A stretch of 64,000 nucleotides of DNA from Candidatus Komeilibacteria bacterium RIFOXYD1_FULL_37_29. Lineage in GTDB: Bacteria; Patescibacteriota; Patescibacteriia; UBA1558; GWA2-36-10. A model generated the notes under the pieces. It was not told the DNA's origin. It did not search any database and saw nothing but the letters and a program-made list of their open reading frames with translations. The position numbers and the translations under genes were made by a program. Shown here in pieces: positions 1 to 64,000 of the stretch; position 1 is the first letter of the stretch, and each line of letters opens with the position of its first letter. The DNA lies in contig MHKS01000004.1 in assembly GCA_001818495.1 (NCBI GenBank), positions 161,235 through 225,234 of the forward strand, given 5' to 3'.

Positions 1-336
1 CAACTTAATAAAAAAATTAATACCGTCAATGTTAGATGTTTACCCGCTGATTTGCCGGATAAAATACAAGTAGATATTACTGTTTTTGCTGATCTTGGCC
101 AGAAGTTATTGATTCGTGATTTAAAAGTTAGCGATAAAGTAACCATTACCAATGATCCCAATGATCCTGTGGTCAATGTCACTGTTCCTAAGAAAATAAT
201 ACTTCAAGCTACGACTGAAGCAGCTAAACCAGAAGGTGAAGTTGTCGCTGGTGAGGCTAAACCAGAAGGTGAAGTTGTCGCTAGTGAGGGAGCAGCTAAA
301 CCAGAAGCTGGAAAAAAAGCAGAGTCTAAAAAATAA
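1..336 (+). CDS. rplY: 50S ribosomal protein L25 / general stress protein Ctc, C-terminal part (5' end lies upstream of the window)
   Basis: Frame 1 is open from base 1. Its translation (...VNVRCLPADLPDKIQVDITVFADLGQKLLIRDLKV...PVVNVTVP) follows the conserved L25 C-terminal domain pattern. It ends in an Ala/Lys/Pro/Glu-rich tail built from a 33-bp tandem repeat. Confidence 0.75.
   Translation, partial: QLNKKINTVNVRCLPADLPDKIQVDITVFADLGQKLLIRDLKVSDKVTITNDPNDPVVNVTVPKKIILQATTEAAKPEGEVVAGEAKPEGEVVASEGAAKPEAGKKAESKK
223..311. repeat. 33-bp tandem repeat, two full units (223-255, 256-288) plus a partial third, encoding the AKPEGEVVAGE low-complexity tail of L25
   Basis: Direct reading: gctaaaccagaaggtgaagttgtcgct(g/a)gtgag occurs twice in tandem and then partly again (gcagctaaaccagaagctgg). 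It is coding and in frame, not a CRISPR array. Confidence 0.85.
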
Positions 337-351
337 TTTAATACTGAATTT

Positions 352-1374
352 TTGATGATCAGTCATCATTCAAAAATATATATTGCAGTAACTGTCATTA
401 TCGTGGCAGTTATTTTGCTTGGTATAGGTATTTTTAACCTAGTTTCTTCTGGCAAAAAATCACCTGTTTCAGAGCCAGAGGAAAAAGTTGAGCAGGGTGT
501 AAATTATCGTCATCCCTTAAGCGGTCAGCCAGTAGAAGCTCCGGTGGAGAATTTTTTTGCAGTGGCTATTATGTTTGATAATGCTTATGACAGTCGGCCA
601 CAATATGGCCTTGATCAGGCGGATATTGTTTATGAAGCGCTAGCGGAAGGTAATATTACTAGAATCATGGGTATTTTTGATAGTCAAAAAAATATAGAAA
701 AAATCGGACCAGTCCGGTCAGCTCGGCTTTATTTTATGGATATGGCTGGCGAATATGGCGGTGTTTATATGCATGTGGGAGGCGCTCCCAATGCTTTAGC
801 CAAGCGCGGAGCTTATAGTTTTAGTGATGTTGATCAGATCGGCGCTGGAGAAATATATTTTTGGCGCGACAATGATCTGTCTGCCCCGCACAATGTCTTT
901 ACATCGTCAGCTAATTGGTTGAGAGCCGGAGATATTAAAGAAGTACCTAAATTTTCTATCAACAGGAATTGGAATTTTACTGTTGGTGAAAATGCCACCA
1001 TTACTGATCTGACTATTGATTACAACGGACCATATAAGGTTGATTGGAAATACAACGATAAATTGGGAGCTTATATGCGCTGGCAGGGGGATGATAAATT
1101 TATTTATCATACTGGTGAGCAGGTACGGGCAGAAAATGTCATTGTTCAGGTGCTCAGTTCTAAAATTGTTGATAATAAAGATAGAAGAGAAATGGACACC
1201 CAAAGTGGTGGGCAGGTTTTTATTTTTAATAAACTTGGCCAGCAAAATGGTCGTTGGGAGATTGTGGATGGTCGGACTTTGTTTTTTGATGAAAATAAAA
1301 ACGAGCTTAAGCTCGCTCCTGGTCGTAGCTGGGTGCAGATTATACCAGCAGCTGATTATTTGATTAGTCGGTAA
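352..1374 (+). CDS. DUF3048-family (YerB-like) membrane-anchored extracytoplasmic protein
   Basis: It has an N-terminal TM anchor (IYIAVTVIIVAVILLGIGIF) and then a domain whose overall pattern matches the DUF3048 family (Bacillus YerB-like). Homology is judged from memory, not searched. Confidence 0.5.
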   Translation: MMISHHSKIYIAVTVIIVAVILLGIGIFNLVSSGKKSPVSEPEEKVEQGVNYRHPLSGQPVEAPVENFFAVAIMFDNAYDSRPQYGLDQADIVYEALAEGNITRIMGIFDSQKNIEKIGPVRSARLYFMDMAGEYGGVYMHVGGAPNALAKRGAYSFSDVDQIGAGEIYFWRDNDLSAPHNVFTSSANWLRAGDIKEVPKFSINRNWNFTVGENATITDLTIDYNGPYKVDWKYNDKLGAYMRWQGDDKFIYHTGEQVRAENVIVQVLSSKIVDNKDRREMDTQSGGQVFIFNKLGQQNGRWEIVDGRTLFFDENKNELKLAPGRSWVQIIPAADYLISR

Positions 1375-2200
1375 TTTTTACTACGCGGATATTTTGAGCC
1401 AAATCTTTTAAAAATTTTATTTTGGCTTGGGGGAGATTTTCTGAGATCTCTTTTTTTATTTGGTCTTTTTGGCTAGGATCTATTTCTAAAAGAATAATAT
1501 ATTTTTTGTTTAGATAACGGGGTAATTGTTTAAGGAATTTTCTGTAATGATCTAGTCCATCGGCACCAGACAGTAGAGCACTGACCGGTTCTTTAGAAAT
1601 GGATGGTTCTTTCATTTGCTTGGGATTTAGATAAGGTAAATTGGCCATAATAATATCAAATTGGGAAGATAAGCCAGCCAGTAGGTCGGTTTTAATAAAT
1701 TTTATTTTATTTTTTAGCTTTAATTTGCGTGAGTTGCTTTTGGCAATTTTTAAAGCCCGTCCAGAAATATCAGTAGCTGTGTAATTGGCTAGATGGGTGT
1801 TGTGTTTGGCCAAAGATAATATCAAAACCCCTGATCCAGTGCCAATGTCTAGGATATTCTGACCGTCGGCGGTTGATTTTAGAGCCTCTTCGACTATTAG
1901 TTCGCTTTCTGGGCGAGGGATCAGAGTATATTTATTTACCAAAAAATTTAAGCCAAAAAATTCTTTTTGGCCACTTAAAGTGGCTAGTGACCAGCCAGCC
2001 AATCTTTTCTTTAGGATTTTTTTAAAAGCGAGAATATTGGAACGGCTGAGTTTTTTTTCCGGATTTTTGTAGATATAGGCTATATTTTTGTGGAGAGCCA
2101 CAGCCATTAGCCTATCTAATTCATCAATATCGAGTTTATCTTGGTATTTTAAAATTAAATTCCTGAGGCTGATTATTTTTGATTTTTGGCTACTTGCCAT
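1364..2200 (-). CDS. prmC: release-factor glutamine N5-methyltransferase PrmC/HemK
   Basis: It shows a class I SAM-MTase motif I ([11 protein letters not shown]) and an NPPY-type motif variant (IMANLPYL). It overlaps the 3' end of prfA, as in the classic prfA-prmC arrangement. Confidence 0.8.
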
Positions 2201-3225
2201 AGAGGTTTTATTATGGGCATTAGATCACCATCGATTATTTTTTCTAGATTATGCAAAGTCAGTTTGATGCGATGATCAGTTACGCGATCTTGAGGAAAAT
2301 TGTAAGTGCGTATTTTTTCTGATCTATCGCCAGAGCCAATTTGATTTTTTCTATTGGCAGCGTTTTTGGCATTTTTTGTTGCTTCCATTTCGGCTAAGAT
2401 ACGAGAACGTAAAATAGCCATAGCTTTTTCTTTATTTTGTCCCTGAGATTTTTCATCTTGGCAGGAGACCACTGTATTGGTGGGCAGGTGAGTAATCCGG
2501 ACCGCTGATTTGGTAGTGTTGACTGATTGTCCACCATGTCCAGAAGCGCAGAAAGTATCAATACGCAAGTCTTTGGCTTCTATTTGTAGGTCAATTTCTT
2601 CAGCCTCTGGCATGACAGCCACTGAGGCGGCACTAGTATGTACCCGGCCAGCTTTTTCGGTTTCTGGTACACGTTGGACACGATGGACACCGCTTTCATA
2701 TTTAAAATGTTTGTAGACATTGTCTCCACTGATTTCGGTGATAATTTCTTTAAAGCCACCAATTTCTGTGCGATTGGAAGACATCACTTTCATTTTAAAA
2801 TTCATATTTTCAGCAAAGCGGGAATACATTCGGAAAAGTTCAGCAGCAAAAAGAGCCGATTCGTCGCCACCAGTGCCGGCGCGGATTTCTAAAATGATAT
2901 TTTTTTTATCATTGGGATCATCTGGATTAATCAGTTCTTCCAATTTTTCTTGGTCAGTATTTATTTTTTCTTCCAAAACATTTATTTCTTCCTGAGTCAT
3001 GGCAATCATTTCATCATCGTTTTCGGATTTTATAGACTCGCGGAGACTTTCCAAATCTTTAGAATTTTTATTTATTTTTTCGCCCACAGTCAAAATTTCT
3101 CGGAGTTCATTGTAGGCTTTGCCGAGAGAGGACATTTTGTTTGTATCAGAGACTACGGCTGGTTTTTGCATCTGCTCTTCCAGTCCCTTGGCCTGCTCTT
3201 GATATTTTTTTAAATCAATTTTCAT
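2173..3225 (-). CDS. prfA: peptide chain release factor 1
   Basis: It carries the GGQ motif ([11 protein letters not shown]) and a P-x-T type codon-recognition tripeptide (RVPETE). Its 350-aa length and position upstream of prmC fit RF1. Confidence 0.9.
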
Positions 3226-3280
3226 ATAATTATATTATAACAAAAAAGCTCCTATAAATCTAAAGAGAGCTTTTCTCGCC

Positions 3281-3312
3281 AAAAGCGAGATCCCGCCCTG
3301 CGGGATCTTTTG
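3281..3312. terminator. bidirectional rho-independent terminator hairpin between rpmE and prfA
   Basis: aaaagc-GAGATCCCGC-cct-GCGGGATC-tttt is a perfect 8-bp GC-rich stem flanked by an A-run and a T-run. It lies downstream of the minus-strand rpmE. Confidence 0.65.
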
Positions 3313-3318
3313 GCACCG

Positions 3319-3651
3319 TTATTTTTTATTTTTTGGTTTAGAATTTTCTTTGATTTCGGCTTTGATCTTTTCTTTTTCTTTGGCAATTTTTCTTTCAGTG
3401 GCCTTGGCTTTTTTGACAGCCTTACCTTTTCTGGTTTTAGAGACCTTAGCTTTCTGTTCGGTTAGTTTCTTAAATCTATCAACACGACCAGCTGTGTCAA
3501 CCAATCTTTCTTTGCCAGTATAAAAAGGATGGCAGTTTGAGCAGATTTCAACGTGTATTTCTTTGACAGTAGAACCAATAGTAAAAGAATGGCCACAAGC
3601 GCAAACCACTTTAGCATCAGCGTAATAAGTTGGGTGAATATCTTTTTTCAT
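3319..3651 (-). CDS. rpmE: 50S ribosomal protein L31 with Lys-rich C-terminal extension
   Basis: [10 protein letters not shown]...CACGHSF...[11 protein letters not shown] is the canonical L31 zinc-ribbon. It is followed by a roughly 45-aa K/E/A-rich tail. Confidence 0.85.
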
Positions 3652-4248
3652 ATTTTTTATAATTTGGTATCAGGGACTTTCTTCCAAGAGGTGGACAGCA
3701 AGCCCAGATCAAAAATTAATACCCCAATAAAATAGCAGATTGGCCATAAAATGTCAAGAAGGGTTTCTGTGGTTAAGTATATTGACTAATTCATATTTTT
3801 TAATTATATTAATTAAAATACAGAAACGTTCTTTTTAATTTTATAACATCGGAAAGGGTTACTTATGCGTTTTTCAGCCTTACTTCTGCGTTTCCCGTAT
3901 TGTTTTAGCTCACCTAGTAAAGTATGCAGTCTATGTTCTGCGCCTCTCGTAAAAAATCAAGCCGGCGATTTCGTATACTCAAATCCGAATTGCTCGTCTC
4001 AACCTACAAATCAGCTAATCAGGAGAGGCGAAATATAATAAAGGGGAAGCTCATAAGCTTCTCTTTATACAATATGATTGTTTGTAGGCTTGATTTATTT
4101 TAAAAATTATGTTAGAGTATTGCTACTTAATTAATCATCCTGCTAAGCGGGATTAAAACACAAGTATTTTCAATGGTTATTGGCTTACCTTCCCCAATAG
4201 AAAAAAGGGGCGGCCAATAGGAGAATACGGGTAAAGAAAGGAAAAAAT

Positions 4249-4932
4249 ATGAAATTACCAACACTAGAAGAGTTGTTGAAAAGTGGTGTTCATTTTGGTC
4301 ATCAGACTTCAAAAAGATATCCTAAAGCCAACTCTTACATTCACACTCAACGCAACGGCGTGCACATTATCGATCTGCAAAAGACTGTTAAAGGTTTGGA
4401 AGAGGCCATAGCTTTTGTAGATAAGACTGTTAAAGCCGGAGGCGTTATTTTATTTGTTGGCTCAAAAAAACAAGCCAAAAATATAGTCAAGGAAGCAGCT
4501 GTAGGTTGCAACATGCCTTATATCATTGGACGTTGGCTCGGCGGTACTTTTACCAATTTTGAAAACATTGTTAAGTTGACCAGAAAATTGGAAAAATTGG
4601 AAAGAGAAGAAGAAGACGGTACGTGGGAAATGTACACCAAAAAAGAACAAGTCACTTTCAAAAAGGAGCTTGATAAATTGATGGACAATGTCGGCGGTAT
4701 TAAAAATATGAAAACTTTGCCTAAGGCAGTTTTTGTCGTCGATCTCAAGAAAGAAGCGACCGCTGTTTCTGAGGCCAACAAGATGGGTATCCCAGTGATT
4801 GCTTTGGTTGATACCAATGTCAATCCGGAACTCGCCGCTTATCCTATTCCAGCCAACGATGATGCTATCAAGTCAATTGAGATAATCACCAACATGATAG
4901 CCGAGGCTGTACGCAATGCTCGTAGTTTATAA
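4249..4932 (+). CDS. rpsB: 30S ribosomal protein S2
   Basis: The N-terminus LLKSGVHFGHQTSKRYPK and the rest of the sequence match S2. A GGAAAAAAT stretch lies just upstream of the ATG. Confidence 0.95.
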   Translation: MKLPTLEELLKSGVHFGHQTSKRYPKANSYIHTQRNGVHIIDLQKTVKGLEEAIAFVDKTVKAGGVILFVGSKKQAKNIVKEAAVGCNMPYIIGRWLGGTFTNFENIVKLTRKLEKLEREEEDGTWEMYTKKEQVTFKKELDKLMDNVGGIKNMKTLPKAVFVVDLKKEATAVSEANKMGIPVIALVDTNVNPELAAYPIPANDDAIKSIEIITNMIAEAVRNARSL

Positions 4933-4956
4933 AGTATATTTTAACCAAAATAAAAA

Positions 4957-5730
4957 ATGTCATTAGAATTGATTAAAGAAATCAGGCAAATTACTGGTGC
5001 TGGCATATCTGATGTTAAAGAAGCATTGGATGAAGCCGCTGGTGCCAAAGATAAGGCCATTGAAATTTTAAGAAAAAAGGGGCAAAAGATTGCCGCTAAA
5101 AAATCTGAGCGCGAAGTAAAAGAAGGCGTCATAGCTTTTGCCAAATCCGGTCACAAAGTAGCTGTAGTAGCTTTGGCTTGTGAAACAGATTTCGTGGCTA
5201 AAAACGAAGATTTCAAAAAAGCGGTGGCTGCACTAGCCGAAAAACTGTTGTCCTTGGGTCAGGACAATTTTCAAGCTTGGGCCACTAAGTATATACAAGA
5301 TGAACTGATTGTAAAAATTGGCGAAAATTTGCGATTGACCAACTTTGATATTTTTGAAGGAGCCACAGTGGGTACTTATTTGCACTCTAATAATAAAGTA
5401 GCGGCGGCGGCAGTTTTAAAAGGTGGTAGTGAAGATTTGGCCAATGCTATTTCTATGCATATTGCGGCTATGGCGCCCAAGTATTTACGACCTGAAGATG
5501 TGCCAGTCGAAGTCGTGGACAAAGAAAAAGAAATTTATGCCGAACAGCTTAGTAAGGAAGGCAAACCCCAAGAGGTTTTGGCCAAGATTATGGAAGGTAA
5601 AGTCAATAAATTTTATACCGAAGTATGTTTGTTGAAACAGCTTTATATCAAAGATGATAAGAAATCCATTGAAAAATTATTGGCCGAGAACAAAGCTAAT
5701 ATAGAAAATTTTGTGTATTATTCATTATAA
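4957..5730 (+). CDS. tsf: elongation factor Ts
   Basis: The N-terminal UBA-like motif LIKEIRQITGAGISDVKEAL is typical of EF-Ts. It sits immediately downstream of rpsB. Confidence 0.9.
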   Translation: MSLELIKEIRQITGAGISDVKEALDEAAGAKDKAIEILRKKGQKIAAKKSEREVKEGVIAFAKSGHKVAVVALACETDFVAKNEDFKKAVAALAEKLLSLGQDNFQAWATKYIQDELIVKIGENLRLTNFDIFEGATVGTYLHSNNKVAAAAVLKGGSEDLANAISMHIAAMAPKYLRPEDVPVEVVDKEKEIYAEQLSKEGKPQEVLAKIMEGKVNKFYTEVCLLKQLYIKDDKKSIEKLLAENKANIENFVYYSL

Positions 5731-5735
5731 AATTA

Positions 5736-5770
5736 ATCCCCGCCGCGTCAAACGCGGCGGGGATTTTTAA
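5736..5770 (+). terminator. rho-independent terminator after tsf
   Basis: tCCCCGCCGCGtcaaaCGCGGCGGGGatttttaa is a 10-bp GC stem followed by a T-run. Confidence 0.85.
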
Positions 5771-5845
5771 TCTTACCAATCTGAGATCAATTTGCTATAA
5801 TGATAAGGAGATTATAATTAGTTGATAAAAATTTAAAATAAAACA

Positions 5846-6562
5846 ATGTCCAATAAACGTGTGGTCATCAAAATTTCCGGAGAAGTTTTTGAAGTCGGAA
5901 ACCAGCCAGCCAATCTTGATTTTCCTTCTATCAAAAAAGTAGCGGAAAGTTTGAAAAAAGTAGTCAAAGCCGGTTATCAGGTCGGAGTAGTAGTCGGCGC
6001 TGGTAATATTTTTAGAGCACGGATGGTTAAAGGCTCAGAGGTCGATCGCGTAGCGGCTGATCATATGGGCATGATGGCCACCTCAATCAATGCTTTGGCT
6101 CTGCAAGCCACTTTGGAAAGAGTCGGCCAAGAAGCTCGAGTTTTATCCTCATTTTCAGTACCGGCCATTATGGAGGATTATGTTTATAAAAGAGCGATTA
6201 ATCATTTAAAAAATAAAAGAGTAGTAATTTTTGCTGGTGGTACTGGTAATCCCTATTTTACTACTGATACTACTTTGGTGCTCAGAGCCCTGGAAGTTGG
6301 AGCTACTAACATCTACAAAGCTAGTAATGTTAGTGGAGTTTATGACAGTGATCCGGATAAAAATAAAAAAGCTAAATTGTATAAAAAAATTAGTTACGCT
6401 GAAGCTTTAAAGCGAAATTTAAAAATAATGGACGCCACTGCTTTTGCTTTGGCCAATGACAACAAACTCAATCTGACGGTCTTTAAGTATAGTCCGGAAA
6501 ATATCGTCCGAGCAGTTGTCAAAAATAATATTGGAACAAAAGTAACCAATGAAAGTCGTTAA
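5846..6562 (+). CDS. pyrH: UMP kinase
   Basis: RVVIKISGE...VVGAGNIFRAR and the rest match the amino-acid-kinase fold of UMP kinase. It lies in the conserved rpsB-tsf-pyrH neighbourhood. Confidence 0.9.
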   Translation: MSNKRVVIKISGEVFEVGNQPANLDFPSIKKVAESLKKVVKAGYQVGVVVGAGNIFRARMVKGSEVDRVAADHMGMMATSINALALQATLERVGQEARVLSSFSVPAIMEDYVYKRAINHLKNKRVVIFAGGTGNPYFTTDTTLVLRALEVGATNIYKASNVSGVYDSDPDKNKKAKLYKKISYAEALKRNLKIMDATAFALANDNKLNLTVFKYSPENIVRAVVKNNIGTKVTNESR

Positions 6563-7445
6563 AGTACAATTTCATAAATTGGATAAGGAATATTTTTTTC
6601 TGCCGGAGTTTAGTCAAGCGCCAGCCGCCCAAGTAGAAATAGGCGATAGTGTAGTGGTGGAAACTTCCTTGGGCCAAGATGTCGGTTTGGTGACTGGTTG
6701 GGATGATTGGCAAGAAACCGCCCATTTTATTAGTGGCGGAGAAGACAAACAAGAAAAGAAAAATCCTAGTGTGGAGATTGTCCAAGATAAAATAGTCGAT
6801 ATTAAACCAATGCTTCGTCCTTTGAGCGAAGATGATTTGGAAGTTATTCGCGCGCAAAAAAGAGTGGGCGTCAAACGTTTTGCGGAGTGTAAAAAATTGA
6901 TACAAAAATACGAGCTCAAGGCCATGAAACTGATTGACATGATGGAATCGTTTGATGACAAAAGAATGACTTTTTATTTTATTGCTGACTCCCGAGTAGA
7001 TTTTAGAGATTTGGTTAAAGAACTAGTAAAAAATTATCATAAAAAAATTCGTTTACAGCAAGTCGGTGTACGCGATGCTGCCAAAATCACTGGTGATTTT
7101 GGTCCTTGCGGTGTGCCTTTGTGTTGTAAGTCATGGTTAAATACTATTGGCAGTGTCAGTCCGGATAGTATCAAAAATCAAGAGCTCAGTCATCGTGGGG
7201 TTGAGCGGTTGACCGGTCCTTGCGGACGCTTAAAATGCTGTCTTCGTTTTGAAGAAGAAACTTATAAATATCAGCGTGATCATATGCCCAAAGAAGGGGA
7301 TATTATAAAAACTACCGTTGGCCCAGCCAAGGTAGTCGCTGTTCATCCTATTAAACAGACGGTTAGTCTGAAAATAGACGATAGTATTGTGGAGTACCCC
7401 TATCTTGAGGGCAAGCTTTGTGAGATAAAAAAGGACGAGCTATAA
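6549..7445 (+). CDS. PSP1 C-terminal domain protein (YaaT/RicT-like)
   Basis: It has the paired Cys motifs GDFGPCGVPLCCKSWL and GPCGRLKCCLRFEE that are typical of the PSP1/RicT family. Confidence 0.65.
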   Translation: MKVVKVQFHKLDKEYFFLPEFSQAPAAQVEIGDSVVVETSLGQDVGLVTGWDDWQETAHFISGGEDKQEKKNPSVEIVQDKIVDIKPMLRPLSEDDLEVIRAQKRVGVKRFAECKKLIQKYELKAMKLIDMMESFDDKRMTFYFIADSRVDFRDLVKELVKNYHKKIRLQQVGVRDAAKITGDFGPCGVPLCCKSWLNTIGSVSPDSIKNQELSHRGVERLTGPCGRLKCCLRFEEETYKYQRDHMPKEGDIIKTTVGPAKVVAVHPIKQTVSLKIDDSIVEYPYLEGKLCEIKKDEL

Positions 7446-7478
7446 TCGTTCGAGCTATATTAGACAGCTCTTCGCTTT

Positions 7479-7497
7479 GGGCTGTTTTTTTGATATA
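7479..7497. repeat. 19-nt direct repeat copy A (GGGCTGTTTTTTTGATATA) carrying an extended -10-like TGATATACT
   Basis: It is identical to 8364-8382. With flanking cgct..gggctg it gives about 23 of 25 identity. Confidence 0.8.
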
Positions 7498-7519
7498 CTT
7501 AGCTTGTTTAAATCTAATT

Positions 7520-8281
7520 ATGAAATATTTATATAATCAAATAATAAAATATGCGGTTTTATCAGGGGATAGAATATGTAAAAAATCTGGTAATGTGAAG
7601 GATATTGGTGTTACAAAAAAATATTTAACTTTAGAAGATTTTAGAATTGAAAGAGGGTTAAAAAAAATTATAAAAAATTATGACAGAAGTCATTTTTTTT
7701 GTGCAGAAGAAGAAAATGATCATTTTAAAAATGCAAAAAATGTTTGGGTGGTAGACCCTATTAGTGGGACCAGGGCCTTTATAAAAGGGACACATCACTA
7801 TGGGATATCGGTAGCTCATTTAATAGACGGAAAGATTGTTTTTGCTGTAGTTTACGATCCATCAGTCAGAGAATTGTTTACTGCTTATTTAGGAAGAGGT
7901 GCTTACCTTAATAATAAGCTGATTAAAATATCTAAAAATAAAGAAAATTTAAGGATATTATATTATTATTCATCATCATGGAATGGTAATATATCATGCC
8001 GTAAAACATTTAATAAATTATCAAAATATAAATTTTTATATAGAAACGCTAATTCGGTGGCTGTTAATTATTGTCATGTGGCCTGTGGTCGTTATGACGG
8101 AATATTATCTTTAACTAAAGACTCTTTTCCAGAGATGGCTGGTAGCTTAATTATTAGAGAGGCGGGAGGAAGGTTTATTAATAGAAGGAGGAATACTAAT
8201 ATACAGTTTGATGATCGAGTATTTATGGGTGGAAATAAATTTGCTGTTTCTAAACTGGAGAGGATAATCAAGAATAAATAG
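7520..8281 (+). CDS. inositol monophosphatase / CysQ-family phosphatase-like protein
   Basis: It has a WVVDPISGT metal-binding motif (W-x-x-DPIDGT type) and family-typical spacing after it. The reading frame opens at 7490 (TTG), but the first ATG (MKYLYNQ) is at 7520. This gene is visibly more A+T-rich than its neighbours. Confidence 0.65.
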   Translation: MKYLYNQIIKYAVLSGDRICKKSGNVKDIGVTKKYLTLEDFRIERGLKKIIKNYDRSHFFCAEEENDHFKNAKNVWVVDPISGTRAFIKGTHHYGISVAHLIDGKIVFAVVYDPSVRELFTAYLGRGAYLNNKLIKISKNKENLRILYYYSSSWNGNISCRKTFNKLSKYKFLYRNANSVAVNYCHVACGRYDGILSLTKDSFPEMAGSLIIREAGGRFINRRRNTNIQFDDRVFMGGNKFAVSKLERIIKNK

Positions 8282-8363
8282 CTCTTCCACAAAATTTTAA
8301 AAGAGTTTTGGTGTGTTTAGTTAACTTTAGTCTAAGAGCAAGTTTAAAGCAGACTAGCGCTAA

Positions 8364-8382
8364 GGGCTGTTTTTTTGATATA
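8364..8382. repeat. 19-nt direct repeat copy B, here part of the gap promoter (TGATATAAT extended -10)
   Basis: It is identical to 7479-7497 and lies 27-45 nt upstream of the gap ATG. Confidence 0.8.
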
Positions 8383-8408
8383 ATGATAGTAGTAGTTAAT
8401 AAAAAAAT

Positions 8409-9413
8409 ATGGCAAATAAAAAAATAAGAGTAGCAATCAATGGTTTTGGTCGAATTGGGCGAGCCGCTTTTAAGATCATGTTGGCTAGTAAAAAATATCA
8501 GGTAGTAGCTATCAATGATTTGGCGCCAGTGGCCAGTCTAGCGTATTTATTGAAATACGACACGGTTTACGGAATTTATCAGAAAAAAGTCAGTCATCAA
8601 GGAAGCAATATCATAGTGAGTGGCCAGAAATATCAAGTGACTAGTCAAGCTAAACCAGAGAAATTGCCTTGGAAAAAATTAAAAGTGGATGTAGTTTTGG
8701 AATGTACCGGATTTTTTGTCAAAGATGGAGCCGCCGGCGCACACTTAAAAGCTGGGGCCAAAAAAGTGATTATTTCCGCTCCAGCCAAGGGAGGTGATGT
8801 AGAAACATTTCTTTTAGGAGTAAATGAAAATAAGTATAAGCAACAGAAACTGATTTCCAATGCCAGCTGTACGACCAATTGTATTGCACCAGTGGCTCAG
8901 GTTATGGTCAGTAAATTTGGCGTGGCCAAAGCTATGATGACCACTATTCATTCTTATACAGCTGATCAAAAATTGGTTGATTCTCCACACAAGGATCCGC
9001 GTCGGGGGCGCAGTGCCGCTGAAAATATTGTGCCGACTTCTACCGGTGCGGCTACCGCCACAGGCAAAGTCATTCCCGAGCTTGAAGGCCTGTTTGACGG
9101 ATTATCTATCCGCGTACCGACGCCAGTCGTATCTTTATCAGACTTTACTTTTGTTTTGAAAAAAGACGTTACGGTCGAACAGGTCAACAGGGCTATCATC
9201 ATCGCTAGTCAGAGTAAGCGCTATAAGGGTATTTTGGGAGTAACTGACGAGCCAGTAGTTTCCTCTGATTTTATTGGTGATGCCAGATCTTCTATTGTTG
9301 ATTTGCCACTTACCAAGGTAGTGGGTGGAAATATGGTTAAAATAATCGCCTGGTATGATAATGAGTGGGGTTATGCGGCCAGATTAGTGGATATGGTCAG
9401 TCAAATCAATTAA
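8409..9413 (+). CDS. gap: glyceraldehyde-3-phosphate dehydrogenase
   Basis: It has the NGFGRIGR NAD-binding motif and the catalytic SNASCTTNCIAP motif. Confidence 0.95.
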   Translation: MANKKIRVAINGFGRIGRAAFKIMLASKKYQVVAINDLAPVASLAYLLKYDTVYGIYQKKVSHQGSNIIVSGQKYQVTSQAKPEKLPWKKLKVDVVLECTGFFVKDGAAGAHLKAGAKKVIISAPAKGGDVETFLLGVNENKYKQQKLISNASCTTNCIAPVAQVMVSKFGVAKAMMTTIHSYTADQKLVDSPHKDPRRGRSAAENIVPTSTGAATATGKVIPELEGLFDGLSIRVPTPVVSLSDFTFVLKKDVTVEQVNRAIIIASQSKRYKGILGVTDEPVVSSDFIGDARSSIVDLPLTKVVGGNMVKIIAWYDNEWGYAARLVDMVSQIN

Positions 9414-9420
9414 TTTTATA

Positions 9421-9452
9421 AAGATCCTCTATAAATTAAGAGGATTTTTATT
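9421..9452 (+). terminator. rho-independent terminator after gap
   Basis: aagATCCTCTataaattaAGAGGATttttatt is a 7-bp stem followed by a T-run. Confidence 0.75.
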
Positions 9453-9526
9453 ATTTACAAAAATCAGCTTTGTGTTACAATGAAAAAATCAGCTAAGTTA
9501 AAAATTAAGCTGATAATTGAAAAAAT

Positions 9527-10909
9527 ATGAGTATTTTTTTATACAACAGTTTAAGTAAACAAAAAGAAGAGTTTAAGCCTATCAAAAAAAAGCAGGTTGG
9601 TCTTTATACTTGCGGGCCGACTGTTTATAATCATCCCCATATTGGTAATTTGATGGCTTATGTGGTCTGGGATGTCTTGAAACGCATTTTGATAGCCAGA
9701 GGCTATAAGGTCAAGCATATCATGAATATTACTGACGTTGGTCATTTGACTTCCGATGCTGATGAAGGAGAAGACAAGCTGGCCAAAGCCAGTCGCGAGA
9801 CCGGCCAAAATGCTTGGCAGATTGCGGAGTTTTTTATCAAAGTATTTCGCAATAATTTGGCTAGTTTAAATATTGATGAACCGACAAAATTTTTACGAGC
9901 GACGGAAACCATCAAAGAGCAAATAGCCTTTGCCCGCATTTTGGATGAAAAAGGCTATTTATACAAAACTGCCGACGGCATGTATTTTGATACTTCCAAA
10001 ATTGCTGATTATGGAAAATTGGCTAATCTATCAAAAGTAGAGTTACAGGAAGGAGCGCGGGTAGAAAAAAATCAAGAAAAAAAGAATCTGACTGATTTTG
10101 CTGTCTGGAAATTTACACCGGAAGATATTAGCAGAGATATGGATTGGGAATCTCCTTGGGGTTTGGGTTTTCCTGGTTGGCATTTGGAATGTAGTGTTAT
10201 GAGTCGTTTGGAGCTGGGAGACACTTTTGATATCCACACTGGTGGGATTGATCATTTGACTGTTCATCATCCCAATGAAATGGCGCAGTCAGAGGCTGTG
10301 ACTGGCAAACTCCAAGCCAATTATTGGTTGCATAATGATTTTATCAAATTTGAAGGCGGTAAGATGGCTAAGTCACAGGGTACTTTGATTACTTTGGAAA
10401 ATATCAGAGAAAAGGGGTTTTCTCCTTTGGCTTTTCGTTTTTTGATTTTACAAAACCATTATCGCAATTCGCTTAATTTTTCTTTTGATTCTTTGCAAGC
10501 GGCTCAAAATGGTTTGAAAGCCATCATTAGAGAAATTGCTTTTTATGGTAAACCCAAAGGAGGATGTCAGGAACTAGAAGAGGAATTTTATCAAGCGATT
10601 GGTGATGATTTAAATACCCCCAAGGGTCTAGCAATACTCCAGAAAATTATTGATTCCGAAAATAAACCGGGCGCCAAAATGGCTAGTATTTTAAACATAG
10701 ATGAAGTATTGGGTTTACGTTTGGGTACTTTGGCCAAAAATGCTTTAGATATTTCTAGTGATGCCAAAATCATTTTGGAAGAGCGGGCCAAAGCCAGAGA
10801 TAGCCAAGATTGGGTCCGGTCTGATAAGCTACGCGATAAATTGATAGCTTTGGGTGTCGAGGTTCAAGATACAACTGATGGCCAAAAAGCTATTCAGGTG
10901 ACCTTATAA
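9527..10909 (+). CDS. cysS: cysteinyl-tRNA synthetase
   Basis: The HIGH motif (NHPHIGNL), KMSKS motif (KMAKSQG) and Zn-binding CGPTVYN are all present. Confidence 0.9.
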
Positions 10910-10915
10910 ATCTTT

Positions 10916-11653
10916 ATGAAAGTAGATAAAAAACAAATAGATTTTTTAGCCAAACTGCAAAAGCGAAAATATCGTGACGAGCACCAAAAATTTTTGTTGG
11001 AAAATCCCAAGGTGATCTTCGAAGAATACGGTAATCCGCTGTTAGATTCTGTTTATGTGACGGATTATTTTTATAAAGACAATGAAGACAGTATGGTCTT
11101 TAAGTCTATCTATCGTTTGTCAGAAAAAGATTTAAAAAATGTCTCCAGTCAGGTCACTCCAGCCGGTATTGTCGCTCTTTTTAAGATGCCTAGTCCGCAA
11201 AAATTTATTTTTAAATCCAAGCATGTTTTGATTTTAGATAGTATAGCTGACCCAGGAAATATGGGCACTATTATTCGCACGGCTGATTGGTTTGGCTTTC
11301 ATCATTTGTTTTTGGGACCAAATTGCGTAGAAGTTTACAATCCCAAGGTTGTCTCAGCCAGCATGGGGTCAATTTTTAATGTCAGTATTAATCAAGATGT
11401 TGATTTAAAAGTTTTTATTAAAGATTTAAAAGCCGAAGGGTATAAAATAGTAGTGACCGATTTGCGCGGTGAGCAGTTTGATATTTCTAAAGATAATAAA
11501 ATAGCTTTGGTGATTGGCAGTGAGGCGCGGGGAGTGGATCAAGAGATTATTAATCTAGCTGATCAGCGTTTCAAAATTATGAAGTCCGGTAAAGCCGAAT
11601 CTCTAAATGCCGCTGTGGCTGCTGGGATAGTGATGAATAAAATTAAGTTTTAG
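10916..11653 (+). CDS. SpoU/TrmH-family RNA 2'-O-methyltransferase (RlmB/YacO-like)
   Basis: The C-terminal SPOUT motifs (ALVIGSEARGV, ESLNAAVAAGIVM) are present. Its position downstream of cysS matches Firmicutes-type cysS-yacO order. Confidence 0.75.
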   Translation: MKVDKKQIDFLAKLQKRKYRDEHQKFLLENPKVIFEEYGNPLLDSVYVTDYFYKDNEDSMVFKSIYRLSEKDLKNVSSQVTPAGIVALFKMPSPQKFIFKSKHVLILDSIADPGNMGTIIRTADWFGFHHLFLGPNCVEVYNPKVVSASMGSIFNVSINQDVDLKVFIKDLKAEGYKIVVTDLRGEQFDISKDNKIALVIGSEARGVDQEIINLADQRFKIMKSGKAESLNAAVAAGIVMNKIKF

Positions 11654-11762
11654 TTTTTAGATTAAAGGGCTGGAGTTTTAAAGGTGGCTCTTTATTTTTT
11701 TTGTAAAAAATGTCATAATAGCTATGTCTTGATAAATAAATTTGTTTAGCCCTAGCTAATTT

Positions 11763-13160
11763 ATGGATTTATCTGCTCTAATTTTATTTTGCGTCTATTT
11801 GGTCAATGTTGGTTTGTTGTTTTTTATACTTTTTTATAAAGACAGGCCACGATCTTGGCCATTTTTCTGGATGTTGCTTTTGTTGGTGCTTTGGCAGACT
11901 ACCGAGCTATTAAATCTTGTTTGGCTGGTTTTTTTGGATAAAAACATTTTATTATTTGGAGTGCAGGCTGGTCTTTTGCCGACACTTTACCTGGCGCCGG
12001 CTTTTATCAGGTTGGTTTTTTCTTTGTTTGACAAATGGAAACGTCTGGCTTATTGGCAAAAGTTTTTGTGGTATTTGCCGGCTATCATTATGTCTTTTTT
12101 TGTTTTTACCCCTTACAATGTCAAAGAATTGGTCCTTGGTCAGGCCGGAAGATTTTTTTATGTCACCGGAGAGATTTATTGGTTGTTGGCGGTTTATTTT
12201 GTGGCATTATTTGGTTATGGTTTATATTTTTTGGCCAAAAATCGCCAATGCTGTGGGCCTATTATTCGTCGGCAGATCAATTATATTTTTTTAGGCACTG
12301 CTTTGACAGCTATCGCTGGATTGGTGTTTAGTATTATTTCGCCAATTTTAGGAGTCTACAATTTATATTATTTGGGAGTAAACAGTACAATATTTTTTAC
12401 GATTATTTCTACCTATGCTTTGTTCCGTTATAGGTTTTTCAATTTAAAGATTTCTTTTTATCAACTTTTGATAAATTTTTGTCGACTGTTTATCATCGGC
12501 TACGTCTATTATGTTTTTTATATTTTTTTCCGTGATTTGTTTAAAATAGATTTTAATGATATCCAAACCATATCTTTTCTACTGTTAGTTTTGGGACTTA
12601 GTGCGCCATTTCTACTAAAGATAGTGGATCGTCTTTTACTACTGCTATTTATCAATCCAGTAAATGATATCAAGGTCTCAACTGATAAGATAGCCCAAAT
12701 ACTGCGCTCTAGCCGAGATTTGGAAATCTTATTATCCCGACTGGCCAAGGAGATTGACAAAGTAGTTGATTATCGAGAAATTTTTATTTATCTGGCCAAA
12801 AAGAAAGAGCCAAAGATTTTTTATCAGGTTTTTCCGGTGGGGGAAAGACTGATTGATGGGACCAAAAGTCAGTTGATTGAATATTTGTCTGAGAAAAAGA
12901 AAATGGCCAACTTAGCGGAGATAGAGTATTTTTTTAGCAACAAAGCGCTGATGGCAGAGATGAAAGATGGTCAGATTGATATAGCTTTGCCTATTTTTTA
13001 TAATAAACAGCTATTGGGTGTTTTGATGTTGGATAATTATGCTAAGCTCTTGTCCGTCCAGGAATTGCAGTTTTTGGAAGAATTAAACAAGTATTTGGAT
13101 ATTGCCGTGGGGTCTTTGTTACTTTATCAGCAGGATATGGCGGGTAAAGAACAATGCTGA
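11763..13160 (+). CDS. membrane sensor protein: N-terminal 7TM receptor domain (histidine-kinase-type 7TM) plus C-terminal GAF-like domain, with no kinase domain
   Basis: About seven hydrophobic segments occupy the first roughly 290 aa. The C-terminal 170 aa follow a GAF-like pattern. The N-domain resembles the N-termini of the ORFs at 13227 and 19801. Confidence 0.5.
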   Translation: MDLSALILFCVYLVNVGLLFFILFYKDRPRSWPFFWMLLLLVLWQTTELLNLVWLVFLDKNILLFGVQAGLLPTLYLAPAFIRLVFSLFDKWKRLAYWQKFLWYLPAIIMSFFVFTPYNVKELVLGQAGRFFYVTGEIYWLLAVYFVALFGYGLYFLAKNRQCCGPIIRRQINYIFLGTALTAIAGLVFSIISPILGVYNLYYLGVNSTIFFTIISTYALFRYRFFNLKISFYQLLINFCRLFIIGYVYYVFYIFFRDLFKIDFNDIQTISFLLLVLGLSAPFLLKIVDRLLLLLFINPVNDIKVSTDKIAQILRSSRDLEILLSRLAKEIDKVVDYREIFIYLAKKKEPKIFYQVFPVGERLIDGTKSQLIEYLSEKKKMANLAEIEYFFSNKALMAEMKDGQIDIALPIFYNKQLLGVLMLDNYAKLLSVQELQFLEELNKYLDIAVGSLLLYQQDMAGKEQC

Positions 13161-13226
13161 TTATTTGCCAAATTTTATAAAATATGTTTTTATATTGAGC
13201 TAAGACTTTTAAATTAATTAAACAAT

Positions 13227-13925
13227 ATGGTAATTACAACATTAAGCTTACAGAACTTTACTTTAATAATCGCTGGGGCCATTAACTTGATAATGAGCAT
13301 TTTAGTTTTTTCCAGAGGGGTTAAGCATAGTAAAATTAATCTTTATTTTTCTTTGTTTACATTTTTTGGGTTTTTATGGGCAATAAGTTTATTATTTTCA
13401 AAGAGTTTATTTTTTGGTTTAGCAGCAGAGATATCTTATCGGACAGCTTATCTTGCGGCCATAGGTATAGCCATGGCCTTGTTCTATTTTTCTTATAATT
13501 TTCCATACAAAAATAAAAATTTAAATATATACTATCAACTATTTATTGTGTCATTGGCCATCATAATATCAGTATTAGGGTATTCCAAGGTTCATATTAT
13601 TGATTTTTATAATGGTGCCAACGCTTCTAATTGGTTTGTTGATTACTATAAACCATTTTATGCTTTTTATAGTTTATTTTTCCTTTATATAATATTTTCC
13701 GGGATGTATTTTTTAATTAGTAAATTAAAAAATATAGACATTTTTCTTAAGAGACAAATCATAATATTTTTAATTACGTTTATTATTGGTTTAATTATTG
13801 GGGCATATTTTAATTTATGGCTTCCTTATATGGAAAATTGGCGTTACGAATTTGCTGGGCCAATATGTGCAGTATTTATGAATGTTTATGTTTTTAATTT
13901 AATATTTCCCAAGCAAGAAAAATAG
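13227..13925 (+). CDS. stand-alone 7TM receptor-domain membrane protein, paralogous to the N-termini of the neighbouring sensors
   Basis: It has about seven TM segments. The motif SILVFSRGVKHSKINLYFSLFTFFGFLWAISLL resembles SLFVYWRGGKSILNRLWARTSLTISFWSFGLFG of the histidine kinase at 19801. Confidence 0.45.
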   Translation: MVITTLSLQNFTLIIAGAINLIMSILVFSRGVKHSKINLYFSLFTFFGFLWAISLLFSKSLFFGLAAEISYRTAYLAAIGIAMALFYFSYNFPYKNKNLNIYYQLFIVSLAIIISVLGYSKVHIIDFYNGANASNWFVDYYKPFYAFYSLFFLYIIFSGMYFLISKLKNIDIFLKRQIIIFLITFIIGLIIGAYFNLWLPYMENWRYEFAGPICAVFMNVYVFNLIFPKQEK

Positions 13926-13928
13926 TTT

Positions 13929-14915
13929 ATGGCCAAAAATAATAAAAAAATATTTTTGATTTTAGCTGGTGGCACGGGTATTTTAAATGAGCGTGGCTAT
14001 CTTTTGTCGGTGCAATCAAAGGATGACATTGAAGATTGGTTGGCTCAGATGCCGGAATTAAATATTTTAGCGGACATTGAACCGATTTTTGTCAGCGGTG
14101 AAGATGACATACTAGGATCAGATATTTGGCACAAGATAGTAGCGGTAATTTCTGATAAGGCCACTGAAGCCGACGGTTTTGTAGTAGTATCAAAAATAGA
14201 TCAACTGATTAATACTTCTTTGGCGCTTACTTTTACTTTGCAAAATTTAAAGCAAACCATTGTCCTGACATCCTCTCAAGTTAGCGGAACCAGTTTTATT
14301 GATAAAAAAGAGATTATTGGTGGACTAAAAAATAAATATGGCGGTCTTGGTCTGCGCTCCAATATAATCAATGCTATCCAAATTGCTGGGCAGCCATTGC
14401 CGTTTCCAGCGATTATTTTTGGTACTCGTCTGATACCAGCTACTAAAGCCATAATGGATTTATCTAATAATACCAATATTTTTTCCAGCATTGACAATGA
14501 TTATTGGGGCAAGGTGGATTTTGGTATTAATGTAAAATCCAATTTAAGTTATTCTAAACAAAAAACCAAAATATATACGGATAGGTTGGCGGATATTTTA
14601 ATCTTAGAAGATATCCCGGGAGTCCCCTGGTCTTTTGATAAAAAAGCCCTGGCTACTTATCGGGGGATTTTTATAACTATTAATCCTTATCAGCCACTAG
14701 AAAAATCCAAACAAGAGCAGATAGCCAAATGGAAATTGCCAACTATTTTGTATAATTATCAGTTAACCTCACCGGTTAAAGGAGCTGTCAATATATCCCA
14801 CTGCACTAAAAATACGGCTATCATCAAGGCAATGTGGGCCCTATCTTCTAAAGTTAAGGATAACAAATTTGAAGATTTAATGGCCAGAAATATTTTGGGA
14901 GAATTTTTAGAATAA
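13929..14915 (+). CDS. L-asparaginase/glutaminase-family-like protein with degenerate catalytic motifs (probable pseudo-enzyme)
   Basis: ILAGGTGIL aligns to the TGGTIAG motif but the nucleophile Thr is Ala. GFVVVSKIDQL aligns to GxVxxHGTDT but the HGTDT residues are lost. Confidence 0.4.
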   Translation: MAKNNKKIFLILAGGTGILNERGYLLSVQSKDDIEDWLAQMPELNILADIEPIFVSGEDDILGSDIWHKIVAVISDKATEADGFVVVSKIDQLINTSLALTFTLQNLKQTIVLTSSQVSGTSFIDKKEIIGGLKNKYGGLGLRSNIINAIQIAGQPLPFPAIIFGTRLIPATKAIMDLSNNTNIFSSIDNDYWGKVDFGINVKSNLSYSKQKTKIYTDRLADILILEDIPGVPWSFDKKALATYRGIFITINPYQPLEKSKQEQIAKWKLPTILYNYQLTSPVKGAVNISHCTKNTAIIKAMWALSSKVKDNKFEDLMARNILGEFLE

Positions 14916-14919
14916 TTTT

Positions 14920-15489
14920 ATGAAAATTTACTTTTATAGCAATCAATATTTGAATAATAAAGATGCTAGAGATATAATCACCCATTTTAAAAAAATTGGT
15001 GTGGAAGTATCCAGCAATTTAGACTCAACCAAAGCAACTGGCACAGAAGGAATGTCTTTGGATAAGGTAGACGCTCTGGTTTTTCAGGGAGAGAAATTGG
15101 ACACTAAGGCTAGCTATCTAATTGCTTTAGTTTTGGCTCAAAATAAAGAAGTGCTGTGTTTATTACCACATGGTGCTAAACCAGATTCATCTTTACAAGA
15201 TTTGGGGACAGATAGTAAATTGGCTAAAAAAATTCATATCGAATTGTATGATCAGGAAAATTTGAAAGAAAAGGTTTTGGCGTTTTTGAAAATTATTGAT
15301 AGTGGTGATATTAGAAATCTTTTTAGTATTAAATATACTTTGCGTTTATCAGGTAAAATAGCTGATTATTTAAACTGGAAAGCTGATCGTCAAAATATTA
15401 AAAAAGCCGACTGGCTTCGCGATCAAATACAGCAAATAATGCAAGAAGATGAGCAGTATAGCGAGTTTATTAAGAACAAATTCCAATAA
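14920..15489 (+). CDS. hypothetical protein whose N-terminal half has a nucleoside 2-deoxyribosyltransferase-like (flavodoxin-like) pattern (tentative)
   Basis: MKIYFYS...DALVFQGEKLDTKASYLIALVLAQNKEVLCLL loosely resembles the NDT-like fold signature. This is weak. Confidence 0.3.
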   Translation: MKIYFYSNQYLNNKDARDIITHFKKIGVEVSSNLDSTKATGTEGMSLDKVDALVFQGEKLDTKASYLIALVLAQNKEVLCLLPHGAKPDSSLQDLGTDSKLAKKIHIELYDQENLKEKVLAFLKIIDSGDIRNLFSIKYTLRLSGKIADYLNWKADRQNIKKADWLRDQIQQIMQEDEQYSEFIKNKFQ

Positions 15490-15668
15490 AGTTTGGGTTA
15501 TTAAAACAAATTTTATCCAGTCTTTTACAATTTACTCATTTGCTAGTGACCAGTGTGAGTGGCTAGGTGGATAAACAAAAACAGCTAAAAAAGTGGGCTA
15601 CTGGTAGTATGGCTTTTTTGCCTGAGTCGTGCTAAAATGTTGGCACTTATTATTAAAATAGAAAATTT

Positions 15669-16733
15669 ATGGATTTTCCACTGTATAAAACCAAGACTGA
15701 AGGTCAAGATAAAGTTTTTGATCTAAATGATCCAGAGGACAGGAAATTATATTTTGAATTGAAAGCCGGACCAGAAATTAGAAAACTTAAGGAGTATTTG
15801 AAAAATAATTCTTTTATTGCTTATCTTTTGGGTAAAAAAAATTCCGGCAAAGGCACTTATTCCAAGCTTTTTATGGAAGCGGTAGGGTTTGAAAATATCG
15901 GTCACATTGCGGTTGGCGACATTGTACGTGATATTCATAAAAATTTGGAAACGGAAGATGGGAAAAAAAATTTGCTGGATTTTTTATCCAAAAATTACCG
16001 CGGTTTTCATAATATTGATGAGACGCTGGATTTAATTATGGGTAGAGATCAAAGCAGTTTGATTTCTTCAGAATTAATTATTGCTTTGATAAAGTATGAA
16101 ATAAGCAAGCGTCCCAAGCAGGCAATTTTTATAGACGGATTCCCTAGAGCTCATGATCAAATAAATTATTCCCTTTATCTCAAAGAATTGATTGGTTACC
16201 GAGATGACCCCGATTTTTTTGTATTTATCAATGTTCCGGATTCCATTATAGATGAAAGAATAAAGTTTAGAGTAGTCTGCCCAATTTGCCATACACCGCG
16301 CAATTTAAAATTACTGGCGACCAAAGATATTGGCTATGATACAAAAGACAAAGTTTTTTATTTGATGTGTGATAATCCAAGTTGCAGTCAGGCTAGGATG
16401 GTAGCCAAAGAAGGAGACTCTTTGGGCATTGAGCCGATTCGTAGTCGTTTGGAAGTGGATAATCAGATTTTTCAGAAATTATTGAATCTAACGGGTGTAC
16501 CTAAAATTTATTTAAGGAATTCCATACCGCATAAGGTAGCTAAAGATTATGTTGATGATTATGAAATTACTCCTCAGTATAATTATGACATTGATTCAGC
16601 GACTGACAAAATAAAAGTAAGCGAGAGTCCATGGGTTGTCAAGGACGATCAAGGTGAGGACTCTATCAGTTTATTACCGCCGGCTGTAGTAGTTAGTTTT
16701 ATTAAACAAGCTGTGGAAATTTTAGGATTGTAG
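15669..16733 (+). CDS. adenylate-kinase-family (NMP kinase) protein with N- and C-terminal extensions
   Basis: It has a P-loop GKKNSGKGTYSKL, the NMP-kinase IDGFPR motif and a LID-type zinc knuckle (VCPICH...CDNPSC). Its 354 aa compare with about 215 aa for a canonical Adk. Confidence 0.6.
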   Translation: MDFPLYKTKTEGQDKVFDLNDPEDRKLYFELKAGPEIRKLKEYLKNNSFIAYLLGKKNSGKGTYSKLFMEAVGFENIGHIAVGDIVRDIHKNLETEDGKKNLLDFLSKNYRGFHNIDETLDLIMGRDQSSLISSELIIALIKYEISKRPKQAIFIDGFPRAHDQINYSLYLKELIGYRDDPDFFVFINVPDSIIDERIKFRVVCPICHTPRNLKLLATKDIGYDTKDKVFYLMCDNPSCSQARMVAKEGDSLGIEPIRSRLEVDNQIFQKLLNLTGVPKIYLRNSIPHKVAKDYVDDYEITPQYNYDIDSATDKIKVSESPWVVKDDQGEDSISLLPPAVVVSFIKQAVEILGL

Positions 16734-16771
16734 ATAGGGTACCAACCACTTTGGGGGCTTTAATTAATATC

Positions 16772-16798
16772 AAAAAGCTGCCTGTAGGGCGGCTTTTT
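16772..16798 (+). terminator. rho-independent terminator after the adenylate-kinase-like gene
   Basis: aaAGCTGCCtgtaGGCGGCTtttt is a 7-bp stem with one G.U pair followed by a T-run. Confidence 0.55.
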
Positions 16799-16849
16799 AT
16801 TTTGCTTAAATAGGGCATTTTGTGGTAAAATATAGATGATTGTTATTAT

Positions 16850-18544
16850 ATGACCATTGTAGAAAAGTACAAAAGTATTGTAAAAGAGTTCGGCTCTAAC
16901 ATAGTCTTGGCTTATCTTTCTGATGATCAATATAAAACCATAACTTATAATGATTTGGATATTTATCGGGAACACTTGGCTGATATTTGGCATAATTTTG
17001 GTTTTAAAAAAGGGGAAAAGATAGCCGTGATGCTATCAAATTCACCGGAGTGGATCATGAGCGATTTGGCTGCTGCTACTTTAGGGTTAGTTGTTGTGCC
17101 ACTGCATACTACCTATAACGGAGAGTATGTTAAAAAAATGATTAAACATTCCGGCGCTAAGTATTTAGTAATTTATCGCGAATTTCTTGAAAAACATAAA
17201 GTAGCTATAGATAGTTTAAATTTGGATAAGATATTGGTCGTTGGCAGTCAAGGAGATTTACCAGGAAAAAATATTAATTCTTGGCCAGATTTGGATCAGC
17301 CCAGGCAATTGTCGCCACTGACAATTCCTATTTCCGGCGAGGATGTGCATACCATTATCTATACTTCCGGTACTACGGGCGATCCCAAGGGAGTCATGTT
17401 GACACATAAAAATTTTATTTTAGATGTAGAATCAGCTAAGCGTAATTTACCAATTTATCCCAGTGATAGGTTTTTCTCATTTTTACCATTGTCTCATATT
17501 TTTGAAAGAACGGCGGGGTATTATACGCCGATTTTTACCGGTGCCAGTGTATATTTTGCCCAGAGCAAGGATACTATTATTGACGACATCAAAAAGGCCA
17601 ATCCCACTATCTTAAATAGTGTGCCCCGTATTTTTGAAAAAGTCCATGATAAGGTTTTTGATAAAATACAAAAAGGCGGATATTTGAAGAGGAAATTATT
17701 TTTCAAAGCCATACAAATGTCTGTTTTAAAAAGAAAACATGGTTTAAATTTTTTTAGTAATATTGTTTGGAAAATTTTGGATAGCCTGGTTTTAAAAAAA
17801 ATCAGAGGAGTGCTAGGAGGAAAATTACGGGTGGCAATATCTGGCGGAGCATCATTGGATCTAAAGATAATAAAATTTTTTGAAAACTTAGGAATAAAAA
17901 TTATCGAAGGTTATGGGATGACCGAAGCTTCGCCAATTATCGCTTTGAATAGAATGGAAAATTCCAGACCGGGTACGGTTGGGCAAGCGATTGATTGTAA
18001 TGAAGTAATGATTAGTCATAAAGAGATATTGATCCGAGGAAAAAATATAATGGCTGGTTATTATCAGGCCGAAGATTTGACTAGTGAGGTTATAGATAAA
18101 GACGGTTGGCTACATACTGGCGATTTGGGTTTTATAGATAAAGACGGATTTATATCTATTATTGGTCGATCAAAAGAAGTGATAGTATTGTCTACTGGTA
18201 AAAATATTTTTCCCGAGAGTATAGAAAATGTTTTAAATGAAAGTCGCTATATTGTTCAAAGTATGGTTTATGGTGACAAACAAAAACACATCTCAGCTTT
18301 TATAGTGCCAGATTTTGAACAGTTAAAACAATGGTGCGCTGAGCAATCTATAAAATTTGACCTCAAAGACGAAAGGATTTTAAAATTTTATGAGGATAAG
18401 ATAAATGAAAGATTAATGGGAAGTGCTAAAGTAGAACAAGTTAATCATTTTAAATTAATTCCAGAAGAGTTTACTCAAGAAAATGGATTACTTACGCCAA
18501 CTCTTAAAATTAGAAGGCGTAAAATAGTGGAAAAATATAATTAA
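16850..18544 (+). CDS. long-chain acyl-CoA synthetase / AMP-dependent ligase
   Basis: The AMP-binding motif IIYTSGTTGDPKGVMLTHKN and the later GYGMTE motif are both present. Confidence 0.8.
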   Translation: MTIVEKYKSIVKEFGSNIVLAYLSDDQYKTITYNDLDIYREHLADIWHNFGFKKGEKIAVMLSNSPEWIMSDLAAATLGLVVVPLHTTYNGEYVKKMIKHSGAKYLVIYREFLEKHKVAIDSLNLDKILVVGSQGDLPGKNINSWPDLDQPRQLSPLTIPISGEDVHTIIYTSGTTGDPKGVMLTHKNFILDVESAKRNLPIYPSDRFFSFLPLSHIFERTAGYYTPIFTGASVYFAQSKDTIIDDIKKANPTILNSVPRIFEKVHDKVFDKIQKGGYLKRKLFFKAIQMSVLKRKHGLNFFSNIVWKILDSLVLKKIRGVLGGKLRVAISGGASLDLKIIKFFENLGIKIIEGYGMTEASPIIALNRMENSRPGTVGQAIDCNEVMISHKEILIRGKNIMAGYYQAEDLTSEVIDKDGWLHTGDLGFIDKDGFISIIGRSKEVIVLSTGKNIFPESIENVLNESRYIVQSMVYGDKQKHISAFIVPDFEQLKQWCAEQSIKFDLKDERILKFYEDKINERLMGSAKVEQVNHFKLIPEEFTQENGLLTPTLKIRRRKIVEKYN

Positions 18545-18548
18545 ATTT

Positions 18549-19148
18549 ATGTTTTATAAATTATTACAATTTTTTTTGTCACCATTAATACGTTTTTTTT
18601 GGGTAGGAAATGTAAATGATATTAAAAACATACCATTCAATGGATCGGCAATTGTAGCAGCAAACCATAATAGTTATTTAGATTTTTTTATATTATCTAG
18701 TATTTTGAAAAGGAGAATATATTTTTTAGCAGGAGAAGTTTTTTTCAAGAGTAAATTATGGAAACCATTAATGTTGTTAACGGGGCAGATAAAAGTTGAT
18801 AGGTATGGTGGTGATAAAAAATTAGTTTACGCCCAAGTAGAAAAAGTTTTAATTAATAATAGTTTATTAGGAATATTTCCAGAAGGCACCAGATCTAGAA
18901 ATGGAAAATTACAAAAAGGATATAACGGAGCTGTAAAATTTGCTTATCAATATAAAGTACCAATAATCCCAGTCGGTATTATTGGTACTTTTGATGCTTG
19001 GCCTCCTAATAGAAAATTTCCAAAATTAATAAAATCGAAGGTTAATATAGGATGTCCTTTTAGAATTAATAGTAATGATTTCGATTCAGAAACAAGTAAA
19101 TTAATGGATAAGATAGCCTTGCTATCGGATAAAGTTTATGAAGAATAA
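18549..19148 (+). CDS. plsC: 1-acyl-sn-glycerol-3-phosphate acyltransferase
   Basis: It has the HX4D acyltransferase motif (AANHNSYLDF) and the FPEGTRS motif. Confidence 0.75.
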   Translation: MFYKLLQFFLSPLIRFFWVGNVNDIKNIPFNGSAIVAANHNSYLDFFILSSILKRRIYFLAGEVFFKSKLWKPLMLLTGQIKVDRYGGDKKLVYAQVEKVLINNSLLGIFPEGTRSRNGKLQKGYNGAVKFAYQYKVPIIPVGIIGTFDAWPPNRKFPKLIKSKVNIGCPFRINSNDFDSETSKLMDKIALLSDKVYEE

Positions 19149-19797
19149 AATAGTTTTTTTTGATGTAGATAATACTATAGTAGATGGATATACACAAAAA
19201 TATTTTATTCATTATTTATTTAAAGAAAAATATATAAACAGTACAACTTTATTTTTGTCTTATATTTGGTTTTTTTTATATAAGTTAGGTATAGTTAAAG
19301 ATGTAAGCAGGGCCGTTAATTTTTACATAAAATTTGTTAGGGGGTTTAGTAGAGACAAATTAAATAATATAATAAAAACTTTTTTTGATGTATATATTAA
19401 GAATATAATTTATAAGGAGTTCAAACAATTAATAGAAAAATATAAAATTGAAGGAGCTAAAGTAGTATTAGTTTCTACTAGTTTAGAACCAATTGTAAAA
19501 GCAATCGCAGACTATTTAGATGTAAATGATTATATAGCTACTAAACTTAAATTAGAGAATTCTTTATATACTGGTTTAGTTGAAGGGAGTGTGGTAACAG
19601 GGGATAAGAAATTAGAATTAGTTAAACATTTACTTAGCACATATGAACATACTAACATAGAAACTTATTTTTACTCTGATCATTTGTCGGATATAGATTT
19701 ACTAAATTTTGTTGATAATCCTTATGTGGTTAATCCAAGTAAAATATTGTATAATAAGGCAGTAAGAAAAAATTGGGGAATAATAAATATAAAATAA
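19138..19797 (+). CDS. HAD-superfamily (subfamily IB, phosphoserine-phosphatase-like) hydrolase
   Basis: It starts with the motif I FFDVDNTIVDG (DxDxT). It overlaps the plsC stop, which suggests an operon with the acyl-CoA ligase and plsC. Confidence 0.65.
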   Translation: MKNKIVFFDVDNTIVDGYTQKYFIHYLFKEKYINSTTLFLSYIWFFLYKLGIVKDVSRAVNFYIKFVRGFSRDKLNNIIKTFFDVYIKNIIYKEFKQLIEKYKIEGAKVVLVSTSLEPIVKAIADYLDVNDYIATKLKLENSLYTGLVEGSVVTGDKKLELVKHLLSTYEHTNIETYFYSDHLSDIDLLNFVDNPYVVNPSKILYNKAVRKNWGIINIK

Positions 19798-19800
19798 ATA

Positions 19801-22620
19801 ATGAACGCTTTTCCTCTATCTAGTTTAATAACAGCAATTTTAAGTTTAGCCTTATCTTTATTTGTTTATTGGAGAGGAGGCAAATCTATTTTAAATAGAC
19901 TTTGGGCAAGGACCAGTTTAACCATAAGTTTTTGGAGCTTTGGTTTATTTGGTGTTACATTTTTTTCAGATTATAATTATGCATATTTTTCTCAAACTAT
20001 TTTGGATATAGCGGGTGTATTTTTAGCTGTATTTTTTGTACACTTCGTTTTTAAATTAGTTGAGAAGAATAATAAGTTTTATAGATTTTTATTATATATT
20101 TTTTATTCAGTAGCAACATTATTAGCAATTTTAAGTTTTACAAAATATTTTAAAGTAGGATTAAAACCAGTTTTTGAATTTAGATATTGGATTGACCCGG
20201 GGCCAATATATATTATATTTCCAATATTTTTTTTAATTTTAGCTGTGGTTTCTATAACACTACTAATTATAGCAAGGGCTTCTTTTTCTGGTATTAAGAG
20301 TCAACAGATAAAATATGTTTTATATACAGCTTTTATAGGTTTTGGAGGAGGAGTTTTTAATTTTTTGCCTCAATTTTCTCATATATACCCCATTGGTAAT
20401 TATTTAGTTGGTTTTTACGCCTTTGCTATAACTTACGCAATGATAAAATACCGTCTGATGAATATAAGATTGATTATCACGCGCAGTATTCTATATGCCA
20501 TTTTGGTTGGTGCAGTAGCCGCTTTTTTTGCCTTGTCGGTAGTAGTAGTTGGTGAATTGATTGGTGGTAATACTCAAACTAGTAAAATAATCACTTATAT
20601 TGCCACATCTTTTATAGTAGTAGTATTTTTGGAGCCAGTAAAAAGGACTTGGGCCAAGCTAACTGACAAGATTTTTTATAAAGACAAAATTGATTATCAA
20701 GAAGTATTGCGAGAAGTAGGCAATGTAGTAGCTAGAGAGATTGACCTATATAAATTGTTAAAAGGCACTAGCCAACTACTAGCAGAGAGATTAAAAATCA
20801 AACAAGTATCGTCTTTTGTACCAAATGTCCAGGGGAAATTTCATCTTTTAGCCAGCTCCACTCAAAAAGAATCAGGCATTGTATTATCTGATGAATTGGT
20901 AAATTATATTCAAACCAATAAAAAGATTTTAATTATTGATGAATTGATTAGAGATCTTGGAGATTTGGATGAAAAATCCGAGCACTATAAAAATTTGAAT
21001 AGTTTTGTTAGTAATGCGGAAAACAATAAGATAGAAATGATAGTGCCGATAGTAGAAAGTAAAAATTTGACGGCTATATTGATTTTTAATGCCAAACAAT
21101 CCGGCGATTTGTATGAGCAAGATGATATAAACTTTTTAGAGGTATTGGGTCCGCAGATTGCCACATCCATTGAAAAATCTAAACTATACGAAGAAGTAGA
21201 GAGATTTAATAAAGAATTGCAACAAAAGGTAGAGGATAGGACCAAGAGTCTAAAAGAGGTCAATTTTGCTTTGGAGGAGAGAAACAAGTTTTTGACTACC
21301 ATTCAGGTGGTAACCAATATGATTAGTCGAACGCTTGATTTGAAAAAAGTCAATCAAATGATTGCCGACAGCTTGGCGACAGAAGTTGGTTATATTGGTG
21401 GAATGCTCAGTTTTGTAGACGAAGGCCACAAGTATCTCAAAGTAGGAGCTATTACCAATAATGAGCAGGCCAGAGATGCTTTCCGTATTTTATCCAAAGA
21501 ACCCAGAGACTATAAGAGTCTGTTGGAAGAAAACTATAATATTGGTGTCCAGACTTTTTTGACTGGAAAAATAAATTTTTCTGATCAACTGGCCAAATTC
21601 CTTTCCCCGCCAGTTGATAAAACGGAAATAGAACAAATTCAGAAAAAATTGGGTATCAAGACAATTGTCGGTGTGCCGGTGTTTTCTGAAGCCAAGATTA
21701 TTGGTGTGATTGAGTTTTATTTAGCGGTAACACGAGAAAAAATATCTTCATTGGATATTGAGATTATGACAGCCCTAGCCAATCAAGTTGGTATAGTGTC
21801 TCGTAACCTTAAACTGTATAACACACTCCAACATGCCAATGCCGAACTGCAAGATGCCAATACCAGACTGCGGGAGTTGGATAAAGCTAAATCAGAGTTT
21901 CTTTCTATTGCTTCTCATCAATTGCGCACCCCGATATCTGCCATCAAAGGGTATTTGTCCATGATGATTGACGGAGATTTTGGCAAACTACCGGATAATA
22001 TATCGGACGTAGTTAAAAATATTTTTGAAAGTGCGGCTCGTCTGGCTAGACTTATCAATATTTTCTTAAATGTCAGTCGTATTGAGTCTGGTCGTTTGAA
22101 ACTGGAAAAAAGACCTATGCAAATTGATGAATTGATTGATAGCGTTATAGTAGAACTTATCAACCAAGCCAAACAAAAAGGAGTAACATTGGAGTATAAG
22201 AAAAATAAAAAAGCGCCACCACTAATACTGGCCGATGCTGATAAGCTCCGGGAAGTAGTCTTGAACTTAATTGACAATGCTATCAAATATACACCTAAAG
22301 GATCAATAGTGGTAACGGTAAAGGCGGATGATAAATTATTAAATTTCAAAGTTACTGATACTGGTATTGGTATTAAAAAAGAAGAAGTGGGATCTTTATT
22401 TAGAAAATTTGTGCGTGGCTCGGGCGTAGCCCAGGTGCATACCAGCGGTTCTGGCTTGGGATTGTTTATTGCTCAAAAGATTATCAAAGAACACGACGGT
22501 CAGGTTTGGGCTGAGAGCGAGGGTAGTGGCAAAGGATCGGTCTTTCAATTTACTTTGCCAGTTTACAATGGGCATGATGTGCCGGCTTATAAGGAAGACG
22601 CCAAAGAGACTGGAAAATAG
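19801..22620 (+). CDS. sensor histidine kinase: N-terminal 7TM receptor domain, GAF-like domains, coiled coil, HisKA and HATPase_c
   Basis: It has an H-box SHQLRTPISAIKGY, an N-box NLIDNAIKYT, a G1 box VTDTGIGI and a G2 box GSGLGLFIAQ. About seven TM helices precede them. No response-regulator gene is adjacent. Confidence 0.8.
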   Translation: MNAFPLSSLITAILSLALSLFVYWRGGKSILNRLWARTSLTISFWSFGLFGVTFFSDYNYAYFSQTILDIAGVFLAVFFVHFVFKLVEKNNKFYRFLLYIFYSVATLLAILSFTKYFKVGLKPVFEFRYWIDPGPIYIIFPIFFLILAVVSITLLIIARASFSGIKSQQIKYVLYTAFIGFGGGVFNFLPQFSHIYPIGNYLVGFYAFAITYAMIKYRLMNIRLIITRSILYAILVGAVAAFFALSVVVVGELIGGNTQTSKIITYIATSFIVVVFLEPVKRTWAKLTDKIFYKDKIDYQEVLREVGNVVAREIDLYKLLKGTSQLLAERLKIKQVSSFVPNVQGKFHLLASSTQKESGIVLSDELVNYIQTNKKILIIDELIRDLGDLDEKSEHYKNLNSFVSNAENNKIEMIVPIVESKNLTAILIFNAKQSGDLYEQDDINFLEVLGPQIATSIEKSKLYEEVERFNKELQQKVEDRTKSLKEVNFALEERNKFLTTIQVVTNMISRTLDLKKVNQMIADSLATEVGYIGGMLSFVDEGHKYLKVGAITNNEQARDAFRILSKEPRDYKSLLEENYNIGVQTFLTGKINFSDQLAKFLSPPVDKTEIEQIQKKLGIKTIVGVPVFSEAKIIGVIEFYLAVTREKISSLDIEIMTALANQVGIVSRNLKLYNTLQHANAELQDANTRLRELDKAKSEFLSIASHQLRTPISAIKGYLSMMIDGDFGKLPDNISDVVKNIFESAARLARLINIFLNVSRIESGRLKLEKRPMQIDELIDSVIVELINQAKQKGVTLEYKKNKKAPPLILADADKLREVVLNLIDNAIKYTPKGSIVVTVKADDKLLNFKVTDTGIGIKKEEVGSLFRKFVRGSGVAQVHTSGSGLGLFIAQKIIKEHDGQVWAESEGSGKGSVFQFTLPVYNGHDVPAYKEDAKETGK

Positions 22621-22686
22621 AGCATTTTGACTATTTATTTTTTCTAGATTATAATGTGATAACCTAATAATTAAATAGTAGTTAGT

Positions 22687-22899
22687 ATGAAGAAGAAAAG
22701 CGAAGTAACAAATTTAGAAATTTTAGACGCCATAAACGATTTTTCCACCTCGGTAGACAAACGTTTTGATGGTGTTGAATCAAGGCTGGATAGTTTAGAA
22801 TATAATCAGGAAAATATTATATCTAAACTTGATAATGTAGCCCATAGATTTGAGATTAGAGATTTGGAAAAGAGGGTTGGGATTTTGGAAAATAAATAA
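22687..22899 (+). CDS. small coiled-coil protein (70 aa), unknown function
   Basis: It shows a heptad-like pattern and has its own terminator at 22911-22941. Confidence 0.45.
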   Translation: MKKKSEVTNLEILDAINDFSTSVDKRFDGVESRLDSLEYNQENIISKLDNVAHRFEIRDLEKRVGILENK

Positions 22900-22910
22900 T
22901 GATATTTTAA

Positions 22911-22941
22911 AACACCGCATCAAACGCGGTGTTTTTTGTTT
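22911..22941 (+). terminator. rho-independent terminator
   Basis: aACACCGCatcaaacGCGGTGTtttttgttt is a 7-bp stem followed by a T-run. Confidence 0.8.
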
Positions 22942-23181
22942 ATAGATTTTTTATGAGAAGGGGGAGGGGATAACTTTTATAGATTTTTCTTGACTCAGCC
23001 CCCCGCGAGGAGCTGGGTTGACAACATTTTTTTATGAGTATATATTTAAAGTAGAAATATAAGACGGCTATTAATATAGCGACGGCTTATAAAAATGTCC
23101 TCTCACAATAAAATATATATGAAGAAAAACAATTTTGGGATCTAATATCAAGTTCATCACTCAACCACCAGGAGGATAGCC

Positions 23182-23970
23182 ATGGATTACAGCTTGATAG
23201 TTGACGAAGTAAAGAGGGTGGCAAACATAACAGAAACAGCTTTTTTGAAAAAATGGCAGGCAATACCTATTATTGACAACAGAGAAAAGTTATTGCTCAT
23301 TCCTGAAAATTTTTGTTATCCATTTTATGCTAACACTATGAATATCACTGAAGATAAAAGAATTTTTTTAAGAGAGGTGACATTTTTAATGTTTGTAAAA
23401 GCATATGAAATACTCGGGGGTCTCGGTTTGGAACTTAGAATATATGATGGTTGGAGGCCGGTTAGCTTACAGGAACAGCTTTATTGGTTGTATATGAAGC
23501 AATTTACAGTATGTAAATTTTCTAACATAGCCCCTTTGTTTTCTCAAGCTATTTTGGCTACAGAAATTAAAAATGTTTTTAGTTTATTGGTCAAAAAAAC
23601 TCAAGAAATCCTGCATAAATTAAATAGGAGATATGTAAGTTGGCCTTCAAACAATAGAGATTTTCCCAGTCCTCATGCTACTGGCGGAGCTGTGGATGTT
23701 TGGATATTACAGAATGGTAAGTCTGTAGATTTGGGGGTCAATTTTGACTCTATGGAAGAATCTGCTGGTGCTTTCTATCATTTGCGTAATGATAGAATTA
23801 AGTTTAAAAATGATGATCGGGTATGCTACTATAGGAATGTATTGCTTTATGCCATGGTTAATGCTGGATTTTCTTGCTATCCGCCAGAGATTTGGCATTT
23901 TAATTATGGTAATCAAATGCATGCTTTGGTTACTAAAAAAGTAGCGAATTATTCATATATTGAACCATAG
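23182..23970 (+). CDS. VanX/DdpX-like D-Ala-D-Ala dipeptidase (peptidase M15D family)
   Basis: The family motifs are present in order: DGWRP, SPHATGGAVDV...DLGVNFDS.EES (S-x-H-x-x-G-x-A-x-D...D...E) and C-terminal GF...EIWHFNY. A strong GGAGG RBS sits 7 nt before the ATG. Confidence 0.6.
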   Translation: MDYSLIVDEVKRVANITETAFLKKWQAIPIIDNREKLLLIPENFCYPFYANTMNITEDKRIFLREVTFLMFVKAYEILGGLGLELRIYDGWRPVSLQEQLYWLYMKQFTVCKFSNIAPLFSQAILATEIKNVFSLLVKKTQEILHKLNRRYVSWPSNNRDFPSPHATGGAVDVWILQNGKSVDLGVNFDSMEESAGAFYHLRNDRIKFKNDDRVCYYRNVLLYAMVNAGFSCYPPEIWHFNYGNQMHALVTKKVANYSYIEP

Positions 23971-24029
23971 TCTGGCAGAGAATATATATAATATGTTCTC
24001 TGCCACTAATAATTTTAAAATTATATTTT

Positions 24030-25067
24030 ATGTCAAAGAGAATGAAGATAGCTATTGTTGTTGGCGGTGTATCAAACGAAAGAGATATTTCTATAAAAAG
24101 TGGGCAACATATTTTTGATCATTTATCTAGTATTAACTATGATAAATGTTTTGTTGAAATTACCAAAGAGGGCAAGTGGCTTTTATCTGGCGATAAGTTG
24201 AAAATAGGAGACGGTGTTTCCAAAAATAAAACTTTGTCTATATTATATTCCCAAAGAGGTATAAACAAAAATGACCTAGAAAGTTTTGATGTAATATTTT
24301 TGGCTTTGCACGGAAAATTCGGGGAGGATGGTAAAATCCAGTCCATATTGGATATTATAGGCATACCATATACTGGCTCGGGTGTATTGGCTAGTGCTTT
24401 ATCCATGAATAAGGCCAAGACTATGCAATTTTTGAGGAGTATGGACATTAAAACGCCGAAATTTTTACAGCTATTAAATAAAAACGATATAGATTTGAAA
24501 GTAGTAGATAAATTTATAGTAGAGAATTTTGGTTATCCTTGCATAGTAAAGCCAAACGAATCAGGATCTAGCATTGGTATCAACATAGTGCATTCTGTTA
24601 GCGATCTGTCGCCGGCAATAAAAGAAGCTTATCAGGAAGATAATCAGATATTAATTGAAGAGTTTATAAAAGGCAGAGAATTTACTTGTGGAGTATTGGG
24701 TAATAGTAATCAAAACAAAATATTAGCTTTGCCACCGGTGGAAGTATTAACTGATAGGAAATTTTTTGATTATGAGGCGAAATATATTTCTAAAAACACC
24801 AAAGAAATTTGTCCAGCTGATATACCTAGTAAATTAGCAGAGGATATTCAGTCTTTATCTCAAAGAGTACATAGGGCCATTGGTTGTGATGGACTTACAC
24901 GTTCGGATTTCATATTAAAAAATAATGAGCTTTATTTTTTGGAAATAAATACCTTGCCAGGACTTACAGAAGGAAGTTTGTGCCCCAAAGAGGTAAAAGC
25001 AGTCGGCATGACTTTTTCAGAATTTTTAGATAAACAGATAAAGTTAGCAATAGAAAAACGTAAATAA
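24030..25067 (+). CDS. ddl: D-alanine--D-alanine ligase
   Basis: MKIAIVVGGVSNERDISIKSG, LHGKFGEDGKIQSILDIIGIPYTGSGVLASALSMNKAKT and EINTLPGLTE are canonical Ddl ATP-grasp signatures. Confidence 0.85.
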   Translation: MSKRMKIAIVVGGVSNERDISIKSGQHIFDHLSSINYDKCFVEITKEGKWLLSGDKLKIGDGVSKNKTLSILYSQRGINKNDLESFDVIFLALHGKFGEDGKIQSILDIIGIPYTGSGVLASALSMNKAKTMQFLRSMDIKTPKFLQLLNKNDIDLKVVDKFIVENFGYPCIVKPNESGSSIGINIVHSVSDLSPAIKEAYQEDNQILIEEFIKGREFTCGVLGNSNQNKILALPPVEVLTDRKFFDYEAKYISKNTKEICPADIPSKLAEDIQSLSQRVHRAIGCDGLTRSDFILKNNELYFLEINTLPGLTEGSLCPKEVKAVGMTFSEFLDKQIKLAIEKRK

Positions 25068-25934
25068 ATGAATAAAAAATGTTACATATTAATGAATGCC
25101 GATGGTCCAGAAGAGTTAGCATCGATCTTATCAGCTAAAGATGTTTTTAGGGCAGTAAAATTTTTTTATGATCCAACATTATTAAAATTAACAAAAGATA
25201 ATTGGTTTAGAAAAATACAGACTTTAGATAAAGGGTCTATTTGTATCTTAACAACACATGGCGATTTTGGCGAAAATGGTAGTCTGCAAAAAGTATTAGA
25301 AATAAAAAAAATTGCTCATACACATTCCCCAGCAACAGTTTGTGGTATTTTACTTAATAAACATTTAAGTAAAATGTTTTATAAATCTTTAGGCATCAGT
25401 ACTCCGTCCTGGTATTTTAATGACAATATATATGGTTGCAAACTCAATAAAATGTTTTCTAAAAAGTTTGTGAAAAAGCCGTTATTAGGAGGCAGTAAAG
25501 TAGGTATAAAGAAAGTAAACAATATATCTAGTGGTGATGTTGATCAATATATCTATGAAACATATGTCGACGGTTCTATACAAATTAGTATGAGTATTTT
25601 AGGAAGCGGTGAGAATGCATTGTCTTTGGCACCAGTTATAAGAAAGAGGCCTCTTTTTGCCGCTTCAAAATACAGTATCTCTTATAATAAGATAGATCAG
25701 CGGATAATAGATAAATGTGGAGCTTGGGCGAAAAAAATACACATATCATTAGGATGCCGTGGAGTAACAAAAACAGATTTTTTGCTAGATAAGTATGGGG
25801 AGATTTGGGCCATTGAAACAGACGCTATTCCAGGATTGTCAAAGACTAATGCAATCTCAATAAGTGCAGAAAGGTCGGGTTTAAGTTACAGAGAGCTAGT
25901 AAGTAAAATTTTACAAGATGTTTATGTCGAATAA
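25068..25934 (+). CDS. divergent, N-terminally truncated D-Ala-D-Ala-ligase-like ATP-grasp protein
   Basis: ILTTHGDFGENGSLQKVLEIKKIAHTHSPATVCGILLNKHLSK parallels LHGKFGEDGKIQSILDIIGIPYTGSG...NKAKT of the upstream Ddl. C-terminal ETDAIPGLSKTN parallels EINTLPGLTEGS. Its start overlaps the ddl stop. Confidence 0.55.
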   Translation: MNKKCYILMNADGPEELASILSAKDVFRAVKFFYDPTLLKLTKDNWFRKIQTLDKGSICILTTHGDFGENGSLQKVLEIKKIAHTHSPATVCGILLNKHLSKMFYKSLGISTPSWYFNDNIYGCKLNKMFSKKFVKKPLLGGSKVGIKKVNNISSGDVDQYIYETYVDGSIQISMSILGSGENALSLAPVIRKRPLFAASKYSISYNKIDQRIIDKCGAWAKKIHISLGCRGVTKTDFLLDKYGEIWAIETDAIPGLSKTNAISISAERSGLSYRELVSKILQDVYVE

Positions 25935-27297
25935 ATTAGCTTTATTTGGAGGAAAGCCTTTGGTTAAAGATCATAAGAGATTAAGGCTTGATTGGCCCAT
26001 TGTAGATAAAAGTGACTATGGCGCTATTAAAAAAGCTTTTGATGATAGAGATTTTTCTGGTAGGGGTTCAAAAAGAATATCTGATTTAGAATACATTTTT
26101 TCAAAATATTATGATGGCTTATATGCAACGGCTTTAAACAGCGGAACAGCGGCACTGCATTTGGCGTTGATTTCTTTGGGTATTAAGCCTGGCGATGAGG
26201 TGATAGTACCAGCTCTAACTTTTGTGGCGACAGCCATGAGTGTGATACATAATAATTCTATTCCAGTATTTGCTGATATTGACCGTAAAAATTTTAATAT
26301 ATTACCATCCAGCATAGAGAAGAACATATCAAAAAGAACTAAGGCGGTTATAGTAGTGCATTTGCATGGAGCCCCGGCTGATATGGATCCCATAATAAAA
26401 ATATGCAGAAAATATAAGTTGAAATTGATAGAGGATGTAGCTCAGGCACCAGGCGCTACTTATAAGGGTAGAAAAATTGGTACATTTGGCGACGCAGCTA
26501 TATTCAGTTTGATGTCCCAAAAAAATTTAGCTACTTGTGGCGAATGTGGAATTTTATTGAATAAAAGTAAGAATGATAAAAATAGAGCAGAGATGGCACG
26601 TATTTATGGTGAAATTGTTAAATCTAATACTGAAAGGATTTATAATTCATATACTCTGGGTTGGAATTACACATTAAATCCAATTCAAGCGGCTATGGCC
26701 ATTAGCCAACTAAAAAAATTTAATAAGATTACTAATGAGATACAATATAGAGCTAGAAAATTAAATAATGCCCTTAATAAATTTGGCTGGATTTTGCCAC
26801 CAGTCGAATCAGAAGGAACTGAAAGCGTTTTTCATTTTTATAGGTTCCAGTTAAATTCTAATTATTTTGATTATAAGTGTGTTGGTAGATTCAGACAGGC
26901 TGTGCAAGATGCTCTAAATGCCGAAGGTTTGAATGTCAGACATTATCAGAAGATTCCTCTGGCCGGGCAGCCATTTTTTCAAAAAAATGATATAAATAAA
27001 GAATTGCCCTGGTCATTAAATAGTAATAGTTATATTTATAATATAAATGATTATCCAAATACTTTAGAAGTAATTAATAGCACACTAATTCTTGGAGCGA
27101 TTAGTTCTGCTCCTGGCTATCTGCTTTGTCCGGGTACGATAGAAAAATATTTATTAGGTTTTGAAAAAATTGATAAAAATATTCATAAATTGCTCAGTTA
27201 TGCTGATGGTATCAAATATTCGGAACCATGGGAAGAAATGAAAGTCATATCAGATAGTTTTGGAGCTAAATATGGGGTATTTTCTAGTGGTGGCTAA
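25918..27297 (+). CDS. DegT/DnrJ/EryC1/StrS-family PLP-dependent aminotransferase with C-terminal extension
   Basis: LNSGTAALHLALISLGIKPGDEVIVPALTFVATA and the later FSLMSQKNL (Lys-containing PLP-site region) are present. Its 459 aa compare with a typical 370-400 aa. Confidence 0.8.
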   Translation: MFMSNKLALFGGKPLVKDHKRLRLDWPIVDKSDYGAIKKAFDDRDFSGRGSKRISDLEYIFSKYYDGLYATALNSGTAALHLALISLGIKPGDEVIVPALTFVATAMSVIHNNSIPVFADIDRKNFNILPSSIEKNISKRTKAVIVVHLHGAPADMDPIIKICRKYKLKLIEDVAQAPGATYKGRKIGTFGDAAIFSLMSQKNLATCGECGILLNKSKNDKNRAEMARIYGEIVKSNTERIYNSYTLGWNYTLNPIQAAMAISQLKKFNKITNEIQYRARKLNNALNKFGWILPPVESEGTESVFHFYRFQLNSNYFDYKCVGRFRQAVQDALNAEGLNVRHYQKIPLAGQPFFQKNDINKELPWSLNSNSYIYNINDYPNTLEVINSTLILGAISSAPGYLLCPGTIEKYLLGFEKIDKNIHKLLSYADGIKYSEPWEEMKVISDSFGAKYGVFSSGG

Positions 27298-28009
27298 ACA
27301 GATTAATTATAAAATTATTATGGGAGTTGTAGATAAAATTTTGTATAATTTTAATAACGGTGTTGATATATTGAGTTGTAATAATGACTTGTCATTAGTT
27401 GATTGTTCAGGAAAATTATATGAGTATGAGACAAAAGTTAATTTAGATAATTTTGGTGATCTTGCTGAAACACTTAGAATAATTAAATCATTGAAAATAT
27501 TAAAATTTGAAAATAGATCGGAGATGCATTATTTATTTAACATTAGTGAAAATATAATCGCTTATCTAGTATTTGTTGATGGGCTTTCTCAAGTTTGGAT
27601 AAAGTTTAAATATGATATTAACAAAATCAACACAAGTGAGTTTAAGATACCATTGATATTAAGAAGGGGTAAAAAATTTCGTCCGGGTGATTATAATTAT
27701 AAGAGAGCGTTTCATACTCTTATGAAAGGGAAATATTATGATTCTTATTATAAAAAATGTATAAATTATTTTTTTAGGTATAATAATTTTTTTTATTCAC
27801 TTTCTTTATCTTTAGTCAATAATCAAAACGGTTTTCAGCATAATCAAATGGAATTTGAATATGAAGGTGTATTAAAAGGCATGGATAATCCAAATAGGGA
27901 GGATATATTAAAAGGTTTTGATTTACTTTTTAAAAATTCATTTCCTTTCCTATTTGGTAAATTTAATACCGAAACAAAATATGAAGCATTGAAAAATCAA
28001 TTTCGTTAA
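27260..28009 (+). CDS. hypothetical protein with possible CYTH-like (triphosphate-tunnel) signature (very tentative)
   Basis: It has LYEYETKV (ExExK-like) and C-terminal MEFEYEGV (ExExE-like) strands. The true start may be the ATG at 27320 (MGVVDK), just after the degT stop. It is extremely A+T-rich. Confidence 0.35.
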   Translation: MELNMGYFLVVAKQINYKIIMGVVDKILYNFNNGVDILSCNNDLSLVDCSGKLYEYETKVNLDNFGDLAETLRIIKSLKILKFENRSEMHYLFNISENIIAYLVFVDGLSQVWIKFKYDINKINTSEFKIPLILRRGKKFRPGDYNYKRAFHTLMKGKYYDSYYKKCINYFFRYNNFFYSLSLSLVNNQNGFQHNQMEFEYEGVLKGMDNPNREDILKGFDLLFKNSFPFLFGKFNTETKYEALKNQFR

Positions 28010-28034
28010 AATATAATATTATTATGTAATCAAA

Positions 28035-28499
28035 ATGAATATATATTTAAAAAAACTTATTAAAGAAAAATTTATAAAACCGCTTAAAGTTTTGGATCTT
28101 GGCGCGGAGGATTTTTTAGATGTGGATCATTTAAGACAATTAAATTGGATATGTGAAGGTGTGGATATAAATAATGGAGTTGATTTAGAAAAGTATTTTT
28201 TGTCATCTAACTATCCGTTTGATTTGGTCTTTTCTAATTATGTTATACATAAAATAAAGAACAGGGAGCAATTTGCCAAAATAATTTTTGACAATTTAAA
28301 AAAAGATGGTTGGTTTTTTATACACACTTTTGACAAGACAGACGAGAATAGCCAGTCTGTTTTAACAGAGGGTTATTTGTATGAGATATTATCTAACCAA
28401 GGTTTTAGAAACATTAAAACAAAAGTTTTTAGTTTTTATGATAATCAAGAAAATCATAAACGTTGGCATAAAATATTAGAGGCCACGGGGCAAAAGTAA
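28035..28499 (+). CDS. small class-I methyltransferase-fold-like protein with atypical motif I
   Basis: VLDLGAEDF sits in the motif I position but lacks GxGxG. GVDIN, FDLVFSNYVIH and LKKDGWFF follow in the motif II/III positions. Confidence 0.35.
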   Translation: MNIYLKKLIKEKFIKPLKVLDLGAEDFLDVDHLRQLNWICEGVDINNGVDLEKYFLSSNYPFDLVFSNYVIHKIKNREQFAKIIFDNLKKDGWFFIHTFDKTDENSQSVLTEGYLYEILSNQGFRNIKTKVFSFYDNQENHKRWHKILEATGQK

Positions 28500-28581
28500 A
28501 TGTAAATTATGAAATTTATATATGATCATTGTGATTTAAAAAAAATTGTGGTGACAATATATAAAATAATATTATTTAAAT

Positions 28582-29220
28582 ATGAGAGAATACCTTAACC
28601 TAAAATCAATAAAAGCCGATAAAAAATTACAAGCATTTCTTGCGACTACTCAGAGAGAGTTTAATTCATTTTTTCATTTCAAAATTGTTGAACCGTTGAT
28701 TTTTTTAGTAACAACTCGCCGAGATTTAGATTTGCTGGTCGGTAGGAAAACAGAAAGATGGTTTGTCGGAATGACTAAAAATAATTGTATTTATATATTG
28801 GATAAAAAAAAATTTGCCAAACAATCAAATCATAAAGAGGAAGATTTTTGGCAAACATTAAAACATGAGTACAGTCATATTTATTATACGCAAATAACCA
28901 AAAGTCACTATCCATTTTGGCTAAATGAGGGGCTGGCCTGTCTTCTTTCCGGTAAAAAGCTGGTCCTTAAAAAAGATAGTAAAGATAAACTAGTGAATGT
29001 TTTGTCGTATTTTAATCATAGGGATAGGGATATATATATGGTCGGCCATTACTGGGTAGAGTATTTATTAAAAAATTATGGTAAAAGAAAACTGGTGCAG
29101 TTAATAAAAAATCTAAATTTTAAATCAGAAATAAATAGTCGGCAATTTGTTGATAAATTTTTTAAGATATACGGTTTTAGATTCACCAAAACAAATTTAA
29201 TGAAAATGATAATGTTATAA
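28582..29220 (+). CDS. putative zinc metallopeptidase (gluzincin, Peptidase_MA-like)
   Basis: HEYSH (HExxH) is followed 19 aa later by WLNEGLA (third-ligand Glu), which is the HExxH...E gluzincin arrangement. Confidence 0.5.
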   Translation: MREYLNLKSIKADKKLQAFLATTQREFNSFFHFKIVEPLIFLVTTRRDLDLLVGRKTERWFVGMTKNNCIYILDKKKFAKQSNHKEEDFWQTLKHEYSHIYYTQITKSHYPFWLNEGLACLLSGKKLVLKKDSKDKLVNVLSYFNHRDRDIYMVGHYWVEYLLKNYGKRKLVQLIKNLNFKSEINSRQFVDKFFKIYGFRFTKTNLMKMIML

Positions 29221-29224
29221 ATAG

Positions 29225-29746
29225 ATGAAATTTGTATATGACAAAAAAATAGACAATGAGTGTCATCAGAGAATTAATGCTCGTGATGATATTTTTGGTG
29301 AGAAAATAAAAAAAGACATATATCCTGTTAGTGATGAAATAGTTCAGCAGTTTTCTAATAAATGGACGTCAGAGATAGAAGGGTCTTTTGAAAAGGGGAT
29401 ATTTGAAATATTCAATAAACACATCCCTAAAGATTTTATTTGCTACATTATTTCTAGCCCTTACTCTATGGATATCAAAGAGGGCATAGCTATATCGGCT
29501 TCTTCTTTAGGCGCGATGATAAGAATGATTTGTCATGAGGCCAATCACTATATGTTTCGGCAGAGTAATTATAGAGATAAATATTTTCCGAATATGGATA
29601 TAGAAGACGCCAAGGAAATATTTACTATCGTCAATAATATTTATTTCAAAGATATTATGGAGACGCCAGATAATGGTTGGAAAAAATTTTGGTCGCAGAG
29701 AAAAGGTTTTTTACAGAAATGGCAATCTAATAATTTAAAACAATGA
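29225..29746 (+). CDS. hypothetical protein with an HExxH motif (HEANH), a possible second metallopeptidase-like protein
   Basis: ICHEANHYMF is present. No clear downstream Glu ligand was found. Confidence 0.35.
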   Translation: MKFVYDKKIDNECHQRINARDDIFGEKIKKDIYPVSDEIVQQFSNKWTSEIEGSFEKGIFEIFNKHIPKDFICYIISSPYSMDIKEGIAISASSLGAMIRMICHEANHYMFRQSNYRDKYFPNMDIEDAKEIFTIVNNIYFKDIMETPDNGWKKFWSQRKGFLQKWQSNNLKQ

Positions 29747-30029
29747 ACATTAATTTTAAAAAATTTAATAATAAAGATGTACAGTATTTACTAGTTATGA
29801 TCTTGATATTTTTTTGTTCGATTATCATCACTATTATATGGAGCATGGGGTATGTAGTTTGGTGGTTATTTTCTAAATTAAAATTATATATATTAAAGAA
29901 AAACGATTTTGTGAGTTAATTATCGGTTCATTGACAACAATATCTATCTTTGAATATAAAGATGATGAATAAAAGCGATTTTGGCAGATAACTAGGTTAT
30001 GTTATAATTATTTATAATTAAATAAATTT

Positions 30030-30611
30030 ATGAATAAGAAGATAATAGTGTTATTAAGTGTCTGTATTTTTATATTACTAACTATTTGGGGGTATAATAG
30101 TTTGTATGATTCTGATACTCCAAATAATAATGAAAATATCAATCTTAATAATGCGTCAGATGAAATAGACACTGGTGATTGGGTGGAGTATAGGAATGAA
30201 GCATTAGGGTTTGAATTTAAACATCCGGGTGATTGGATAGTAGAATTAAGAAGAGTAAATTACGGAATACATACTGCAGATGAAGTTTATTTTTATATCA
30301 CAGTAAGTAAAAATAATCCATCAGAGAGTAATCGTTTTTCTAAATTAATAATAACCACTTTTGAAAATATCGAAGGGAAATCTCCGGAAGAAGTGATTTC
30401 TATAAATGAAAATTTTTCTCTTAATGAATTTCAGAGTTTATTTTTAGATGATTTTTTGTTAAATGGAGTGATAGTTAAAAAATATATGATTCCTGGTTTT
30501 ATTTCTTTGCCAGCTGTAATTTTTTATAGTAATGATAAAGTACACCAAATAAAATATAGTCTAGAAGAGGATATGTTTATGGAGATTATGGATACATTTA
30601 AATCTATATAA
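30030..30611 (+). CDS. signal-anchored or secreted hypothetical protein
   Basis: It has an N-terminal hydrophobic segment IIVLLSVCIFILLTIW. No recognisable motifs were found. Confidence 0.5.
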   Translation: MNKKIIVLLSVCIFILLTIWGYNSLYDSDTPNNNENINLNNASDEIDTGDWVEYRNEALGFEFKHPGDWIVELRRVNYGIHTADEVYFYITVSKNNPSESNRFSKLIITTFENIEGKSPEEVISINENFSLNEFQSLFLDDFLLNGVIVKKYMIPGFISLPAVIFYSNDKVHQIKYSLEEDMFMEIMDTFKSI

Positions 30612-30786
30612 TAATTAAAATTTATATTCGAGGATAGAGAGTTTAAACAATTGGGTTTAGACTCTTTTTGTGTTCTTTAACAATTAAATAATAAACAAGA
30701 AAGGAGATTTGCCGATGATTTTTTGGCAGGAGATTTGTAACTTGTCGTAGTCTGTAAACAAAAAATTTTCGAAAAGGAGTATTGTC

Positions 30787-33700
30787 ATGCAAAAGATCAT
30801 AGTATTTATTGTGGCGTTGATGTTGTTCAACATTAACCTTTTTGCGCAAACCGTTCCAATGGCTGATGGTTTTCAGTTGCCATTATATGAGTATGATATT
30901 AGTGATAATTGTCTTGAGTGGGGCGGTTGGGGGTCTAGTTTTTATGAAGGACAGCGTCATTTAGCAGATGATGAATGTTCTCCGTCTGGAACGGAAGTTT
31001 TCGCATCGGCCAATGGTATTGTTCGTTTCTCTCATAACAATGGGTCTTGCCCTGATAACTGGGGACCTTTGATTGTAATTGAATCAAACACAAACAACGG
31101 TAGTGTCTGTGTTATTTATGGACATGTTGTAAGTGAACCATCAATTATTGAAGGAGGTTCAGTAGTTAGAGGTCAAAAAATTGGGAAAATTGCAGACGGT
31201 ACTGGATGTTGGTCTGATCATATTCATTTTGGTATTTACATAGGAGAATATGGAATGCCCAACGGCGAATATCCTGGCTGGCTTCGTGGTTATTTATTTC
31301 CTGGTGCATGGCCAGGTAATTATGTTGACCCTATATGGTATGTAGAAAATAATCCCCCCAGCTCTTCATCTACCGTTGGTTGTTTTAGCACTAATGACTG
31401 TAGTGGTGCTGTATCATTGTCTTTTCAACAAAAGTATAATGCTATGGCTACTGCGGGGCATCCTTTGGGGAATCCATGGGACAACGGCGGTTCTATCTAT
31501 GTTCATGAAGTAAATGGTATGTATATCCAAGACTTCCAGGATCCTCGTGATCAGGGCGGTCCTAGCAATGGATATTATCATCCATACACTGCACTGATCT
31601 ATGATGCTGCTACTGTTTCTACGGCCAATGTCCGTTTGCTAAAAGAAGGCTTTTGGGATACTTGGATGAATAATACTGGTTGGGTCAATTTTGGCTCACC
31701 GATTACTGACGAGTATTCTAATGGTGGGGAGATTTGGCAAACATTCCGTCGTTATGGTCAAAACTATCCTAGTAATCAGAGTGATTATGAGAATTTCTAT
31801 TTTACGTGGAATTCTAACACTCAATTACTGGAGGTTTTGGACAAAAACTATAATCCGGTGGATTTTTCACAATTGACCGTTACTACTGCTGATATTTTTA
31901 CTAGAGTTTTTAAAAGCGCTAGTTTAAATGATTCAACCTCAAATGAATTTAAGCAGTACAATGGACTGGATTATAGTTTAAGTGATAGTACGGGCGGCGG
32001 ATCACGATTAGTGTCGGATACTAAGATTAGTATTGCTAAGGTGACATCAACTACTACGGAGCCAGAGGGAGTCTATCATTCTGGTTTAATAGTCAGTAAT
32101 CTTGGTCAGCCTTTTCCTTTAATCAATCAGCGTGATTATGATAATTTTTACGCTGTGATTAATGGAACAGTAATACCAATTGATCCATTCACTATGAATG
32201 GTGATATGACTATTTACGTTGGCGGTTCTTCGTCTGGACCGGATATTCAATTTAGTCATTGGACTATTTATCCTAATCCAGGGACGGTTGGTCAGCAGAT
32301 TCATGTGGAAGGACAGATAAATAATCAAGGTTCTTCATCTGTTACTTTATCAGAAGTAAGAGTGGAGTTTTTTGATCCTAATGGTACGGAAATATATCAC
32401 TGGTCTGAGTACAATGTTACTCTAGATCCGGGATATTATTGGTACCAGTGGTTATATTGCTATCCCTACATTTCTGGTAATTATACGGCTCGTTTTCGTG
32501 GGCTCATAAATGGTCAATGGCAAACTTATTCCACACAAACTGTTTATGTTCAGAATAATCCTAATTACCCAGTAGCTGATTTTACTAGTAATCCTTTATC
32601 TGGTCCAGCGCCATTGACTGTTCGGTTTACTGATTTATCAACCAATAACCCCAAACGTTGGCAATGGTTGTTTGGAGACGGTAGCGTCTTGCATGATGTT
32701 CAAAATCCACAACATACTTTTGTCAATCCGGGAACTTATACTGTTGATTTATTGGTATTCAATGATTTTGGAGGCGATCGGATAATAAAAGGAGGATTCA
32801 TAACTGTTTATGAGGCAGTTGTGGCCAACTTTACATCTGATGTCGTTTCTGGATCAGTACCCCTGACTGTCCATTTTACTGATCAGTCAACTGGCAACCC
32901 CACATCCTGGTATTGGGATTTTGGTGATGGCAATGTGTCGTATGACCAGCATCCACTACATACATATGTAGTAGCCGGCATATACTCAGTGTCTTTGACA
33001 GTTGGCAACCAAAATAGTTCAAATGTCAAGGTAGTTTCCAATATGATTACAGTAAAGGAAACGTTTGATCATTGTGCTATAGGGATATTAACAACTAAGG
33101 ATAATGGAGGTGGATGGAGGGGATTTACTATTCGTGGTAATTACGCTTATGTGGCCAATGGATTGCTAGGCTTGCAGATAGTGAACATCAGCAACCCGGT
33201 AGCACCACAGATCATTGGTTCGGTAAATACCCCAGATTATGCTTTCCATGTTTCTATTTTGGATAATTATGCCTATGTATCTGATGGTTCATCAGGCTTG
33301 CAGATAGTGAACATCAGCAACCCGGTAGCACCACAGATCGTTGGTTCGGTGCATCTTCCAGATAGAGTATATGGAGCATCAATTGTTTCTAATTTCATTT
33401 ATGTCTTTGATGCTGGTTCTAGACTCAGTATTTTTGATGCCAGTAATCCAGCATCACCAACTTTGGTCAACTCACTAGTCCTACCGGCCAATGTCACCGG
33501 CATCAGTTTTTATAAAACTTATGCTTATATGACCAATGGCAGTTATGATTTGCGTATTTTTGATATTAGCAACCCGGTAGGGCCAGTTCTTCTTAGCACC
33601 AAGAGCTTACCTGGCTATGCCTCTGATGTTTATGCTGATAGCAATTACGTTTATGTGGCTGCTTATGCGTCTGATTTGCAGATAGTCGATGCCAGCAATC

Positions 33701-34512
33701 CAACATCACCACAACTAATTGGTTCGCTCGATTTATCCTACTATGCTTTGGAAGTTGTGGTTTCCGATGGATATGCTTATGTTGTTAATGTTGATCCGGA
33801 CACTTCTAGTGTTGAGATAATTGACATTAGCAATCCAGCATCACCAGCGCTTGTAGGATCTGTTGGTTCAGCTTATGATCAGATTATGGATATAATTGTA
33901 GAGGATGGTTTGGCTTATATGACAGATTATCAAGGAGGCTTTGCAATTGTGTCGCTTGATTGTGCTTTGCCGGCTTCACCAAACTTCACAGCTACTCCAA
34001 AGTCTGGCTACTCTTCTTTGACTGTTCAATTTGCTGATCAGTCAACGGGTAACCCTACTTCATGGTACTGGGATTTTGGTGATGGCACTACATCGACTCA
34101 GCAAAATCCGCAGCATATCTATAGAGGAGGTGGCAATTGTACGGTTAGTCTTACTGTTAGTGATGGTGATTTTACCAACACCAAAATCATTGACAATTTC
34201 ATTACGATCAAAGTCAAAAACTTTAAAGATGATCGCAAGATGGAATTGTATGCAAACCACCCCAACCCTTTTAATCCTAGTACTACTATTAGTTATTCGT
34301 TGCCAACATCGCAACACGTTAGCCTAGTGGTTTATAACATACTAGGCCAAGCAGTAACTACTCTAGTAGATGGAATGAAAGAAGCAGGGGAACATTCAGC
34401 AATTTGGGATGGTCGTAATGATCATGGCAGTCCAGTTTCTTCGGGAATGTATTTTTACCGACTAACTACTGTTGAGAGTTCAATTGTTCGTAAAATGATC
34501 TTACTAAAATAA
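30787..34512 (+). CDS. large secreted multidomain protein: signal peptide, M23 peptidase domain, Ser/Thr/Gly/Asn-rich region, 2 PKD domains, LVIVD-type beta-propeller repeats, a third PKD domain, and a C-terminal T9SS(Por)-type sorting-domain-like region
   Basis: It has a signal peptide (MQKIIVFIVALMLFNINLFAQT). The M23 motifs HLADDE...GTEVFASANGIV...GQKIGKIADGTG...DHIHFGIY are present. PKD signatures such as FTDQSTGNPTSWYWDFGDG occur three times. GLQIVNISNPVAPQI-type LVIVD repeats are present. The C-terminus HPNPFNPSTTISYSLP...VSLVVYNILGQAVTTLVDG...AGEHSAIWDGRNDHG..VSSGMYFYRL matches the T9SS type-A sorting-domain pattern. An RBS AAAGGAG sits 8 nt upstream. Confidence 0.8.
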   Translation: MQKIIVFIVALMLFNINLFAQTVPMADGFQLPLYEYDISDNCLEWGGWGSSFYEGQRHLADDECSPSGTEVFASANGIVRFSHNNGSCPDNWGPLIVIESNTNNGSVCVIYGHVVSEPSIIEGGSVVRGQKIGKIADGTGCWSDHIHFGIYIGEYGMPNGEYPGWLRGYLFPGAWPGNYVDPIWYVENNPPSSSSTVGCFSTNDCSGAVSLSFQQKYNAMATAGHPLGNPWDNGGSIYVHEVNGMYIQDFQDPRDQGGPSNGYYHPYTALIYDAATVSTANVRLLKEGFWDTWMNNTGWVNFGSPITDEYSNGGEIWQTFRRYGQNYPSNQSDYENFYFTWNSNTQLLEVLDKNYNPVDFSQLTVTTADIFTRVFKSASLNDSTSNEFKQYNGLDYSLSDSTGGGSRLVSDTKISIAKVTSTTTEPEGVYHSGLIVSNLGQPFPLINQRDYDNFYAVINGTVIPIDPFTMNGDMTIYVGGSSSGPDIQFSHWTIYPNPGTVGQQIHVEGQINNQGSSSVTLSEVRVEFFDPNGTEIYHWSEYNVTLDPGYYWYQWLYCYPYISGNYTARFRGLINGQWQTYSTQTVYVQNNPNYPVADFTSNPLSGPAPLTVRFTDLSTNNPKRWQWLFGDGSVLHDVQNPQHTFVNPGTYTVDLLVFNDFGGDRIIKGGFITVYEAVVANFTSDVVSGSVPLTVHFTDQSTGNPTSWYWDFGDGNVSYDQHPLHTYVVAGIYSVSLTVGNQNSSNVKVVSNMITVKETFDHCAIGILTTKDNGGGWRGFTIRGNYAYVANGLLGLQIVNISNPVAPQIIGSVNTPDYAFHVSILDNYAYVSDGSSGLQIVNISNPVAPQIVGSVHLPDRVYGASIVSNFIYVFDAGSRLSIFDASNPASPTLVNSLVLPANVTGISFYKTYAYMTNGSYDLRIFDISNPVGPVLLSTKSLPGYASDVYADSNYVYVAAYASDLQIVDASNPTSPQLIGSLDLSYYALEVVVSDGYAYVVNVDPDTSSVEIIDISNPASPALVGSVGSAYDQIMDIIVEDGLAYMTDYQGGFAIVSLDCALPASPNFTATPKSGYSSLTVQFADQSTGNPTSWYWDFGDGTTSTQQNPQHIYRGGGNCTVSLTVSDGDFTNTKIIDNFITIKVKNFKDDRKMELYANHPNPFNPSTTISYSLPTSQHVSLVVYNILGQAVTTLVDGMKEAGEHSAIWDGRNDHGSPVSSGMYFYRLTTVESSIVRKMILLK
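33168..33350 (+). repeat. 57-bp direct repeat (33168-33224 and 33294-33350, one mismatch) inside the large gene, corresponding to adjacent LVIVD repeats
   Basis: aggcttgcagatagtgaacatcagcaacccggtagcaccacagatc(a/g)ttggttcggt occurs twice, 126 bp apart. Confidence 0.85.
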
Positions 34513-34732
34513 GATCAAAACCCTTTCTGTTTGTTGTTTAGTAAACAAAGCCCCATTTAGTTTAACTAGGTGGGGTTTAAAATTTAATGGAGCAAAAAAC
34601 ATTGTGCTAAACACGGTGTTTTTTATTTTTTTACTTACTGATAAAAAGTGGGAAGAAATACTAAAAAGAAAATCGCTCGCCGTAGCTTTATGCGTAGGGG
34701 GAGCGATTTCTTATATTCCTCAGATGAAATGA

Positions 34733-34849
34733 CTAGGACTGGAGAGCCCTCAAGATGCAAATTAGGAAAAGTAGCCCGATTTTAGACAGGCTCCACCAGA
34801 GGGCAAGTTTGCCAATGGTGTCATGGATAACATCCTGTTTGTTGGTCAC
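34733..34849 (-). CDS. 38-aa hydrophobic mini-protein (MTNKQDVIHDTIGKLALWWSLSKIGLLFLICILRALQS) with GTG start; putative
   Basis: A perfect SD (AAGGAGG) sits 5 nt upstream of the GTG. A downstream hairpin ATCGCTC...GAGCGAT plus T-run at 34678-34712 lies on the same strand. It is below the ORF-track size cutoff. Confidence 0.35.
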   Translation of the reverse strand: MTNKQDVIHDTIGKLALWWSLSKIGLLFLICILRALQS

Positions 34850-35031
34850 GATTTCCTCCTTGGAAATGTATATATAAGTAGTTTATTACAACGTTGTGAT
34901 TAAAGAACAAATACAGATTATTATTATAACATTGGTTTTTATAGCAGTCAATAACATTTGAATTATTATTTCCAAAAACTCCATATAAATGGTATAATAC
35001 CAACACAGTTTAATATTAATTTTACTATATT

Positions 35032-35409
35032 TTGTATATGCGCAAGGATTATATAGCGATTTTTTTGGTAGTAGTGGCCATAATTTTGGGCATTATTTTT
35101 TATTTTAATGGTTTTAAAGCGGAAAACAAAAATGTCTTAAAATATACCGCTGGTTGTAGCTCAGAAAAAATAGACGCTTCGGTCTATGGTTTGCGTGGTG
35201 ACACCAGCCGGATTGGTGCTTTTATTAGTTTTGCCGAAGTACCTCTTAGTGGCGATGTCAGAACTCAACTTACCGAGTTGGGTGTGGCCTTAAAAGAAGA
35301 TACCTGGATTTTTGATTATGCTATTGCTGAAATTCCCACCGAATCTTTATGTATTTTGGCGGAGCGGGATTTTGTCAAAGGAATATTTATACCTCAAACC
35401 AATAATTAG
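35032..35409 (+). CDS. small membrane-anchored hypothetical protein
   Basis: It has an N-terminal TM segment IAIFLVVVAIILGIIFYF. It lies immediately upstream of pgk. Confidence 0.5.
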   Translation: MYMRKDYIAIFLVVVAIILGIIFYFNGFKAENKNVLKYTAGCSSEKIDASVYGLRGDTSRIGAFISFAEVPLSGDVRTQLTELGVALKEDTWIFDYAIAEIPTESLCILAERDFVKGIFIPQTNN

Positions 35410-35416
35410 TAGTTTT

Positions 35417-36577
35417 ATGACGCTCAAAGTAATCAATCAAATAAAAAATTTAGATAATAAAAGGGTTTTGTTGCGTTTGGATCTCAATGTCCCATTTTCC
35501 GATGGTCAGGTGGATAAAGAAGATGATAAGCGGGTCCAGACAGCACTGCCCACTATTAAATATTTGTTAAGTAAAAAAGCCAAAGTAATCATTGTGGCTC
35601 ATCTTGGTCGGCCCAAGGATAAAGTAGTCCCTAGTCTATCCATGAGTCCGATTTCAGTCTATTTATCCAAAGTACTCAAGAAAAAAGTGACTTTTTGGCC
35701 TGGTAATTTTCGCGATTATTTAGAGGAAAGTTTTAAAATAAAGCCAGGCAGTGTAGTGATGATAGAAAATATTCGTTTTGAACCAGGAGAAAAGAAAAAT
35801 AGTAAAGAGCTAGCTCGTGACCTTAGTAGATTGGCGGATATTTATGTCGATGATGCTTTTGGCAATATTCATCGTCAAGATGCTTCGATGCACGCCATTT
35901 GTGATTTTTTGCCTGCTTATGCGGGATTATTAGTCGCTGAAGAAGTCAAACATTTGTCTAATATTTATAAAGTAAAAAAAGGATTAGTTTATATCTTTGG
36001 TGGCGCTAAAGCTGAAACTAAAATAAAATTAATCAAAAAAGTCATGACTAAGGCCGAGGCTATTTTAGTCGGCGGACCGCTAGCCTCGACACTCTTAAAA
36101 TCAGCTGGTTACAATGTTGGGCGGTCTTTGGTAGATGATGATTATGTAAAATTAGGCCAGACCTTATTAAAGAGCAAAGTAGCCATGCCTCTAGATGTTT
36201 GTGTGGCCGCTAGTCCTCAAGCTAAAAAGTATAGAGTATTAACCGTCGATAAAGTTTCTAAAAATGACATGATTTTAGATATTGGACCAGCCACTGTTGA
36301 TAGATATATAAAAATTCTTAAAACAGCCAAGTTGGTTATTTGGAACGGACCTTTTGGTTATTTTGAAAATCCGATTTATATGGGCGGGTCTAGAAAAATA
36401 ATGCAAGCTTTGGCCAAATCAAAAGTCAAAGTTATTTTAGGTGGTGGCGAAACAGTGGGTTTGGCTGAAAAATTGAAATTGGCTGATAAATTTGATTTTA
36501 TCTCCACTGGTGGCGGGGCTATGCTCACTTTTTTGGGTGGCGAAAAAATGCCATCTTTGGACAGATTAAAAAAATAA
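35417..36577 (+). CDS. pgk: phosphoglycerate kinase
   Basis: The ORF-track frame opens at 35312, but the conserved N-terminus begins at the ATG at 35417 (MTLKVINQIKNLDNKRVLLRLDLNVP). ...VAHLGRPKDK and the rest match Pgk. Confidence 0.9.
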   Translation: MTLKVINQIKNLDNKRVLLRLDLNVPFSDGQVDKEDDKRVQTALPTIKYLLSKKAKVIIVAHLGRPKDKVVPSLSMSPISVYLSKVLKKKVTFWPGNFRDYLEESFKIKPGSVVMIENIRFEPGEKKNSKELARDLSRLADIYVDDAFGNIHRQDASMHAICDFLPAYAGLLVAEEVKHLSNIYKVKKGLVYIFGGAKAETKIKLIKKVMTKAEAILVGGPLASTLLKSAGYNVGRSLVDDDYVKLGQTLLKSKVAMPLDVCVAASPQAKKYRVLTVDKVSKNDMILDIGPATVDRYIKILKTAKLVIWNGPFGYFENPIYMGGSRKIMQALAKSKVKVILGGGETVGLAEKLKLADKFDFISTGGGAMLTFLGGEKMPSLDRLKK

Positions 36578-36602
36578 AAATAGCTTGATTAAAATATAAA
36601 AT

Positions 36603-37874
36603 ATGCCAGATAAAATAAAAAAAATAAGCGCTCTAGAAATAATTGACTCTCGTGGTAATCCGACGATTGAAACTACCGTGGAGTTGTCTAGTGGTATTTC
36701 CGGCACTGCTTCTGTACCATCAGGAGCTTCTACCGGACGTTTTGAAGCCCACGAACTAAGAGACGGCGATCAGGCGCGCTACAACGGCAAGGGAGTACTT
36801 AAGGCTATTAACAATGTTAATACTATCTTTAACCAAGAGTTAAATGGCTTGTCGGTGGTGGAGCAGAAAAAAATTGACGATTTGATGATCAAGCTGGATG
36901 GCAGTAAAAATAAAAGCAATTTGGGCGCCAATGCTATTGTGTCGGTTTCTTTAGCAGTTGCTCACGCGGCGGCCAAGTTTAATAAGGTAGAACTTTATGA
37001 GTATTTGCGTTCTTTATATAATCCTAAGCTAAAAAAATATCAGTTGCCAACCCCAGTGGTCAATGTGATAAATGGTGGAGCACACGCTTCTACCAACATC
37101 AATATTCAGGAATTTTGGTTAGTACCGGCCAAAGCCAAAAATTTTTCCGACAAACTTCGCCAAGCTAGTGAAATATTTCATAAATTAGGGGATATTTTAC
37201 AAGTCGCTGGCTATGATACTGATTTGGGCAACGAAGGTGGCTATGCTCCAGAAGTAAAATCACATAAACAGGTCTTTGAATTTTTGATGCAAGCCATAGA
37301 ATCGAGCGGTTATCAGCCGGGGCAGGATATATTTTTAGGCATTGATGCTGGAGCTTCTGAGTTTTATGATAGTCACAACAAAGTTTATAAATTGGCTTTG
37401 GAAGGTAAAGATTTTACCAGTAGTGAATTGATTGATTTTTATTTTGATCTGATGGAACTATATCCTTTGACTTTAATAGAAGATCCCCTAGATCAAGAAG
37501 ATTGGAATTCTTGGGCTGATTTTAGCGCTGATCATTTTATTAACGCTAATGATATTAAAATTATCGGCGACGATTTGTTTGTCACCAATGTTTTAAGACT
37601 AAAAAAGGGAGTAGAGTTGGGTGTAGCCAACAGCATTTTGATAAAATATAATCAAATTGGTACGCTTAGTGAAACCTTTGAGACTATCAGATATGCCAGA
37701 GAGAATAATTATAAGATAATCATATCTCATCGTAGTGGTGAGACCACCGATACCACGATTGCGGATTTGGCAGTCGCTGTTAATGCCGATTATATTAAAA
37801 CCGGTTCTACCGCCAGAGGAGAAAGAACCGCCAAATACAATCGTTTGTTAAGAATTGAGCAAAAAATAAAATAA
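36603..37874 (+). CDS. eno: enolase
   Basis: IIDSRGNPTIETTVELSSG...SVPSGASTG and C-terminal SHRSGETTD are canonical enolase motifs. Confidence 0.95.
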   Translation: MPDKIKKISALEIIDSRGNPTIETTVELSSGISGTASVPSGASTGRFEAHELRDGDQARYNGKGVLKAINNVNTIFNQELNGLSVVEQKKIDDLMIKLDGSKNKSNLGANAIVSVSLAVAHAAAKFNKVELYEYLRSLYNPKLKKYQLPTPVVNVINGGAHASTNINIQEFWLVPAKAKNFSDKLRQASEIFHKLGDILQVAGYDTDLGNEGGYAPEVKSHKQVFEFLMQAIESSGYQPGQDIFLGIDAGASEFYDSHNKVYKLALEGKDFTSSELIDFYFDLMELYPLTLIEDPLDQEDWNSWADFSADHFINANDIKIIGDDLFVTNVLRLKKGVELGVANSILIKYNQIGTLSETFETIRYARENNYKIIISHRSGETTDTTIADLAVAVNADYIKTGSTARGERTAKYNRLLRIEQKIK

Positions 37875-37877
37875 TTT

Positions 37878-39443
37878 ATGTCAAATATAAAAAAAAGAAA
37901 TTTACCTTTGTTTTTGTTGATTTTGGACGGCTGGGGGATTTGGAAAGAAAAAAAAGGCAATGCCATTGCCCTGGCCAAGACGCCAGTGATCAACGGACTT
38001 TATAAAAAATATCCGCATACTTTACTGCAAGCGTCAGCCAAGTTTGTGGGCCTACCTAGCGGTCAGCCAGGAAATTCCGAAGCTGGCCACATGAATATTG
38101 GTGCTGGTCGAGTAGTCGAGCAAGATGCTGTTATTATTTCCAAAAGCATCAACAACGGCACATTTTTTAAAAATCCAGCATTTTTGCAAGCGGCTCGCCA
38201 CGCCAGTGACAATAATTCCAATATCCACCTGATGGGGCTTTTATCAGATGGCTCCAGTCCACACTCCGACATTGATCATCTATTGTCTCTGATTACTTTT
38301 TTTACCAGTCGGACTAAACAAAAAATCTATTTGCATCTTTTTACTGATGGGCGTGATTCACCACCCTTTGCCGCTTTGAAAATTCTTAGTCAATATAAAT
38401 CTGTTTTTAATTCTAATCGGGTTAGTGTGGCGACCATCATGGGTCGGTTTTATGCCATGGATAGAAAAAAATCTTGGGCTAGAACCAAACAAGCTTTTGG
38501 TGCTTTGGTTATGGGTAAAGGTTATCTGATTAAATCAGCTACGGAGGCAGTGGAGCGGGCTTATAATCGAGGGGAAAGTGATGAGTTTATAAAACCATCA
38601 GTGGTGGTCCATAAAAATAAAAAACCAGTCGGAGCAGTACAGAGTAATGATACTATGGTATTTTTCAATTTGCGATCTGATCGCGCCCGGCAGCTGACCA
38701 AAGTTTTTGCTCAAAATGATTTTACCAAAAAAAATAAGGGAGCCTTTTCTTTGGGCCGCAAAATAACCAATTTATTGTTTGTGGCTTTGACTGATTTTGG
38801 TCCGGATTTGGAAGGCGTTTTGACAGCTTATCCGGGTATGGATGTGTCCGATACATTACCGATAGCTTTGCGCGGTTTACGTCAATGCTATATTGCCGAA
38901 ACCGAAAAATACGCCCATGTTACTTACTTTTTAAACGGTGGTTATGATCATCCAGTGGCCAATGAAGATTGGGTCAATATTCCTTCCAAAGATGTAGACT
39001 CTTATGCTGATCAGCCGGAGATGAGTACCAATGAGCTCACCAAAAGAGTCTTGGGTGATTTAAAAGATAATCCTTATGATTTTGTTCTGATGAATTTTGC
39101 GGCGCCTGATATGGTGGGGCACACTGGTAATCTTAAAGCGGGTATTAAAGCAGTGGAAATAGTTGATAAGGCGGTTGGTCAAATTATTGAGGCAGTGTTG
39201 GCTAAAAAAGGCACGATCATTATCACCGCTGATCATGGTAATATCGAAGAAATGATTAATCTTTCTACTGATGAGATTGATACTGAACACTCTATCAATC
39301 CAGTACCTTTTATTGTTATCAATCACCGTAGTTATAAATTGAAAAAAAATGGTAAATTATCCAATATTGCACCAACTATTTTAGATATTTTTGGTATTCA
39401 AAAACCAAAACTCATGAATGAAAAATCTTTAATTGTTAAATAA
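37878..39443 (+). CDS. gpmI: 2,3-bisphosphoglycerate-independent phosphoglycerate mutase (copy 1)
   Basis: LLILDGWGI, the GNSEAGHMNIGAGR catalytic-Ser motif and C-terminal ITADHGN are present. Confidence 0.85.
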   Translation: MSNIKKRNLPLFLLILDGWGIWKEKKGNAIALAKTPVINGLYKKYPHTLLQASAKFVGLPSGQPGNSEAGHMNIGAGRVVEQDAVIISKSINNGTFFKNPAFLQAARHASDNNSNIHLMGLLSDGSSPHSDIDHLLSLITFFTSRTKQKIYLHLFTDGRDSPPFAALKILSQYKSVFNSNRVSVATIMGRFYAMDRKKSWARTKQAFGALVMGKGYLIKSATEAVERAYNRGESDEFIKPSVVVHKNKKPVGAVQSNDTMVFFNLRSDRARQLTKVFAQNDFTKKNKGAFSLGRKITNLLFVALTDFGPDLEGVLTAYPGMDVSDTLPIALRGLRQCYIAETEKYAHVTYFLNGGYDHPVANEDWVNIPSKDVDSYADQPEMSTNELTKRVLGDLKDNPYDFVLMNFAAPDMVGHTGNLKAGIKAVEIVDKAVGQIIEAVLAKKGTIIITADHGNIEEMINLSTDEIDTEHSINPVPFIVINHRSYKLKKNGKLSNIAPTILDIFGIQKPKLMNEKSLIVK

Positions 39444-39467
39444 AATTAATATTGAATTAACTGAAAT

Positions 39468-41045
39468 ATGAAAAGACCACGTCCAGTTGTACTCATTATT
39501 TTAGATGGTTTCGGTATTGCACCGCCTTCTCGGGCCAATGCTATTTCTTTGGCTAAGACGCCAAATTTTGATAAATATTCTCAAAATTATCCGATTATGC
39601 CGATAGCGGCTAGTGGTGAAGCAGTGGGACTTTCTTGGGGAGAAATGGGCAATTCTCAAGTCGGGCATCTTTCTTTGGGTTCGGGTGTTATCCCTTATCA
39701 AAATTTGCCTCGCCTTAGTAAGGCGATTGTCGATGGAGAATTTTATCAAAACGAAGCTTTTTTAAAGGCTTGTCAAAATGTTAAAAAAGGTGGCGGAGCT
39801 TTACATTTGATTGGTTTGGTCAGTTCTGGTGGTATTCATAGTTACAATGAACATCTCTATGCTTTGATAGATTTGGCTCATCAGCAAAAAATAACCAAGG
39901 TCTATGTTCATGCCTTTTTAGACGGACGAGATACACCATATAATAGTGGCATTAATTTTATTAGTAAACTTCAAGAGAAATTGAAAAATGTTGGTGTCGG
40001 TACTATTGCTAGTTTGAGTGGTCGTTTTTGGGCTATGGACAGAGACAATCGCTGGGATAGAATTGAGAAAGCTTGGCGCGTCATGGTGGACGGTCAGTCT
40101 GATGAGAAGTTTGAAGATCCACTAGTAGCTATTCAAAAATCTTATGACAAAAAAGTTTACGATGAGGAATTTAATCCCACAATAATTACCAATGATCTTG
40201 GTCAGCCACGAGGAACTATTAAAGACGGGGATAGTGTCATATTTTTTAACTTTCGTTCTGATAGGGCCCGGCAGTTGACCCAAGCGCTCACTTTGCCTGG
40301 CTTTGAAAAGTTTAAAAGAGCTTATTTTAAAAATCTTTTTATGGTCACTATGACCCAATATGAAAAAGATTTGCCGGTCGCTGTGGCTTTTCCGCCGTTA
40401 GATATTGCTATGCCACTAGCTCGGGTTTTGTCGGAAGCCGGATTAAAGCAGTTCCATATCGCCGAAACCGAAAAGTATGCGCACGTTACTTATTTTTTTA
40501 ACGGTGGTAAAGAAACTGTCTATGAAGGCGAGGACAGGGTCCTGGTGCCATCACCCCAGGTTACTTCTTATGATCAAAAGCCGGCTATGTCCGCTCGCGA
40601 ACTGGCTTCCAAAATTAACCAAGCGATCAAAGAGAGTCAATATGATTTTATTGTAGTCAATTTTGCCAATCCCGATATGGTAGGACATACTGGCAATATG
40701 CAAGCCACTATTGAAGCTATTGAAATATTGGATCAGTTGGTTGGAGAAATAGTTGATACTATCCTGTCTTATGGCGGAGTAGCTTTGATTACAGCTGATC
40801 ATGGTAATGCTGAAAAACTTTATGATCTGCAGAGCGGAGAAATCAATAAAGAGCATTCCAACAATCCAGTACCTTTTTTTATTGTAGGCGATGAATATGC
40901 TGGTAAAAGCGTCTTGGCTGGAAATATTGGTACGGAATTAAGCCATGTGACTCCAGTGGGAGTTTTGGCCGATGTACCACCAACCATACTAAAAATTATG
41001 GGAATAAAAAAACCACCAGAGATGACGGGCAGTTCTTTGATTTAA
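39468..41045 (+). CDS. gpmI: 2,3-bisphosphoglycerate-independent phosphoglycerate mutase (copy 2, divergent tandem paralogue)
   Basis: LIILDGFGI, GNSQVGHLSLGSG and ITADHGNAEKL are present. The two copies share the motif skeleton but differ widely elsewhere. Confidence 0.85.
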   Translation: MKRPRPVVLIILDGFGIAPPSRANAISLAKTPNFDKYSQNYPIMPIAASGEAVGLSWGEMGNSQVGHLSLGSGVIPYQNLPRLSKAIVDGEFYQNEAFLKACQNVKKGGGALHLIGLVSSGGIHSYNEHLYALIDLAHQQKITKVYVHAFLDGRDTPYNSGINFISKLQEKLKNVGVGTIASLSGRFWAMDRDNRWDRIEKAWRVMVDGQSDEKFEDPLVAIQKSYDKKVYDEEFNPTIITNDLGQPRGTIKDGDSVIFFNFRSDRARQLTQALTLPGFEKFKRAYFKNLFMVTMTQYEKDLPVAVAFPPLDIAMPLARVLSEAGLKQFHIAETEKYAHVTYFFNGGKETVYEGEDRVLVPSPQVTSYDQKPAMSARELASKINQAIKESQYDFIVVNFANPDMVGHTGNMQATIEAIEILDQLVGEIVDTILSYGGVALITADHGNAEKLYDLQSGEINKEHSNNPVPFFIVGDEYAGKSVLAGNIGTELSHVTPVGVLADVPPTILKIMGIKKPPEMTGSSLI

Positions 41046-41048
41046 AAA

Positions 41049-41483
41049 TTATTTAATTATATTAAGCAGTAGATAAGTGCTTACCACACTGATCAGCAGT
41101 CCGACTAGTATCTCAGTCATGGTGTGTCCGTAGCGTTCGTTTAGTATAGGGAATTTGTATTCTTCTTTATCGGGCAATTTTTTTATTAGATGATTTATAA
41201 TTTGCGCTTGTTTACCCAATTTTCGTCTGATGCCAGCGGCATCTTTGACAATGACAATAGATATGATAAGAGCGATGGCAAACTCGGGAGAGCTTACTCC
41301 TTGAAAATACCCCATAGTAATCAAAAGAGAGGTGGCCAAAGCGGTGTGTGATGATGGCATGCCACCATAGGAAAAAATCTGTGACCAGGAGAATTCACCT
41401 TTGACCATAAAAATGATTATTTTTATAATCTGATTGATAATCAGAGCCAGGAGGGGGATAATGAAAAACTTGTATTCGAACAT
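41049..41483 (-). CDS. divergent PAP2-family (DUF212) membrane protein
   Basis: YGGMPSSHTALATSL is the signature of the divergent PAP2 / acid-phosphatase-like family. It has four TM segments. Confidence 0.65.
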   Translation of the reverse strand: MFEYKFFIIPLLALIINQIIKIIIFMVKGEFSWSQIFSYGGMPSSHTALATSLLITMGYFQGVSSPEFAIALIISIVIVKDAAGIRRKLGKQAQIINHLIKKLPDKEEYKFPILNERYGHTMTEILVGLLISVVSTYLLLNIIK

Positions 41484-41543
41484 ATTTGATTTTTTGAATA
41501 TATTATTATAGAGTTATTATAACAGAAAAATAAACTAAGTAAA

Positions 41544-42305
41544 ATGGGAACTTTTGAAGCATTATTATTAAGTCTAGTCCAAGGCGTAGCCGAGTGGCTG
41601 CCGATATCCAGTGATGGACACTTGGTTTTGTTTGAAAAATTATTTGATATTCAAGAGGCCAATTTATCTTTTGATGTGTTTTTGCATTTGGCATCTTTGT
41701 TGCTTATGTTGTTATTTTTTAGAAAACAGATTATTGAGATTATTAGGGGATTTTTTAATAGAAAATTAGTTAGCGGACAGACCGAGCCAAGAAAAAATTG
41801 GTGGTGGCTAATAATTTTATCTAGCTTTTTTACAGCGATTGTTGCTTATTATTTATCTGACAAAATAGCTTATTTTAGAACCATCAACGATGTCGGTAAT
41901 TGGCTGTTTATTACCTCTATTTTTTTATTAGCTAGCAAATTTAGCAGAGGAGAAAAGTCTATTGGCTGGAAGGAAGCGGTGATTTTAGGTATCTTTCAAG
42001 GATTTGCCGTACTACCAGGTTTATCTAGAAGTGGCACAGTGATAGCTATGGCCTTGGTTATGAAAATAAAAAAAGAAGATGCTTTTGATTATGGTTTCAT
42101 CGTGGCTATTCCGGCTATCATCGGCGCATTTTTGTTGACCGTCAAAGATTTTCATTTTGAATCAATTTATATTTTAGCTTTTATTGCCACTTTTATCATT
42201 AGCTATTTTTCTCTCAAACTTTTGAAATTGATTATGAAGCGCGATTATTTTTATTTATTTTTTATCTATACTCTGATTTTGTCATTAATTATCAAATTAA
42301 ATTAA
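41544..42305 (+). CDS. uppP: undecaprenyl-diphosphatase
   Basis: It has EWLPISSDGHL (the EWLPISSSGHL motif) and a later GLSRSG motif. Confidence 0.85.
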   Translation: MGTFEALLLSLVQGVAEWLPISSDGHLVLFEKLFDIQEANLSFDVFLHLASLLLMLLFFRKQIIEIIRGFFNRKLVSGQTEPRKNWWWLIILSSFFTAIVAYYLSDKIAYFRTINDVGNWLFITSIFLLASKFSRGEKSIGWKEAVILGIFQGFAVLPGLSRSGTVIAMALVMKIKKEDAFDYGFIVAIPAIIGAFLLTVKDFHFESIYILAFIATFIISYFSLKLLKLIMKRDYFYLFFIYTLILSLIIKLN

Positions 42306-43358
42306 ATGCTTTATCCAATTATATTATCAGGGGGCATCGGGACTAGATTGTGGCCAGTGTCTAGTCAGAAAAATCCCAAGCAGTTTCAGAAATTTTTTAA
42401 TGATCAGACGTTATTACAAAATACCTATCGTCGTATTTTGAGTGGTTTTGATAAGAAAAATGTTTTTGTGGTTGGTAAGCTAGAAGCCAGAGATTATATA
42501 AAATCGCAAATTGACATTGCCAGTGGAAATATTATTACTGAACCGCAGACCAAGGGTACCGCCATGGCTATTGGTCTAGCAGCCCTCAAGATTTCCCAGT
42601 TAAGTCCACAAACCAATGTCGTGATTGTCAATAGCGATCATTTTATCAAAGACGAAAAGAAATATATAAAGTTATTGAAAGACTCGGAAAAAATACTGGA
42701 CGAAAAATATCCTGATAAATTTATTTTAGCCGGTATTAAGCCGACTTATCCAGAGACAGGTTATGGCTATATCAAAGTAGGTAAAAAGTTGGGTAATGAT
42801 TTATTTTTAGTTGATTCTTTTAAAGAAAAACCAGATTATTCTACTGCTGAGCAGTACATCAAAGAAGGCTTTTTGTGGAATCCAGCCATTTTTTTGTTTA
42901 AAGCTAAAAATTTATTGGCCTGGTATGACCAATATTTACCAGAGACTTTCCGGGCTCTCACCGCTATTTCTAAAGACTGGTCACCAGCCAATTTAACTAA
43001 CCAGTATAGTAAAGTGGACAATATATCCATTGATTATGGACTGTTAGAAAAAATGTCTGATATGCTCCTGATAAAAACGGATATTGATTGGGCGGATATT
43101 GGCTCTTGGCGTAGCTTGCGGGATATTTTATCCGACAATAAAAAAACCAATATTTCCAATGTTAAAAACGTGACGATTGATAGCCATAATAATTTATTTT
43201 ATGCATCTTCCGGCAAATTGATCGCCACTATTGGGGTAGAGGATATGGTGCTGGTAGAAACAGAAGATGTAATATTTTTGTGTCCGGCTGAGCGCGCTCA
43301 AGATGTCAAAAATTTATTGGTGGATATAAAAAAACAGAACTTAGATAAATATTTATGA
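42306..43358 (+). CDS. mannose-1-phosphate guanylyltransferase-like nucleotidyltransferase
   Basis: It has an N-terminal ILSGGIGTRLWPVS (G-G-x-G-x-R-L-x-P) sugar-nucleotidyltransferase motif. Confidence 0.75.
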   Translation: MLYPIILSGGIGTRLWPVSSQKNPKQFQKFFNDQTLLQNTYRRILSGFDKKNVFVVGKLEARDYIKSQIDIASGNIITEPQTKGTAMAIGLAALKISQLSPQTNVVIVNSDHFIKDEKKYIKLLKDSEKILDEKYPDKFILAGIKPTYPETGYGYIKVGKKLGNDLFLVDSFKEKPDYSTAEQYIKEGFLWNPAIFLFKAKNLLAWYDQYLPETFRALTAISKDWSPANLTNQYSKVDNISIDYGLLEKMSDMLLIKTDIDWADIGSWRSLRDILSDNKKTNISNVKNVTIDSHNNLFYASSGKLIATIGVEDMVLVETEDVIFLCPAERAQDVKNLLVDIKKQNLDKYL

Positions 43359-44347
43359 AAAAATTTGTTATAAAACTAGTTTTATTTTTTGTAGTGGTGG
43401 TTGGTATTTGGTTTGTCCTATTAATTGTCAGCGGTAATGGCGCTACCAATAAAACTTTTGTTATTCGTGAAGGTCAGGGGGTTAATCAAATTAGTAGTGA
43501 GCTTTATGATGCCAATCTGATAAAAAGCAAATTTGCTTTTGAAACTTGGTTGTGGTTGAAAAAATCCGAAGACAACATTATTGCCGGAGTTTATCAGATT
43601 CCCAAAGATATTTCTATCAGGCACTTGGCCAATTTATTTATTTTAGGACCGGGCCAGTCCCAATACGCTATTACTATTTTAGAGGGTTGGACTAGAGATC
43701 TAGCCAAAGCTACCTTAACAGAAGCAGAGTTGGATGCGGAAAATTTTATGACTTTGAGTGCTCGAGCTAGTGATTGGCAGAGTAATTATGACTTCTTAGC
43801 TGATACTCCAGCCGGGGCTAGTCTAGAAGGCTACATCTTTCCTGATACTTATTTTGTTGATCAGTCTACCAGTGAGGAGGATTTTATCGCCAAGACTTTG
43901 AATAATTTTGACAGAAAATTGACTCAGGAAATTAGAGATGAAATTGACCGACAAGGTAAGACAATTTTTGAAGTGGTTACCTTGGCTTCTATAGTAGAAA
44001 GAGAAGTGCCAGGACTGACGGATAAAAAAATGATCGCTGATATATTTTTAAAGCGTTTGGACTCTGGTATTGGTTTGCAATCGGATGCCACAGTCAATTA
44101 TGTGACTGGTAAAGGTTTGGCCCAACCCAGTTACGCTGATTTAGAAATTGATTCACCTTACAATACTTATAAATATCGTGGTTTGCCTCCCGGACCAATT
44201 TCTAATCCCGGTATCGATAGCATCTTAGCAGTAGTTTATCCAACAGCCAATGATTATTATTATTTTTTGACCACCAAAGATGGTGAGGTTATTTATAGTC
44301 GCACCTACGACGAGCATTTGGCCAACAAAGCTAAATATTTGGATTAA
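43355..44347 (+). CDS. mltG: endolytic murein transglycosylase MltG (YceG family)
   Basis: It has an N-terminal TM anchor. FVIREGQGVNQISSELYDANLIKSKFAF and the later LASIVEREVP follow the YceG family pattern. Confidence 0.7.
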   Translation: MKKFVIKLVLFFVVVVGIWFVLLIVSGNGATNKTFVIREGQGVNQISSELYDANLIKSKFAFETWLWLKKSEDNIIAGVYQIPKDISIRHLANLFILGPGQSQYAITILEGWTRDLAKATLTEAELDAENFMTLSARASDWQSNYDFLADTPAGASLEGYIFPDTYFVDQSTSEEDFIAKTLNNFDRKLTQEIRDEIDRQGKTIFEVVTLASIVEREVPGLTDKKMIADIFLKRLDSGIGLQSDATVNYVTGKGLAQPSYADLEIDSPYNTYKYRGLPPGPISNPGIDSILAVVYPTANDYYYFLTTKDGEVIYSRTYDEHLANKAKYLD

Positions 44348-44361
44348 ATTTAAATAAAAAG

Positions 44362-44396
44362 AATAAGCGGGTGCTGTGAAAGGCACCCGCTTTTTT
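44362..44396. terminator. bidirectional rho-independent terminator between mltG (+) and the LysM gene (-)
   Basis: aaGCGGGTGCtgtgaaagGCACCCGCtttttt is an 8-bp stem with an A-rich stretch before and a T-run after. Confidence 0.8.
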
Positions 44397-44425
44397 GCGA
44401 TCATTGGTGATCGCTTAGAGGGGGA

Positions 44426-45664
44426 CTAGTCTACCAGTCCGCCGGCATTGTCCTGCTTATGAGCAGGGGTAGTGGGCGTGGTGGGTGGGCCAGCATTGAT
44501 CAGCGAAAGGTTTTCCGCGTCAGTTCCTGCTTTGAGCGGATCTTTTTCGCAGACTTGTCCGATGACCTGCATCTTGTCGCCGACTTCGACGACTACTTGA
44601 CCACCGATCAATGACAGTCGAGCCAGAGTTCCGAAATCAGAGACGTCGATTATTCTCGCCTGTCCGTCATCGTGAGGCAGGAGAACAAATCGATTCGGGG
44701 ATGTTATACGAACTTCCCGGTACGGCTGAGCGTCAGCCGACATAGTCACTTTTTCCAGAGCATTTTTCACTGACTCTTCTTCTGTGACCACCGGCCACAC
44801 CTGCTGGTTGACTTCAACCACTTTCATGTCCTGCCGTGGTCTGATCTGATCCTTAGAAAGAGGAGTCATACCATGGCCGCCGCGGACATCATTGCCACAG
44901 CGCATCAAAGAGAGATAGAAAGACCCGCCATCATCGAGGAAACACTGCCAGGCTGGTGTCCAATCTGGGATATTTTTTTCCACCGGATTATTGGATTCGC
45001 CGTAGCAGATTAGCATCGGGCCTTTGACATCGACGGCTACGATACGAGTAATATGAACCAGGGGCGGCATGAATCGTGTTTCCTGAACACTCATAGCGAG
45101 TCGCTCGTTTTCATACATATTCGTAAAGTAAGCCACAGCAGCTTCGACTGTTGGCAGTCCGCCTTCCACTCGATCGGGACCATAGTAGGGGTCCTCGACC
45201 TTGCGTCGGTTGTCATTGTCGCGTTTGGCTCTTTCTAAGCCAAATTTGTACATCACCCATGCAACGGCCACCAGCAATAGCCCGATGAGCCAGTCGGCCA
45301 TTTTGTCTGCTGGCAGATCAGCATAAACAACCTTTGGCACACGAACCGTATCAGTTTTAGTGGTGGCCAGATTGTGGCCACCAATCATAAACCGAAACAG
45401 TCGGAGCATAGAGGGAGGGACGTTCAACCTGTCGCCAGGTCTGATTAAATCAGCATCATCAAGTTGAGGATTAAATCTAACCAGTTCCTGCCACAAGGTC
45501 GGATCGCTGAACGCTATTCCCCACTGACCGACTCGGTCGTCATTGTCCACGATGTAATCGTAGGACCCGTCAGCCTGCTCAATGAGCTGGCCTTTCGGAG
45601 TCTGGGCACCGCAGAGGCTGACCGTCGTGATCAGTAGTAACATAACGTACCAAATACGTAGCAT
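44426..45664 (-). CDS. LysM-domain membrane protein, compositionally foreign (G+C-rich)
   Basis: It has an N-terminal signal-like segment. A LysM-like motif YIVDNDDRVGQWGIAF...LVRFNPQLDDADLIRPGDRLNVP is followed by a TM helix ADWLIGLLLVAVAWVMY and about 270 aa of unknown domain. Sampled stretches are about half G+C, against roughly one third to two fifths elsewhere (by eye). Confidence 0.6.
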   Translation of the reverse strand: MLRIWYVMLLLITTVSLCGAQTPKGQLIEQADGSYDYIVDNDDRVGQWGIAFSDPTLWQELVRFNPQLDDADLIRPGDRLNVPPSMLRLFRFMIGGHNLATTKTDTVRVPKVVYADLPADKMADWLIGLLLVAVAWVMYKFGLERAKRDNDNRRKVEDPYYGPDRVEGGLPTVEAAVAYFTNMYENERLAMSVQETRFMPPLVHITRIVAVDVKGPMLICYGESNNPVEKNIPDWTPAWQCFLDDGGSFYLSLMRCGNDVRGGHGMTPLSKDQIRPRQDMKVVEVNQQVWPVVTEEESVKNALEKVTMSADAQPYREVRITSPNRFVLLPHDDGQARIIDVSDFGTLARLSLIGGQVVVEVGDKMQVIGQVCEKDPLKAGTDAENLSLINAGPPTTPTTPAHKQDNAGGLVD

Positions 45665-45735
45665 TAGCTACCTCCATTAAATTAAACAGTTTCAACTACA
45701 GTTATCTGTAGCTGGGAGACAGGCGATTTTGTTGT

Positions 45736-45786
45736 TTTTCGCTTCTCCCCCAAATACCACCAAAATACTTAGGGGAAAAGCGAAAA
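45736..45786. repeat. 15-bp inverted repeat (TTTTCGCTTCTCCCC / GGGGAAAAGCGAAAA, 1 mismatch) with a 21-nt spacer in the divergent intergenic region of the G+C-rich island
   Basis: Seen directly in the sequence. It could be an operator or an element-end remnant. Confidence 0.7.
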
Positions 45787-45943
45787 GTAGACTACTTTTT
45801 AAGGAGCATTTAATATAGAATAGTGCCATATTTTATTATTTTTGTCAATGATTATAGGGTGGTTATAATTGACAAAATATTGATTTTATGATATAATAGA
45901 GTAATTGATTGAGAAATAGTAAATTATTGAAAATTTTAATAGA

Positions 45944-46648
45944 TTGGAGCAAATCATGTTCTTTGGCAACAGAATTTTTGGCTGCTTGATTTTTATTGGC
46001 CTATTCATCATTCTGGTCACTGATCTTCAAGCCGGTGTCAGACATCGTGGTAACGTTTTCAATTGGGGTACTGATTGGCAGCCTCCACGGGCAGAAGCTC
46101 GACTCAATGTGGAAAATGATCTTTCCCCACTGCTTCATTCTCGTATTCAAGGGGTCTGCTATGACCTTTTGGAGGCAAAAGATAAACCTTTTTATCTTTA
46201 TTGGGGCCTGGGTTTCCGGCGTGGAAATCTGATGCTGGAGCCAGCTATTGGTTGGTCCTTTAGAGATAAGGAGTTAGTCGGAGCCTTTCGGCTCTATCCC
46301 CAGTGGAAAGATTGGTTTGGATACTCCAATGTGGAGTATCAATTTGAGACTAGGTCTTTCTACTATCTAGCCCAACTGGGCAAGAAATTTAACCCATTCT
46401 TTGAAATGGGGATGGAAATAGAGGGTTGGGGAGATATCGACGACAATCTCCAAAGTAACGGTTTAGGCGTGAATTTTGCCTTCAATTTGCAGGGGCTAAA
46501 AAGATTTAAAGCCCAAGAATCAAAGTTGCGAGTAGAGGCAGCTATTCAGTACCGTGAGCTGGATAGCCAGTGGAAACCACAGGCTGTAGTAAGATTGATT
46601 CTGACCCCCAAGATAGATCAACACACCCCGTCTCATCGGAGGGACTAA
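45944..46648 (+). CDS. hypothetical secreted or membrane beta-rich protein (G+C-rich; possibly beta-barrel-like)
   Basis: It has an N-terminal hydrophobic segment FGCLIFIGLFIILVTDLQA. Alternating hydrophobic and aromatic patterns (NVEYQFETRSFYYLAQL, LGVNFAFNL, VVRLILTP) are present. A TTGTCA-17-TATAAT promoter lies upstream inside an 8-bp inverted repeat. Confidence 0.45.
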   Translation: MEQIMFFGNRIFGCLIFIGLFIILVTDLQAGVRHRGNVFNWGTDWQPPRAEARLNVENDLSPLLHSRIQGVCYDLLEAKDKPFYLYWGLGFRRGNLMLEPAIGWSFRDKELVGAFRLYPQWKDWFGYSNVEYQFETRSFYYLAQLGKKFNPFFEMGMEIEGWGDIDDNLQSNGLGVNFAFNLQGLKRFKAQESKLRVEAAIQYRELDSQWKPQAVVRLILTPKIDQHTPSHRRD

Positions 46649-46655
46649 AGTCAAA

Positions 46656-46706
46656 AGAGCCCGTTGGGCTACTGTCATAAACAGTAGTTTCGGCGGGCTT
46701 TTCTCT
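46656..46706 (+). terminator. nested stem-loop terminator after the island gene
   Basis: It has an outer stem AGAGCCCG/CGGGCTtT enclosing an inner stem CTACTGT-cataa-ACAGTAG, followed by TTTTCTCTT. Confidence 0.5.
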
Positions 46707-46734
46707 TGACAATATTATATTTTTCCTATATACT
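46706..46734 (+). promoter_or_regulatory. sigma70-type promoter for rplJ-rplL (TTGACA, 17-nt spacer, TATACT)
   Basis: Read directly from the sequence. It lies about 140 nt upstream of rplJ. Confidence 0.55.
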
Positions 46735-46744
46735 ATTTTTAGAA

Positions 46745-46876
46745 ATTAAATATAGATAGCCGTAGACAGTGGGTTTTGAGCTAGAATTAGCTCAAATTAA
46801 AGATCCTACCGAGGTGAAAAAGATAAATTTTTCAATGTCTGCGCTATTTACGCAGATTTTTTAATTAATAAAAATT
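46745..46876 (+). promoter_or_regulatory. rplJ 5' leader with L10-leader-like hairpins and an intrinsic attenuator directly before the start codon
   Basis: It contains a hairpin GAGCTAgaatTAGCTC (46778-46793) and a hairpin TCTGCGctatttaCGCAGA plus TTTTTT (46838-46862), 15 nt before the ATG. L10(L12)4 autoregulation of rplJL via a leader structure is established knowledge. Confidence 0.5.
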
Positions 46877-47401
46877 ATGCCAAAAAGTAAAATACAAAAA
46901 CAAGAGGCCTTAAAATCTCTAGAGGAAAAGCTCAAAGACAGCAAGGCAGTAGTTTTTAGTTCTGATACTGGTTCCAATGTTAAGACCATTGAATCATTAC
47001 GCAAAGAATTAAAAGCTAATAATGCCGAATATTTGGTAGTCAAGAAGACCCTGCTTAAAAAAGCTATCAAAGATATGGGTGAGACCGACCAATTGGATCA
47101 ATTGGCTGGTTCTGTAGCTTTGACCTTGTCTTATCAAGACGAAGTCTCTGCTGCTAAAATTTTAAATAAGTATGCCAAGGACAGCGAAACTTTGAAGATG
47201 GCTGGCGGTATTTTAGAAAAAAGTTTTATTATGCCAGAAATGGTCAAACGTTTGGCCACTTTGCCTTCTCGAGAAGAGCTGTTGACCAAGTTGGTTGGCT
47301 CGCTAAATAGTTCCATTAGTGGTTTGGTCAGAGTTTTAGCTGGTACAACACGCAATTTTGTCGGAGTACTAAGGGCTATCAAAGATAGTAAGAATAATTA
47401 A
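46877..47401 (+). CDS. rplJ: 50S ribosomal protein L10
   Basis: Its sequence and its position before rplL fit L10. Confidence 0.9.
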   Translation: MPKSKIQKQEALKSLEEKLKDSKAVVFSSDTGSNVKTIESLRKELKANNAEYLVVKKTLLKKAIKDMGETDQLDQLAGSVALTLSYQDEVSAAKILNKYAKDSETLKMAGGILEKSFIMPEMVKRLATLPSREELLTKLVGSLNSSISGLVRVLAGTTRNFVGVLRAIKDSKNN

Positions 47402-47439
47402 TCAATTTATATAATAATATTTAAGAAAGGATAAATAAT

Positions 47440-47841
47440 ATGTCAGAAGAAAAAAAGGACGTAAAAGTTCCCGCCAAATTCAAGAGTTTGGTAGAAGAAG
47501 TTGAAAAAATGTCTGTTTTAGATCTTTCCGAATTAGTGGCTATTTTGGAAGATAAGTTTGGTGTCAGTGCCGCTGCTCCAGTAGCAATGGCCATGGCTCC
47601 AGCCGCTGGTCAAGCCGCTGCTGAAGAGAAAACTTCTTTCAGTGTTGAGCTTACCGCCGCAGGTGATAACAAAATTGGTGTTATCAAAGCTATTCGCGAA
47701 ATTACTCAACTTGGCTTAAAAGAAGCCAAAGACATGGCTGATGGTGCTCCAGTTAATATCAAAGAAGGAGTAGCCAAAGCCGAAGCCGAGGATATGAAGA
47801 AAAAGATGGAAGCCGCCGGTGCTAAAGTAACTTTGAAATAA
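47440..47841 (+). CDS. rplL: 50S ribosomal protein L7/L12
   Basis: It has an Ala-rich hinge and the C-terminal domain [27 protein letters not shown]...[16 protein letters not shown]. Confidence 0.95.
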
Positions 47842-47859
47842 ATAAAAGTTAAATTTAAA

Positions 47860-47893
47860 AAATCCCCTTACTAAATCAGTGGGGGATTTTTTT
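47860..47893. terminator. bidirectional rho-independent terminator after rplL, overlapping the stop of the convergent gene
   Basis: aAAATCCCCttactaaatcagtGGGGATTTttttatt is an 8-bp stem flanked by an A-run and a T-run. Confidence 0.75.
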
Positions 47894-50006
47894 ATTCGTT
47901 GATAGCTAAGAGGTAGAGGTGTTGGTTGTTGAGAAGATAAATGGCTTTTTCTTCTGGGTCAACTGCCAAGTCTTTTAAGGCATCAAATTTTTGACTGGCA
48001 TACTGATCTTTGATGTTGCCATCTTTGTCTAAGATAATCACTCGATAATTACCTGGATCAATGATGTATAGATAATTGGAGTCTCTAAAGGTTTTAATAA
48101 TTGCTCCTGAGCCGATAATTGGCCGAGGAACATGATAATCAAAGGGCTCTAGCGATCCTTTTAGGAAATTTTGGATTTTGCCGTCATTGGCTATTAGATA
48201 AACACTGCCATCAATAGTAATACTGGAAGCTTGGGAAGTGTCTACTTCTTTTTTGAGCCAGGGTTGTCCGTTGGCAAAACCATTGCCACTTTCGGGGTAT
48301 TTGAAGATCTGATTATTTTTGTCATCTAGGACATATAAGTTATTGCCATAAATGACCAAATCTTTAACCGAAGTATTACTGCTATTTTGTTTTAAATCAC
48401 CGATAATTTGTTTTTTGTCTAAATCAAAAATAATATAGCTTATTTCATTGGTGGCGCTTAAAGTACTGACTACCACACGGTTTTTTTCCGGCCAATCAGT
48501 CATGGAATTGGCCACTTGTCCGCCGGCAAAGTTAAATATTTCTTCTAGTAGATCATCGGTTATTTTATAAAGTTTATTGTCGGCTAGTATATAAAATATA
48601 CCTTCTTTTTGTACTATATCTTGAGAATTGGTGATGTTGGCGCTCATGTCAAATTTTTCCAAAGGAGAGGGGACCACATTGATGTGGCGGACATCATTTA
48701 TCTTGTGGAAAAGTGTTTCAGATAATTTATCAATCTGGGTTTGTTGATCTGGTGAGCTGGGAACCATTTGGGCTATGAGTCCTTCAATTTCTAGCAAAAT
48801 ATTTTCAGCTGCTTGCTCATCATTGTAGATCAATTTAGCATCGACTTCTTGATATTTGGTTTCTATATCTACCAGTAGTTTATTGAAATTTTCATTTTTG
48901 GTATCATCAGCTTTTTCTTGGGTCAAAAATACCAAGCTTTGCAAAAATATCAGGATAACTACAAAGAGCATAATGATACCGATTTTCTTTTTGGTGCTTA
49001 AATTTTGAAACCAAAAATATTTTTGATTGGTGATTTCCTTGATATTATCAATAGTTTTTTCTTCTTTGTTTTTTCTAAATTTTGTAGAGAACACAAAGAG
49101 CCAAGCAAACTTTATTTTTTTGCCGATCAAGGAAAACATAGACCAGAGAGTCTTAAAATATAATGCGGTGAGAGAAAGTATAGAACTAGTTTTTTTGATT
49201 ACGCCTACATTTTTAAGACCACCCAGATCTACTACGGTTTTGGTGCGGGGGAGACTACTATGGTAATTTTGATCGGGCAGTGGTTTGATAGTGTCTTTTA
49301 TTTCCAAATCATCGCGGTCAATCGGTTTTTTGATTTCTCCGGGGGTCAGCTCCCTATCAGTAATGGCCGATTTTTTAATAATCAAGGAGTTGAAGGTTAC
49401 AAAATCTGGCACAGTTTCCAAAAGCTCGTTGATTTTTATGGCAGCGGCTGATGGTGAATATTGGCCGGTCAGCTGTTTTATTTTTTCTTTGGAAATGTAG
49501 TCAAACAAAGATTCAGTCGAAACAATCAAAGCATCTCCGTCGTCTAGCTCGCCACTGATTATATCGGAAAATATTTTATGGGGATTGATATTGCTGTTTT
49601 TGGACATGATAGTAGTCAGTTGTTTACTATGTATCAAGAGTCCACGGATATTTCCAATACCGGCCATAAAGACATTGTTATTGTAGATAATGCCAACGCT
49701 TAAATCCAGAGTATTAATCCAATTGGGTATTTTGACCGCTGAGCTCATTTCCGGCAAAAGCTGGTTGATTTGCTGGAGTAGCTCTTCTAGTAGTGTTTCG
49801 GGGTTTTCCTGATGGCTAGTATCAAAATAAGTGGCCACTTCATTGATTAGTTGGTCGATATAGGGTTGTTGGTCTATTTTTTGTTTGGGTAATTCTAGGA
49901 TAATAAATAAGCGACCATGATCAGAGGAGTCGCTGGTATATACTTCAGAAAGCTCCCGAGCGTTGATATGGTCGTGAGTAAAGATTTTGTGGTATTTTAA
50001 GCCCAT
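47892..50006 (-). CDS. membrane protein: N-terminal cytoplasmic PP2C-like (SpoIIE/PP2C_2-like, possibly inactive) domain, one TM helix, C-terminal extracytoplasmic beta-propeller-like repeats
   Basis: The N-domain pattern RLFIILE...NNVFMAGIGNIRGLLIHSKQLT...LDDGDALIVSTESLFDYIS resembles PP2C motif spacing but without the canonical metal-binding DG.GG motif. The TM segment is IGIIMLFVVILIFLQSLVFL. The C-terminal YxxD/LYxxD repeats suggest a propeller. Confidence 0.5.
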   Translation of the reverse strand: MGLKYHKIFTHDHINARELSEVYTSDSSDHGRLFIILELPKQKIDQQPYIDQLINEVATYFDTSHQENPETLLEELLQQINQLLPEMSSAVKIPNWINTLDLSVGIIYNNNVFMAGIGNIRGLLIHSKQLTTIMSKNSNINPHKIFSDIISGELDDGDALIVSTESLFDYISKEKIKQLTGQYSPSAAAIKINELLETVPDFVTFNSLIIKKSAITDRELTPGEIKKPIDRDDLEIKDTIKPLPDQNYHSSLPRTKTVVDLGGLKNVGVIKKTSSILSLTALYFKTLWSMFSLIGKKIKFAWLFVFSTKFRKNKEEKTIDNIKEITNQKYFWFQNLSTKKKIGIIMLFVVILIFLQSLVFLTQEKADDTKNENFNKLLVDIETKYQEVDAKLIYNDEQAAENILLEIEGLIAQMVPSSPDQQTQIDKLSETLFHKINDVRHINVVPSPLEKFDMSANITNSQDIVQKEGIFYILADNKLYKITDDLLEEIFNFAGGQVANSMTDWPEKNRVVVSTLSATNEISYIIFDLDKKQIIGDLKQNSSNTSVKDLVIYGNNLYVLDDKNNQIFKYPESGNGFANGQPWLKKEVDTSQASSITIDGSVYLIANDGKIQNFLKGSLEPFDYHVPRPIIGSGAIIKTFRDSNYLYIIDPGNYRVIILDKDGNIKDQYASQKFDALKDLAVDPEEKAIYLLNNQHLYLLAINE

Positions 50007-50079
50007 TATTTTACTTTTATGGCAATTAATATTATACTATATTTGAGTATTTTAGTAAATAAATTCCGTTAGAAATACT

Positions 50080-50688
50080 ATGCTTGAACAAATCCTTAGT
50101 TCAGTCGCTCGGACTAAGATACTAAAATTTTTTTGTGTGCATTCTAAGGAGAAATTTTTTGTCAGAGAGCTGGCTAGGCGTCTTAATGTCCAATTAAATT
50201 CTATTCGCCGTGAATTGGCCAATTTGGAAAAATTTGGTTTTCTCAAATCAGAAGAACAAACTTCTAAAAAATATTATTATGCCAACCTGGGGTTTTCTTT
50301 ATTTCCGGAAATAAAGAATTTAGTTTTTAAATCTTTGGCTCTGGAAGAAATGGATACAGCTGGTCGCATGTCCAAGGTAGACGGTTTAAAACTTTTGGTC
50401 TTTACCGGAGTTTTGGCTGAATCACCAGCTTCGACAGATGTTTTGATTGTCGGTAAAGTAGATAAAACTAAATTTGATAAGTATCTAAGAAAAATTGCCG
50501 AGGGTTTACCGGAGGACTTGCGCTATACTTTTTTGCCTTTACAAGAGTATTTGTACCGCACCGAAATTACTGACAAGTTTATCTACGACATTTGGGCCAA
50601 TAAGCATGTGGTGGTAGTGGACAAAATATCCAAAGGCATAGAACTAAAACGCTTGGAAGATTATCAATTTAAGCATTTTAAAGAATAA
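50080..50688 (+). CDS. winged-helix (ArsR/MarR-like) DNA-binding protein with C-terminal domain of unknown function
   Basis: It has an N-terminal wHTH pattern ARTKILKFF...FVRELARRLNVQLNSIRRELANLEKFGFLKSEE. Confidence 0.5.
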   Translation: MLEQILSSVARTKILKFFCVHSKEKFFVRELARRLNVQLNSIRRELANLEKFGFLKSEEQTSKKYYYANLGFSLFPEIKNLVFKSLALEEMDTAGRMSKVDGLKLLVFTGVLAESPASTDVLIVGKVDKTKFDKYLRKIAEGLPEDLRYTFLPLQEYLYRTEITDKFIYDIWANKHVVVVDKISKGIELKRLEDYQFKHFKE

Positions 50689-50689
50689 T

Positions 50690-50995
50690 ATGAGTAAAAG
50701 CAAATTGGGTATTTTATTAATGGTGATTGGAGCATTGTTTACTATTTTTTCATTAACATTACGTTTAGCAAAATTTGGATGTTGTACGTCATTTTCTGGT
50801 GTAAAATTTGGTAGTGCCATTAATGTTTGGGTAAGTAATAGTCAGTATAATGATAGCGCATGTATTTGTAATCCATTGGCTTTAGTAGAACCAAATCATT
50901 ATTATATTCCAGTAGAATTTATAATAGTAGGATTGATAATATTCTTTATCGGTTTTAGGGTTTACTTGAAAGAAAAAAGAGTAAATAATGATTAA
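50690..50995 (+). CDS. small membrane protein (two hydrophobic segments), hypothetical
   Basis: It has a 1-nt gap after the previous stop. The segments GILLMVIGALFTIFSL and IIVGLIIFFIGF are hydrophobic. Confidence 0.45.
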   Translation: MSKSKLGILLMVIGALFTIFSLTLRLAKFGCCTSFSGVKFGSAINVWVSNSQYNDSACICNPLALVEPNHYYIPVEFIIVGLIIFFIGFRVYLKEKRVNND

Positions 50996-51004
50996 TAATT
51001 ATTT

Positions 51005-51289
51005 ATGTGGGAACACTTAAATAAAAAAGAACAGCTTCATTTTCTTAGACTTTGGATCAAAAAGATAACCAAAAAGCATACAGATTTTTCTATTAAAAGA
51101 CATATTGTCAAACATGCTAAAGAAATTTATCAAAAAGATCCGAGAAAGTGGTCAGCCAGTATGAGGAATCTTTTAGAAATTTTTGAAGGTATACACAATA
51201 TCAAACCACATCCAGCCGAACAATTAGAGAGATTGAATAATAAATATCAAAAAGATAAACATCGATATACTGCTCCGCCCAAGAATTAA
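51005..51289 (+). CDS. small basic hypothetical protein
   Basis: It is an ORF only, with no recognisable motifs. Confidence 0.4.
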   Translation: MWEHLNKKEQLHFLRLWIKKITKKHTDFSIKRHIVKHAKEIYQKDPRKWSASMRNLLEIFEGIHNIKPHPAEQLERLNNKYQKDKHRYTAPPKN

Positions 51290-51302
51290 ATAATTATTAT
51301 AA

Positions 51303-51731
51303 ATGATTTTAGTTTTAAATGTATTAAATGATACAAGAGGAGCTTGGCTGATAGTCAGAGATAGCCAAGTTATTTTGTCTCATAATTTTGCAATAGTCAG
51401 GGGAGAGGATCAGAGCTTGAGGCATTTGCAAAAGTTTTTAAGAGATAATAAATTATCGCTTAAAGATTTAAAAGGTTTGATATTTTTGATAAAGGAAGCG
51501 AGCTTAACGCAGATAAAAGTACTGACCACTATGGTCAATACTTTAGCTTGGCAATGTGCTTGGCCCATTGTGGCTGATTATTATTTTAAAGAAGACAATG
51601 ATCAAGCTTTAGCTAAAGCTTTAAAAAAAATCGCCAAGATAAAAAAATTTAAAGCGATTAGCCCTGAGTATCAGCGTCAGGCGGAGATTACTATTTCTCA
51701 AAAAAAATTTAAGTATACTATTAACAACTAA
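51303..51731 (+). CDS. TsaB/YeaZ-like (Kae1/TsaD-fold N-terminal half) protein, tentative
   Basis: MILVLNVLNDTRGAWLIVRDSQVI...LSLKDLKGLIFLIKEASLTQIKVLTTMVNTLAWQCAWPI parallels the TsaB pattern (ILALDTS...SVAL...R.HS...L.l.dLd.iav..GPGSFTGlRIG...A.gLA). This is weak. Confidence 0.35.
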   Translation: MILVLNVLNDTRGAWLIVRDSQVILSHNFAIVRGEDQSLRHLQKFLRDNKLSLKDLKGLIFLIKEASLTQIKVLTTMVNTLAWQCAWPIVADYYFKEDNDQALAKALKKIAKIKKFKAISPEYQRQAEITISQKKFKYTINN

Positions 51732-51828
51732 TTAAATATTTTTATCTTCGAAACACTACTTGGGAGCAGGTAGTGTTTTGTGTTGTATTTATGCACAGCT
51801 ATGTGGATAAGTAGAGCTGGTATTTATA

Positions 51829-51893
51829 TTGACTCTTTGGCTAATGGTGGGGTATAATGTATTTAACTCCCACGGAAGTGGAAAAAAGTGGGG
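51829..51893 (+). promoter_or_regulatory. mraZ promoter (TTGACT, 18-nt spacer, TATAAT) followed by GTGGA-N5-GTGGG direct repeats (putative MraZ operator)
   Basis: The -35 is at 51829-34 and the -10 at 51853-58. GTGGAaaaaaGTGGG lies at 51878-51892, and TGTGGATAAGTA occurs at 51803 and 51910. MraZ binding to GTGG(G/T) repeats with 10-bp periodicity is established knowledge. Confidence 0.4.
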
Positions 51894-51929
51894 AATTTAT
51901 AAAAATAACTGTGGATAAGTATTCTCGCT

Positions 51930-52361
51930 ATGTTTATTGGTGAATATAAGTATAATCTGGATGATAAAAATCGTTTAGCCTTACCTAGCAAGTTTAGGAA
52001 TCTTTTTACATCGGGGGCAGTTATTACCAAAGGATTGGATAATTGTTTATTTATCTATACTGATAAAGAATGGAAAAAGTTGGCTGATAAGTTGGCCAAT
52101 TTACCTTTTTCTCAAGCCAAATCTAGAGCTTTCTCCCGTATGATGCTAGCCGGAGCGATGGATGCTACTTTGGATAAACAGGGACGAATTATCCTACCTG
52201 ATTACTTGAAAGATTTTGCCGGACTAAGTAAGAAAGTGGTAGTAGCCGGTTTGTATAATCGTTTAGAAGTTTGGGATGAAAAAGTCTGGTCTAAATATCA
52301 GCGCACTTCTGAGAAAGATTCCAACGAGATTGCCGAAGGCCTGGTCGATTTAGGAATTTAA
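51930..52361 (+). CDS. mraZ: transcriptional regulator MraZ
   Basis: It has the duplicated MraZ domains (NLDDKNRLALPSKFR...; TLDKQGRIILPDYL). Confidence 0.9.
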   Translation: MFIGEYKYNLDDKNRLALPSKFRNLFTSGAVITKGLDNCLFIYTDKEWKKLADKLANLPFSQAKSRAFSRMMLAGAMDATLDKQGRIILPDYLKDFAGLSKKVVVAGLYNRLEVWDEKVWSKYQRTSEKDSNEIAEGLVDLGI

Positions 52362-52363
52362 TC

Positions 52364-53326
52364 ATGACAGAGTATCAGCATACCAGTGTACTTGTGGAGG
52401 AGCTGATAGATTTACTGGCGCCCCAGAGCAACGGTAATTATATTGATCTTACTTTGGGCGGTGGTGGGCACAGTCAGGCTATTTTAGAAAAAACTGGACC
52501 CGATGGAAAAGTATTGGCCTTTGAGTTAGATGGTCGGGCCATTTCTGCCAGTCAGGATAAATTAAAAAAATATCAGAATCGATTGATCATTATAAATAGC
52601 AGTTACGTAAATTTACAAGCAGAATTTAACAGACAAAAAATCAACATTTCAGGGATAGTCGCAGATTTAGGTTTGTCGTCTGACCAATTGGATAAAGCGG
52701 AAAGAGGCTTTTCTTTTAAGGATCATGGCTCACTGGACATGAGGTTTGATCCAAATGGTCAGACACTTACCGCCTCAGATATTGTTACAGATTACACTGA
52801 GGAGCAAATTTTAAAAATATTTCAGGAGTATGGTGAAGTAAAACAGGCTAAACGCCTGGCCAGGGGTCTTGTATCTTGGCGAAAAAACTTGGACAAACAA
52901 AAACAAAAACCCATAAAAACTTCCATGCTTGTCGGCGCCATACTCCAAATATTGAATATCAAAGAGGACAATTTAAAAAGATTTCGTATCCATCCGGCTA
53001 CGCAGGTATTTCAAGCTCTGCGCATTGCCGTAAACGATGAATTAAATAATTTAAAAAAAGTTTTGCCGCAAGCCTATCAAACACTGCCTTCTGGTGGGCG
53101 TCTGGCAGTGATCAGTTTTCATTCTCTTGAAGATCGCATTGTCAAGCAATATTTCAAGAAAATGACACAAGGATGCATCTGCCCGCCAGAAACTCCGGTT
53201 TGTCGGTGTAATAATCAACCCAAAATCAGATTAGTCAATAAAAAGGCTATCAGGCCTAGTGCAGTGGAGATTAGTAAAAATCCTCGTAGCCGTAGTGCGA
53301 TCCTGAGAGTAATAGAAAAAATATAA
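52364..53326 (+). CDS. rsmH: 16S rRNA (cytosine1402-N4)-methyltransferase RsmH (MraW)
   Basis: HTSVLVEELIDLL, DLTLGGGGHSQAIL and later FHSLEDRIVK are RsmH motifs. Confidence 0.9.
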   Translation: MTEYQHTSVLVEELIDLLAPQSNGNYIDLTLGGGGHSQAILEKTGPDGKVLAFELDGRAISASQDKLKKYQNRLIIINSSYVNLQAEFNRQKINISGIVADLGLSSDQLDKAERGFSFKDHGSLDMRFDPNGQTLTASDIVTDYTEEQILKIFQEYGEVKQAKRLARGLVSWRKNLDKQKQKPIKTSMLVGAILQILNIKEDNLKRFRIHPATQVFQALRIAVNDELNNLKKVLPQAYQTLPSGGRLAVISFHSLEDRIVKQYFKKMTQGCICPPETPVCRCNNQPKIRLVNKKAIRPSAVEISKNPRSRSAILRVIEKI

Positions 53327-53336
53327 AGTATATATT

Positions 53337-53660
53337 ATGTTGAAAACAAAAACAAAAATAATGAATATTTGGCAATTTGCCAAAAGGGGCAATACTTTCA
53401 TGGTGGTTGGTTTGGTTTTATTACTGATGACCATGCTAGTTTCTACCAATTATGCCAACAGTCAATCTCTTGAGAGAAATGAGCTCAGCAAAAATGTGCA
53501 AATAGCTGAAGATGACTTGAGGTTATTTAATGCCGAAGTCAGTCGCTTACAGGCTACCGAAAGGCTAGAGCAGGAAAGCCAGAGATTGAATTTGGTAAAG
53601 ATCCAGACCAATGACATCTACTATTTATCTGGTGATGATGATTTGGTGGCTTTGAAATAA
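53337..53660 (+). CDS. ftsL: cell division protein FtsL-like (single TM plus coiled coil)
   Basis: It has TM TFMVVGLVLLLMTMLV and a coiled coil. Its position between rsmH and ftsI fits FtsL. Confidence 0.6.
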   Translation: MLKTKTKIMNIWQFAKRGNTFMVVGLVLLLMTMLVSTNYANSQSLERNELSKNVQIAEDDLRLFNAEVSRLQATERLEQESQRLNLVKIQTNDIYYLSGDDDLVALK

Positions 53661-53673
53661 AAATTAATTACTT

Positions 53674-55488
53674 ATGAATTTTTTTAGATCTCAGAATTTT
53701 AAGATATCTGTTTTTAGAATAAATGCCCTAGCTTGGGGTATTTTTTTCTTGATGCTACTTATTATTGGGCGCCTTTTTTATGTCCAAATTTTGGGCAATG
53801 AATATTATTTTAATCTGGGATTAGATCAAAGATCAATAGTCAAAGATATCAAGCCAGAAAGAGGGCGGATCTATGCCATAGTCAATGATGAAAGCAGTGA
53901 GCTCTATCCTTTAGCTGTTAATCAAGTTTATTATGAAATCAGTGTTGACCCCTCCAAGATTACCAGACCGCAAAATGTGGCTGATATTTTTAGCCAGGCC
54001 CTAGAGATTAGTGATCCGGTTGAGCAGTCAAAAATTTTGGACAAGCTGAAAAAAGAGAATAGATTTTATGAGCTTATCGCCAAAGATGTGCCACTGGAAA
54101 AAGTCGAGCCGATTAAAGCTAGTTTGGAGCAGTTGCGCTTTGATATTAATAAAGAAAAATCGGAAAAGGAGCAAATAAAGGATTTGAGTGGTTTGGGAGT
54201 CAATTTTGTAAAAAATGTTTTGCGCTATTATCCAGATAAAGAAATTGGAGCACATATTTTGGGATTTTTGGGCTACGATGAGCAGGGTCTTGATCGAGTG
54301 GGCAAATATGGTCTAGAGGGGTATTTTGAAAATATTTTGTCTGGATCGGAAGGACAAGTGAAAGGTGAAGCAGATGTAGCTGGTCGGCTTTTGAGTGGCG
54401 ATGATGGCCAGGCGGCTGAAAACGGAGCGGATATAATATTGACCATTGATCGCACAGTCCAATACGCTGCTTGTCGGGCTCTAGAGAAATCTGTAGCACA
54501 GCATGAAGCCAAGTCTGGTACAGTGATTATTATGGAAACAGCCACTGGTGCAATTTTGGCTATGTGTAATTATCCCAGTTTTGATCCCAATAATTATAGC
54601 CAAGTAGATAGCGCTGATGTTTATAACAACTGGGCCGTTTATCACAATTATGAGCCGGGTTCAGTCATGAAAGCGATTTCTATGGCCATTGCTATTGATC
54701 AGGGGAAAGTCACACCCAATACTTTATATAATGATGAAGGCGAGGTAAAATTTGCTGGTGGCTATGTAGTAAAAAATTCTGATCTCAAAGCCCATGGTAT
54801 GGTGGATATGAAAGAAGTCTTGGCGTCCTCTTTAAATACTGGTATTATTTTTGCCACCTCCGAAGTAAATAATAAAATTTTTGAAGACTATATAAAAAAG
54901 TTTGGTTTTGGTGAAAGTATGGGGCTTGATATTAGCCAAGATAGCAGGGGGGATATTTCTTCTTTAGCTAAAAGTGGTGATATTTTTAGAGCAACTGCTT
55001 CTTATGGGCAGGGTATTACTGTTACTCCTTTACAGATGGTTTCAGCTTTTAATACTATTGCCAATCGTGGTGAAATGATGAAGCCTTATATTGTCAGTCA
55101 GGTCAATTATCCTGATGGTCATCAGGAAGTTTATCAGCCAGAAAAGATTCGGCGGGTCATAGAAGCTAGTACCGCCTCTCAATTATCAGCTATGTTGGTG
55201 CATGTGGTAGACACTGGGCACTCTAAAAGAGCGGGAGTAGAGGGGTATTATGTAGCCGGAAAAACTGGTACAGCTCAGGTAGCTGATACAGCCACCGGTC
55301 AGTATCATGTCAACAAAACTATTCACAATTTTGTTGGTTTTGCTCCCAATGAAAACCCCAAATTTACTATGCTAACCAAATTGGATTATCCTACTTCGGC
55401 TGCTTTTGCCGAAAGTACAGTCGCTCCTTTATTTGGTGAAATTGCCAAATTTTTGTTAGAATACTATCAAGTAGCCCCCAATAGGTAA
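53674..55488 (+). CDS. ftsI: penicillin-binding protein (FtsI-type class B transpeptidase)
   Basis: The SxxK (GSVMKA), SxN (SSLNTG) and KTG (GKTGTAQV) motifs are present. It has an N-terminal TM anchor and lies in the dcw position. Confidence 0.85.
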   Translation: MNFFRSQNFKISVFRINALAWGIFFLMLLIIGRLFYVQILGNEYYFNLGLDQRSIVKDIKPERGRIYAIVNDESSELYPLAVNQVYYEISVDPSKITRPQNVADIFSQALEISDPVEQSKILDKLKKENRFYELIAKDVPLEKVEPIKASLEQLRFDINKEKSEKEQIKDLSGLGVNFVKNVLRYYPDKEIGAHILGFLGYDEQGLDRVGKYGLEGYFENILSGSEGQVKGEADVAGRLLSGDDGQAAENGADIILTIDRTVQYAACRALEKSVAQHEAKSGTVIIMETATGAILAMCNYPSFDPNNYSQVDSADVYNNWAVYHNYEPGSVMKAISMAIAIDQGKVTPNTLYNDEGEVKFAGGYVVKNSDLKAHGMVDMKEVLASSLNTGIIFATSEVNNKIFEDYIKKFGFGESMGLDISQDSRGDISSLAKSGDIFRATASYGQGITVTPLQMVSAFNTIANRGEMMKPYIVSQVNYPDGHQEVYQPEKIRRVIEASTASQLSAMLVHVVDTGHSKRAGVEGYYVAGKTGTAQVADTATGQYHVNKTIHNFVGFAPNENPKFTMLTKLDYPTSAAFAESTVAPLFGEIAKFLLEYYQVAPNR

Positions 55489-55491
55489 AAT

Positions 55492-56757
55492 ATGCGTAAA
55501 ATACTGCATTTCATTTTAAAAATATTAGCTCGGGCCGTAATTTCCAAATATCAGCCGAGAGTTATTGGTATTACTGGTTCAGTAGGGAAGACTTCAGCCA
55601 AAGAGGCAGTTTTTACTGTTTTAAAAGAAAAATTTACTGTCCGGGCTTCCAGTAAAAATTTTAACAATGAAGTCGGCACGCCACTGACTATCTTGGGTCA
55701 GGAAAAATCTCCGGGAAAAAATATTGGCGCCTGGTTGTGGGTGTTCACGGTGTCTGTAAAGCTTCTACTCATTACAGATAAAAAATATCCGCAAGTTTTG
55801 GTTTTGGAAATGGGAGCCGATAAGCCGGGGGATATAAAATATTTAACCAGTATTGTCCAGCCGCATATCGCGGTCATTACGGCTATTGGATATAGCCATT
55901 TGGAGTTTTTTCACTCTCTGAAGAATATTATTAGAGAAAAATCTTCTATTCTAGCTGATTTGGATAAAAATGATTTGGCCGTTTTAAACAATGATGATAA
56001 AAATTTGGAAAAGATTATCGCCAATTGTCAAAGCAAGGTTTATACTTTTGGTAAAAAGGAAAATTCCAATATCAGAATGAGTGAGGTAAATATTACCCAG
56101 AGAAACAATATTTATGGTACTAGTTTTAAGTTGAGCTATGCTGGAGCAGAGGTACCGATGTTTTTACCTTATGTTTTAGGCGGACAGCATGCTCAAGCCG
56201 CTGCCACAGCCACAACCATTGCTTTGTTTATGGGGATGAATTTGGTAGAAATCGGCCAAAGACTTTTGGATTATCAACCAGCTAGAGGTCGCACCAATTT
56301 GATTCGTGGTATTAAAGAAAGCTGGATTATTGATGACACTTACAATGCTTCACCTCAATCAGCTAAGGTCGCTTTGGATATTTTATCTGCTTTGCCAGCC
56401 ACTGGACGGAAAATTGCTGTTTTGGGTGATATGCTAGAGCTGGGGTCTTTGAGCGAAGAGGGACATCAAGAAGTGGGTCGTGAGTTGGTGCGTTTGGGCA
56501 TTGATTATTTGTATGTGGTTGGAGAAAGATCTAGGGATATTGCCAGAGGTGCTAGAGAGGCTGGCATGGACAATGACTGCATTTATCACTTTGCTTTTAC
56601 CAAAGAGGTTGGAATATTTTTGCAGGAAAGAATAGAAAAACATGACATTATCTTAATCAAAGGATCCCGTGGTGCCAAAATGGAACAGGTCGTCTATGAG
56701 CTTATGGACAAGCCGTGGCTAGCCAAAGATTTGTTGGTTGGGGAAGTAGTCAAATGA
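55492..56757 (+). CDS. murF: UDP-N-acetylmuramoyl-tripeptide--D-alanyl-D-alanine ligase
   Basis: The Mur ligase P-loop VIGITGSVGKTSAKE and the MurF C-terminal pattern GRKIAVLGDMLELGS..EGHQEVG are present. murE is absent between ftsI and murF. Confidence 0.8.
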   Translation: MRKILHFILKILARAVISKYQPRVIGITGSVGKTSAKEAVFTVLKEKFTVRASSKNFNNEVGTPLTILGQEKSPGKNIGAWLWVFTVSVKLLLITDKKYPQVLVLEMGADKPGDIKYLTSIVQPHIAVITAIGYSHLEFFHSLKNIIREKSSILADLDKNDLAVLNNDDKNLEKIIANCQSKVYTFGKKENSNIRMSEVNITQRNNIYGTSFKLSYAGAEVPMFLPYVLGGQHAQAAATATTIALFMGMNLVEIGQRLLDYQPARGRTNLIRGIKESWIIDDTYNASPQSAKVALDILSALPATGRKIAVLGDMLELGSLSEEGHQEVGRELVRLGIDYLYVVGERSRDIARGAREAGMDNDCIYHFAFTKEVGIFLQERIEKHDIILIKGSRGAKMEQVVYELMDKPWLAKDLLVGEVVK

Positions 56758-56800
56758 CTTGACTAGTAGCCAAATATTTGTTAGAAATAGATTTGTTTTT

Positions 56801-56875
56801 GGCCCCATCGTCTAACGGTTAGGACGCCAGGTTCTCATCCTGGCAATCGGAGTTCGATTCTCCGTGGGGTCACCA
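56801..56875 (+). tRNA. tRNA-Glu (anticodon CTC), CCA encoded
   Basis: A manual cloverleaf was built: acceptor GGCCCCA/TGGGGTC (one G.U), D-arm GTCT..GGAC, anticodon stem CCAGG/CCTGG with loop TTCTCAT, T-arm CGGAG-TTCGATT-CTCCG, discriminator A plus CCA. Confidence 0.85.
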
Positions 56876-56886
56876 TCCAATCCTTT

Positions 56887-56910
56887 CCTGCCTACCGCAG
56901 GTAGACGCGA
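56887..56910 (+). repeat. 24-nt direct repeat copy 1 (CCTGCCTACCGCAGGTAGACGCGA), hairpin-forming, 12 nt after tRNA-Glu
   Basis: It is 22/24 identical to 57823-57846. CCTGC-ctacc-GCAGG can form a stem-loop. Confidence 0.75.
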
Positions 56911-57031
56911 AAGGCTAGAACCAGTGTAGATTCAAGCTATAATCGGCTTGTTTTTTAAATATAAAAGGACTATCCAACAAATTATGGCTTGACGGATAAT
57001 CCTTTTAAAGACCAAAATGATTGGCTGGTCT

Positions 57032-57277
57032 TTAGTGGTTGATAGCCATATTACTGATGCGTTGTTCCACTTTCGACGGGACAGACAAAGTAATCGCGGC
57101 TTCGCCGAGACGACGTTCTATAAACGTTGAGTTGTCATATGTGACGAAGGTGACATGTCCTCTAGCCACGTCTTCCGGTCGAATAAAGGTTCTGGCTGTG
57201 CCAGCGTTGTGATCAATCAGACAGAGATTATCAGTAAAAGATATTCTGTCGATTGGATATGATGCTTGATAGGGCAT
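57032..57277 (-). CDS. small hypothetical protein (81 aa), G+C-richer than its surroundings
   Basis: A perfect SD AAAGGAGG sits 5 nt before the ATG. Downstream on the same strand is a hairpin AAAGACCAGCCAATCATTTTGGTCTTT (8-bp stem). Confidence 0.5.
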   Translation of the reverse strand: MPYQASYPIDRISFTDNLCLIDHNAGTARTFIRPEDVARGHVTFVTYDNSTFIERRLGEAAITLSVPSKVEQRISNMAINH

Positions 57278-57488
57278 ATGAGCCTCCTTTGAAGGTGATG
57301 GGTTTATAGAAATTAATGAACTTATTTACATCAACAAAATACTGACCAGTCGATGGTCAGTATTGTAAATTTTAAAAAAAATTTAGACCATCAACAGATC
57401 AATGAAAACATAACCTTCTTTTCCTTGGAAACAAAAGTTAACTGCTTGGCAGAAGGTTTTTTCAAAATCATTTTTGATGGTTGTCTGT

Positions 57489-57740
57489 CTAACATATAAT
57501 TATTATAGCAACAGCAAAAAAATTGTCAAAGATTTTTGGTATTTGAAAGAGGCTCAATGTTTGATCGAGCCTCTCAGATGAGGAGAAAGTGGTAGTAATA
57601 TAGTGGTCATGATAATCGGCCGGTGGGATGGAAGAGGTAGGATGGACGATTGAGTAAAATACCCAACCGACGCAGAAAATTACCGCCAGAATGATACAAA
57701 CAATCAGTCCAACGCGGCCTAGGTTTTTGTTGCTAATCAC
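57489..57740 (-). CDS. small membrane protein (83 aa, GTG start)
   Basis: An SD AAGGAG sits 6 nt before the GTG. It has a TM segment GLIVCIILAVIFCVGWVFY. Its 3' part contains a perfect hairpin GAGGCTCgatcaaacattGAGCCTC. Confidence 0.45.
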   Translation of the reverse strand: MISNKNLGRVGLIVCIILAVIFCVGWVFYSIVHPTSSIPPADYHDHYITTTFSSSERLDQTLSLFQIPKIFDNFFAVAIIIIC

Positions 57741-57822
57741 AGCAATCTCCTTGGTTGATTATTTTAGAACAGTTTATATTTATAGTACATACTATTTACT
57801 ATTTTTTGTCAATCAAGCTTCC

Positions 57823-57846
57823 CCTGCCTACCGCAGGCAGGCGCGA
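57823..57846 (+). repeat. 24-nt direct repeat copy 2 (CCTGCCTACCGCAGGCAGGCGCGA)
   Basis: See copy 1. Together the two repeats bracket about 0.95 kb containing the two small minus-strand genes. Confidence 0.75.
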
Positions 57847-57870
57847 TGGGGGGTAATTTGTATAAAAGGA

Positions 57871-57901
57871 AAAACGGAGGCCATTACTGGTCGCCGTTTT
57901 T
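57871..57901. terminator. imperfect bidirectional terminator downstream of the minus-strand secreted-protein gene
   Basis: aaAAACGGaggccattactggtcgCCGTTTtt is present. Confidence 0.45.
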
Positions 57902-57928
57902 AGGAAGGGGGAGTTAGGGGTATATTAG

Positions 57929-58297
57929 CTATCGATTGATAGTCAGATTGTGTTCAGATAGCACGGAACTATCAGATAGTAGTAGCCTCTTGATGTGATA
58001 GCGGCTACCAGATAATATTATCCGATGGCGGACAGTGTAGACTTTTTTAGTCTCAAGATTTGTTACTTCTAGCTGACAGCTTTGTGGTGAGGGATTGATG
58101 ATATAAGGATCTCGGATTTCGAAATCCCATTGGCATTCCGGTCCGCTATAGGGGATGTCGTAGGAGTAGTTATCTTGAATAATAAAGGCGATACTGTCAT
58201 CGCCAATCCCAGGAATATCCTGAGGTTGAGGCGAGTAAGCGGCTACCAGAGCAATCAGAACAATCATCAAAATTGAGGCGAAAATCCATTTCCGCAT
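57929..58297 (-). CDS. small secreted hypothetical protein (signal peptide plus about 100-aa domain)
   Basis: The likely true start is the ATG at 58297 (MRKWIFASILMIVLIALVAAYSP), with SD AAGGAG 7 nt upstream. The ORF-track start at 58348 is further upstream. Confidence 0.55.
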   Translation of the reverse strand: MRKWIFASILMIVLIALVAAYSPQPQDIPGIGDDSIAFIIQDNYSYDIPYSGPECQWDFEIRDPYIINPSPQSCQLEVTNLETKKVYTVRHRIILSGSRYHIKRLLLSDSSVLSEHNLTINR

Positions 58298-58446
58298 AAT
58301 ATAACTCCTTGTTTTTTGGATTGAACGAATATTTTTAAAGTATAACATATTTTAGCATTTTTGTCAATATTAATATGATAGATGCCATAAGTTGACATAT
58401 TATGATATTTTTGTTAATATTTACCTCGTTAAATAATGACAAGATT

Positions 58447-58761
58447 ATGAAAGCAGTTATTAGAACAGGCGGGAAACAATATCAAGTAGCCAAAGGCGAT
58501 ACTATTAAAATTGAAAAATTGGCCGACCTAAAAGATGGTCAAAAAGTAGTTTTTAATGAAGTTTTGCTTTTGATTGATAGGGATAAGGTTACTGTTGGCG
58601 CTCCGCTAGTAGCCAAAGCCAAAGTAGAAGGCACTTTTGTGCGGACTTTTAAGGATAAAAAAGTTGATGTTTTTAAGTATAAAAACAAAATTCGCTACCG
58701 CAGAAATTACGGACACCGTCAGCAATTTACTGAAGTAAAGATTGATAGTGTTACTGCTTAA
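58447..58761 (+). CDS. rplU: 50S ribosomal protein L21
   Basis: MKAVIRTGGKQYQVAKGDTIKIEKL... is canonical L21. The start was trimmed to the ATG at 58447. No rpmA follows. Confidence 0.9.
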   Translation: MKAVIRTGGKQYQVAKGDTIKIEKLADLKDGQKVVFNEVLLLIDRDKVTVGAPLVAKAKVEGTFVRTFKDKKVDVFKYKNKIRYRRNYGHRQQFTEVKIDSVTA

Positions 58762-58775
58762 AATTATTTCAATAT

Positions 58776-58817
58776 AAAAACCCCTTCCGAAGTTTTATAG
58801 TAGGAGGGGATTTTTTT
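58776..58817. terminator. bidirectional terminator between rplU (+) and recR (-)
   Basis: aaaaaCCCCtTCCgaagttttatagtaGGAGGGGattttttt is present. Confidence 0.65.
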
Positions 58818-58819
58818 AA

Positions 58820-59416
58820 TTAAACTTTTTTTCTATTTTTTAGAGCCGAGCCCAGGGTAATCTCATCGGTATATTCTATATTGGCTCCCATCGGGATACC
58901 TCTGGCCAGCTGAGTGACAGTGACTGGATAATCTTGCAAAAATTTAGAAAGATAAATAGCCGTAGCTTCACCTTCCAGGCTTTGATCTAGTGCTAAGATG
59001 ATTTCTTTTACTCCGTTATTTTTTATTCTTTCAGCCAGCTCGTGTATTTTCAATTTATCGGGCGTAATTCCTTCTAAGGGACTCAAGAGGCCGTTGAGTA
59101 AATGATAGACTCCGTGAAACTCAGAAGTTTTTTCTATAGCTTCGACATCCTGGTTATTGGCTACTACGCAAATAATATTTTTGTCTCTTTGGGGATTGGC
59201 ACAAATACTACAGAGTTCGTTTTCTGCCAGATTGTAGCAGAGGGGACATAGATGAATATTTTTGTAGGCATCCGATAAGGCCATAGATAGTTCTTTGATA
59301 TCTTCTTTTCGGTGCATCAAATTAAAAACCAACCTGGCGGAAGTTTTTGGTCCAATGCCAGGTAGTTTATCAAACTCGTTGATTAGTCTTTGTATGAAAT
59401 CCGGTAAATGCTTCAT
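58820..59416 (-). CDS. recR: recombination protein RecR
   Basis: It has the N-terminal HhH (LPGIGPKTSARL), the C4 zinc finger CPLCYN...CSIC and the Toprim domain. Confidence 0.9.
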   Translation of the reverse strand: MKHLPDFIQRLINEFDKLPGIGPKTSARLVFNLMHRKEDIKELSMALSDAYKNIHLCPLCYNLAENELCSICANPQRDKNIICVVANNQDVEAIEKTSEFHGVYHLLNGLLSPLEGITPDKLKIHELAERIKNNGVKEIILALDQSLEGEATAIYLSKFLQDYPVTVTQLARGIPMGANIEYTDEITLGSALKNRKKV

Positions 59417-59417
59417 G

Positions 59418-59708
59418 CTATTTCAATAGATTGTCTAGGCCACCCATTTCTTGCATTTTCATAGCCATCTTGCGTTGCACTTTTTTGATAGCTTCGGCCA
59501 CAGCGCTTTGAATTTCTTTTTCCAGGTCGTTTTTTTTATCCTTACTTAAAAAATCTTCGCTGATACTGATAGTCTTGATTTCTTGATTACCATCCATCAC
59601 TATTTTGACAGCGCGGTTACTGACCTCAATGGTTTCAGAAGCCATGGCATTTTTGATGACGTTGGCTTGTTTTCTAAGATCGTTGTATTGTTTTAATTTG
59701 TTGAACAT
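59418..59708 (-). CDS. ybaB: nucleoid-associated protein YbaB/EbfC
   Basis: Its roughly 96-aa length, the pattern MFNKLKQ...MQEMGGL and its position upstream of recR fit YbaB. Confidence 0.85.
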   Translation of the reverse strand: MFNKLKQYNDLRKQANVIKNAMASETIEVSNRAVKIVMDGNQEIKTISISEDFLSKDKKNDLEKEIQSAVAEAIKKVQRKMAMKMQEMGGLDNLLK

Positions 59709-59729
59709 ATTTTGTTTTGTTTAATTATT

Positions 59730-61169
59730 TTAAGGTATGTTTTGCCAGCCGATTTGAGCATGTGTTTTGCGACCAGGAATAGGAATATCATCGGTATTTT
59801 CTTCTAGCGGAGGAGTCATATGTTGATATTCTTTATCCAAATTTTTGAAAGATACTTTGTTTTCATCAAAGAATAATCGACATAAGCCAGTTGGTCCGTT
59901 TCTATGTTTGTCGATATGGATTTCGGCAATATTTTTTTCCTCTTCTGGACAATCACCGCGTGACTTGTCTTTGATGCGGCGATAGATAAACATGACGATA
60001 TCGGCATCTTGCTCGATAGAGCCTGATTCTCTGAGGTCGGCTAGTTTGGGGATAGCTGGGGAGCGTGATTCAACAGCTCGAGATAATTGAGATAGTGCTA
60101 GAACTGGTATATCTAACTCACGGGCGATTTGTTTAAGAGACCTAGATATTTTGGATATTTCCTGGACGCGGTTTTCAGAGTTGGCGTCTCCTTCCATCAA
60201 TTGCAAGTAATCTACCACTAAAAAGCCCAGGTTGTGTTCCATCTTCAGACGGCGAGCTTTGGTACGGATTTCCATGACATTGGAATTGGCACTATCGTCG
60301 ATAAATATCGGAGCTTCAGACAAGACTCCCATAGCCCGACCAATTCGAGGGAAATCGTCATCTTCTTCTTTATCGGATAAGCGACCAGTCCTCATTTTCC
60401 AAAGATCTACTTCAGCTTCGGCCGATAGGAGTCTATCAACTAGTTGTTCTTTACTCATTTCCAAAGAAAATATGCCGACCGGGACCCGAGCTTTCACAGC
60501 AACATTTCTAGCAATATCTAAAGCCAGAGTCGTTTTACCTAAAGATGGGCGAGCGGCCAAAATAATCAAATCGGAATTTTGAAAACCAGACAGCTTGTTG
60601 TCTAGATCACTAAAGCCACTAGGAATTCCTCTGGTGCCTTTGCCACCAGATTTGTGTAGTTCATCTATACGGTTAAAAGCTTCGGTCAAAACACTTTTGA
60701 TGGGTATGAAATTTTTTTTGAGAGATTCTTGAGAAATAGAGAAAAGTTTTTGTTCAGCTCGGTCCAAAAGACTACTGACATCCTGATCTTCGGAAAAGCT
60801 AAACTCTGATATTTCGCTGGCGGCTCTTTCTAGTTTGCGCAGAGTGGATTTTTTGCGAATAATCTCCGAATAAGTGACGACATGGGAAGAGTTTGGTACG
60901 CCGGCTGTTAGTTCGGCCAAATAGGCCTTACCACCTACACCATCTAGTTGTTTTTTCTCAGCCAATCTATTACCAACGGACAAAATATCAGCTGGTTCAT
61001 GCTTTTCAAACAAATCTAAAATAGCTTGATAGATCAAGCCATGAGATTCTTTGTAGAAATCTGCTGGACGCAAAGCATCACCGACTTTGATAATCGCTTC
61101 TTTATCAATCAGTAAAGCTCCTAAAAGCGAACTTTCAGCTTCTAAATTTTGCGGAGGGATTTTACTCAT
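59730..61169 (-). CDS. dnaB: replicative DNA helicase DnaB
   Basis: It has the N-terminal domain (PQNLEAESSLLGALL), Walker A (AARPSLGKTTLALDIARN) and the RecA-like C-terminal motifs. Confidence 0.9.
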   Translation of the reverse strand: MSKIPPQNLEAESSLLGALLIDKEAIIKVGDALRPADFYKESHGLIYQAILDLFEKHEPADILSVGNRLAEKKQLDGVGGKAYLAELTAGVPNSSHVVTYSEIIRKKSTLRKLERAASEISEFSFSEDQDVSSLLDRAEQKLFSISQESLKKNFIPIKSVLTEAFNRIDELHKSGGKGTRGIPSGFSDLDNKLSGFQNSDLIILAARPSLGKTTLALDIARNVAVKARVPVGIFSLEMSKEQLVDRLLSAEAEVDLWKMRTGRLSDKEEDDDFPRIGRAMGVLSEAPIFIDDSANSNVMEIRTKARRLKMEHNLGFLVVDYLQLMEGDANSENRVQEISKISRSLKQIARELDIPVLALSQLSRAVESRSPAIPKLADLRESGSIEQDADIVMFIYRRIKDKSRGDCPEEEKNIAEIHIDKHRNGPTGLCRLFFDENKVSFKNLDKEYQHMTPPLEENTDDIPIPGRKTHAQIGWQNIP

Positions 61170-61174
61170 TTTAT

Positions 61175-61873
61175 CTATATATTTCTAATTTTATCTATCA
61201 ATGTCTGGACTCTTATGCTAGTTTCTTTATAAGACATTACTTGTTCTTCTGTTTCTTCATTTCTATGTTTTATGGTTTCAAACATTTCATCATAAGATTG
61301 TTCTATTAAATCTATTTCATGTATGGGTATTATTGTAGAGTATAGTGAATCAAGATCTGTCTGAATACTTTCTTCAGCAGTAATAAACATTGATTGCATT
61401 TGTATAGTATTTGTGTGAAATTTTTTTCTTAGTTGTTTAGTACCATCTACTGATAATTTTATTTGGTTAGTAGGAGATAATCTATAAAGTTCAGAAAATT
61501 TTGATTCTAGTTCATCAATTGTCATATCAAATAGAAATTCTATCCTCATCAGTTCTCCCTTAGTTAATTCAAAGAATTTTTTTACTCTTTCTTTCATTTG
61601 AGCAATTTTTTCTTTTTTTTCTCTAGCTTCTGTTGATAATTCCATTTCAAATTTATTTTCCGGAGGGATAATTGATTCGTCGGGAGTTTTTAGACGGTCA
61701 TCAATATTATCAGTTATTTCTCCGTGTTCTTCGGAACCACCTTCATTTTTATCATGCTTTGATTGAGTATAGTTTTCATTTTTTTCTAAACTACAATCAG
61801 GGCCGTGATTTGGGAGCTCACGGTAACATTCTTGACAAATATTTTCAGGTATTAATTTACTTTCGTTAATCAT
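61175..61873 (-). CDS. acidic hypothetical protein with N-terminal Cys cluster (CQECYRELPNHGPDC), immediately upstream of dnaB
   Basis: It is an ORF only and is very A+T-rich relative to dnaB. Confidence 0.45.
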   Translation of the reverse strand: MINESKLIPENICQECYRELPNHGPDCSLEKNENYTQSKHDKNEGGSEEHGEITDNIDDRLKTPDESIIPPENKFEMELSTEAREKKEKIAQMKERVKKFFELTKGELMRIEFLFDMTIDELESKFSELYRLSPTNQIKLSVDGTKQLRKKFHTNTIQMQSMFITAEESIQTDLDSLYSTIIPIHEIDLIEQSYDEMFETIKHRNEETEEQVMSYKETSIRVQTLIDKIRNI

Positions 61874-62212
61874 TTCATTTCTTTTATTTCTTTTCTAATT
61901 TTTTCTAATTTTTTTTCATCAAATTCAATAGAAATCTTATTTAATGTATCTCCTTGCTGGGCAGTGTTGTTTTTAATGAATTTTATTAGATTATCAAAAG
62001 TTTTTATTATATTTTTTATTTCTTTTTTAGATGAATTTTCCATATAAATTTCATATTTTATAAAATTAGCTTAACCTATTTTACCTTATTTTTCAAGTTT
62101 TGTTATAGACAGTTTATACCCATACTTTGGCCAACTCAGTATAGTAAATAAAAAACAGCCAAAGTGGCTGATATTTAACTGGTCTGTGCCATCCGAAACT
62201 ATATAATAAGGA

Positions 62213-62289
62213 TGGTGCGCCCAGTAGGATTCGAACCTACGACCGTTTGCTTAAAAGGCAACTGCTCTGCCAGGCTGAGCTATAGGCGC
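62213..62289 (-). tRNA. tRNA-Lys (anticodon TTT), CCA encoded
   Basis: The reverse complement folds as GCGCCTA-TA-GCTC-AGCCTGGCA-GAGC-A-GTTGC-CTTTTAA-GCAAA-CGGTC-GTAGG-TTCGAAT-CCTAC-TGGGCGC-A-CCA. Confidence 0.85.
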
Positions 62290-62353
62290 TTAAGTATAAA
62301 ATAATATAAAATACGGAGCTTAGTATATATAATTTTGCCTTTATTGTCAATAT

Positions 62354-64000
62354 TTACATTATCTCCGGCGCCTCAATACCTAGTAGTTTCAAGCCTTCTT
62401 TTAAGGTTTTTTTGGTTATTTGAGAAATTTGTAAGCGACTTTGCTTTGTTTTTTCGTCTGGAGCATTTAAAACCTTATGTTTTTGGTAGAAATTGTTGTA
62501 TATTTTGGCCAATTCAAATAAATATTGGGTGATCAAAGAAGGATTATAAGTAATGGCGGCTTTTTGGACGGTTTCTGTAAAACTCAAGATAGAGCGGATT
62601 AATTTTTTTTCTTCATCATTAAAACTAACTTCTTTTAATTCGCTGAGGTTATTTAGCTTAGTGTTTTTTTTGAGCATATTGAAAATACGGGCATGCGTAT
62701 ATTGGATAAAGGTGCCGGTATAACCATCAAAGGAAATTGACTCTTCTGGTTTAAAGATTATATTTTTTTGCGGGTTGGTGGAGAGCATAAAGAATTTTAA
62801 AGCACCGAGGCCAACAATAGTGGCAATATTGGCTTTTTGTTCGTCAGAGCTGTCTATTTTTTTCTCAGCTTTGTTCATAACTGCTTGGGCTTGTCTTATC
62901 ATAGTAGCTATCAGCTCATCGGCATCGGCGGTTTTGCCTTCACGGGATTTTATTTTACCGCCGGGTAAAGAGACCATGCCGTAGGATAGATGATGTAAAT
63001 TTTTGGCCCATTTAAAACCAAGTTTGGCCAAAGTCAAAAATAGCACTTTAAAATGATATTCTTGTTCATTGGCTACCACATAGATGGCCTGATCAAACTT
63101 GAATTTTTTGTATCTTTTCTCGGCTGTGCCTAAGTCTTGAGTGATATAGACAGAGGTGCCGTCAGAGCGCAATATTATTTTCTGATCCAAACCATCGGCG
63201 GTCAGATCTATCCAGACTGAGCCGTCAGCTTTTTTAAAGAAAACTTTTTTCTTGAGGCCTTGGTCTACTAGATTTTTACCCAAAAGATAAGTGTCACTTT
63301 CAAAATCTAAGTGATCAAATTCTATACCTAGGGCTTTGTAGGTTTCATCATAACCGGCATAGACCCAGTCATTCATGGTTTTCCAAATATGGCAGACTTC
63401 GGGGTCGTCATTTTCCCAATCTTGAAGCATGGTGTGAGCTTTTTTCATCCACTTAGAATTAGCCAAAAATTCTTCGGCTACTTTTTTCCGACTCAGATTG
63501 TCTAATTTGTCCAAGCTGATCTTTTTTTCAGCCAGATATTTTTGTTCTTCTTCTTTGAGTAATTGGCCAAATTTTACATAATATTTTCCGACCAGATGGT
63601 CACCCTTTACGCCGGAGGATTTGGGTGTTTCACCATTGCCAAATTCCTGCCAGGCCAGCATGCTTTTGACTATATGAATGCCACGGTCATTGATAATATT
63701 GACAGCCGTAGTTTTGTAGCCAGCAGCTTTATAGATATTGACCAGTGCTTGGCCAATACAATTGTTTCGGACATGACCGACATGCTGAGGCTTGTTGGTG
63801 TTTGGTCCAGAAAATTCTATTAAGATTTTTTTATTTTGGCCGTAATTACTATGACCGATATTTTTATTTTTGCCTATTTGAATAATAGATTCTCTGATAA
63901 AATCATCGCTTATAAAAAGATTAAGGTAGGGTCCAATGTTTTTGACACTTTTTATAAGCGGTCCGGCTTGATACGCAGTAGCTAGTTCTTTGGCGAGCTC
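62354..64000 (-). CDS. argS: arginyl-tRNA synthetase (5' end beyond the window edge)
   Basis: The frame continues open upstream of the ORF-track Met at 63661 to the window end. The translation there contains the class I HIGH region (PNTNKPQHVGHVRN). The C-terminal anticodon-binding domain is present. Confidence 0.85.
   Translation of the reverse strand, partial: ELAKELATAYQAGPLIKSVKNIGPYLNLFISDDFIRESIIQIGKNKNIGHSNYGQNKKILIEFSGPNTNKPQHVGHVRNNCIGQALVNIYKAAGYKTTAVNIINDRGIHIVKSMLAWQEFGNGETPKSSGVKGDHLVGKYYVKFGQLLKEEEQKYLAEKKISLDKLDNLSRKKVAEEFLANSKWMKKAHTMLQDWENDDPEVCHIWKTMNDWVYAGYDETYKALGIEFDHLDFESDTYLLGKNLVDQGLKKKVFFKKADGSVWIDLTADGLDQKIILRSDGTSVYITQDLGTAEKRYKKFKFDQAIYVVANEQEYHFKVLFLTLAKLGFKWAKNLHHLSYGMVSLPGGKIKSREGKTADADELIATMIRQAQAVMNKAEKKIDSSDEQKANIATIVGLGALKFFMLSTNPQKNIIFKPEESISFDGYTGTFIQYTHARIFNMLKKNTKLNNLSELKEVSFNDEEKKLIRSILSFTETVQKAAITYNPSLITQYLFELAKIYNNFYQKHKVLNAPDEKTKQSRLQISQITKKTLKEGLKLLGIEAPEIM

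Follow-up and report, generated by a model that had tools for sequence, protein, structure and literature searches.

In van operons the ligase gene precedes that of the dipeptidase and the ligases all keep a determinant in the omega loop; the VanC-type operons combine the PLP enzyme VanT with a ligase and with a D,D-peptidase. DdpX-type enzymes, for their part, are thought to serve the utilization of D-Ala-D-Ala; the pathways to dipeptide and peptidyl-nucleoside antibiotics include pairs of an ATP-grasp ligase and an aminotransferase, and N-(D-alanyl) amino sugars occur in bacterial glycans. A transaminase followed by an ATP-dependent amidoligase and then a phosphatase has been characterized in Cj1437, Cj1438C and Cj1435 (PMC11800397). 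As for the CPR bacteria, Maatouk et al. (2021; PMC8651080) speculated that D-Ala-D-Lac or D-Ala-D-Ser termini may be natural to them.

We analyzed a stretch of 64,000 nucleotides (the window) from Candidatus Komeilibacteria, a member of the CPR/Patescibacteria, in which an earlier note had seen a van-like cassette lacking VanH within an A+T-rich accessory block. The four genes on which it rested are real, belong to the families named there and lie on the + strand with their ORFs exactly as in Table 1: ORF2 and ORF3 abut, and ORF3 and ORF4 share a 17 nt overlap. A fifth gene of the module, coding for a CYTH/TTM-like protein, had been overlooked.

Table 1. Features of the cluster and its immediate surroundings (window coordinates)
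Feature	Position	Strand	Basis
Terminator-like hairpin, 10 bp stem + T-run	22909..22935	+	consensus match only
Sigma-70-like promoter match, TTGACA-17 nt-TATATT	23018..23046	+	consensus match only, 11/12 hexamer positions
ORF1: M15D (VanX/DdpX) zinc D,D-dipeptidase, cytoplasmic, CPR-specific long form, 262 aa	23182..23970	+	PF01427 + catalytic residues
ORF2: canonical D-alanine--D-alanine ligase (Ddl), Tyr216 type	24030..25067	+	TIGR01205 + active-site residues
ORF3: DdlL, distinct Ddl-derived ATP-grasp ligase clade	25068..25934	+	residue signature, fold model, tree
ORF4: DegT/DnrJ/EryC1 PLP aminotransferase, long form, 459 aa	25918..27297	+	PF01041
Putative divergent CYTH/triphosphate-tunnel-metalloenzyme-like protein, 229 aa	27320..28009	+	AF2 model/Foldseek + motifs
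Small class-I methyltransferase-like protein	28035..28499	+	PF13489, 46.6 bits

The hairpin closes an upstream unit made up of a 70-aa ORF and a histidine kinase of 939 aa, and stands between this kinase and the cluster. Both it and the promoter hexamers are present as had been reported, though as consensus matches: terminator-like sites number 4 in the region as against 3.0 expected from shuffles, and promoter-like sites 63 as against 49.5, and since the latter are common in such A+T-rich DNA the promoter match is weak evidence. A strong AGGAGG Shine-Dalgarno sequence lies just 5' of the first ATG. The four-gene block (GC 0.331 versus 0.361 for the window; z-scores per gene of -0.4 to -0.7) is not markedly A+T-rich as had been claimed, the truly A+T-rich stretch being the following five genes at 27.3-30.6 kb (GC 0.266). 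The window also encodes MurF (55492-56757, 30 kb from Ddl), FtsI, UppP and MltG.

The first gene product matches Pfam Peptidase_M15 at 51.9 bits (cutoff 27) and displays the motifs SPHATGGAVD, FDSMEES and EIWHF, which bears out its assignment as an M15D-type dipeptidase. It falls under the equivalog cutoffs for DdpX (55 versus 176) and VanX (24 versus 320). It has no signal peptide and keeps all the VanX catalytic residues: R71, H116, D123, E181 and H184 of VanX correspond to R92, H165, D172, E236 and H239, which are invariant among 29 CPR homologues. Homologues with 45-67% identity are widespread in Patescibacteria. The predicted dipeptidase most likely hydrolyzes D-Ala-D-Ala in the cytoplasm, or else a closely related D,D-dipeptide, giving back D-Ala. 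Its co-expression with a ligase making its presumed substrate looks futile.

With 332.6 bits to TIGR01205 (cutoff 245.65) and Pseudomonas aeruginosa DdlA as its best PDB match (2.5e-61), that ligase is a canonical Ddl, which keeps all of E15, S150, K215, Y216, R255, D257, E270, N272, S281 and L282 and is probably the housekeeping enzyme feeding MurF. The M15D dipeptidase and Ddl form a pair that is conserved core synteny across the CPR/Patescibacteria. Ddl lies directly downstream of the M15 gene on the same strand in 23 of the 28 assessable CPR-type M15 loci; among the remainder, one gene intervenes in two, two have Ddl next to the M15 gene in another orientation, and one lacks it. These comparison loci all come from metagenome assemblies, several of them with frameshifts. 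The pair spans Parcubacteria, Microgenomates, Saccharibacteria and Peribacteria, the second ligase being mostly absent, and every canonical Ddl adjoining an M15 gene that was checked has K215-Y216 and the full triad, a plain D-Ala-D-Ala signature. A Nomurabacteria genome shares the backbone around the pair, with AMP-binding, acyltransferase, HAD and histidine kinase genes upstream and PGK, enolase and two iPGM genes downstream. An enzyme that makes D-Ala-D-Ala thus sits in one operon with an enzyme expected to destroy that dipeptide.

One account of the cluster is a supply and salvage unit for D-alanine in an organism that has no alanine racemase: DegT, or SHMT in a parallel add-on, would make D-Ala, M15 would free more of it from host-derived D-Ala-D-Ala, and both ligases would consume it. 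The utilization role ascribed to DdpX-type enzymes and the auxotrophic, episymbiotic nature of CPR bacteria speak for it. So do the position of an SHMT gene directly 3' of Ddl in four CPR loci and the characterization of the chlamydial SHMT (GlyA) as a potential D-Ala source where alanine racemase is lacking (PMC3935232). However, MurF could use imported D-Ala-D-Ala directly, and therefore hydrolysis and re-ligation would waste ATP; moreover, the remodelled DdlL and the TTM-like protein are left unexplained. To our knowledge, no fold-type-I DegT enzyme forms D-alanine, and we regard this account as quite improbable.

The second ligase, DdlL, is divergent as had been noted (PRK01372, 113.5 bits versus a cutoff of 243; below every Ddl and Van model cutoff) but is not N-truncated: its residue 4 already matches position 8 of the 305-position profile, it aligns end to end with Escherichia coli DdlB, its model is a full three-domain Ddl (pLDDT 88; TM about 0.8 to DdlB-type structures), and it owes its short length to deletions inside the chain, mainly in the omega loop. 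This loop is about 11 aa shorter, with K215 and Y216 gone. In the tree the DdlL proteins form a monophyletic clade on a long stem, and their branching is congruent with that of the Ddl proteins. The clade, a rare family (8 clusters), bears the signature S151K, R255K, N272D, S281N/R and L282A/S, while every member retains E15, H63, E68, K97, K144, E180, D257 and E270, and all except one (L030, with Gly) retain S150. By these residues, DdlL has kept those for ATP, Mg and the donor site, but the Lys-Tyr pair of the omega loop is gone and the acceptor clamp is altered (R255K, N272D, S281N/R and L282A/S). The conservation of E15, H63 and S150 suggests D-Ala as the acyl donor; with R255K and without K215, the enzyme might follow another chemistry or have little activity.

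The earlier note had set its reading against both ligases carrying plain specificity residues within a core-syntenic cluster. What emerged lies halfway, with a plain Tyr216 Ddl in a core pair beside a second ligase that is not plain, and with the accessory character claimed for the whole block holding for the patchy DdlL-DegT module and not for the M15-Ddl pair. We do not regard the cluster as a van resistance cassette, on account of the M15-Ddl core synteny, the plain Tyr216 Ddl and the failure of either ligase to meet, or even approach, a van-ligase cutoff. The full reading as a van-like remodelling or resistance cassette, in which DegT makes a D-X precursor, DdlL a D-Ala-D-X terminus and M15 removes D-Ala-D-Ala to give intrinsic glycopeptide insensitivity, appears improbable. 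It draws on the resemblance to VanC-type architecture, the speculation of Maatouk et al., and the recurrence beside M15-Ddl of a PLP enzyme with a second Ddl-family ligase in two non-homologous versions; in addition, locus L101 has a basal DdlL-clade gene beside an M15 gene and one for a MurF-like ligase. Yet the plain Ddl is co-transcribed with M15, and the many genomes without a second ligase pair M15 with it too. Here the dipeptidase gene comes before that of the ligase, which inverts the order of van operons; several M15D loci outside the CPR, by contrast, are van-like with Ddl upstream. Unlike the van ligases, DdlL has no omega-loop Lys + Tyr/Phe/His determinant, and is therefore no D-Ala-D-X ligase of the VanA or VanC kind; its D-Ala2 carboxylate clamp is also altered. 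No VanH, VanT or VanR was seen within the window, where the kinase behind the terminator is of the 7TM-GAF type, and we know of no DegT-family enzyme that makes alpha-D-amino or hydroxy acids.

The aminotransferase (PF01041, 262 bits), in which the PLP lysine falls on that of Fic25 in the alignment, is immediately 3' of DdlL in 11/11 loci with overlaps of 4-17 nt and is translationally coupled to it, which confirms the tight link between the two. Its closest solved relative is Fic25 (8GYH; 2e-80, 274 bits, 39% identity over 387 aa), followed by Ser5. Nucleotide-sugar enzymes, PseC and LegC, are its nearest NCBIfam matches, and the PDB search gives sugar aminotransferases, perosamine synthases included, about 170 bits. 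The latter matches raise the prospect, unlikely in our estimation, of glycan decoration: DegT would be a nucleotide-sugar 4- or 3-aminotransferase and DdlL would N-acylate the amino sugar with D-Ala, modifying an S-layer, pilus or cell-surface glycan with no link to the peptidoglycan stem. DdlL would then lie near D-Ala enzymes because D-Ala is its acyl group, its open acceptor site would suit a bulky nucleotide-linked acceptor, and both the natural occurrence of N-(D-alanyl) amino sugars and the nearby methyltransferases would fit. Against this, DegT falls under the PseC, LegC, WecE and ArnB cutoffs, with all sugar-aminotransferase equivalog cutoffs missed by >200 bits; no dehydratase, glycosyltransferase, nucleotidyltransferase or flippase gene lies in or beside any module copy examined; and Fic25 aminates a non-sugar side-chain ketone (PMC11726168).

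Kinship to Fic25-type aminotransferase and ATP-grasp pathways might instead indicate a cassette for an antibiotic-like pseudopeptide, with M15 as a self-protection or maturation enzyme. The origin of Fic25 and Ser5 in secondary-metabolite clusters, the ligase-aminotransferase pairs of known antibiotic pathways, a PEP mutase gene near L101 and the transposases flanking one type-B cassette are in its favor. It is nevertheless very improbable: the window has no LysW/AmCP-like zinc-ribbon ORF as carrier protein, the module has no kinase, reductase, transketolase or exporter, CPR genomes are tiny, and the constant attachment to a housekeeping Ddl points to primary envelope metabolism.

The protein encoded by the fifth gene has no sequence match in Pfam, NCBIfam or PDB, and sequence-profile tests of a CYTH/TTM assignment were negative or non-significant. 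Its AF2 model (pLDDT 71, of medium confidence, from a 5-sequence alignment) has the CYTH/TTM proteins 1yem, 7nsd, 2dc4, 3n0z and ygiF as top Foldseek matches (E 2e-7), and an ExExK motif with tunnel-type charged residues is invariant across 43 sequences. Taken with these motifs, the medium-confidence model points to a divergent CYTH/TTM-like enzyme. The gene accompanies DdlL-DegT in 8 loci, and DdlL, DegT and the CYTH/TTM-like gene are a rare co-inherited accessory trio. The five-gene set recurs at L093/L094 in a different genomic context, and in L099 the equivalent cluster holds a canonical CYTH gene. A second add-on, SHMT-methyltransferase-Ddl-like, occupies the same slot in the four CPR loci with SHMT (L001, L012, L018 and L118).

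We tentatively favor, as plausible though far from assured, a housekeeping D-Ala/D-Ala-D-Ala node joined by an accessory transaminase-amidoligase-phosphohydrolase module that would make a D-alanyl amide for the envelope. In the first layer, the Tyr216-type Ddl would supply D-Ala-D-Ala to MurF, and the M15D-Ddl pair would govern how large and how pure the D-Ala/D-Ala-D-Ala pool is, and would not serve glycopeptide resistance. For the second layer, whose genes travel together, we infer a chemistry likened to the order Cj1437-Cj1438C-Cj1435: DegT would convert a keto compound to an amine; DdlL, with its ATP, Mg and D-Ala1 (donor) residues kept and its omega-loop lid and D-Ala2 carboxylate clamp lost, would turn a carboxylate of the D-Ala type into an acyl phosphate and join it to this bulkier, non-standard amine; and the TTM-like enzyme would strip phosphate or triphosphate from substrate or product. 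The arrangement at L101, the parallel add-on in the same slot and the non-sugar ketone used by Fic25 also speak for this reading. The product is probably destined for the cell envelope, and the gene neighborhood favors the peptidoglycan precursor pathway as the target, an amino-sugar glycan being less likely. The cluster is not a vancomycin-resistance cassette, but it may mark an undescribed cell-envelope modification. The methyltransferase may belong to the periphery of the module: as there is none at L093, it is not a constant part, while in L096 and L099 DdlL is likewise flanked by methyltransferases, which are non-homologous.

By ORF calling in the window, the four forward-strand ORFs claimed in the earlier note are recovered at exactly the same positions, and the first is confirmed as a peptidase of the M15D type by its match to Pfam Peptidase_M15 (PF01427; 51.9 bits against a cutoff of 27), which covers only the C-terminal half of the profile (positions 99-189 of 199). 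Aligned with VanX (PDB 1R44), ORF1 spans the SxHxxGxAxD and ExxH motifs along with the arginine of 'DGWRP', such that VanX His116, Asp123, His184, Glu181 and Arg71 correspond to H165, D172, H239, E236 and R92, none of which varies across 29 CPR homologues. With VanX and DdpX (MEROPS M15D) it shares all three zinc ligands (His-Asp-His), a catalytic Glu, an Arg for the transition state and a cytoplasmic location. It differs from them in being ~60 aa longer, with an N-terminal extension, in carrying a ~25-aa insertion between the Arg and the SxHxxGxAxD motif, and in its partner, which is a plain D-Ala-D-Ala ligase downstream instead of an upstream VanA-type ligase or the ddp dipeptide transporter. 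It also lies below the NCBIfam equivalog cutoffs for DdpX (NF007557; 55.1 vs 176) and VanX (NF033115; 23.9 vs 320). Candidatus Komeilibacteria bacterium RIFOXYC1_FULL_37_11 (Komeiliibacteriota, Parcubacteria group, Patescibacteria/CPR) has a protein with 100% identity to ORF1, and the Patescibacteria are rich in homologues with 45-67% identity, whereas M15D proteins from outside the CPR show only ~30%.

A scan of GTDB species genomes with ORF1 retrieved at least 22 CPR loci at 45-64% identity, followed by a sharp drop to ~30% for other bacteria. Together with loci from an exact-protein look-up, these furnished 28 assessable CPR-type M15 loci, whose neighbours were called with phmmer and which are a sample of CPR genomes among the matches listed, not a census. 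Ddl is directly downstream of M15 on the same strand in 23 of the 28 listed loci, is separated from it by one gene in two, adjoins it in another orientation in two more, and is absent from its vicinity in one (the comparison locus L020). The M15D-Ddl pair is conserved CPR synteny, found in Komeilibacteria, Uhrbacteria, Nomurabacteria, Wolfebacteria, Azambacteria, Moranbacteria, Andersenbacteria, Minisyncoccota, Woesebacteria and Saccharibacteria and, more distantly, in Peribacteria, while outside the CPR most M15D genes either have no Ddl beside them or have one upstream, which is the van-operon arrangement. The window and a Nomurabacteria genome further share a backbone, with an AMP-binding enzyme, an acyltransferase, a HAD protein and a 7TM-GAF histidine kinase upstream, and PGK, enolase, two iPGM genes and DUF212 downstream. 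All comparison loci are metagenome-assembled; frameshifts split the M15 genes of several (L017, L023, L029 and L030), and L093 and L094 have a split DegT. An apparent M15::Ddl fusion ORF in L017 was rejected as the spurious product of such an assembly frameshift: its M15 is split at 491/498 and the read-through replaces the normal C-terminus.

Coordinates of the features discussed, in the window and in comparison loci (L-numbers) from other, mostly CPR, genomes
Feature	Locus	Position	Strand
ORFs with a 7TM sensor region only	window	11763-13160; 13227-13925	
Histidine kinase (939 aa)	window	19801-22620	
Terminator-like hairpin	window	22909-22935	
Promoter-like TTGACA-17-TATATT	window	23018-23046	
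ORF1, M15D dipeptidase	window	23182-23970	+
ORF2, Ddl	window	24030-25067	+
ORF3, DdlL (divergent second ligase)	window	25068-25934	+
ORF4, DegT aminotransferase	window	25918-27297	+
A+T-rich stretch	window	27272-30611	
TTM-like gene	window	27320-28009	+
Weak Peptidase_MA-like protein	window	28582-29220	
Orphan ORFs	window	29225-29746; 30030-30611	
Secreted-looking protein (1241 aa)	window	30787-34512	
L10_leader	window	46742-46871	
Start of dcw cluster	window	51930-56875	
M15, Ddl, SHMT, methyltransferase, Ddl-family ligase	L001	2661-7531	
Same	L012	9935-14960	
Same	L018	6216-11041	
Same	L118	6001-11019	
Two divergent Ddl-like paralogues and 213-aa protein	L002/L016	5318-7877	
Ham1-like, C39-like and ABC exporter genes	L007	6283-15618	
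Same	L096	3425-9842	
Spurious M15::Ddl fusion ORF	L017	198-2129	
Two further Ddl-like paralogues	L030	15486-17538	-
Split DegT	L093	4506-5870	
Split DegT	L094	10857-12221	
Most distant cluster	L099/L100	7084-13655	
M15, alpha/beta hydrolase, MurF-like ligase, basal DdlL-clade ligase	L101	27-4272	

The ligase of the pair, ORF2, is a canonical Ddl (TIGR01205; 332.6 vs a cutoff of 245.65) with the E15-S150-Y216 triad (E. coli DdlB numbering, as throughout) and K215, R255, D257, E270, N272, S281 and L282. In every case, the canonical Ddl next to M15 has E15, S150, K215, Y216, R255, D257, E270, N272 and S281, residues that constitute the plain D-Ala-D-Ala signature, D-Ala-D-Lac ligases being of the Phe or His type instead. 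A MurF (TIGR01143; 332.5 vs 288.6) is encoded in the window too, alongside MraZ, MraW, an FtsI-type PBP, UppP and MltG/YceG, and, with its plain Ddl, the organism therefore probably makes peptidoglycan by the normal D-Ala-D-Ala route. Only the start of the dcw cluster (MraZ, MraW, FtsI-type PBP and MurF) is in place in the window; it stops at a tRNA-Glu gene, with no murD, ftsW, murG, murC or ddl after it, and ddl is located 27 kb away beside the dipeptidase. Co-expression of a Ddl with a D-Ala-D-Ala dipeptidase is seemingly futile and presents an apparent metabolic paradox. The Ddl of Lactobacillus plantarum is a Phe-type D-Ala-D-Lac ligase, and hydrolysis of D-Ala-D-Ala improves selectivity there. 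In that organism, too, a chromosomal VanX-like dipeptidase, Aad, occurs alongside a housekeeping Ddl, whose dipeptide pool it reportedly edits, according to the 2007 work of Deghorain and colleagues. The Ddl considered here is of the Tyr type, and hence the Aad/Ddl selectivity logic of L. plantarum does not apply directly.

The van-like cassette proposed in the earlier note resembles van operons (VanHAX; VanC-VanXY-VanT) in combining a Ddl-family ligase with a D,D-dipeptidase and, as in the VanC types, with a PLP enzyme. However, both the gene order and the ligase cutoffs speak against that reading, as do the omega-loop determinant and the lack of VanH/VanT and of VanR/VanS. None of the NCBIfam cutoffs for van ligases, whether D-Ala-D-Lac (VanA/B/D/M) or D-Ala-D-Ser (VanC/E/G/L/N), is reached by ORF2 (VanG 254 vs 495; D_ala_D_lac 228 vs 550), whose position 216 is Tyr and not His (His244) or a Phe-type residue, and ORF3 scores at most 65 bits on all of these models and has no omega-loop Lys-Tyr/Phe/His. 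The presumably co-transcribed ligase is of the Tyr216 D-Ala-D-Ala type, and in the second the omega-loop determinant is missing; the genes run in the opposite order to those of van operons, and M15-Ddl is core synteny of a whole superphylum instead of a mobile resistance island. No 2-hydroxyacid dehydrogenase (VanH), racemase (VanT) or response regulator (VanR) was found among the window ORFs scanned, and the upstream kinase is a 939-aa protein of the 7TM-GAF type behind a terminator-like hairpin. Encoded directly upstream of the cluster, this kinase (HisKA_7TM, GAF, HisKA, HATPase) is found upstream in L001, L002, L011 and L029 as well, and no response-regulator gene is in its vicinity. As to the prospect, also raised earlier, of plain ligases in core synteny, it is borne out for Ddl and for the M15-Ddl pair, but not for DdlL, whose residues are not plain.

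A survey of the CPR resistome counted many 'glycopeptide-resistance-like' genes, vanX-like ones included, noted the absence of synteny analysis and speculated on natural D-Ala-D-Lac or D-Ala-D-Ser termini (PMC8651080). We argue that these matches are mostly the housekeeping M15D-Ddl pair. In a limited literature search, this survey was the only mention found of vanX-like genes in CPR; we found no paper linking Patescibacteria with a D-Ala-D-Ala dipeptidase and no description of the CPR-wide M15D-Ddl pairing, of the DdlL clade or of the DdlL-DegT-TTM trio.

The signals ahead of the cluster are as previously described, with the terminator-like hairpin and the promoter-like element both present, and an AGGAGG ribosome-binding site precedes ORF1; all are consensus matches only, the first two of kinds frequent in A+T-rich DNA. 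The block itself had been called markedly more A+T-rich, which is not the case: its GC comes to 0.331 and that of the window to 0.361, and the z-scores of the individual genes lie between -0.4 and -0.7. The A+T-rich stretch instead comprises the next five genes after DegT, with a GC of 0.266. Along this stretch, the TTM-like gene is followed by those for a short methyltransferase and a weak Peptidase_MA-like protein and by two or three orphan ORFs; of all these, only the TTM-like gene has homologues in the other copies of the module. Horizontal transfer on the grounds of composition was rejected, the four genes being within 0.8 sd of the GC of the window's genes, as was a defence-system or phage origin, there being no relevant PADLOC or PHROG matches. 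Further downstream, with a GC of 0.40 that exceeds that of its surroundings, lies a gene for a 1241-aa secreted-looking protein in which Peptidase_M23 is combined with several PKD domains, with LVIVD repeats and, at the C-terminus, with a FlgD_ig-like domain; the gene breaks the Ddl-PGK backbone relative to the Nomurabacteria synteny.

The second ligase, DdlL, falls below the family cutoffs (PRK01372, 113.5 vs 243; TIGR01205, 86.2 vs 245.65). It had been described as N-truncated; to the contrary, it aligns end-to-end with E. coli DdlB and models as a complete three-domain Ddl (AF2 pLDDT 88), with the top 50 Foldseek matches all being Ddl or VanA structures (TM 0.67-0.81, the upper value against DdlB-type structures). 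DdlL forms a small family of 8 clusters in an indexed search. All 13 clade members retain E15, H63, E68, K97, K144, E180, D257 and E270, and 12 of them S150, the exception being L030 with Gly. All 13 likewise share the substitutions S151K, R255K, N272D, S281N/R and L282A/S, and their omega loop is ~11 residues shorter with no conserved Lys215-Tyr216. Hence, the second-substrate site (omega-loop K215/Y216, R255, S281 and L282) is altered whereas the ATP and Mg residues K97, K144, E180, D257 and E270 are kept. In a crude neighbour-joining tree without support values, DdlL members form a single long-stemmed clade apart from canonical Ddl, and in trees of the same kind Ddl and DdlL are congruent for the loci that they share. 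A basal member of the clade occurs in L101, between the M15 gene and a divergent MurF-like ligase (545 aa; MurF model 182 vs 288.6), in a locus that also encodes an alpha/beta hydrolase; this locus has no DegT and is followed downstream by genes for an EamA transporter and a PEP mutase.

In all 11 DdlL loci with downstream sequence (the window, L013, L030, L091, L093, L095-L099 and L102), DegT is immediately 3' of DdlL with an overlap of 4-17 nt. ORF4 belongs to the DegT/DnrJ/EryC1/StrS family (PF01041; 262.3 bits vs 19.8), with the PLP lysine of its FSLMSQK aligning with that of FSLQATK in Fic25 and the aspartate of EDVAQA also present. None of the NCBIfam cutoffs for specific nucleotide-sugar aminotransferases (PseC, LegC, WecE, ArnB, DesI) is reached by ORF4; against the sugar-aminotransferase equivalogs it scores 192.5 vs 423.5 (PseC), 190.6 vs 420 (LegC), 174.7 vs 375 (PRK11706) and 165 vs 631 (ArnB). 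Its best solved relative is Fic25 (PDB 8GYH; 2e-80, 274 bits, 39% identity over 387 residues), followed by Ser5 (8Y96; 212 bits), with perosamine synthases and other sugar aminotransferases at ~170 bits or less; it shares with Fic25 and Ser5 the long form of ~440-460 aa and the conserved PLP lysine. In ficellomycin biosynthesis, Fic25 turns a carrier-protein-bound 6-oxo amino acid into the 6-amino compound (PMC11726168), and therefore enzymes of this subgroup can aminate non-sugar ketones. Unlike the AmCP pathways of Fic25 and Ser5, the window has no AmCP, LysX-type ligase, kinase, reductase or transketolase, which together with an identity of only 39% implies that the substrate of DegT is probably different. 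An AmCP-dependent pathway was itself rejected, with no LysW/AmCP-like zinc-ribbon ORF within the window. In L093 and L094, two independent assemblies with an otherwise intact five-gene module, DegT is split into two ORFs of 254 and 197 aa, which could mean that the gene is a pseudogene, that the split is programmed or that both assemblies contain the same error.

A fifth gene of the module went unnoticed in the earlier note. Its likely start is an ATG 22 nt past the DegT stop, and its product has no sequence-family match in Pfam, NCBIfam, a PDB sequence search, PADLOC or PHROGs, with no Pfam match, PF01928 included, even at E = 10. Its best PDB profile match, at a non-significant E = 0.15, is to 2GFG, a CYTH protein with which it aligns at both motifs, and hhalign against canonical CYTH gives a probability below 5%, being negative with a shallow profile and only motif-level with a deep one. 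The model, built from a shallow 5-sequence alignment (pLDDT 71), has CYTH proteins, or triphosphate tunnel metalloenzymes (TTM), as its top PDB folds in Foldseek (1YEM, 7NSD, 2DC4, class IV adenylate cyclase and ygiF; E 2e-7 to 1e-4, TMt 0.5-0.6). An exhaustive profile search recovered 50 representatives of the family among 1.84 billion proteins; across 43 aligned sequences E37 and K39 (ExExK motif), K97, R115, K145, E178, E180 and K220 do not vary, a set of Lys, Arg and Glu with the pattern that would be expected of residues lining a tunnel. The tentative likeness to CYTH/TTM proteins (PF01928; PDB 1YEM, 7NSD, 3N0Z, 5A60) consists in a predicted beta-barrel tunnel fold and in an N-terminal ExExK and a later ExExE motif; the differences are the lack of a significant sequence-profile match to PF01928 or any solved TTM and a length ~50 aa beyond that of typical single-domain CYTH proteins. 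The gene accompanies DdlL-DegT in 8 loci, following DegT in the window, L089, L091 and L093, lying between M15 and Ddl in L013 and L030, and being divergently upstream in L098 and L115.

The same five genes in the window's order, M15-Ddl-DdlL-DegT-TTM, occur in L093/L094 amid toxin-antitoxin and pilin genes, and having kept this order in other surroundings they therefore travel as a unit. The most distant cluster, in L099/L100 (marine contigs of 104 and 280 kb), reads methyltransferase-DdlL-DegT-Ddl followed by M15 on the opposite strand; this M15 protein is long (392 aa) and shares the 'YVSxPS...PSPHxTG' insertion of the CPR type, and 0.6 kb past its gene, ~1.7 kb from Ddl, there is a canonical Pfam CYTH gene. 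A parallel add-on follows M15-Ddl in L001, L012, L018 and L118 and consists of SHMT, a methyltransferase and another Ddl-family ligase. This ligase reaches the Ddl cutoffs in L118 and not in L001; in L001 and L018 its residue 216 is Phe instead of Tyr and its E15, H63 and S150 are altered, and the L118 cassette is located between rve and Y1 transposase genes. Tallying both add-ons, at least 8 of the 28 M15-Ddl loci carry an extension comprising a PLP enzyme plus a second Ddl-family ligase, in two non-homologous versions. Other paralogues are seen as well: a Nomurabacteria genome (L002/L016) has two divergent Ddl-like paralogues and a 213-aa unknown upstream of M15-Ddl, and L030 has two more on the opposite strand, beside a C39-like peptidase. 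The M15-Ddl locus looks like a hotspot for Ddl-family paralogues.

From the observed gene content, residue signatures, synteny and co-inheritance we infer a series of enzymatic steps. Ddl would make D-Ala-D-Ala for MurF, and M15D would hydrolyse D-Ala-D-Ala or a near relative and so set the pool. DegT would make an amine, which DdlL, with its intact donor/ATP half and its rebuilt, more open acceptor half, may acylate with a D-Ala-type carboxylate, and the TTM-like protein may then strip a phosphate or triphosphate group. The succession of a transaminase, an ATP-dependent amidoligase and a phosphatase has a characterised precedent, by analogy of logic only, in the capsule amidation of Campylobacter jejuni HS:2, where the transaminase Cj1437 provides a phosphorylated amine, the C-terminal ATP-dependent amidoligase of Cj1438 joins it to a carboxylate, and the phosphohydrolase Cj1435 strips the phosphate (PMC11800397). 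There, however, the carboxylate belongs to a glucuronate bound in a polymer, the phosphatase is a HAD-type and not a CYTH/TTM enzyme, and the ligase is not Ddl-derived. The main alternative to a role in the peptidoglycan is a glycan fate of the product; the neighbourhood, with Ddl, M15D and, in L101, a MurF-like gene, favours a peptidoglycan-precursor fate. Extending the latter fate to the whole group, one may conceive of a peptidoglycan-precursor pathway of the CPR/Patescibacteria that would be new to description, though we consider it rather improbable in this full form: the superphylum-wide pair of Ddl and dipeptidase would gate the dipeptide pool, interchangeable add-ons (DdlL-DegT-TTM or SHMT-methyltransferase-Ddl2) would build a non-canonical D-alanyl amide or dipeptide, and a MurF-type ligase would load the product onto the stem.

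The CPR make up a large share of bacterial diversity, and almost none of them have been cultured. If such a pathway exists, these uncultivated bacteria would have a chemically distinct wall terminus or side chain that is possibly insensitive to glycopeptides and lysins. Concrete, cloneable targets are on hand in the M15D-Ddl pair conserved across the whole group, in a new Ddl clade whose acceptor site is rebuilt and whose members are always coupled with a Fic25-like aminotransferase, and in a second, analogous add-on in the same slot. Should the products enter the wall, they would represent a new class of peptidoglycan modification, and the 'vancomycin-resistance-like' resistome matches of the CPR would be recast as housekeeping metabolism; should they stay out of it, an annotation habit is still corrected and two small new protein families, DdlL and the CYTH-like one, are defined.

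Several CPR loci (e.g. L007 and L096) also have, in the vicinity of M15-Ddl and DdlL-DegT, genes for Ham1-like NTP pyrophosphatases, C39-like cysteine peptidases and ABC exporters. Elsewhere in the window, two ORFs encode only a 7TM sensor region, and the probable rplJ-rplL genes are preceded by an Rfam L10_leader match (57.1 bits vs a cutoff of 44).

Follow-up and report, generated by a model that had tools for sequence, protein, structure and literature searches.

A candidate surface peptidoglycan hydrolase ending in a T9SS-type domain in a Candidatus Komeilibacteria genome

Introduction

What is a T9SS-type sorting domain doing at the end of a large peptidoglycan hydrolase in a bacterium from a lineage in which no T9SS is expected? 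The question is raised by a locus of an ultra-small groundwater bacterium, a Candidatus Komeilibacteria member of the CPR (Patescibacteria). Apart from type IV pili and a few hydrolases, little is known of the means by which CPR bacteria attach to partner cells and feed on them. Reports describe them as having neither an outer membrane nor TonB/ExbBD or PilQ, and in a cultured Patescibacterium a peptidase and a lysozyme were reported to be essential for epibiotic growth. The locus analysed here lies in a stretch of 64 kb (the window), which also holds ribosomal and other core genes. The hydrolase gene is already public (OGY93722.1, deposited from Candidatus Komeilibacteria), annotated as hypothetical or as a PKD-domain protein, and Patescibacteria MAGs supply close homologues; the value of the present work lies in interpretation and not in new sequence.

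Architecture of the hydrolase

The features of the locus are collected in Table 1. The N-terminus (MQKIIVFIVALMLFNINLFA followed by QT) has the n/h/c pattern typical of a Sec signal peptide, judged by eye, and the A/Q cleavage site is kept in the orthologues. Behind it, Peptidase_M23 (PF01551) matches residues 65-152 with 38.0 bits against a Pfam cut-off of 28.7, and H58, D62, H113, H145 and H147 line up with the corresponding residues of the bacteriolysin zoocin A (HxxxD, YxH, HxH), which is the best sequence match among solved structures. H58, H145 and H147 are invariant or almost so in the family alignment. The head has the M23 fold, and the N-terminal model is of moderate confidence (pLDDT 68.6).

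Table 1. Features of the hydrolase locus, in window coordinates
Feature	Coordinates	Strand	Details
Partner gene	30030..30611	+	193 aa; N-terminal membrane anchor and PsbP_2-like (PsbP/Mog1-type) extracytoplasmic domain
Terminator-like hairpin between partner and hydrolase genes	30636..30667	+	13-pair stem, T-rich tail; consensus match only
Hydrolase ORF	30787..34512	+	1241 aa; start ATG
Sec-type signal peptide	30787..30849	+	aa 1-21; MQKIIVFIVALMLFNINLFA, then QT; read from sequence
M23 (LytM-type) zinc peptidoglycan endopeptidase domain	30850..31341	+	aa 22-185; H58, D62, H113, H145, H147 intact
Central, family-defining domain	31342..32241	+	aa 186-485
CARDB/MG2-like Ig domain	32242..32556	+	aa 486-590
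Two PKD domains	32557..33081	+	aa 591-765; Pfam PKD/PKD_4, TIGR00864, motif positions
Seven-blade LVIVD beta-propeller	33082..33951	+	aa 766-1055; Pfam LVIVD
Third PKD domain	33952..34230	+	aa 1056-1148
T9SS type A CTD and stop codon	34231..34512	+	aa 1149-1241; ...NHPNPFNPSTTISY...SGMYFYRL...RKMILLK
Terminator-like hairpin downstream of hydrolase gene	34594..34624	+	13-pair stem, T run; consensus match only
123-aa membrane-anchored protein	35038..35409	+	conserved downstream in syntenic relatives

The central domain consists of two LG-x-P...Q-x-F repeats that resemble LGFP wall-binding repeats, a low-confidence linker and a small beta domain. It has no Pfam match, LGFP included, at E <= 1 and no PDB sequence match at E <= 10; an hhalign comparison with the LGFP repeats of PS1 is not significant (E = 0.059, probability 0.9%), and the Foldseek top 50 do not contain the LGFP anchor of Corynebacterium PS1/MytA (PDB 6swz), from which the domain differs in having only two repeats followed by the extra beta domain. 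The CARDB/MG2-like Ig domain that comes next shows the highest conservation anywhere in the protein, and together the two form a strongly conserved core.

The stalk is well defined. PKD and PKD_4 match three stretches above the Pfam threshold (104.5 and 144.3 bits), with the FGDG motifs of the first two domains at residues 629 and 712 and a TIGR00864 match spanning residues 624-756. LVIVD reaches 144.4 bits over six stretches, and seven blades can be placed at residues 796, 838, 880, 922, 964, 1009 and 1053 with a period of 42-45 aa; identity of the propeller to that of the closest orthologue is 41%. In the Methanosarcina S-layer protein 1l0q and in LVIVD-repeat surface proteins comparable elements occur, whereas here propeller and PKD domains form a stalk fused to a lytic enzyme and not an S-layer lattice.

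The T9SS-type C-terminal domain

The C-terminal domain (CTD) is a canonical one. The NCBIfam profile of the T9SS type A sorting domain, TIGR04183 (cut-off 23), matches with 50.5 bits over profile positions 3-70 of 72, and Por_Secre_tail (PF18962) with 30.3 bits against 27 at residues 1159-1238, over positions 3-74 of 75; the match ends 3 residues ahead of the stop. FlgD_ig gives 36.4 bits on the same protein in Pfam. The domain is an Ig-like beta-sandwich whose fold matches the mirolase CTD and PorU. With a dN/dS of 0.115 (at dS 0.46) it is not decaying but is kept by purifying selection, and its identity among orthologues is 43-61%, against 32-42% for the proteins overall.

The protein shares with T9SS type A cargo such as RgpB, mirolase and PorU a Sec signal peptide and an Ig-like CTD of 80-90 aa with full-length TIGR04183/PF18962 matches. 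In contrast to such cargo of the Bacteroidota/FCB, its host belongs to the CPR, reported to be without an outer membrane, the neighbourhood of the gene is free of T9SS genes, and other family members have an unrelated C-terminal module in place of the CTD. No T9SS family appeared among the Pfam hits of window genes or in scans of the unannotated ORFs of the 64 kb, and neither T9SS nor outer-membrane families were found in the flanks (up to 10 kb on each side) of the orthologous loci examined.

In a search with the CTD as sole protein query, the named matches came from FCB-group phyla of groundwater and sediment. None was labelled CPR, which says nothing on how frequent CTDs are in CPR, most matches being short metagenome fragments. 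Across the window and all fetched loci, a sample biased to the hydrolase locus, CTD-bearing ORFs were confined to the hydrolase family and two fragments (L013, L017). Full-text searching of the literature for T9SS CTDs in CPR returned nothing relevant; a paper in which both terms occur proved unrelated. By type the CTD is a sorting tag for a secretion system found in bacteria with two membranes; in this host, from a group reported to lack an outer membrane, it probably serves another purpose.

These results agree in most respects with a preliminary description made from the sequence, which had proposed a 1241-aa ORF (coordinates, strand and length all match) with a cleavable signal peptide, here backed by inspection of its pattern and the conserved A/Q site; an M23 domain, now with a Pfam score above cut-off and all catalytic residues present; and three PKD domains and an LVIVD propeller, each recovered above threshold. 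Its assignment of a T9SS-type C-terminus is upheld by both profiles, its statement that the window holds no T9SS component by the Pfam hits and ORF scans, and its view of a streamlined, possibly monoderm-type host by the Komeilibacteria deposit and the reported lack of an outer membrane in CPR.

A rare family with exchangeable parts

The central domain defines a rare family, with 53 representatives among 1.84 billion, and a family of this kind, with exchangeable M23, CHAP or C39-like heads, is a new point. An M23 head is found in 40/53, CHAP in four and Peptidase_C39_2 in three. The other end varies as well: 16 of the 53 carry the CTD by Pfam (about 22 by a custom HMM), and elsewhere in the family the C-terminus is an FN3-like tail, Laminin_G_3 or a dockerin.

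Among close relatives, too, the protein is a mosaic in its M23 head and its propeller. The lytic head is 56-58% identical between genomes whose core shares 90%, and the window's own head is 57% identical to that of a protein lacking the central domain (P0018) and 56% to that of its own orthologue. Likewise dS is 1.5-3 in the head, the first two PKD domains and the propeller against 0.5-0.9 in core and CTD. At one locus (L013) an in-frame stop splits the orthologue from a PKD-CTD tail; an alternative genetic code was rejected there, since the stop is TAA and UGA recoding is not the cause.

Neighbouring genes

Directly upstream of the hydrolase gene stands a gene for a putative partner, a homologue of which occupies this position in 24 of the 32 distinct loci whose sequence extends upstream of the hydrolase gene. 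A PsbP_2-like neighbour of this kind is a second new point. The window's own protein stays below the cut-off of PF18933 PsbP_2 (17.3 bits, against 27), while among nine orthologues drawn from the fetched loci three exceed it, with full-length profile matches of 28.6-31.3 bits, and PsbP_2 ranks first for 7/9. A homologue search with the partner protein returned nothing but one copy, 96% identical. The hairpin between the two genes counts against assuming that they are co-transcribed.

On the other side, the hydrolase gene is followed by a gap of 525 bp that contains no Rfam family at threshold and no convincing small ORF. The 123-aa protein beyond it has no Pfam match; homologues of its gene lie directly downstream in two orthologous loci (L008 and L015), and the match in a third (L010) is very divergent. 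The 123-aa protein may belong to the hydrolase module.

The wider setting is one of housekeeping and peptidoglycan-synthesis genes (a VanY-type M15 peptidase, two Ddl, bacA and yceG). Elsewhere an SpvB/RHS/YD-shell toxin adjoins an orthologue (L025), and in two loci (L022 and L024) the module sits in mobile-element contexts. Hydrolases are also known from T4SS loci, such as the LytM/CHAP protein PrgK of Gram-positives and the peptidase and lysozyme beside virB4 in Ca. Southlakia epibionticum; by contrast, T4SS genes were found neither in the window nor at the syntenic loci of the orthologues.

Likely function

We favour, with the scales about level, a Sec-exported modular peptidoglycan hydrolase and adhesin that works with a partner, in which the CTD is a binding or anchoring module and not a T9SS signal. 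As there would be only one membrane in the way, Sec export by itself would suffice to place the enzyme outside the cell. There the LGFP-like central domain would bind cell wall, and the PKD/propeller stalk and the CTD beta-sandwich would serve for binding or anchoring and not for export through a T9SS. Its target would most likely be the wall of a partner or host cell, whose peptide cross-links it would cut where the two cells touch. The PsbP_2-like protein may hold the enzyme back or position it on the producer's side, in the role of an immunity or docking factor. The preliminary description had suggested an attack or attachment factor, which is plausible on the indirect evidence of the exchangeable heads, the mosaic head and propeller, the conserved partner gene and the RHS toxin beside one orthologue.

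The closest parallels are the M23 bacteriolysins zoocin A, lysostaphin and LytM, the last two being strong fold matches of the head; all share with our protein an export signal, the M23 motifs HxxxD/YxH/HxH and a separate wall-targeting domain. Ours is, however, five times larger, carries the Ig, PKD and propeller stalk and the T9SS-type CTD, and its targeting domain is neither SH3b nor the target-recognition domain of zoocin. Where zoocin A is paired with Zif and lysostaphin with Lif, no FemABX-type immunity gene is adjacent to the hydrolase gene, known here from sequence alone, whose neighbours encode the PsbP_2-like protein and the 123-aa protein without Pfam match.

The main alternative target is the producer's own wall, which the enzyme would remodel or split during growth or division as a housekeeping autolysin, with the PsbP_2-like protein as a membrane-bound regulator and the PKD domains, propeller and CTD merely holding it in the producer's envelope or S-layer. 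Vertical inheritance and a fixed chromosomal slot near peptidoglycan genes speak for this, and the housekeeping and peptidoglycan-synthesis neighbours suit it as well as they suit our preferred reading. Housekeeping M23 factors are, however, usually small and conserved, whereas here the head is exchanged for CHAP or C39-like domains and diverges far more than the core (56-58% against 90% identity), the family, with its 53 patchily distributed representatives, is rare and found on mobile elements and beside an RHS toxin, and an adhesin stalk of 1000 aa would be odd for a division hydrolase. We regard an autolysin as rather unlikely, though a serious contender.

More specific accounts of the CTD are weaker. 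That it is retained for a function in trans, by mimicry of an FCB host's cargo, or for an as yet undescribed CTD-dependent surface-anchoring route in Komeilibacteria-type CPR that needs no outer membrane, is improbable; if true, the pair of PsbP_2-like protein and hydrolase would be a CPR host-range or attachment module. A narrower version, in which the CTD, by docking on surface-exposed PorV/PorU/PorZ or on CTD-binding structures at the surface of an FCB host with a T9SS, would tether the hydrolase to the host's envelope, fits the selection on the CTD where a T9SS is not expected, the origin of its closest relatives in groundwater and sediment FCB phyla, and the exchangeability of the C-terminal module within the family, as for a targeting module. 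It is nevertheless purely inferential, literature searches gave no precedent, and a tethered M23 enzyme, being on the far side of an outer membrane, must still reach the periplasmic wall; we give it only a slender chance.

Slighter still is the prospect of genuine T9SS cargo, with the CTD as the normal export and attachment signal of a T9SS in an organism with an outer membrane, be it this bacterium or another to which the contig truly belongs. The CTD is certainly canonical, full-length, C-terminal and selected, and some bins with homologues are labelled Zixibacteria, Deferribacteres or Gammaproteobacteria. Against this, the window with its core genes was deposited as Komeilibacteria, orthologues sit in syntenic CPR contexts (contigs up to 860 kb, about 32% G+C), one Gammaproteobacteria-labelled bin itself has low G+C and T4SS_pilin genes in a context of CPR type, CPR bacteria are reported without an outer membrane, and neither the 64-kb window nor the orthologous flanks examined hold T9SS or outer-membrane families.

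The locus offers a concrete, testable candidate for the interaction of CPR bacteria with other cells, namely surface peptidoglycan hydrolases of a rare family in which heads and C-terminal modules are exchangeable and which has a PsbP_2-like partner. It also illustrates that a canonical T9SS sorting domain can stay under selection in a lineage without an expected T9SS, which makes annotation as T9SS cargo by the CTD alone unsafe and raises the question of what a CTD binds outside a T9SS context.

Origin of the gene

The preliminary description had further called the gene compositionally distinct and perhaps horizontally acquired cargo. Its G+C content (0.40) does exceed that of the adjoining upstream block (0.25-0.31), but the gene is not distinct at synonymous sites, its GC3 of 0.307 being close to the 0.319 that the window has on average (z = -0.16); the surplus lies at codon position 2 (0.421), because the protein is rich in Gly, Ser, Thr, Pro and Ala. 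Orthologues at 32-42% identity hold the same syntenic slot in other CPR genomes (sensor kinase ... PsbP_2-like gene, hydrolase, 123-aa gene, pgk, eno, two iPGM, DUF212, bacA, NTP transferase, yceG). With native synonymous-site composition and syntenic orthologues, the idea of acquired cargo did not hold up, and the gene is native and vertically inherited within this CPR clade. GC3 and synteny rule out a recent transfer or compositional island, and a phage origin was rejected, a collection of viral contigs giving one partial match only.

That the whole gene is a recent import from an FCB-type bacterium with the CTD as a decaying relic is exceedingly unlikely and already contradicted by the data, since the total G+C excess and the FCB-group source of the nearest non-family CTDs are outweighed by a GC3 equal to the window mean, synteny with diverged orthologues and the low dN/dS of the CTD. 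It is likely that the CTD module moved into the family by an ancient transfer, neither recent nor of the whole gene. What does stand out in composition within the window are the small A+T-rich genes upstream and an ORF rich in G+C (44426-45664).

Results

The preliminary description had read the open reading frame at 30787-34512 as a large M23 protein with PKD and LVIVD domains and a T9SS-type tail, and its extent, its strand and all of these domains were borne out, with Pfam and TIGR04183 matches over their cut-offs (see table). The NCBIfam model for the T9SS type A sorting domain (TIGR04183) scored 50.5 bits (cut-off 23). By inspection the N-terminus resembles a Sec signal peptide whose A|Q site is conserved, as the cleavable signal peptide proposed earlier would require, and seven blades with a period of 42-45 aa make up the propeller. 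As judged from sequence, the product is an M23 enzyme, predicted to be exported and catalytically intact by its residues, that carries adhesin-type modules. The sequence is already public but uncharacterised: the Candidatus Komeilibacteria entries OGY93722.1/OGY95834.1 name it a "hypothetical protein". The exact protein is present in two assemblies at NCBI and on 15 contigs from groundwater of the Rifle type, and the MAGs holding close homologues are titled Patescibacteria, Komeilibacteria, Parcubacteria and Falkowbacteria.

Features of the window, of the hydrolase and of related loci
Feature	Position	Strand	Details
Variable stretch, sensor kinase to PsbP_2-like gene	23182-30611		
A+T-rich small genes	27260-30611		
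Partner gene (PsbP_2-like)	30030-30611	+	
Hydrolase gene	30787-34512	+	1241 aa
Peptidase_M23	residues 65-152		Pfam 38.0 bits, cut-off 28.7
Central domain	residues 186-485		
PKD			three domains, Pfam
LVIVD			six stretches, Pfam 144 bits
FlgD_ig			Pfam 36.4 bits
Por_Secre_tail	residues 1159-1238		Pfam 30.3 bits, cut-off 27
Non-coding gap	34513-35037		525 bp
iPGM tandem paralogues	37878-39443; 39468-41045		
G+C-rich ORF	44426-45664	-	412 aa; G+C 0.517, GC3 0.541 (z = +3.0)
Neighbouring ORF	45944-46648	+	234 aa; G+C 0.451
L10 leader RNA	46742-46871		
ORF adjoining L10/L12 operon	47892-50006	-	704 aa
In-frame TAA in locus L013	13424-13426		
SpvB/RHS/TEN_YD-shell toxin gene in locus L025	13382-19888		2168 aa
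Partner and hydrolase pair, with neighbours, in locus L022	5369-16248		
Partner and hydrolase pair, with neighbours, in locus L024	5317-23439		

The central domain has no sequence match in Pfam or the PDB, and searching all 1.84 billion representatives exhaustively returned only 53 proteins at E <= 0.001. The domain that follows it, CARDB/MG2-like, is better conserved than any other part of the hydrolase. Among the 53 family representatives the N-terminal head is M23 in 40, CHAP in 4 and Peptidase_C39_2 in 3; PKD occurs in 24 and LVIVD in 13. Por_Secre_tail is found in 16 by Pfam (about 22 by a custom HMM of the C-terminal domain, CTD), and other members end in an FN3-like tail, Laminin_G_3 or dockerin. 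An extreme C-terminal tail of ~90 aa (...LDW..V.GA..Y.VY......FFYVTAV) is shared by the CTD-less homologues P0009, P0012, P0013 and P0014 and by loci L034 and L038, and may serve in place of the CTD for anchoring or sorting. A viral origin of the family was rejected, the viral collection giving one partial match only.

Compared with its closest orthologue (P0002, locus L012), the hydrolase is 90% identical in the central domain, 92% in the Ig domain and 90% in the CTD, and 58%, 52% and 41% identical in the M23 head, PKD1-2 and the propeller. Nei-Gojobori dN/dS for the same pair was 0.115 in the CTD (dS 0.46), 0.09 in the central domain and 0.04 in the Ig domain. Across the head, PKD1-2 and the propeller dS reached 1.5-3, which argues for segments of different histories, beyond mere faster change. 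The M23 head is 57% identical to that of P0018, a homologue with a different body, versus 56% to that of its own orthologue. CTDs of the family carry the sub-signature N-H-PNPFNP where N-Y-PNPFNP is usual, and such shared sub-signatures fit long co-inheritance with the hydrolase family. The nearest CTDs beyond the family (50-62% identity) belong to Cloacimonadota, Zixibacteria, Ignavibacteria and Latescibacteria, so an ancient capture of the module from FCB-type proteins is probable. In locus L013 an in-frame TAA lies between homologue P0003 and a 321-aa tail of three PKD domains and a T9SS CTD in the same frame; either a nonsense mutation has arisen, the gene is split or the assembly is in error, UGA recoding being ruled out because the separating codon is TAA.

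A homologue of the partner gene lies directly upstream of the hydrolase gene in 24 of the 32 distinct loci whose sequence extends that far. The encoded protein (~190-230 aa) is membrane-anchored at its N-terminus, carries the motif (V/I)DTSDW-x-TYRNEE-x-GFEF-x-YP and is PsbP_2-like by profile: of nine orthologues, three score above the Pfam threshold along the whole profile, and the window copy reaches 17.3 bits. Terminator-like hairpins separate the two genes and follow the hydrolase gene. The non-coding gap beyond it, unusual for so compact a genome, holds promoter-like and terminator-like matches on both strands, but no small ORF there is convincing and no Rfam family reaches threshold.

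Related loci differ in their neighbours. In L025, a related CPR contig, a polymorphic toxin gene stands directly downstream of the M23 orthologue P0015. The pair in L022 lies beside a TraG/VirD4-like type IV coupling protein, a Replic_Relax relaxase and a phage-type integrase, and that in L024 amid a resolvase, DNA methylases, MutH and helicases; by gene content both are in a mobile-element context. The bins of L013 and L014 (the latter identical to L010 across the locus) are titled "uncultured Gammaproteobacteria", a doubtful label: the context looks like CPR, with RNase J, 35-37% G+C and T4SS_pilin genes, the L013 neighbours being T4SS_pilin proteins typical of CPR.

Discussion

The locus appears to encode a modular secreted M23 lysin and adhesin. 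Sequence comparison shows a conserved CTD, exchangeable lytic heads and a conserved partner gene. Unusual here are the T9SS CTD, an orphan under selection with no T9SS gene among those of the window, and the conserved association of PsbP_2-like and hydrolase genes in so rare a family. Full-text literature searches turned up no publication on CTDs of T9SS type in CPR.

We propose that the central and CARDB-like core would bind the wall and that the PsbP_2-like protein would restrain or position the hydrolase, whose likeliest job would be to sever cross-links in the peptidoglycan of a partner cell where the two cells touch. Consistent with this are the mosaic head, the neighbouring RHS gene and the reported need for hydrolases in Patescibacteria epibiosis. 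The main rival is a housekeeping role as an autolysin; the window holds peptidoglycan genes (FtsW, PBP2, a Mur ligase, two Ddl paralogues, VanY-type M15, bacA, yceG) along with ribosomal proteins, translation factors and glycolysis.

In a one-membrane cell Sec export would suffice, leaving the CTD unneeded as a T9SS signal; on the simplest view it would be a C-terminal binding or anchoring beta-sandwich, exchangeable with other tails. More speculatively, the CTD may be host-directed, mimicking the T9SS cargo of the host. True T9SS cargo, as the sorting-domain match would suggest, is unlikely, as no outer-membrane or T9SS families were found among the genes of the 64-kb window, and CPR bacteria are described in the literature as lacking an outer membrane, TonB/ExbBD and PilQ and as having a T4SS of monoderm type. 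Gene content and this literature show that the initial impression of a streamlined, monoderm-type host was right, as was the observation that the window has no T9SS component.

Recent horizontal transfer is also unlikely, and here the preliminary description, which saw a compositionally distinct gene and perhaps horizontally acquired cargo, does not hold. Total G+C is indeed 0.400 versus a mean of 0.358 for window genes, but GC3 is 0.307 versus 0.319 (z = -0.16) and GC2 (0.421) is the highest of all window genes, so the extra G+C reflects amino-acid composition. Relatives share a slot that runs from a HisKA_7TM sensor kinase to a small membrane protein, the hydrolase and a 123-aa gene, and then on through pgk-eno-two iPGM-DUF212-bacA-NTP transferase-yceG. 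Orthologues P0006 (42% identical) and P0004 (38%) occupy the same slot and P0015 (32%) a partly syntenic one; the contigs reach 860 kb and have a G+C of about 32-35%. Syntenic orthologues at such identities indicate a gene that is native to the CPR lineage, old and vertically inherited within the clade.

The real composition outliers of the window are the A+T-rich small genes and the G+C-rich 412-aa ORF, the strongest of all. It is this ORF and its likewise G+C-rich 234-aa neighbour, rather than the M23 gene, that look foreign; for the former no Pfam family is recorded, and its only match, to LysM, is weak (16 bits). The 704-aa ORF has no Pfam match above threshold, its weak matches being probably spurious. 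The iPGM duplication, after pgk and eno, is kept in syntenic relatives. The stretch from the sensor kinase to the PsbP_2-like gene varies between relatives: in this genome it encodes a VanY-type M15 peptidase, two paralogous D-Ala-D-Ala ligases and a DegT aminotransferase, along with five small A+T-rich ORFs (one for a methyltransferase, one for a Peptidase_MA_2-like protein, the rest without assignment), and in the syntenic relatives Transglut_core, an M16 peptidase and MazG instead.

Follow-up and report, generated by a model that had tools for sequence, protein, structure and literature searches.

Lawrence and Ochman are reported to have set out the amelioration framework for horizontally acquired islets of atypical base composition, and islets of this type combine atypical GC and codon usage with a position between core genes and with promoters and terminators of their own. 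A second precedent is provided by the O-antigen and capsule loci of enterobacteria, where AT-rich envelope genes keep a persistently atypical GC content at a fixed site and this is attributed to the exchange of whole alleles between lineages. The two-gene cassette described here, which lies between mltG and rplJ in a small groundwater bacterium belonging to the Patescibacteria, shares all of the listed features of the islets, and it resembles the surface-polysaccharide loci in having (predicted) envelope genes, a conserved slot between core genes and a composition that is atypical across relatives. Unlike the islets, however, it has no mobility genes, tRNA target or repeats, it is syntenic throughout its clade, its composition is at equilibrium and its GC excess accompanies one of the two genes (gene A) at other loci and in other genomes. 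Unlike the polysaccharide loci it is GC-rich and co-diverges with its flanks, with no exchange between lineages seen. Atypical G+C is commonly taken as a sign of recent transfer; these genes are a counter-example for island detection, having descended vertically while their synonymous divergence came close to saturation, with substitution fluxes at equilibrium and mRNAs that fold more stably than their synonymous recodings. If selection for mRNA structure does hold genes this far from the composition of the genome, composition-based island callers would mislabel them.

A GC-rich divergent gene pair between mltG and rplJ

The window analysed is a stretch of 64,000 nt from Candidatus Komeilibacteria bacterium RIFOXYD1_FULL_37_29 (contig MHKS01000004.1, positions 161,235 to 225,234, forward strand), and all coordinates given below are those of the window. 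A preliminary description of the sequence had picked out a segment (44397-46706) as a G+C-rich pair of divergent genes bracketed by strong terminators, and both parts of this were borne out, in that two divergent ORFs (gene A on the minus strand, gene B on the plus strand) and both hairpins were found and the segment has a GC content of 46.9% compared with 36.1% for the window. The highest value for any 1239-nt window outside the segment is 42.9%. Gene A is 51.7% GC and gene B 45.1-45.2%. By GC3 they are the top two among the 46 ORFs that are 180 aa or longer (0.542, z +3.7, and 0.455, z +2.3, respectively; the next ORF has 0.395), and the intergenic region between them (45665-45943) is 29% GC. 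By tetranucleotide distance the segment is one of the five highest-ranking 2-kb windows, without being unique in this respect. The features of the locus are as follows.

44365..44392, both strands: bidirectional intrinsic terminator common to mltG/yceG (plus) and gene A (minus)
44426..45664, minus strand: gene A, 412 aa, GC 51.7%, GC3 0.54
45820..45848, minus strand: gene A promoter, -35 TTGACA (45848-45843), 17-nt spacer, extended -10 TGG-CACTAT (45828-45820)
45869..45897, plus strand: gene B promoter, TTGACA-17-TG-n-TATAAT, extended -10
45956..46648, plus strand: gene B, 230 aa, GC 45.2%, GC3 0.455
46650..46705, plus strand: gene B intrinsic terminator, compound hairpin followed by a U-tract
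46706..46734, plus strand: rplJ promoter, TTGACA-17-TATACT, the right-hand border of the insertion
46742..46871, plus strand: ribosomal protein L10 leader (Rfam RF00557), score 57.1 bits (gathering score 44)

The start of gene B is placed at the ATG at 45956 and not at the TTG at 45944 (gene callers in other assemblies; GGAG at 45946-45949). The terminator shared by mltG and gene A has a GC-rich stem of 10-11 bp with a T-run on each strand and folds with z -5.0 on the plus strand and z -6.0 on the minus strand. That of gene B (dG -33.8 kcal/mol, z -7.4) is followed by UUUUCUCUU, and the -35 box of the rplJ promoter directly adjoins it. The L10 leader scores above the gathering threshold and lies upstream of rplJ, in agreement with the promoter and leader initially proposed on this side. 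The accompanying suggestion that rplK-rplA would normally precede rplJ does not apply to this group, as no L11 or L1 gene is present within the 64-kb window and none of 80 related loci has rplK-rplA ahead of rplJ.

The gene B promoter matches the consensus at 12 of 12 positions and is kept in all lineages, including those with B but without A, and the extended -10 of gene A reads TGG-TATCAT in relatives (five-lineage alignment). Two inverted repeats lie between the genes, one of 21 nt (45736-45786) and one of 13 nt (45840-45877), the latter being the two -35 boxes, back to back, of the divergent promoters. Of the 15-bp inverted repeat and the repeat-embedded TTGTCA-17-TATAAT promoter that had been noted here, the presence of inverted repeats stands but the promoter does not. 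Its spacer is 16 nt in this sequence; as a conserved promoter the TTGTCA-N-TATAAT motif was rejected, its spacing differing by 0-47 nt among relatives. An Rfam search of the intergenic region gave chance matches only, all below threshold. With their own apparently strong sigma-70-type promoters, arranged back to back, and their own intrinsic terminators, genes A and B would be insulated from the mltG and rplJ operons.

Vertical inheritance of an ancient insertion

In the outgroups (L029, L030 and L031) and in three more distant lineages (L057, L092 and L098) the mltG stop codon is 160-190 nt from rplJ and this gap holds the rplJ promoter and leader and nothing else, the same promoter coming after the stop codon of mltG. 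The cassette is therefore an insertion relative to the outgroups, whose mltG runs straight up to the promoter of rplJ. The eight distinct lineages sampled, which belong to one monophyletic clade, all have the A/B slot occupied, and in a tree of the flanking genes the B-bearing lineages form a single clade with 100% bootstrap, inside which the two lineages with B only (L024 and L019) nest separately (100% and 96%); gene A has been lost at least twice within the clade. At 4-fold sites the identity between W and L001 is 0.48 for A and 0.51 for B compared with 0.50 for the flanks, and that between L013 and L018 is 0.85 and 0.71 compared with 0.70. The proteins evolve faster than those of the flanks (40-68% identity for A and B as against 52-93%), and the rank order of the A identities follows the flank tree. 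The two-gene cassette is thus an ancient single insertion that has been inherited vertically since.

The preliminary description had favoured a horizontally acquired insertion and had named conservation of the pair at this locus across the lineage as the finding that would count against it. Insertion relative to the outgroups, whose sites are empty, is what remains of this reading; the genes themselves are conserved at the same locus throughout the clade and at synonymous sites have diverged in step with their flanks. Set beside what is expected of a recently acquired island, the cassette has the atypical composition and codon usage but neither a patchy distribution, nor mobility signatures, nor amelioration.

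The gap between mltG and rplJ is a variable slot in the wider group, in which differing lineage-specific genes are found. L013 also has a GC-rich PHA_gran_rgn gene, which its close relative L018 lacks.

Maintained GC content and mRNA structure

In every lineage the GC3 of genes A and B (0.40-0.71) lies above that of the flanks (0.16-0.38), and the genes exceed the genome by 15-25 points in GC and by 10-45 points in GC3. GC1, GC2 and GC3 are all raised, as are weakly constrained codons. Host-like GC is seen in other genes that occupy this slot, namely HD, a 105-aa protein and those of L032, L042 and L053. Four unrelated genomes (L005, L012, L103 and L104), in which neighbouring genes average 0.43-0.58 GC, likewise have a gene A of higher GC than the genes next to it, and it is in the most AT-rich hosts that the most GC-rich copies are found. 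Synonymous changes in the two genes, polarised by parsimony with an outgroup that is nearly saturated, are in balance (22:19, 26:24 and 25:30) and imply an equilibrium GC3 of 0.52-0.70 compared with 0.27-0.41 for the flanks. In the W/L001 subclade GC-to-AT changes somewhat outnumber AT-to-GC changes (34:24 and 43:20). The GC excess of A and B is maintained and is not a fading trace of transfer.

Three further candidate causes of high GC were rejected. Overlapping or antisense coding is opposed by opposite-strand ORFs of at most 61 aa and by 4-fold sites that diverge as freely as those of the flanks, codon bias due to high expression by the host-like GC3 of the adjacent rplJ and rplL, and gene conversion between paralogs by the finding that neither gene has a paralog within the window.

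The mRNAs of genes A and B fold unusually stably, with a mean MFE per 120 nt of -33 to -50 kcal/mol compared with -15 to -31 for flank genes (AT-rich syntenic genomes). Relative to synonymous-codon shuffles the mean z is -3.7 for A and B (n=11) and -1.2 for 53 other genes (Mann-Whitney p 1.7e-5), where it should be noted that such shuffling alters dinucleotide context and carries a background shift of about -1.2 in all genes. Under a block-shuffle null gene A has z -2.2 to -7.8 in six out of six lineages; gene B is weaker than A, and in L019 its z against synonymous shuffles is only -1.1. Excess structure is also seen beyond the cassette, in the L10 and L12 genes and a few others (z -3 to -5 in some lineages). 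Selection for tightly folded mRNAs probably keeps the two genes GC-rich, most clearly gene A and less so gene B. It may be added that selection for mRNA structure alone leaves the raised GC1 and GC2 unexplained.

The explanation that we favour, and to which we would give slightly better than even chances, is that the cassette was inserted once, long ago, and has been vertical since, with its GC held by selection for structured mRNAs, gene A gated by its leader and gene B encoding a barrel. On this view the ancestor of a small, Komeilibacteria-like patescibacterial clade gained a self-contained envelope cassette of two genes, placed precisely after the mltG stop codon and before the promoter of rplJ; it was passed on vertically, gene A being lost at least twice, and the high G+C is the mark left on base composition by selection for mRNAs of unusual stability and extensive structure. 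GC-biased gene conversion, which is documented in bacteria with recombining genes showing higher GC3 (PMC4450053), is an unlikely explanation but one that deserves serious attention. The locus, and gene A wherever it lies, would have to recombine unusually often (e.g. through diversifying selection on surface proteins), and GC-biased repair would then enrich all codon positions, which agrees with the enrichment seen at all positions and in weakly constrained codons, with the faster evolution of the A and B proteins and with synonymous fluxes balanced at high GC, as fixation bias would give. It does not, however, predict mRNA structure beyond synonymous shuffles; the low-GC HD and 105-aa genes directly adjoin gene B, so that any such effect would have to act on single genes and not on the region; at synonymous sites the two genes have diverged as far as the flanks and no exchange between lineages was seen; and the GC3 gap of 20-45 points exceeds the shifts that have reportedly been found for gene conversion of this kind in bacteria.

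Explanations based on transfer fare worse. We consider it distinctly improbable that the genes came from a very GC-rich donor in an ancient transfer and are still incompletely ameliorated. That would suit their insertion relative to the outgroups and also the W/L001 subclade, where GC-to-AT changes are somewhat in excess and a simple decay model would permit an ancestral GC3 of 0.64-0.85, but for L004, L013 and L018, where the fluxes are balanced, the ancestral GC3 would have to be 1.1-1.4, i.e. above 1. Moreover, the most GC-rich copies lie in the most AT-rich hosts, the AT-richness of the promoters, leader and intergenic region is like that of the host (29% GC), and gene A exceeds its neighbours in GC in unrelated genomes too. 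Recurrent replacement, by which GC-rich alleles of the cassette would be reimported from GC-richer Patescibacteria through recombination across the mltG and rplJ flanks, seems to us a shade less probable again: at synonymous sites A and B have diverged as far as the flanks in every pair, the closest included, the ranking of A identities is that of the flank tree, and gene B, with no homolog beyond the clade in 5.8 billion protein clusters or 185,579 GTDB species genomes, leaves no visible donor pool, even though the variable gap in the wider group, the PHA_gran_rgn gene of L013 but not L018 and the GC-rich homologs of A in other Patescibacteria could all be read in its favour. A recently acquired horizontal island, or an assembly chimera, is hardly credible. 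Atypical GC, bracketing terminators and a site beside a core operon would fit an island, but the genes are kept in all eight lineages of the clade with saturated synonymous divergence. No integrase, tRNA target, flanking direct repeats or phage or plasmid homologs were found; the only tRNAs in the window are at 56.8 and 62.2 kb, and IMG/VR holds no viral relatives of A or B. Contigs of the same species are essentially identical (clonal), and an assembly artefact is excluded because six independent assemblies are identical across both junctions.

Predicted gene products and the leader of gene A

The LysM proteins closest to the N-terminal module of gene A are SafA (7r1l), TsaP (6ve2_O and 3jc8; secretin-associated) and Kbp (7pvc), matched at profile E values of 7.5e-11 to 1.8e-4 (7.5e-11 for SafA, 2.4e-9 for TsaP). 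The gene A protein consists of a signal peptide, a LysM module (residues ~26-84), a TM helix (~124-146), a charged linker, a conserved novel domain (~159-375) and a low-complexity tail. Taken alone, the window protein scores 16.1 bits against Pfam PF01476, below the gathering score of 20.9, and 7 of the 28 family members match Pfam LysM at E<0.01. At profile level, however, there are hundreds of matches to multi-repeat proteins that are themselves Pfam LysM, and the LysM fold is present in the structure model, for which a BFVD fold search returned local LysM matches only (probability 0.93-0.97). The LysM first noticed by inspection is in this way confirmed by profile comparison, and with it the presence of a peptidoglycan-binding type of module. 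Unlike SafA, TsaP and Kbp, the gene A protein continues after its one LysM with a TM helix and then a conserved domain of ~220 aa, which is predicted to be cytoplasmic. This domain has no relative in Pfam or the PDB by profile (28-member alignment, in which only LysM was matched) and none in BFVD, and a PDB fold search gave nothing below E 0.04; PHROGs, NCBIfam and PADLOC offered nothing useful for A or B. Gene A is thus predicted to encode a bitopic membrane protein with LysM outside and the novel domain in the cytoplasm. The family is limited to Patescibacteria, in other members of which GC-rich homologs occur, and in L012 and L005 the non-syntenic homologs have 283-aa neighbours to which Pfam gave no match.

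For gene B the nearest described structures are KdgM/NanC-type porins (4pr7 and 4fqe), the COG4313 channel and VDAC/Tom40, with which it shares a meander of strands of 9-13 residues joined by short turns. Like the KdgM/NanC-type porins it has a signal peptide, its N-terminus being hydrophobic and ending in AQAG or LQAG, conserved in the family as read by eye, with cleavage near LQA/G. The structure model, built on eight sequences, has 11 antiparallel strands by DSSP, an odd count, with pTM 0.74, residues 23-44 being of low confidence and possibly a twelfth strand. All of the fold matches are membrane barrels, and KdgM superposes best (rmsd 3.7 A, target-normalised TM-score 0.59). As in OMP barrels the strands show strict dyad alternation between an uncharged, aromatic-rich face and a charged one: the apolar face has a charged fraction of 0-8% in 10 of the 11 strands and of 17% in the remaining one, with aromatic residues reaching 47%, and the opposite face is up to 67% charged, with which a soluble barrel with an apolar core is also compatible. 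Unlike OMP porins, gene B has no sequence likeness to any OMP family and 11 detected strands, and its C-terminus (...LTPKIDQHTPSHRRD) is a hydrophilic HTPSHRRD tail and not an aromatic-ending beta-signal. Its host phylum, again unlike theirs, is proposed to have no outer membrane (PMC12102498, PMC8871954).

No sequence match to gene B was found in Pfam, PHROG, NCBIfam, PADLOC or the PDB, and it belongs to an orphan family of 13 clusters among 5.8 billion. A profile search for remote homologs gained just five more close relatives, and outside the clade there are no homologs in the 5.8 billion protein clusters, while 185,579 GTDB species genomes gave only two clade members. The earlier view of the second protein as beta-rich and barrel-like agrees with the structure model and its matches to membrane barrels, and gene B is predicted to be a secreted orphan protein folding as a small porin-like beta-barrel that may insert into a membrane. 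It is possible, if doubtful, that B is a true membrane-inserted porin, either in a clade with an outer lipid layer or placed in the outer membrane of a host cell as a nutrient conduit, with the LysM protein A anchoring the contact site, both mRNAs hyper-structured and A gated by its leader. A porin-like protein in a supposedly single-membrane phylum would, if true, bear on envelope construction in these tiny episymbionts or on how they draw on their hosts.

Leaders that sequester the SD sequence are known from RNA thermometers, riboswitch expression platforms and ribosomal-protein leaders such as RF00557, and gene A has a covarying 5' UTR of this general kind, in which an anti-SD pairs with the SD and a stem lies over the start codon. 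Its elements, all on the minus strand, are listed here.

45657..45797, minus strand: structured 5' leader of gene A, conserved, comprising P1, the anti-SD/SD pairing, P2 and the start-codon stem
45736-45786, minus strand: leader hairpin P1, 20-bp
45715-45719, minus strand: anti-SD UCUCC, pairing with SD GGAGG (45671-45675) around hairpin P2
45693-45714, minus strand: leader hairpin P2
45662-45664, minus strand: short stem covering the gene A start codon

The leader has an MFE of -54.4 (z -7.2), and in its alignment 98.7% of cells are paired compared with 45-52% in slid controls, with five compensated pairs, support that is moderate in coming from six close sequences and three distant ones. A covariance model matches upstream of non-syntenic A homologs, with no convincing match in L012, and a secondary structure conserved with compensatory changes is thus found 5' of one gene family across genomes. 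What sets it apart from the known SD-sequestering leaders is its architecture, in which a long 20-bp hairpin that hardly varies carries a GGGGAG element that could compete for the anti-SD, its tie to a single protein family and the lack of any matching family in Rfam; it is therefore a candidate cis-regulatory RNA family new to that collection. Translation of gene A is probably gated by this leader of ~150 nt, in that the anti-SD/SD pairing together with the occluded start codon would hold back initiation. In L103 and L104, TTGACA promoters are also present upstream of the gene A leader.

Composition and borders of the gene pair

The window, from a Patescibacterial (CPR) groundwater genome, is AT-rich (36.1% GC), and the segment at 44397-46706 that the preliminary description had flagged as a GC outlier proved to be one on calculation, with 46.9% GC against at most 42.9% in 1239-nt windows elsewhere. 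It carries a divergent gene pair (the cassette) between mltG (yceG) and the rplJ promoter: gene A (44426-45664, minus strand; 412 aa, 51.7% GC), encoding a LysM membrane protein, and gene B (45956-46648, plus strand; 45.1-45.2% GC), encoding a beta-rich secreted protein. These have the two highest GC3 values among the 46 ORFs that encode 180 aa or more (0.542 for A, z +3.7; 0.455 for B, z +2.3). The excess is present at codon positions 1, 2 and 3, covers C- as well as G-ending codons and is even over gene length; the 279 nt between the ORFs as first delimited (45665-45943) have just 29% GC. The gene A product is matched exactly by proteins from NCBI MAG GCA_036736165.1 and several aquifer metagenomes.

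Outliers of the opposite kind are found in three very AT-rich patches of the window (18549-19797, 27260-30611 and 61175-61873; ORF GC 0.23-0.29, GC3 0.15-0.27), where one ORF encodes an acyltransferase. The region at 30787-34512 (plus strand), among the window's strongest tetranucleotide outliers, encodes a 1241-aa protein with Peptidase_M23, LVIVD repeats, PKD domains and a marginal C-terminal match to Por_Secre_tail/CHU_C (30.3 bits, threshold 27). This type IX secretion sorting domain is odd here, as Patescibacteria are not known to possess a type IX system or outer membrane.

Features of the cassette borders and control region
44365-44392, bidirectional terminator (hairpin, z -5 and -6)
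45657-45797, minus strand, gene A leader (about 150 nt), downstream of the gene A promoter
45848-45843, minus strand, -35 box (TTGACA) of the gene A promoter, then a 17-nt spacer and TGG-CACTAT
45869-45897, gene B promoter (TTGACA-17-TGnTATAAT, 12/12 consensus)
46650-46705, terminator (compound hairpin, dG -33.8 kcal/mol, z -7.4)
46706-46734, rplJ promoter (TTGACA-17-TATACT), directly 3' of the preceding hairpin
46742-46871, Rfam L10 leader (57.1 bits, gathering score 44)

Both hairpins that had been read as bracketing terminators are real (folding z -5 to -7.4). Nucleotide conservation of the A-B intergenic region exceeds that of the A and B proteins, and the region contains two -35 boxes arranged back to back. 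The gene B promoter is kept even in lineages with B but without A, and relatives have TGG-TATCAT in place of TGG-CACTAT in the gene A promoter. As relatives differ by 0-47 nt in the distance that separates these -35 boxes, the inverted-repeat-embedded TTGTCA-TATAAT promoter suggested earlier is not a conserved unit.

Distribution and descent of the gene pair

The neighbourhood iPGM-DUF212-BacA-NTP_transferase-YceG/MltG, followed by A and B diverging, rplJ-rplL and a convergent gene for a protein of about 700 aa, was found again in independent lineages among homologous loci of other genomes and metagenomes (L001-L104). A and B are both present in L001, L004 (Candidatus Komeilibacteria, resampled as L017 and L020), L013, L015 and L018 (resampled as L026); B without A follows mltG in L019, L021/L022 and L023/L024/L025. 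A scan of metagenome contigs anchored on L10 gave 80 loci (L023-L102), picked irrespective of A or B. The expectation that rplK-rplA would normally precede rplJ was not borne out, these genes being upstream of rplJ in 0/80 loci and absent from the window when E. coli L11 and L1 served as tblastn queries. The usual upstream neighbour of rplJ across the L10-anchored loci is mltG, and in L029, L030 and L031, the closest outgroups (L10 58-63% identical), mltG is followed by rplJ after 160-190 nt, an empty arrangement seen also in the more distant L057, L092 and L098. Alignment of the empty sites with the window places the cassette precisely in the interval from the mltG stop codon to the rplJ -35 box. 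This gap is a variable slot, occupied in other lineages by unrelated genes of host-like GC; L032 has four tandem paralogous genes (~210 aa) and a shorter 84-aa ORF there, and L042 and L053 have 4-5 kb of genes.

In a neighbour-joining tree built from five flank proteins, the lineages that carry B all fall in one clade (100% bootstrap). Those with B only are nested at separate points inside it, L024 as sister to L004 (100%) and L019 as sister to the window plus L001 (96%). On this tree the parsimonious reading is a single gain of the cassette, then at least two losses of A. Identity at 4-fold sites is equal in A/B and flanks pair by pair (window versus L001: A 0.48, B 0.51, flanks 0.50; L013 versus L018: A 0.85, B 0.71, flanks 0.70), so the cassette co-diverged with its flanks. 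Of the earlier proposal of a horizontally acquired insertion, insertion in deep time therefore stands, the outgroup sites being empty, but its implied recency does not, given B throughout one clade and the co-divergence. There are no flanking repeats, integrase or nearby tRNA at the locus, and A and B have no relative in IMG/VR. An assembly chimera is excluded because six independent assemblies of the window species are identical across both junctions. The cassette is best filed as a lineage-specific envelope-gene pair in a variable slot, unusual in an equilibrium composition linked to highly structured mRNAs, in its new leader and in the predicted porin-like barrel.

Other observations concern the surrounding genes. 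The ~700-aa protein (47892-50006, minus strand, convergent after rplL) has no credible Pfam match, and a relative is detectable after rplL in the majority of the 80 loci from the L10-anchored scan, down to 21-35% identity; rplJ-rplL and this gene thus form a widely conserved arrangement in place of the canonical rplJL-rpoBC. Tandem paralogous genes for cofactor-independent phosphoglycerate mutase (iPGM/Metalloenzyme; 37878-39443 and 39468-41045, plus strand) are kept as a pair across the clade, the paralogs being ~41% identical in relatives. In L013 a 100-aa PHA_gran_rgn (PF09650) gene (8735-9037, plus strand) overlaps the B stop codon; it is GC-rich like B (GC 0.54, GC3 0.63), is missing in the close relative L018 and was recently gained or lost inside the cassette.

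Maintenance and cause of the GC excess

In every lineage A and B have GC3 of 0.40-0.71 against 0.16-0.38 for the flanks, and the GC-richest copies sit in the most AT-rich hosts. Deep splits are close to saturation at 4-fold sites (identity in deep pairs ~0.27-0.45 for A/B and 0.39-0.45 for flanks; chance ~0.3). Under amelioration, flank saturation implies that in each lineage the deviation of GC3 from the host would have shrunk to ~0.41 of its ancestral value; the ancestral GC3 then needed is 0.64-0.85 for the window and L001 and an impossible 1.1-1.4 for L004, L013 and L018. Polarised synonymous changes in A+B, GC-to-AT versus AT-to-GC, are balanced (22:19, 26:24 and 25:30), with the window/L001 pair at 34:24 and 43:20; the result is conservative, since parsimony bias is expected to raise the GC-to-AT count of a GC-rich gene. 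From these changes the equilibrium GC3 works out at 0.52-0.70 for A+B against 0.27-0.41 for flanks. Weakly constrained codons are GC-rich also (GC3 0.41-0.72 in A/B versus 0.20-0.44 in flank genes), so the force acts at the nucleotide level. The excess is gene-specific, not regional, and genes wedged between B and rplJ (an HD gene in L004/L020, a 105-aa gene in L021) have host-like GC. Gene A spans 0.51-0.68 GC over hosts of 0.30-0.58, and members of its family lie in unrelated genomic contexts in other Patescibacteria, where they again exceed the surrounding genes in GC.

GC of gene A and mean GC of neighbouring genes in unrelated contexts
L104: gene A 0.58; neighbours 0.43
L005: gene A 0.60; neighbours 0.48
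L012: gene A 0.65; neighbours 0.56
L103 (Kerfeldbacteria): gene A 0.68; neighbours 0.58

A and B maintain their anomalous GC, at an equilibrium far from genome composition. B in the B-only lineage L023/L024 is shorter (L024 5972-6601, 209 aa) and has GC3 of 0.40 (host 0.16) against 0.57 in its sister L004, which may reflect relaxation after loss of A, although B of the B-only L019 keeps 0.57.

Per 120 nt, A and B fold with a mean energy of -33 to -50 kcal/mol; the figure for flank genes of the syntenic AT-rich genomes is about -15 to -31 kcal/mol. Against synonymous-codon shuffles that keep protein and codon usage, A/B have a mean z of -3.7 (n=11, range -1.1 to -5.9) and 53 other genes a mean of -1.2 (sd 1.3; Mann-Whitney p 1.7e-5), all genes showing a small background shift. 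With the stricter null, in which shuffling is confined to 40-codon blocks, z is -2.2 to -7.8 for A in 6/6 lineages, including the non-syntenic L103 and L104, and -1.6 to -3.6 for B (controls +0.85 to -2.4), the signal in B being weaker than in A. Selection for stable structured mRNA is our leading explanation of the GC excess, held at a little short of an even chance; by itself it leaves the raised GC1 and GC2 unexplained. The main rival is GC-biased gene conversion (gBGC), a process documented in bacteria (PMC4450053). Excess structure over synonymous shuffles is predicted neither by gene conversion nor by transfer, and for this reason mRNA structure is ranked first. A few other genes, rplJ and rplL among them, are also over-structured in some lineages; for the rplJ and rplL coding regions (46877-47841, plus strand, in the window) the excess is seen also in L001 and L004 (window rplJ z -5.3; L001 rplL z -3.4), and L018 and L019 are without it.

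The gene A leader and the encoded proteins

The gene A leader consists of an almost invariant 20-bp hairpin (P1), an anti-SD element paired with the SD GGAGG and enclosing a covarying hairpin (P2), and a short stem covering the start codon. Pair cells are 98.7% canonical versus 45-52% with partners slid, compensatory changes occur at 5 pairs versus 0-3 in slid controls, and 0/500 shuffles reached these values; the single-sequence MFE fold gives the same structure (-54.4 kcal/mol, z -7.2). The covariance model matches upstream of the non-syntenic homologs in L104, L005 and L103 (44, 32 and 24 bits), where the architecture is the same with helices recoded. The leader matches no Rfam family, and we regard it as a new SD-sequestering leader family. 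It would block translation of gene A until some trigger opens it, and a GGGGAG element on the 3' side of P1 could be a competitor for the anti-SD. In L005 the called gene (8001-9110) is not in frame with the AUG that the leader model predicts (7841), and it is missing the signal peptide and half the LysM domain; that MAG probably has a frameshift or an assembly error here.

The gene A protein begins with a signal peptide and a LysM module; next come a TM helix, flanked on its C-terminal side by a strongly basic stretch, and a charged linker that varies, ahead of a conserved domain. The LysM assignment made earlier falls below the Pfam cut-off for the single sequence and holds at profile level (SafA E 7.5e-11, TsaP 2.4e-9); the profile matches hundreds of multi-LysM proteins, and the structure model, of moderate quality only (pLDDT 65), shows a LysM fold. 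No relative of the C-terminal domain turned up in Pfam, PDB or BFVD. The family has ~25-30 representatives at 50% identity, the named members all being Patescibacteria, and P159, P163, G169, A176, G215, C256, N258 and P291 are invariant in 28 members.

Gene B most likely starts at ATG 45956 (230 aa) rather than TTG 45944; a GGAG precedes this ATG by six bases, and in other assemblies the gene callers pick the same start. The protein is an orphan, with 13 clusters out of 5.8 billion, a presence in only 2/185,579 GTDB species genomes, no family match and no PDB sequence match. The expected beta-rich, barrel-like character is supported by the AlphaFold model (pTM 0.74; 73 residues with pLDDT >=90), in which a signal peptide is followed by 11 consecutive antiparallel strands, and by Foldseek, where all listed matches with E <0.02 are membrane beta-barrels. 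KdgM, a porin of 12 strands, superposes best (TM-score 0.59 normalised to target, rmsd 3.7 A). All strands in the family show dyad alternation, one face being near-uncharged and aromatic-rich and the other charged, and there is no C-terminal aromatic beta-signal. A predicted porin-like barrel is unusual for a phylum thought to be single-membraned, Patescibacteria having been proposed to be without an outer membrane (PMC12102498, PMC8871954). The gene B protein may be a soluble barrel, or it may insert into some lipid layer, possibly that of a host cell.
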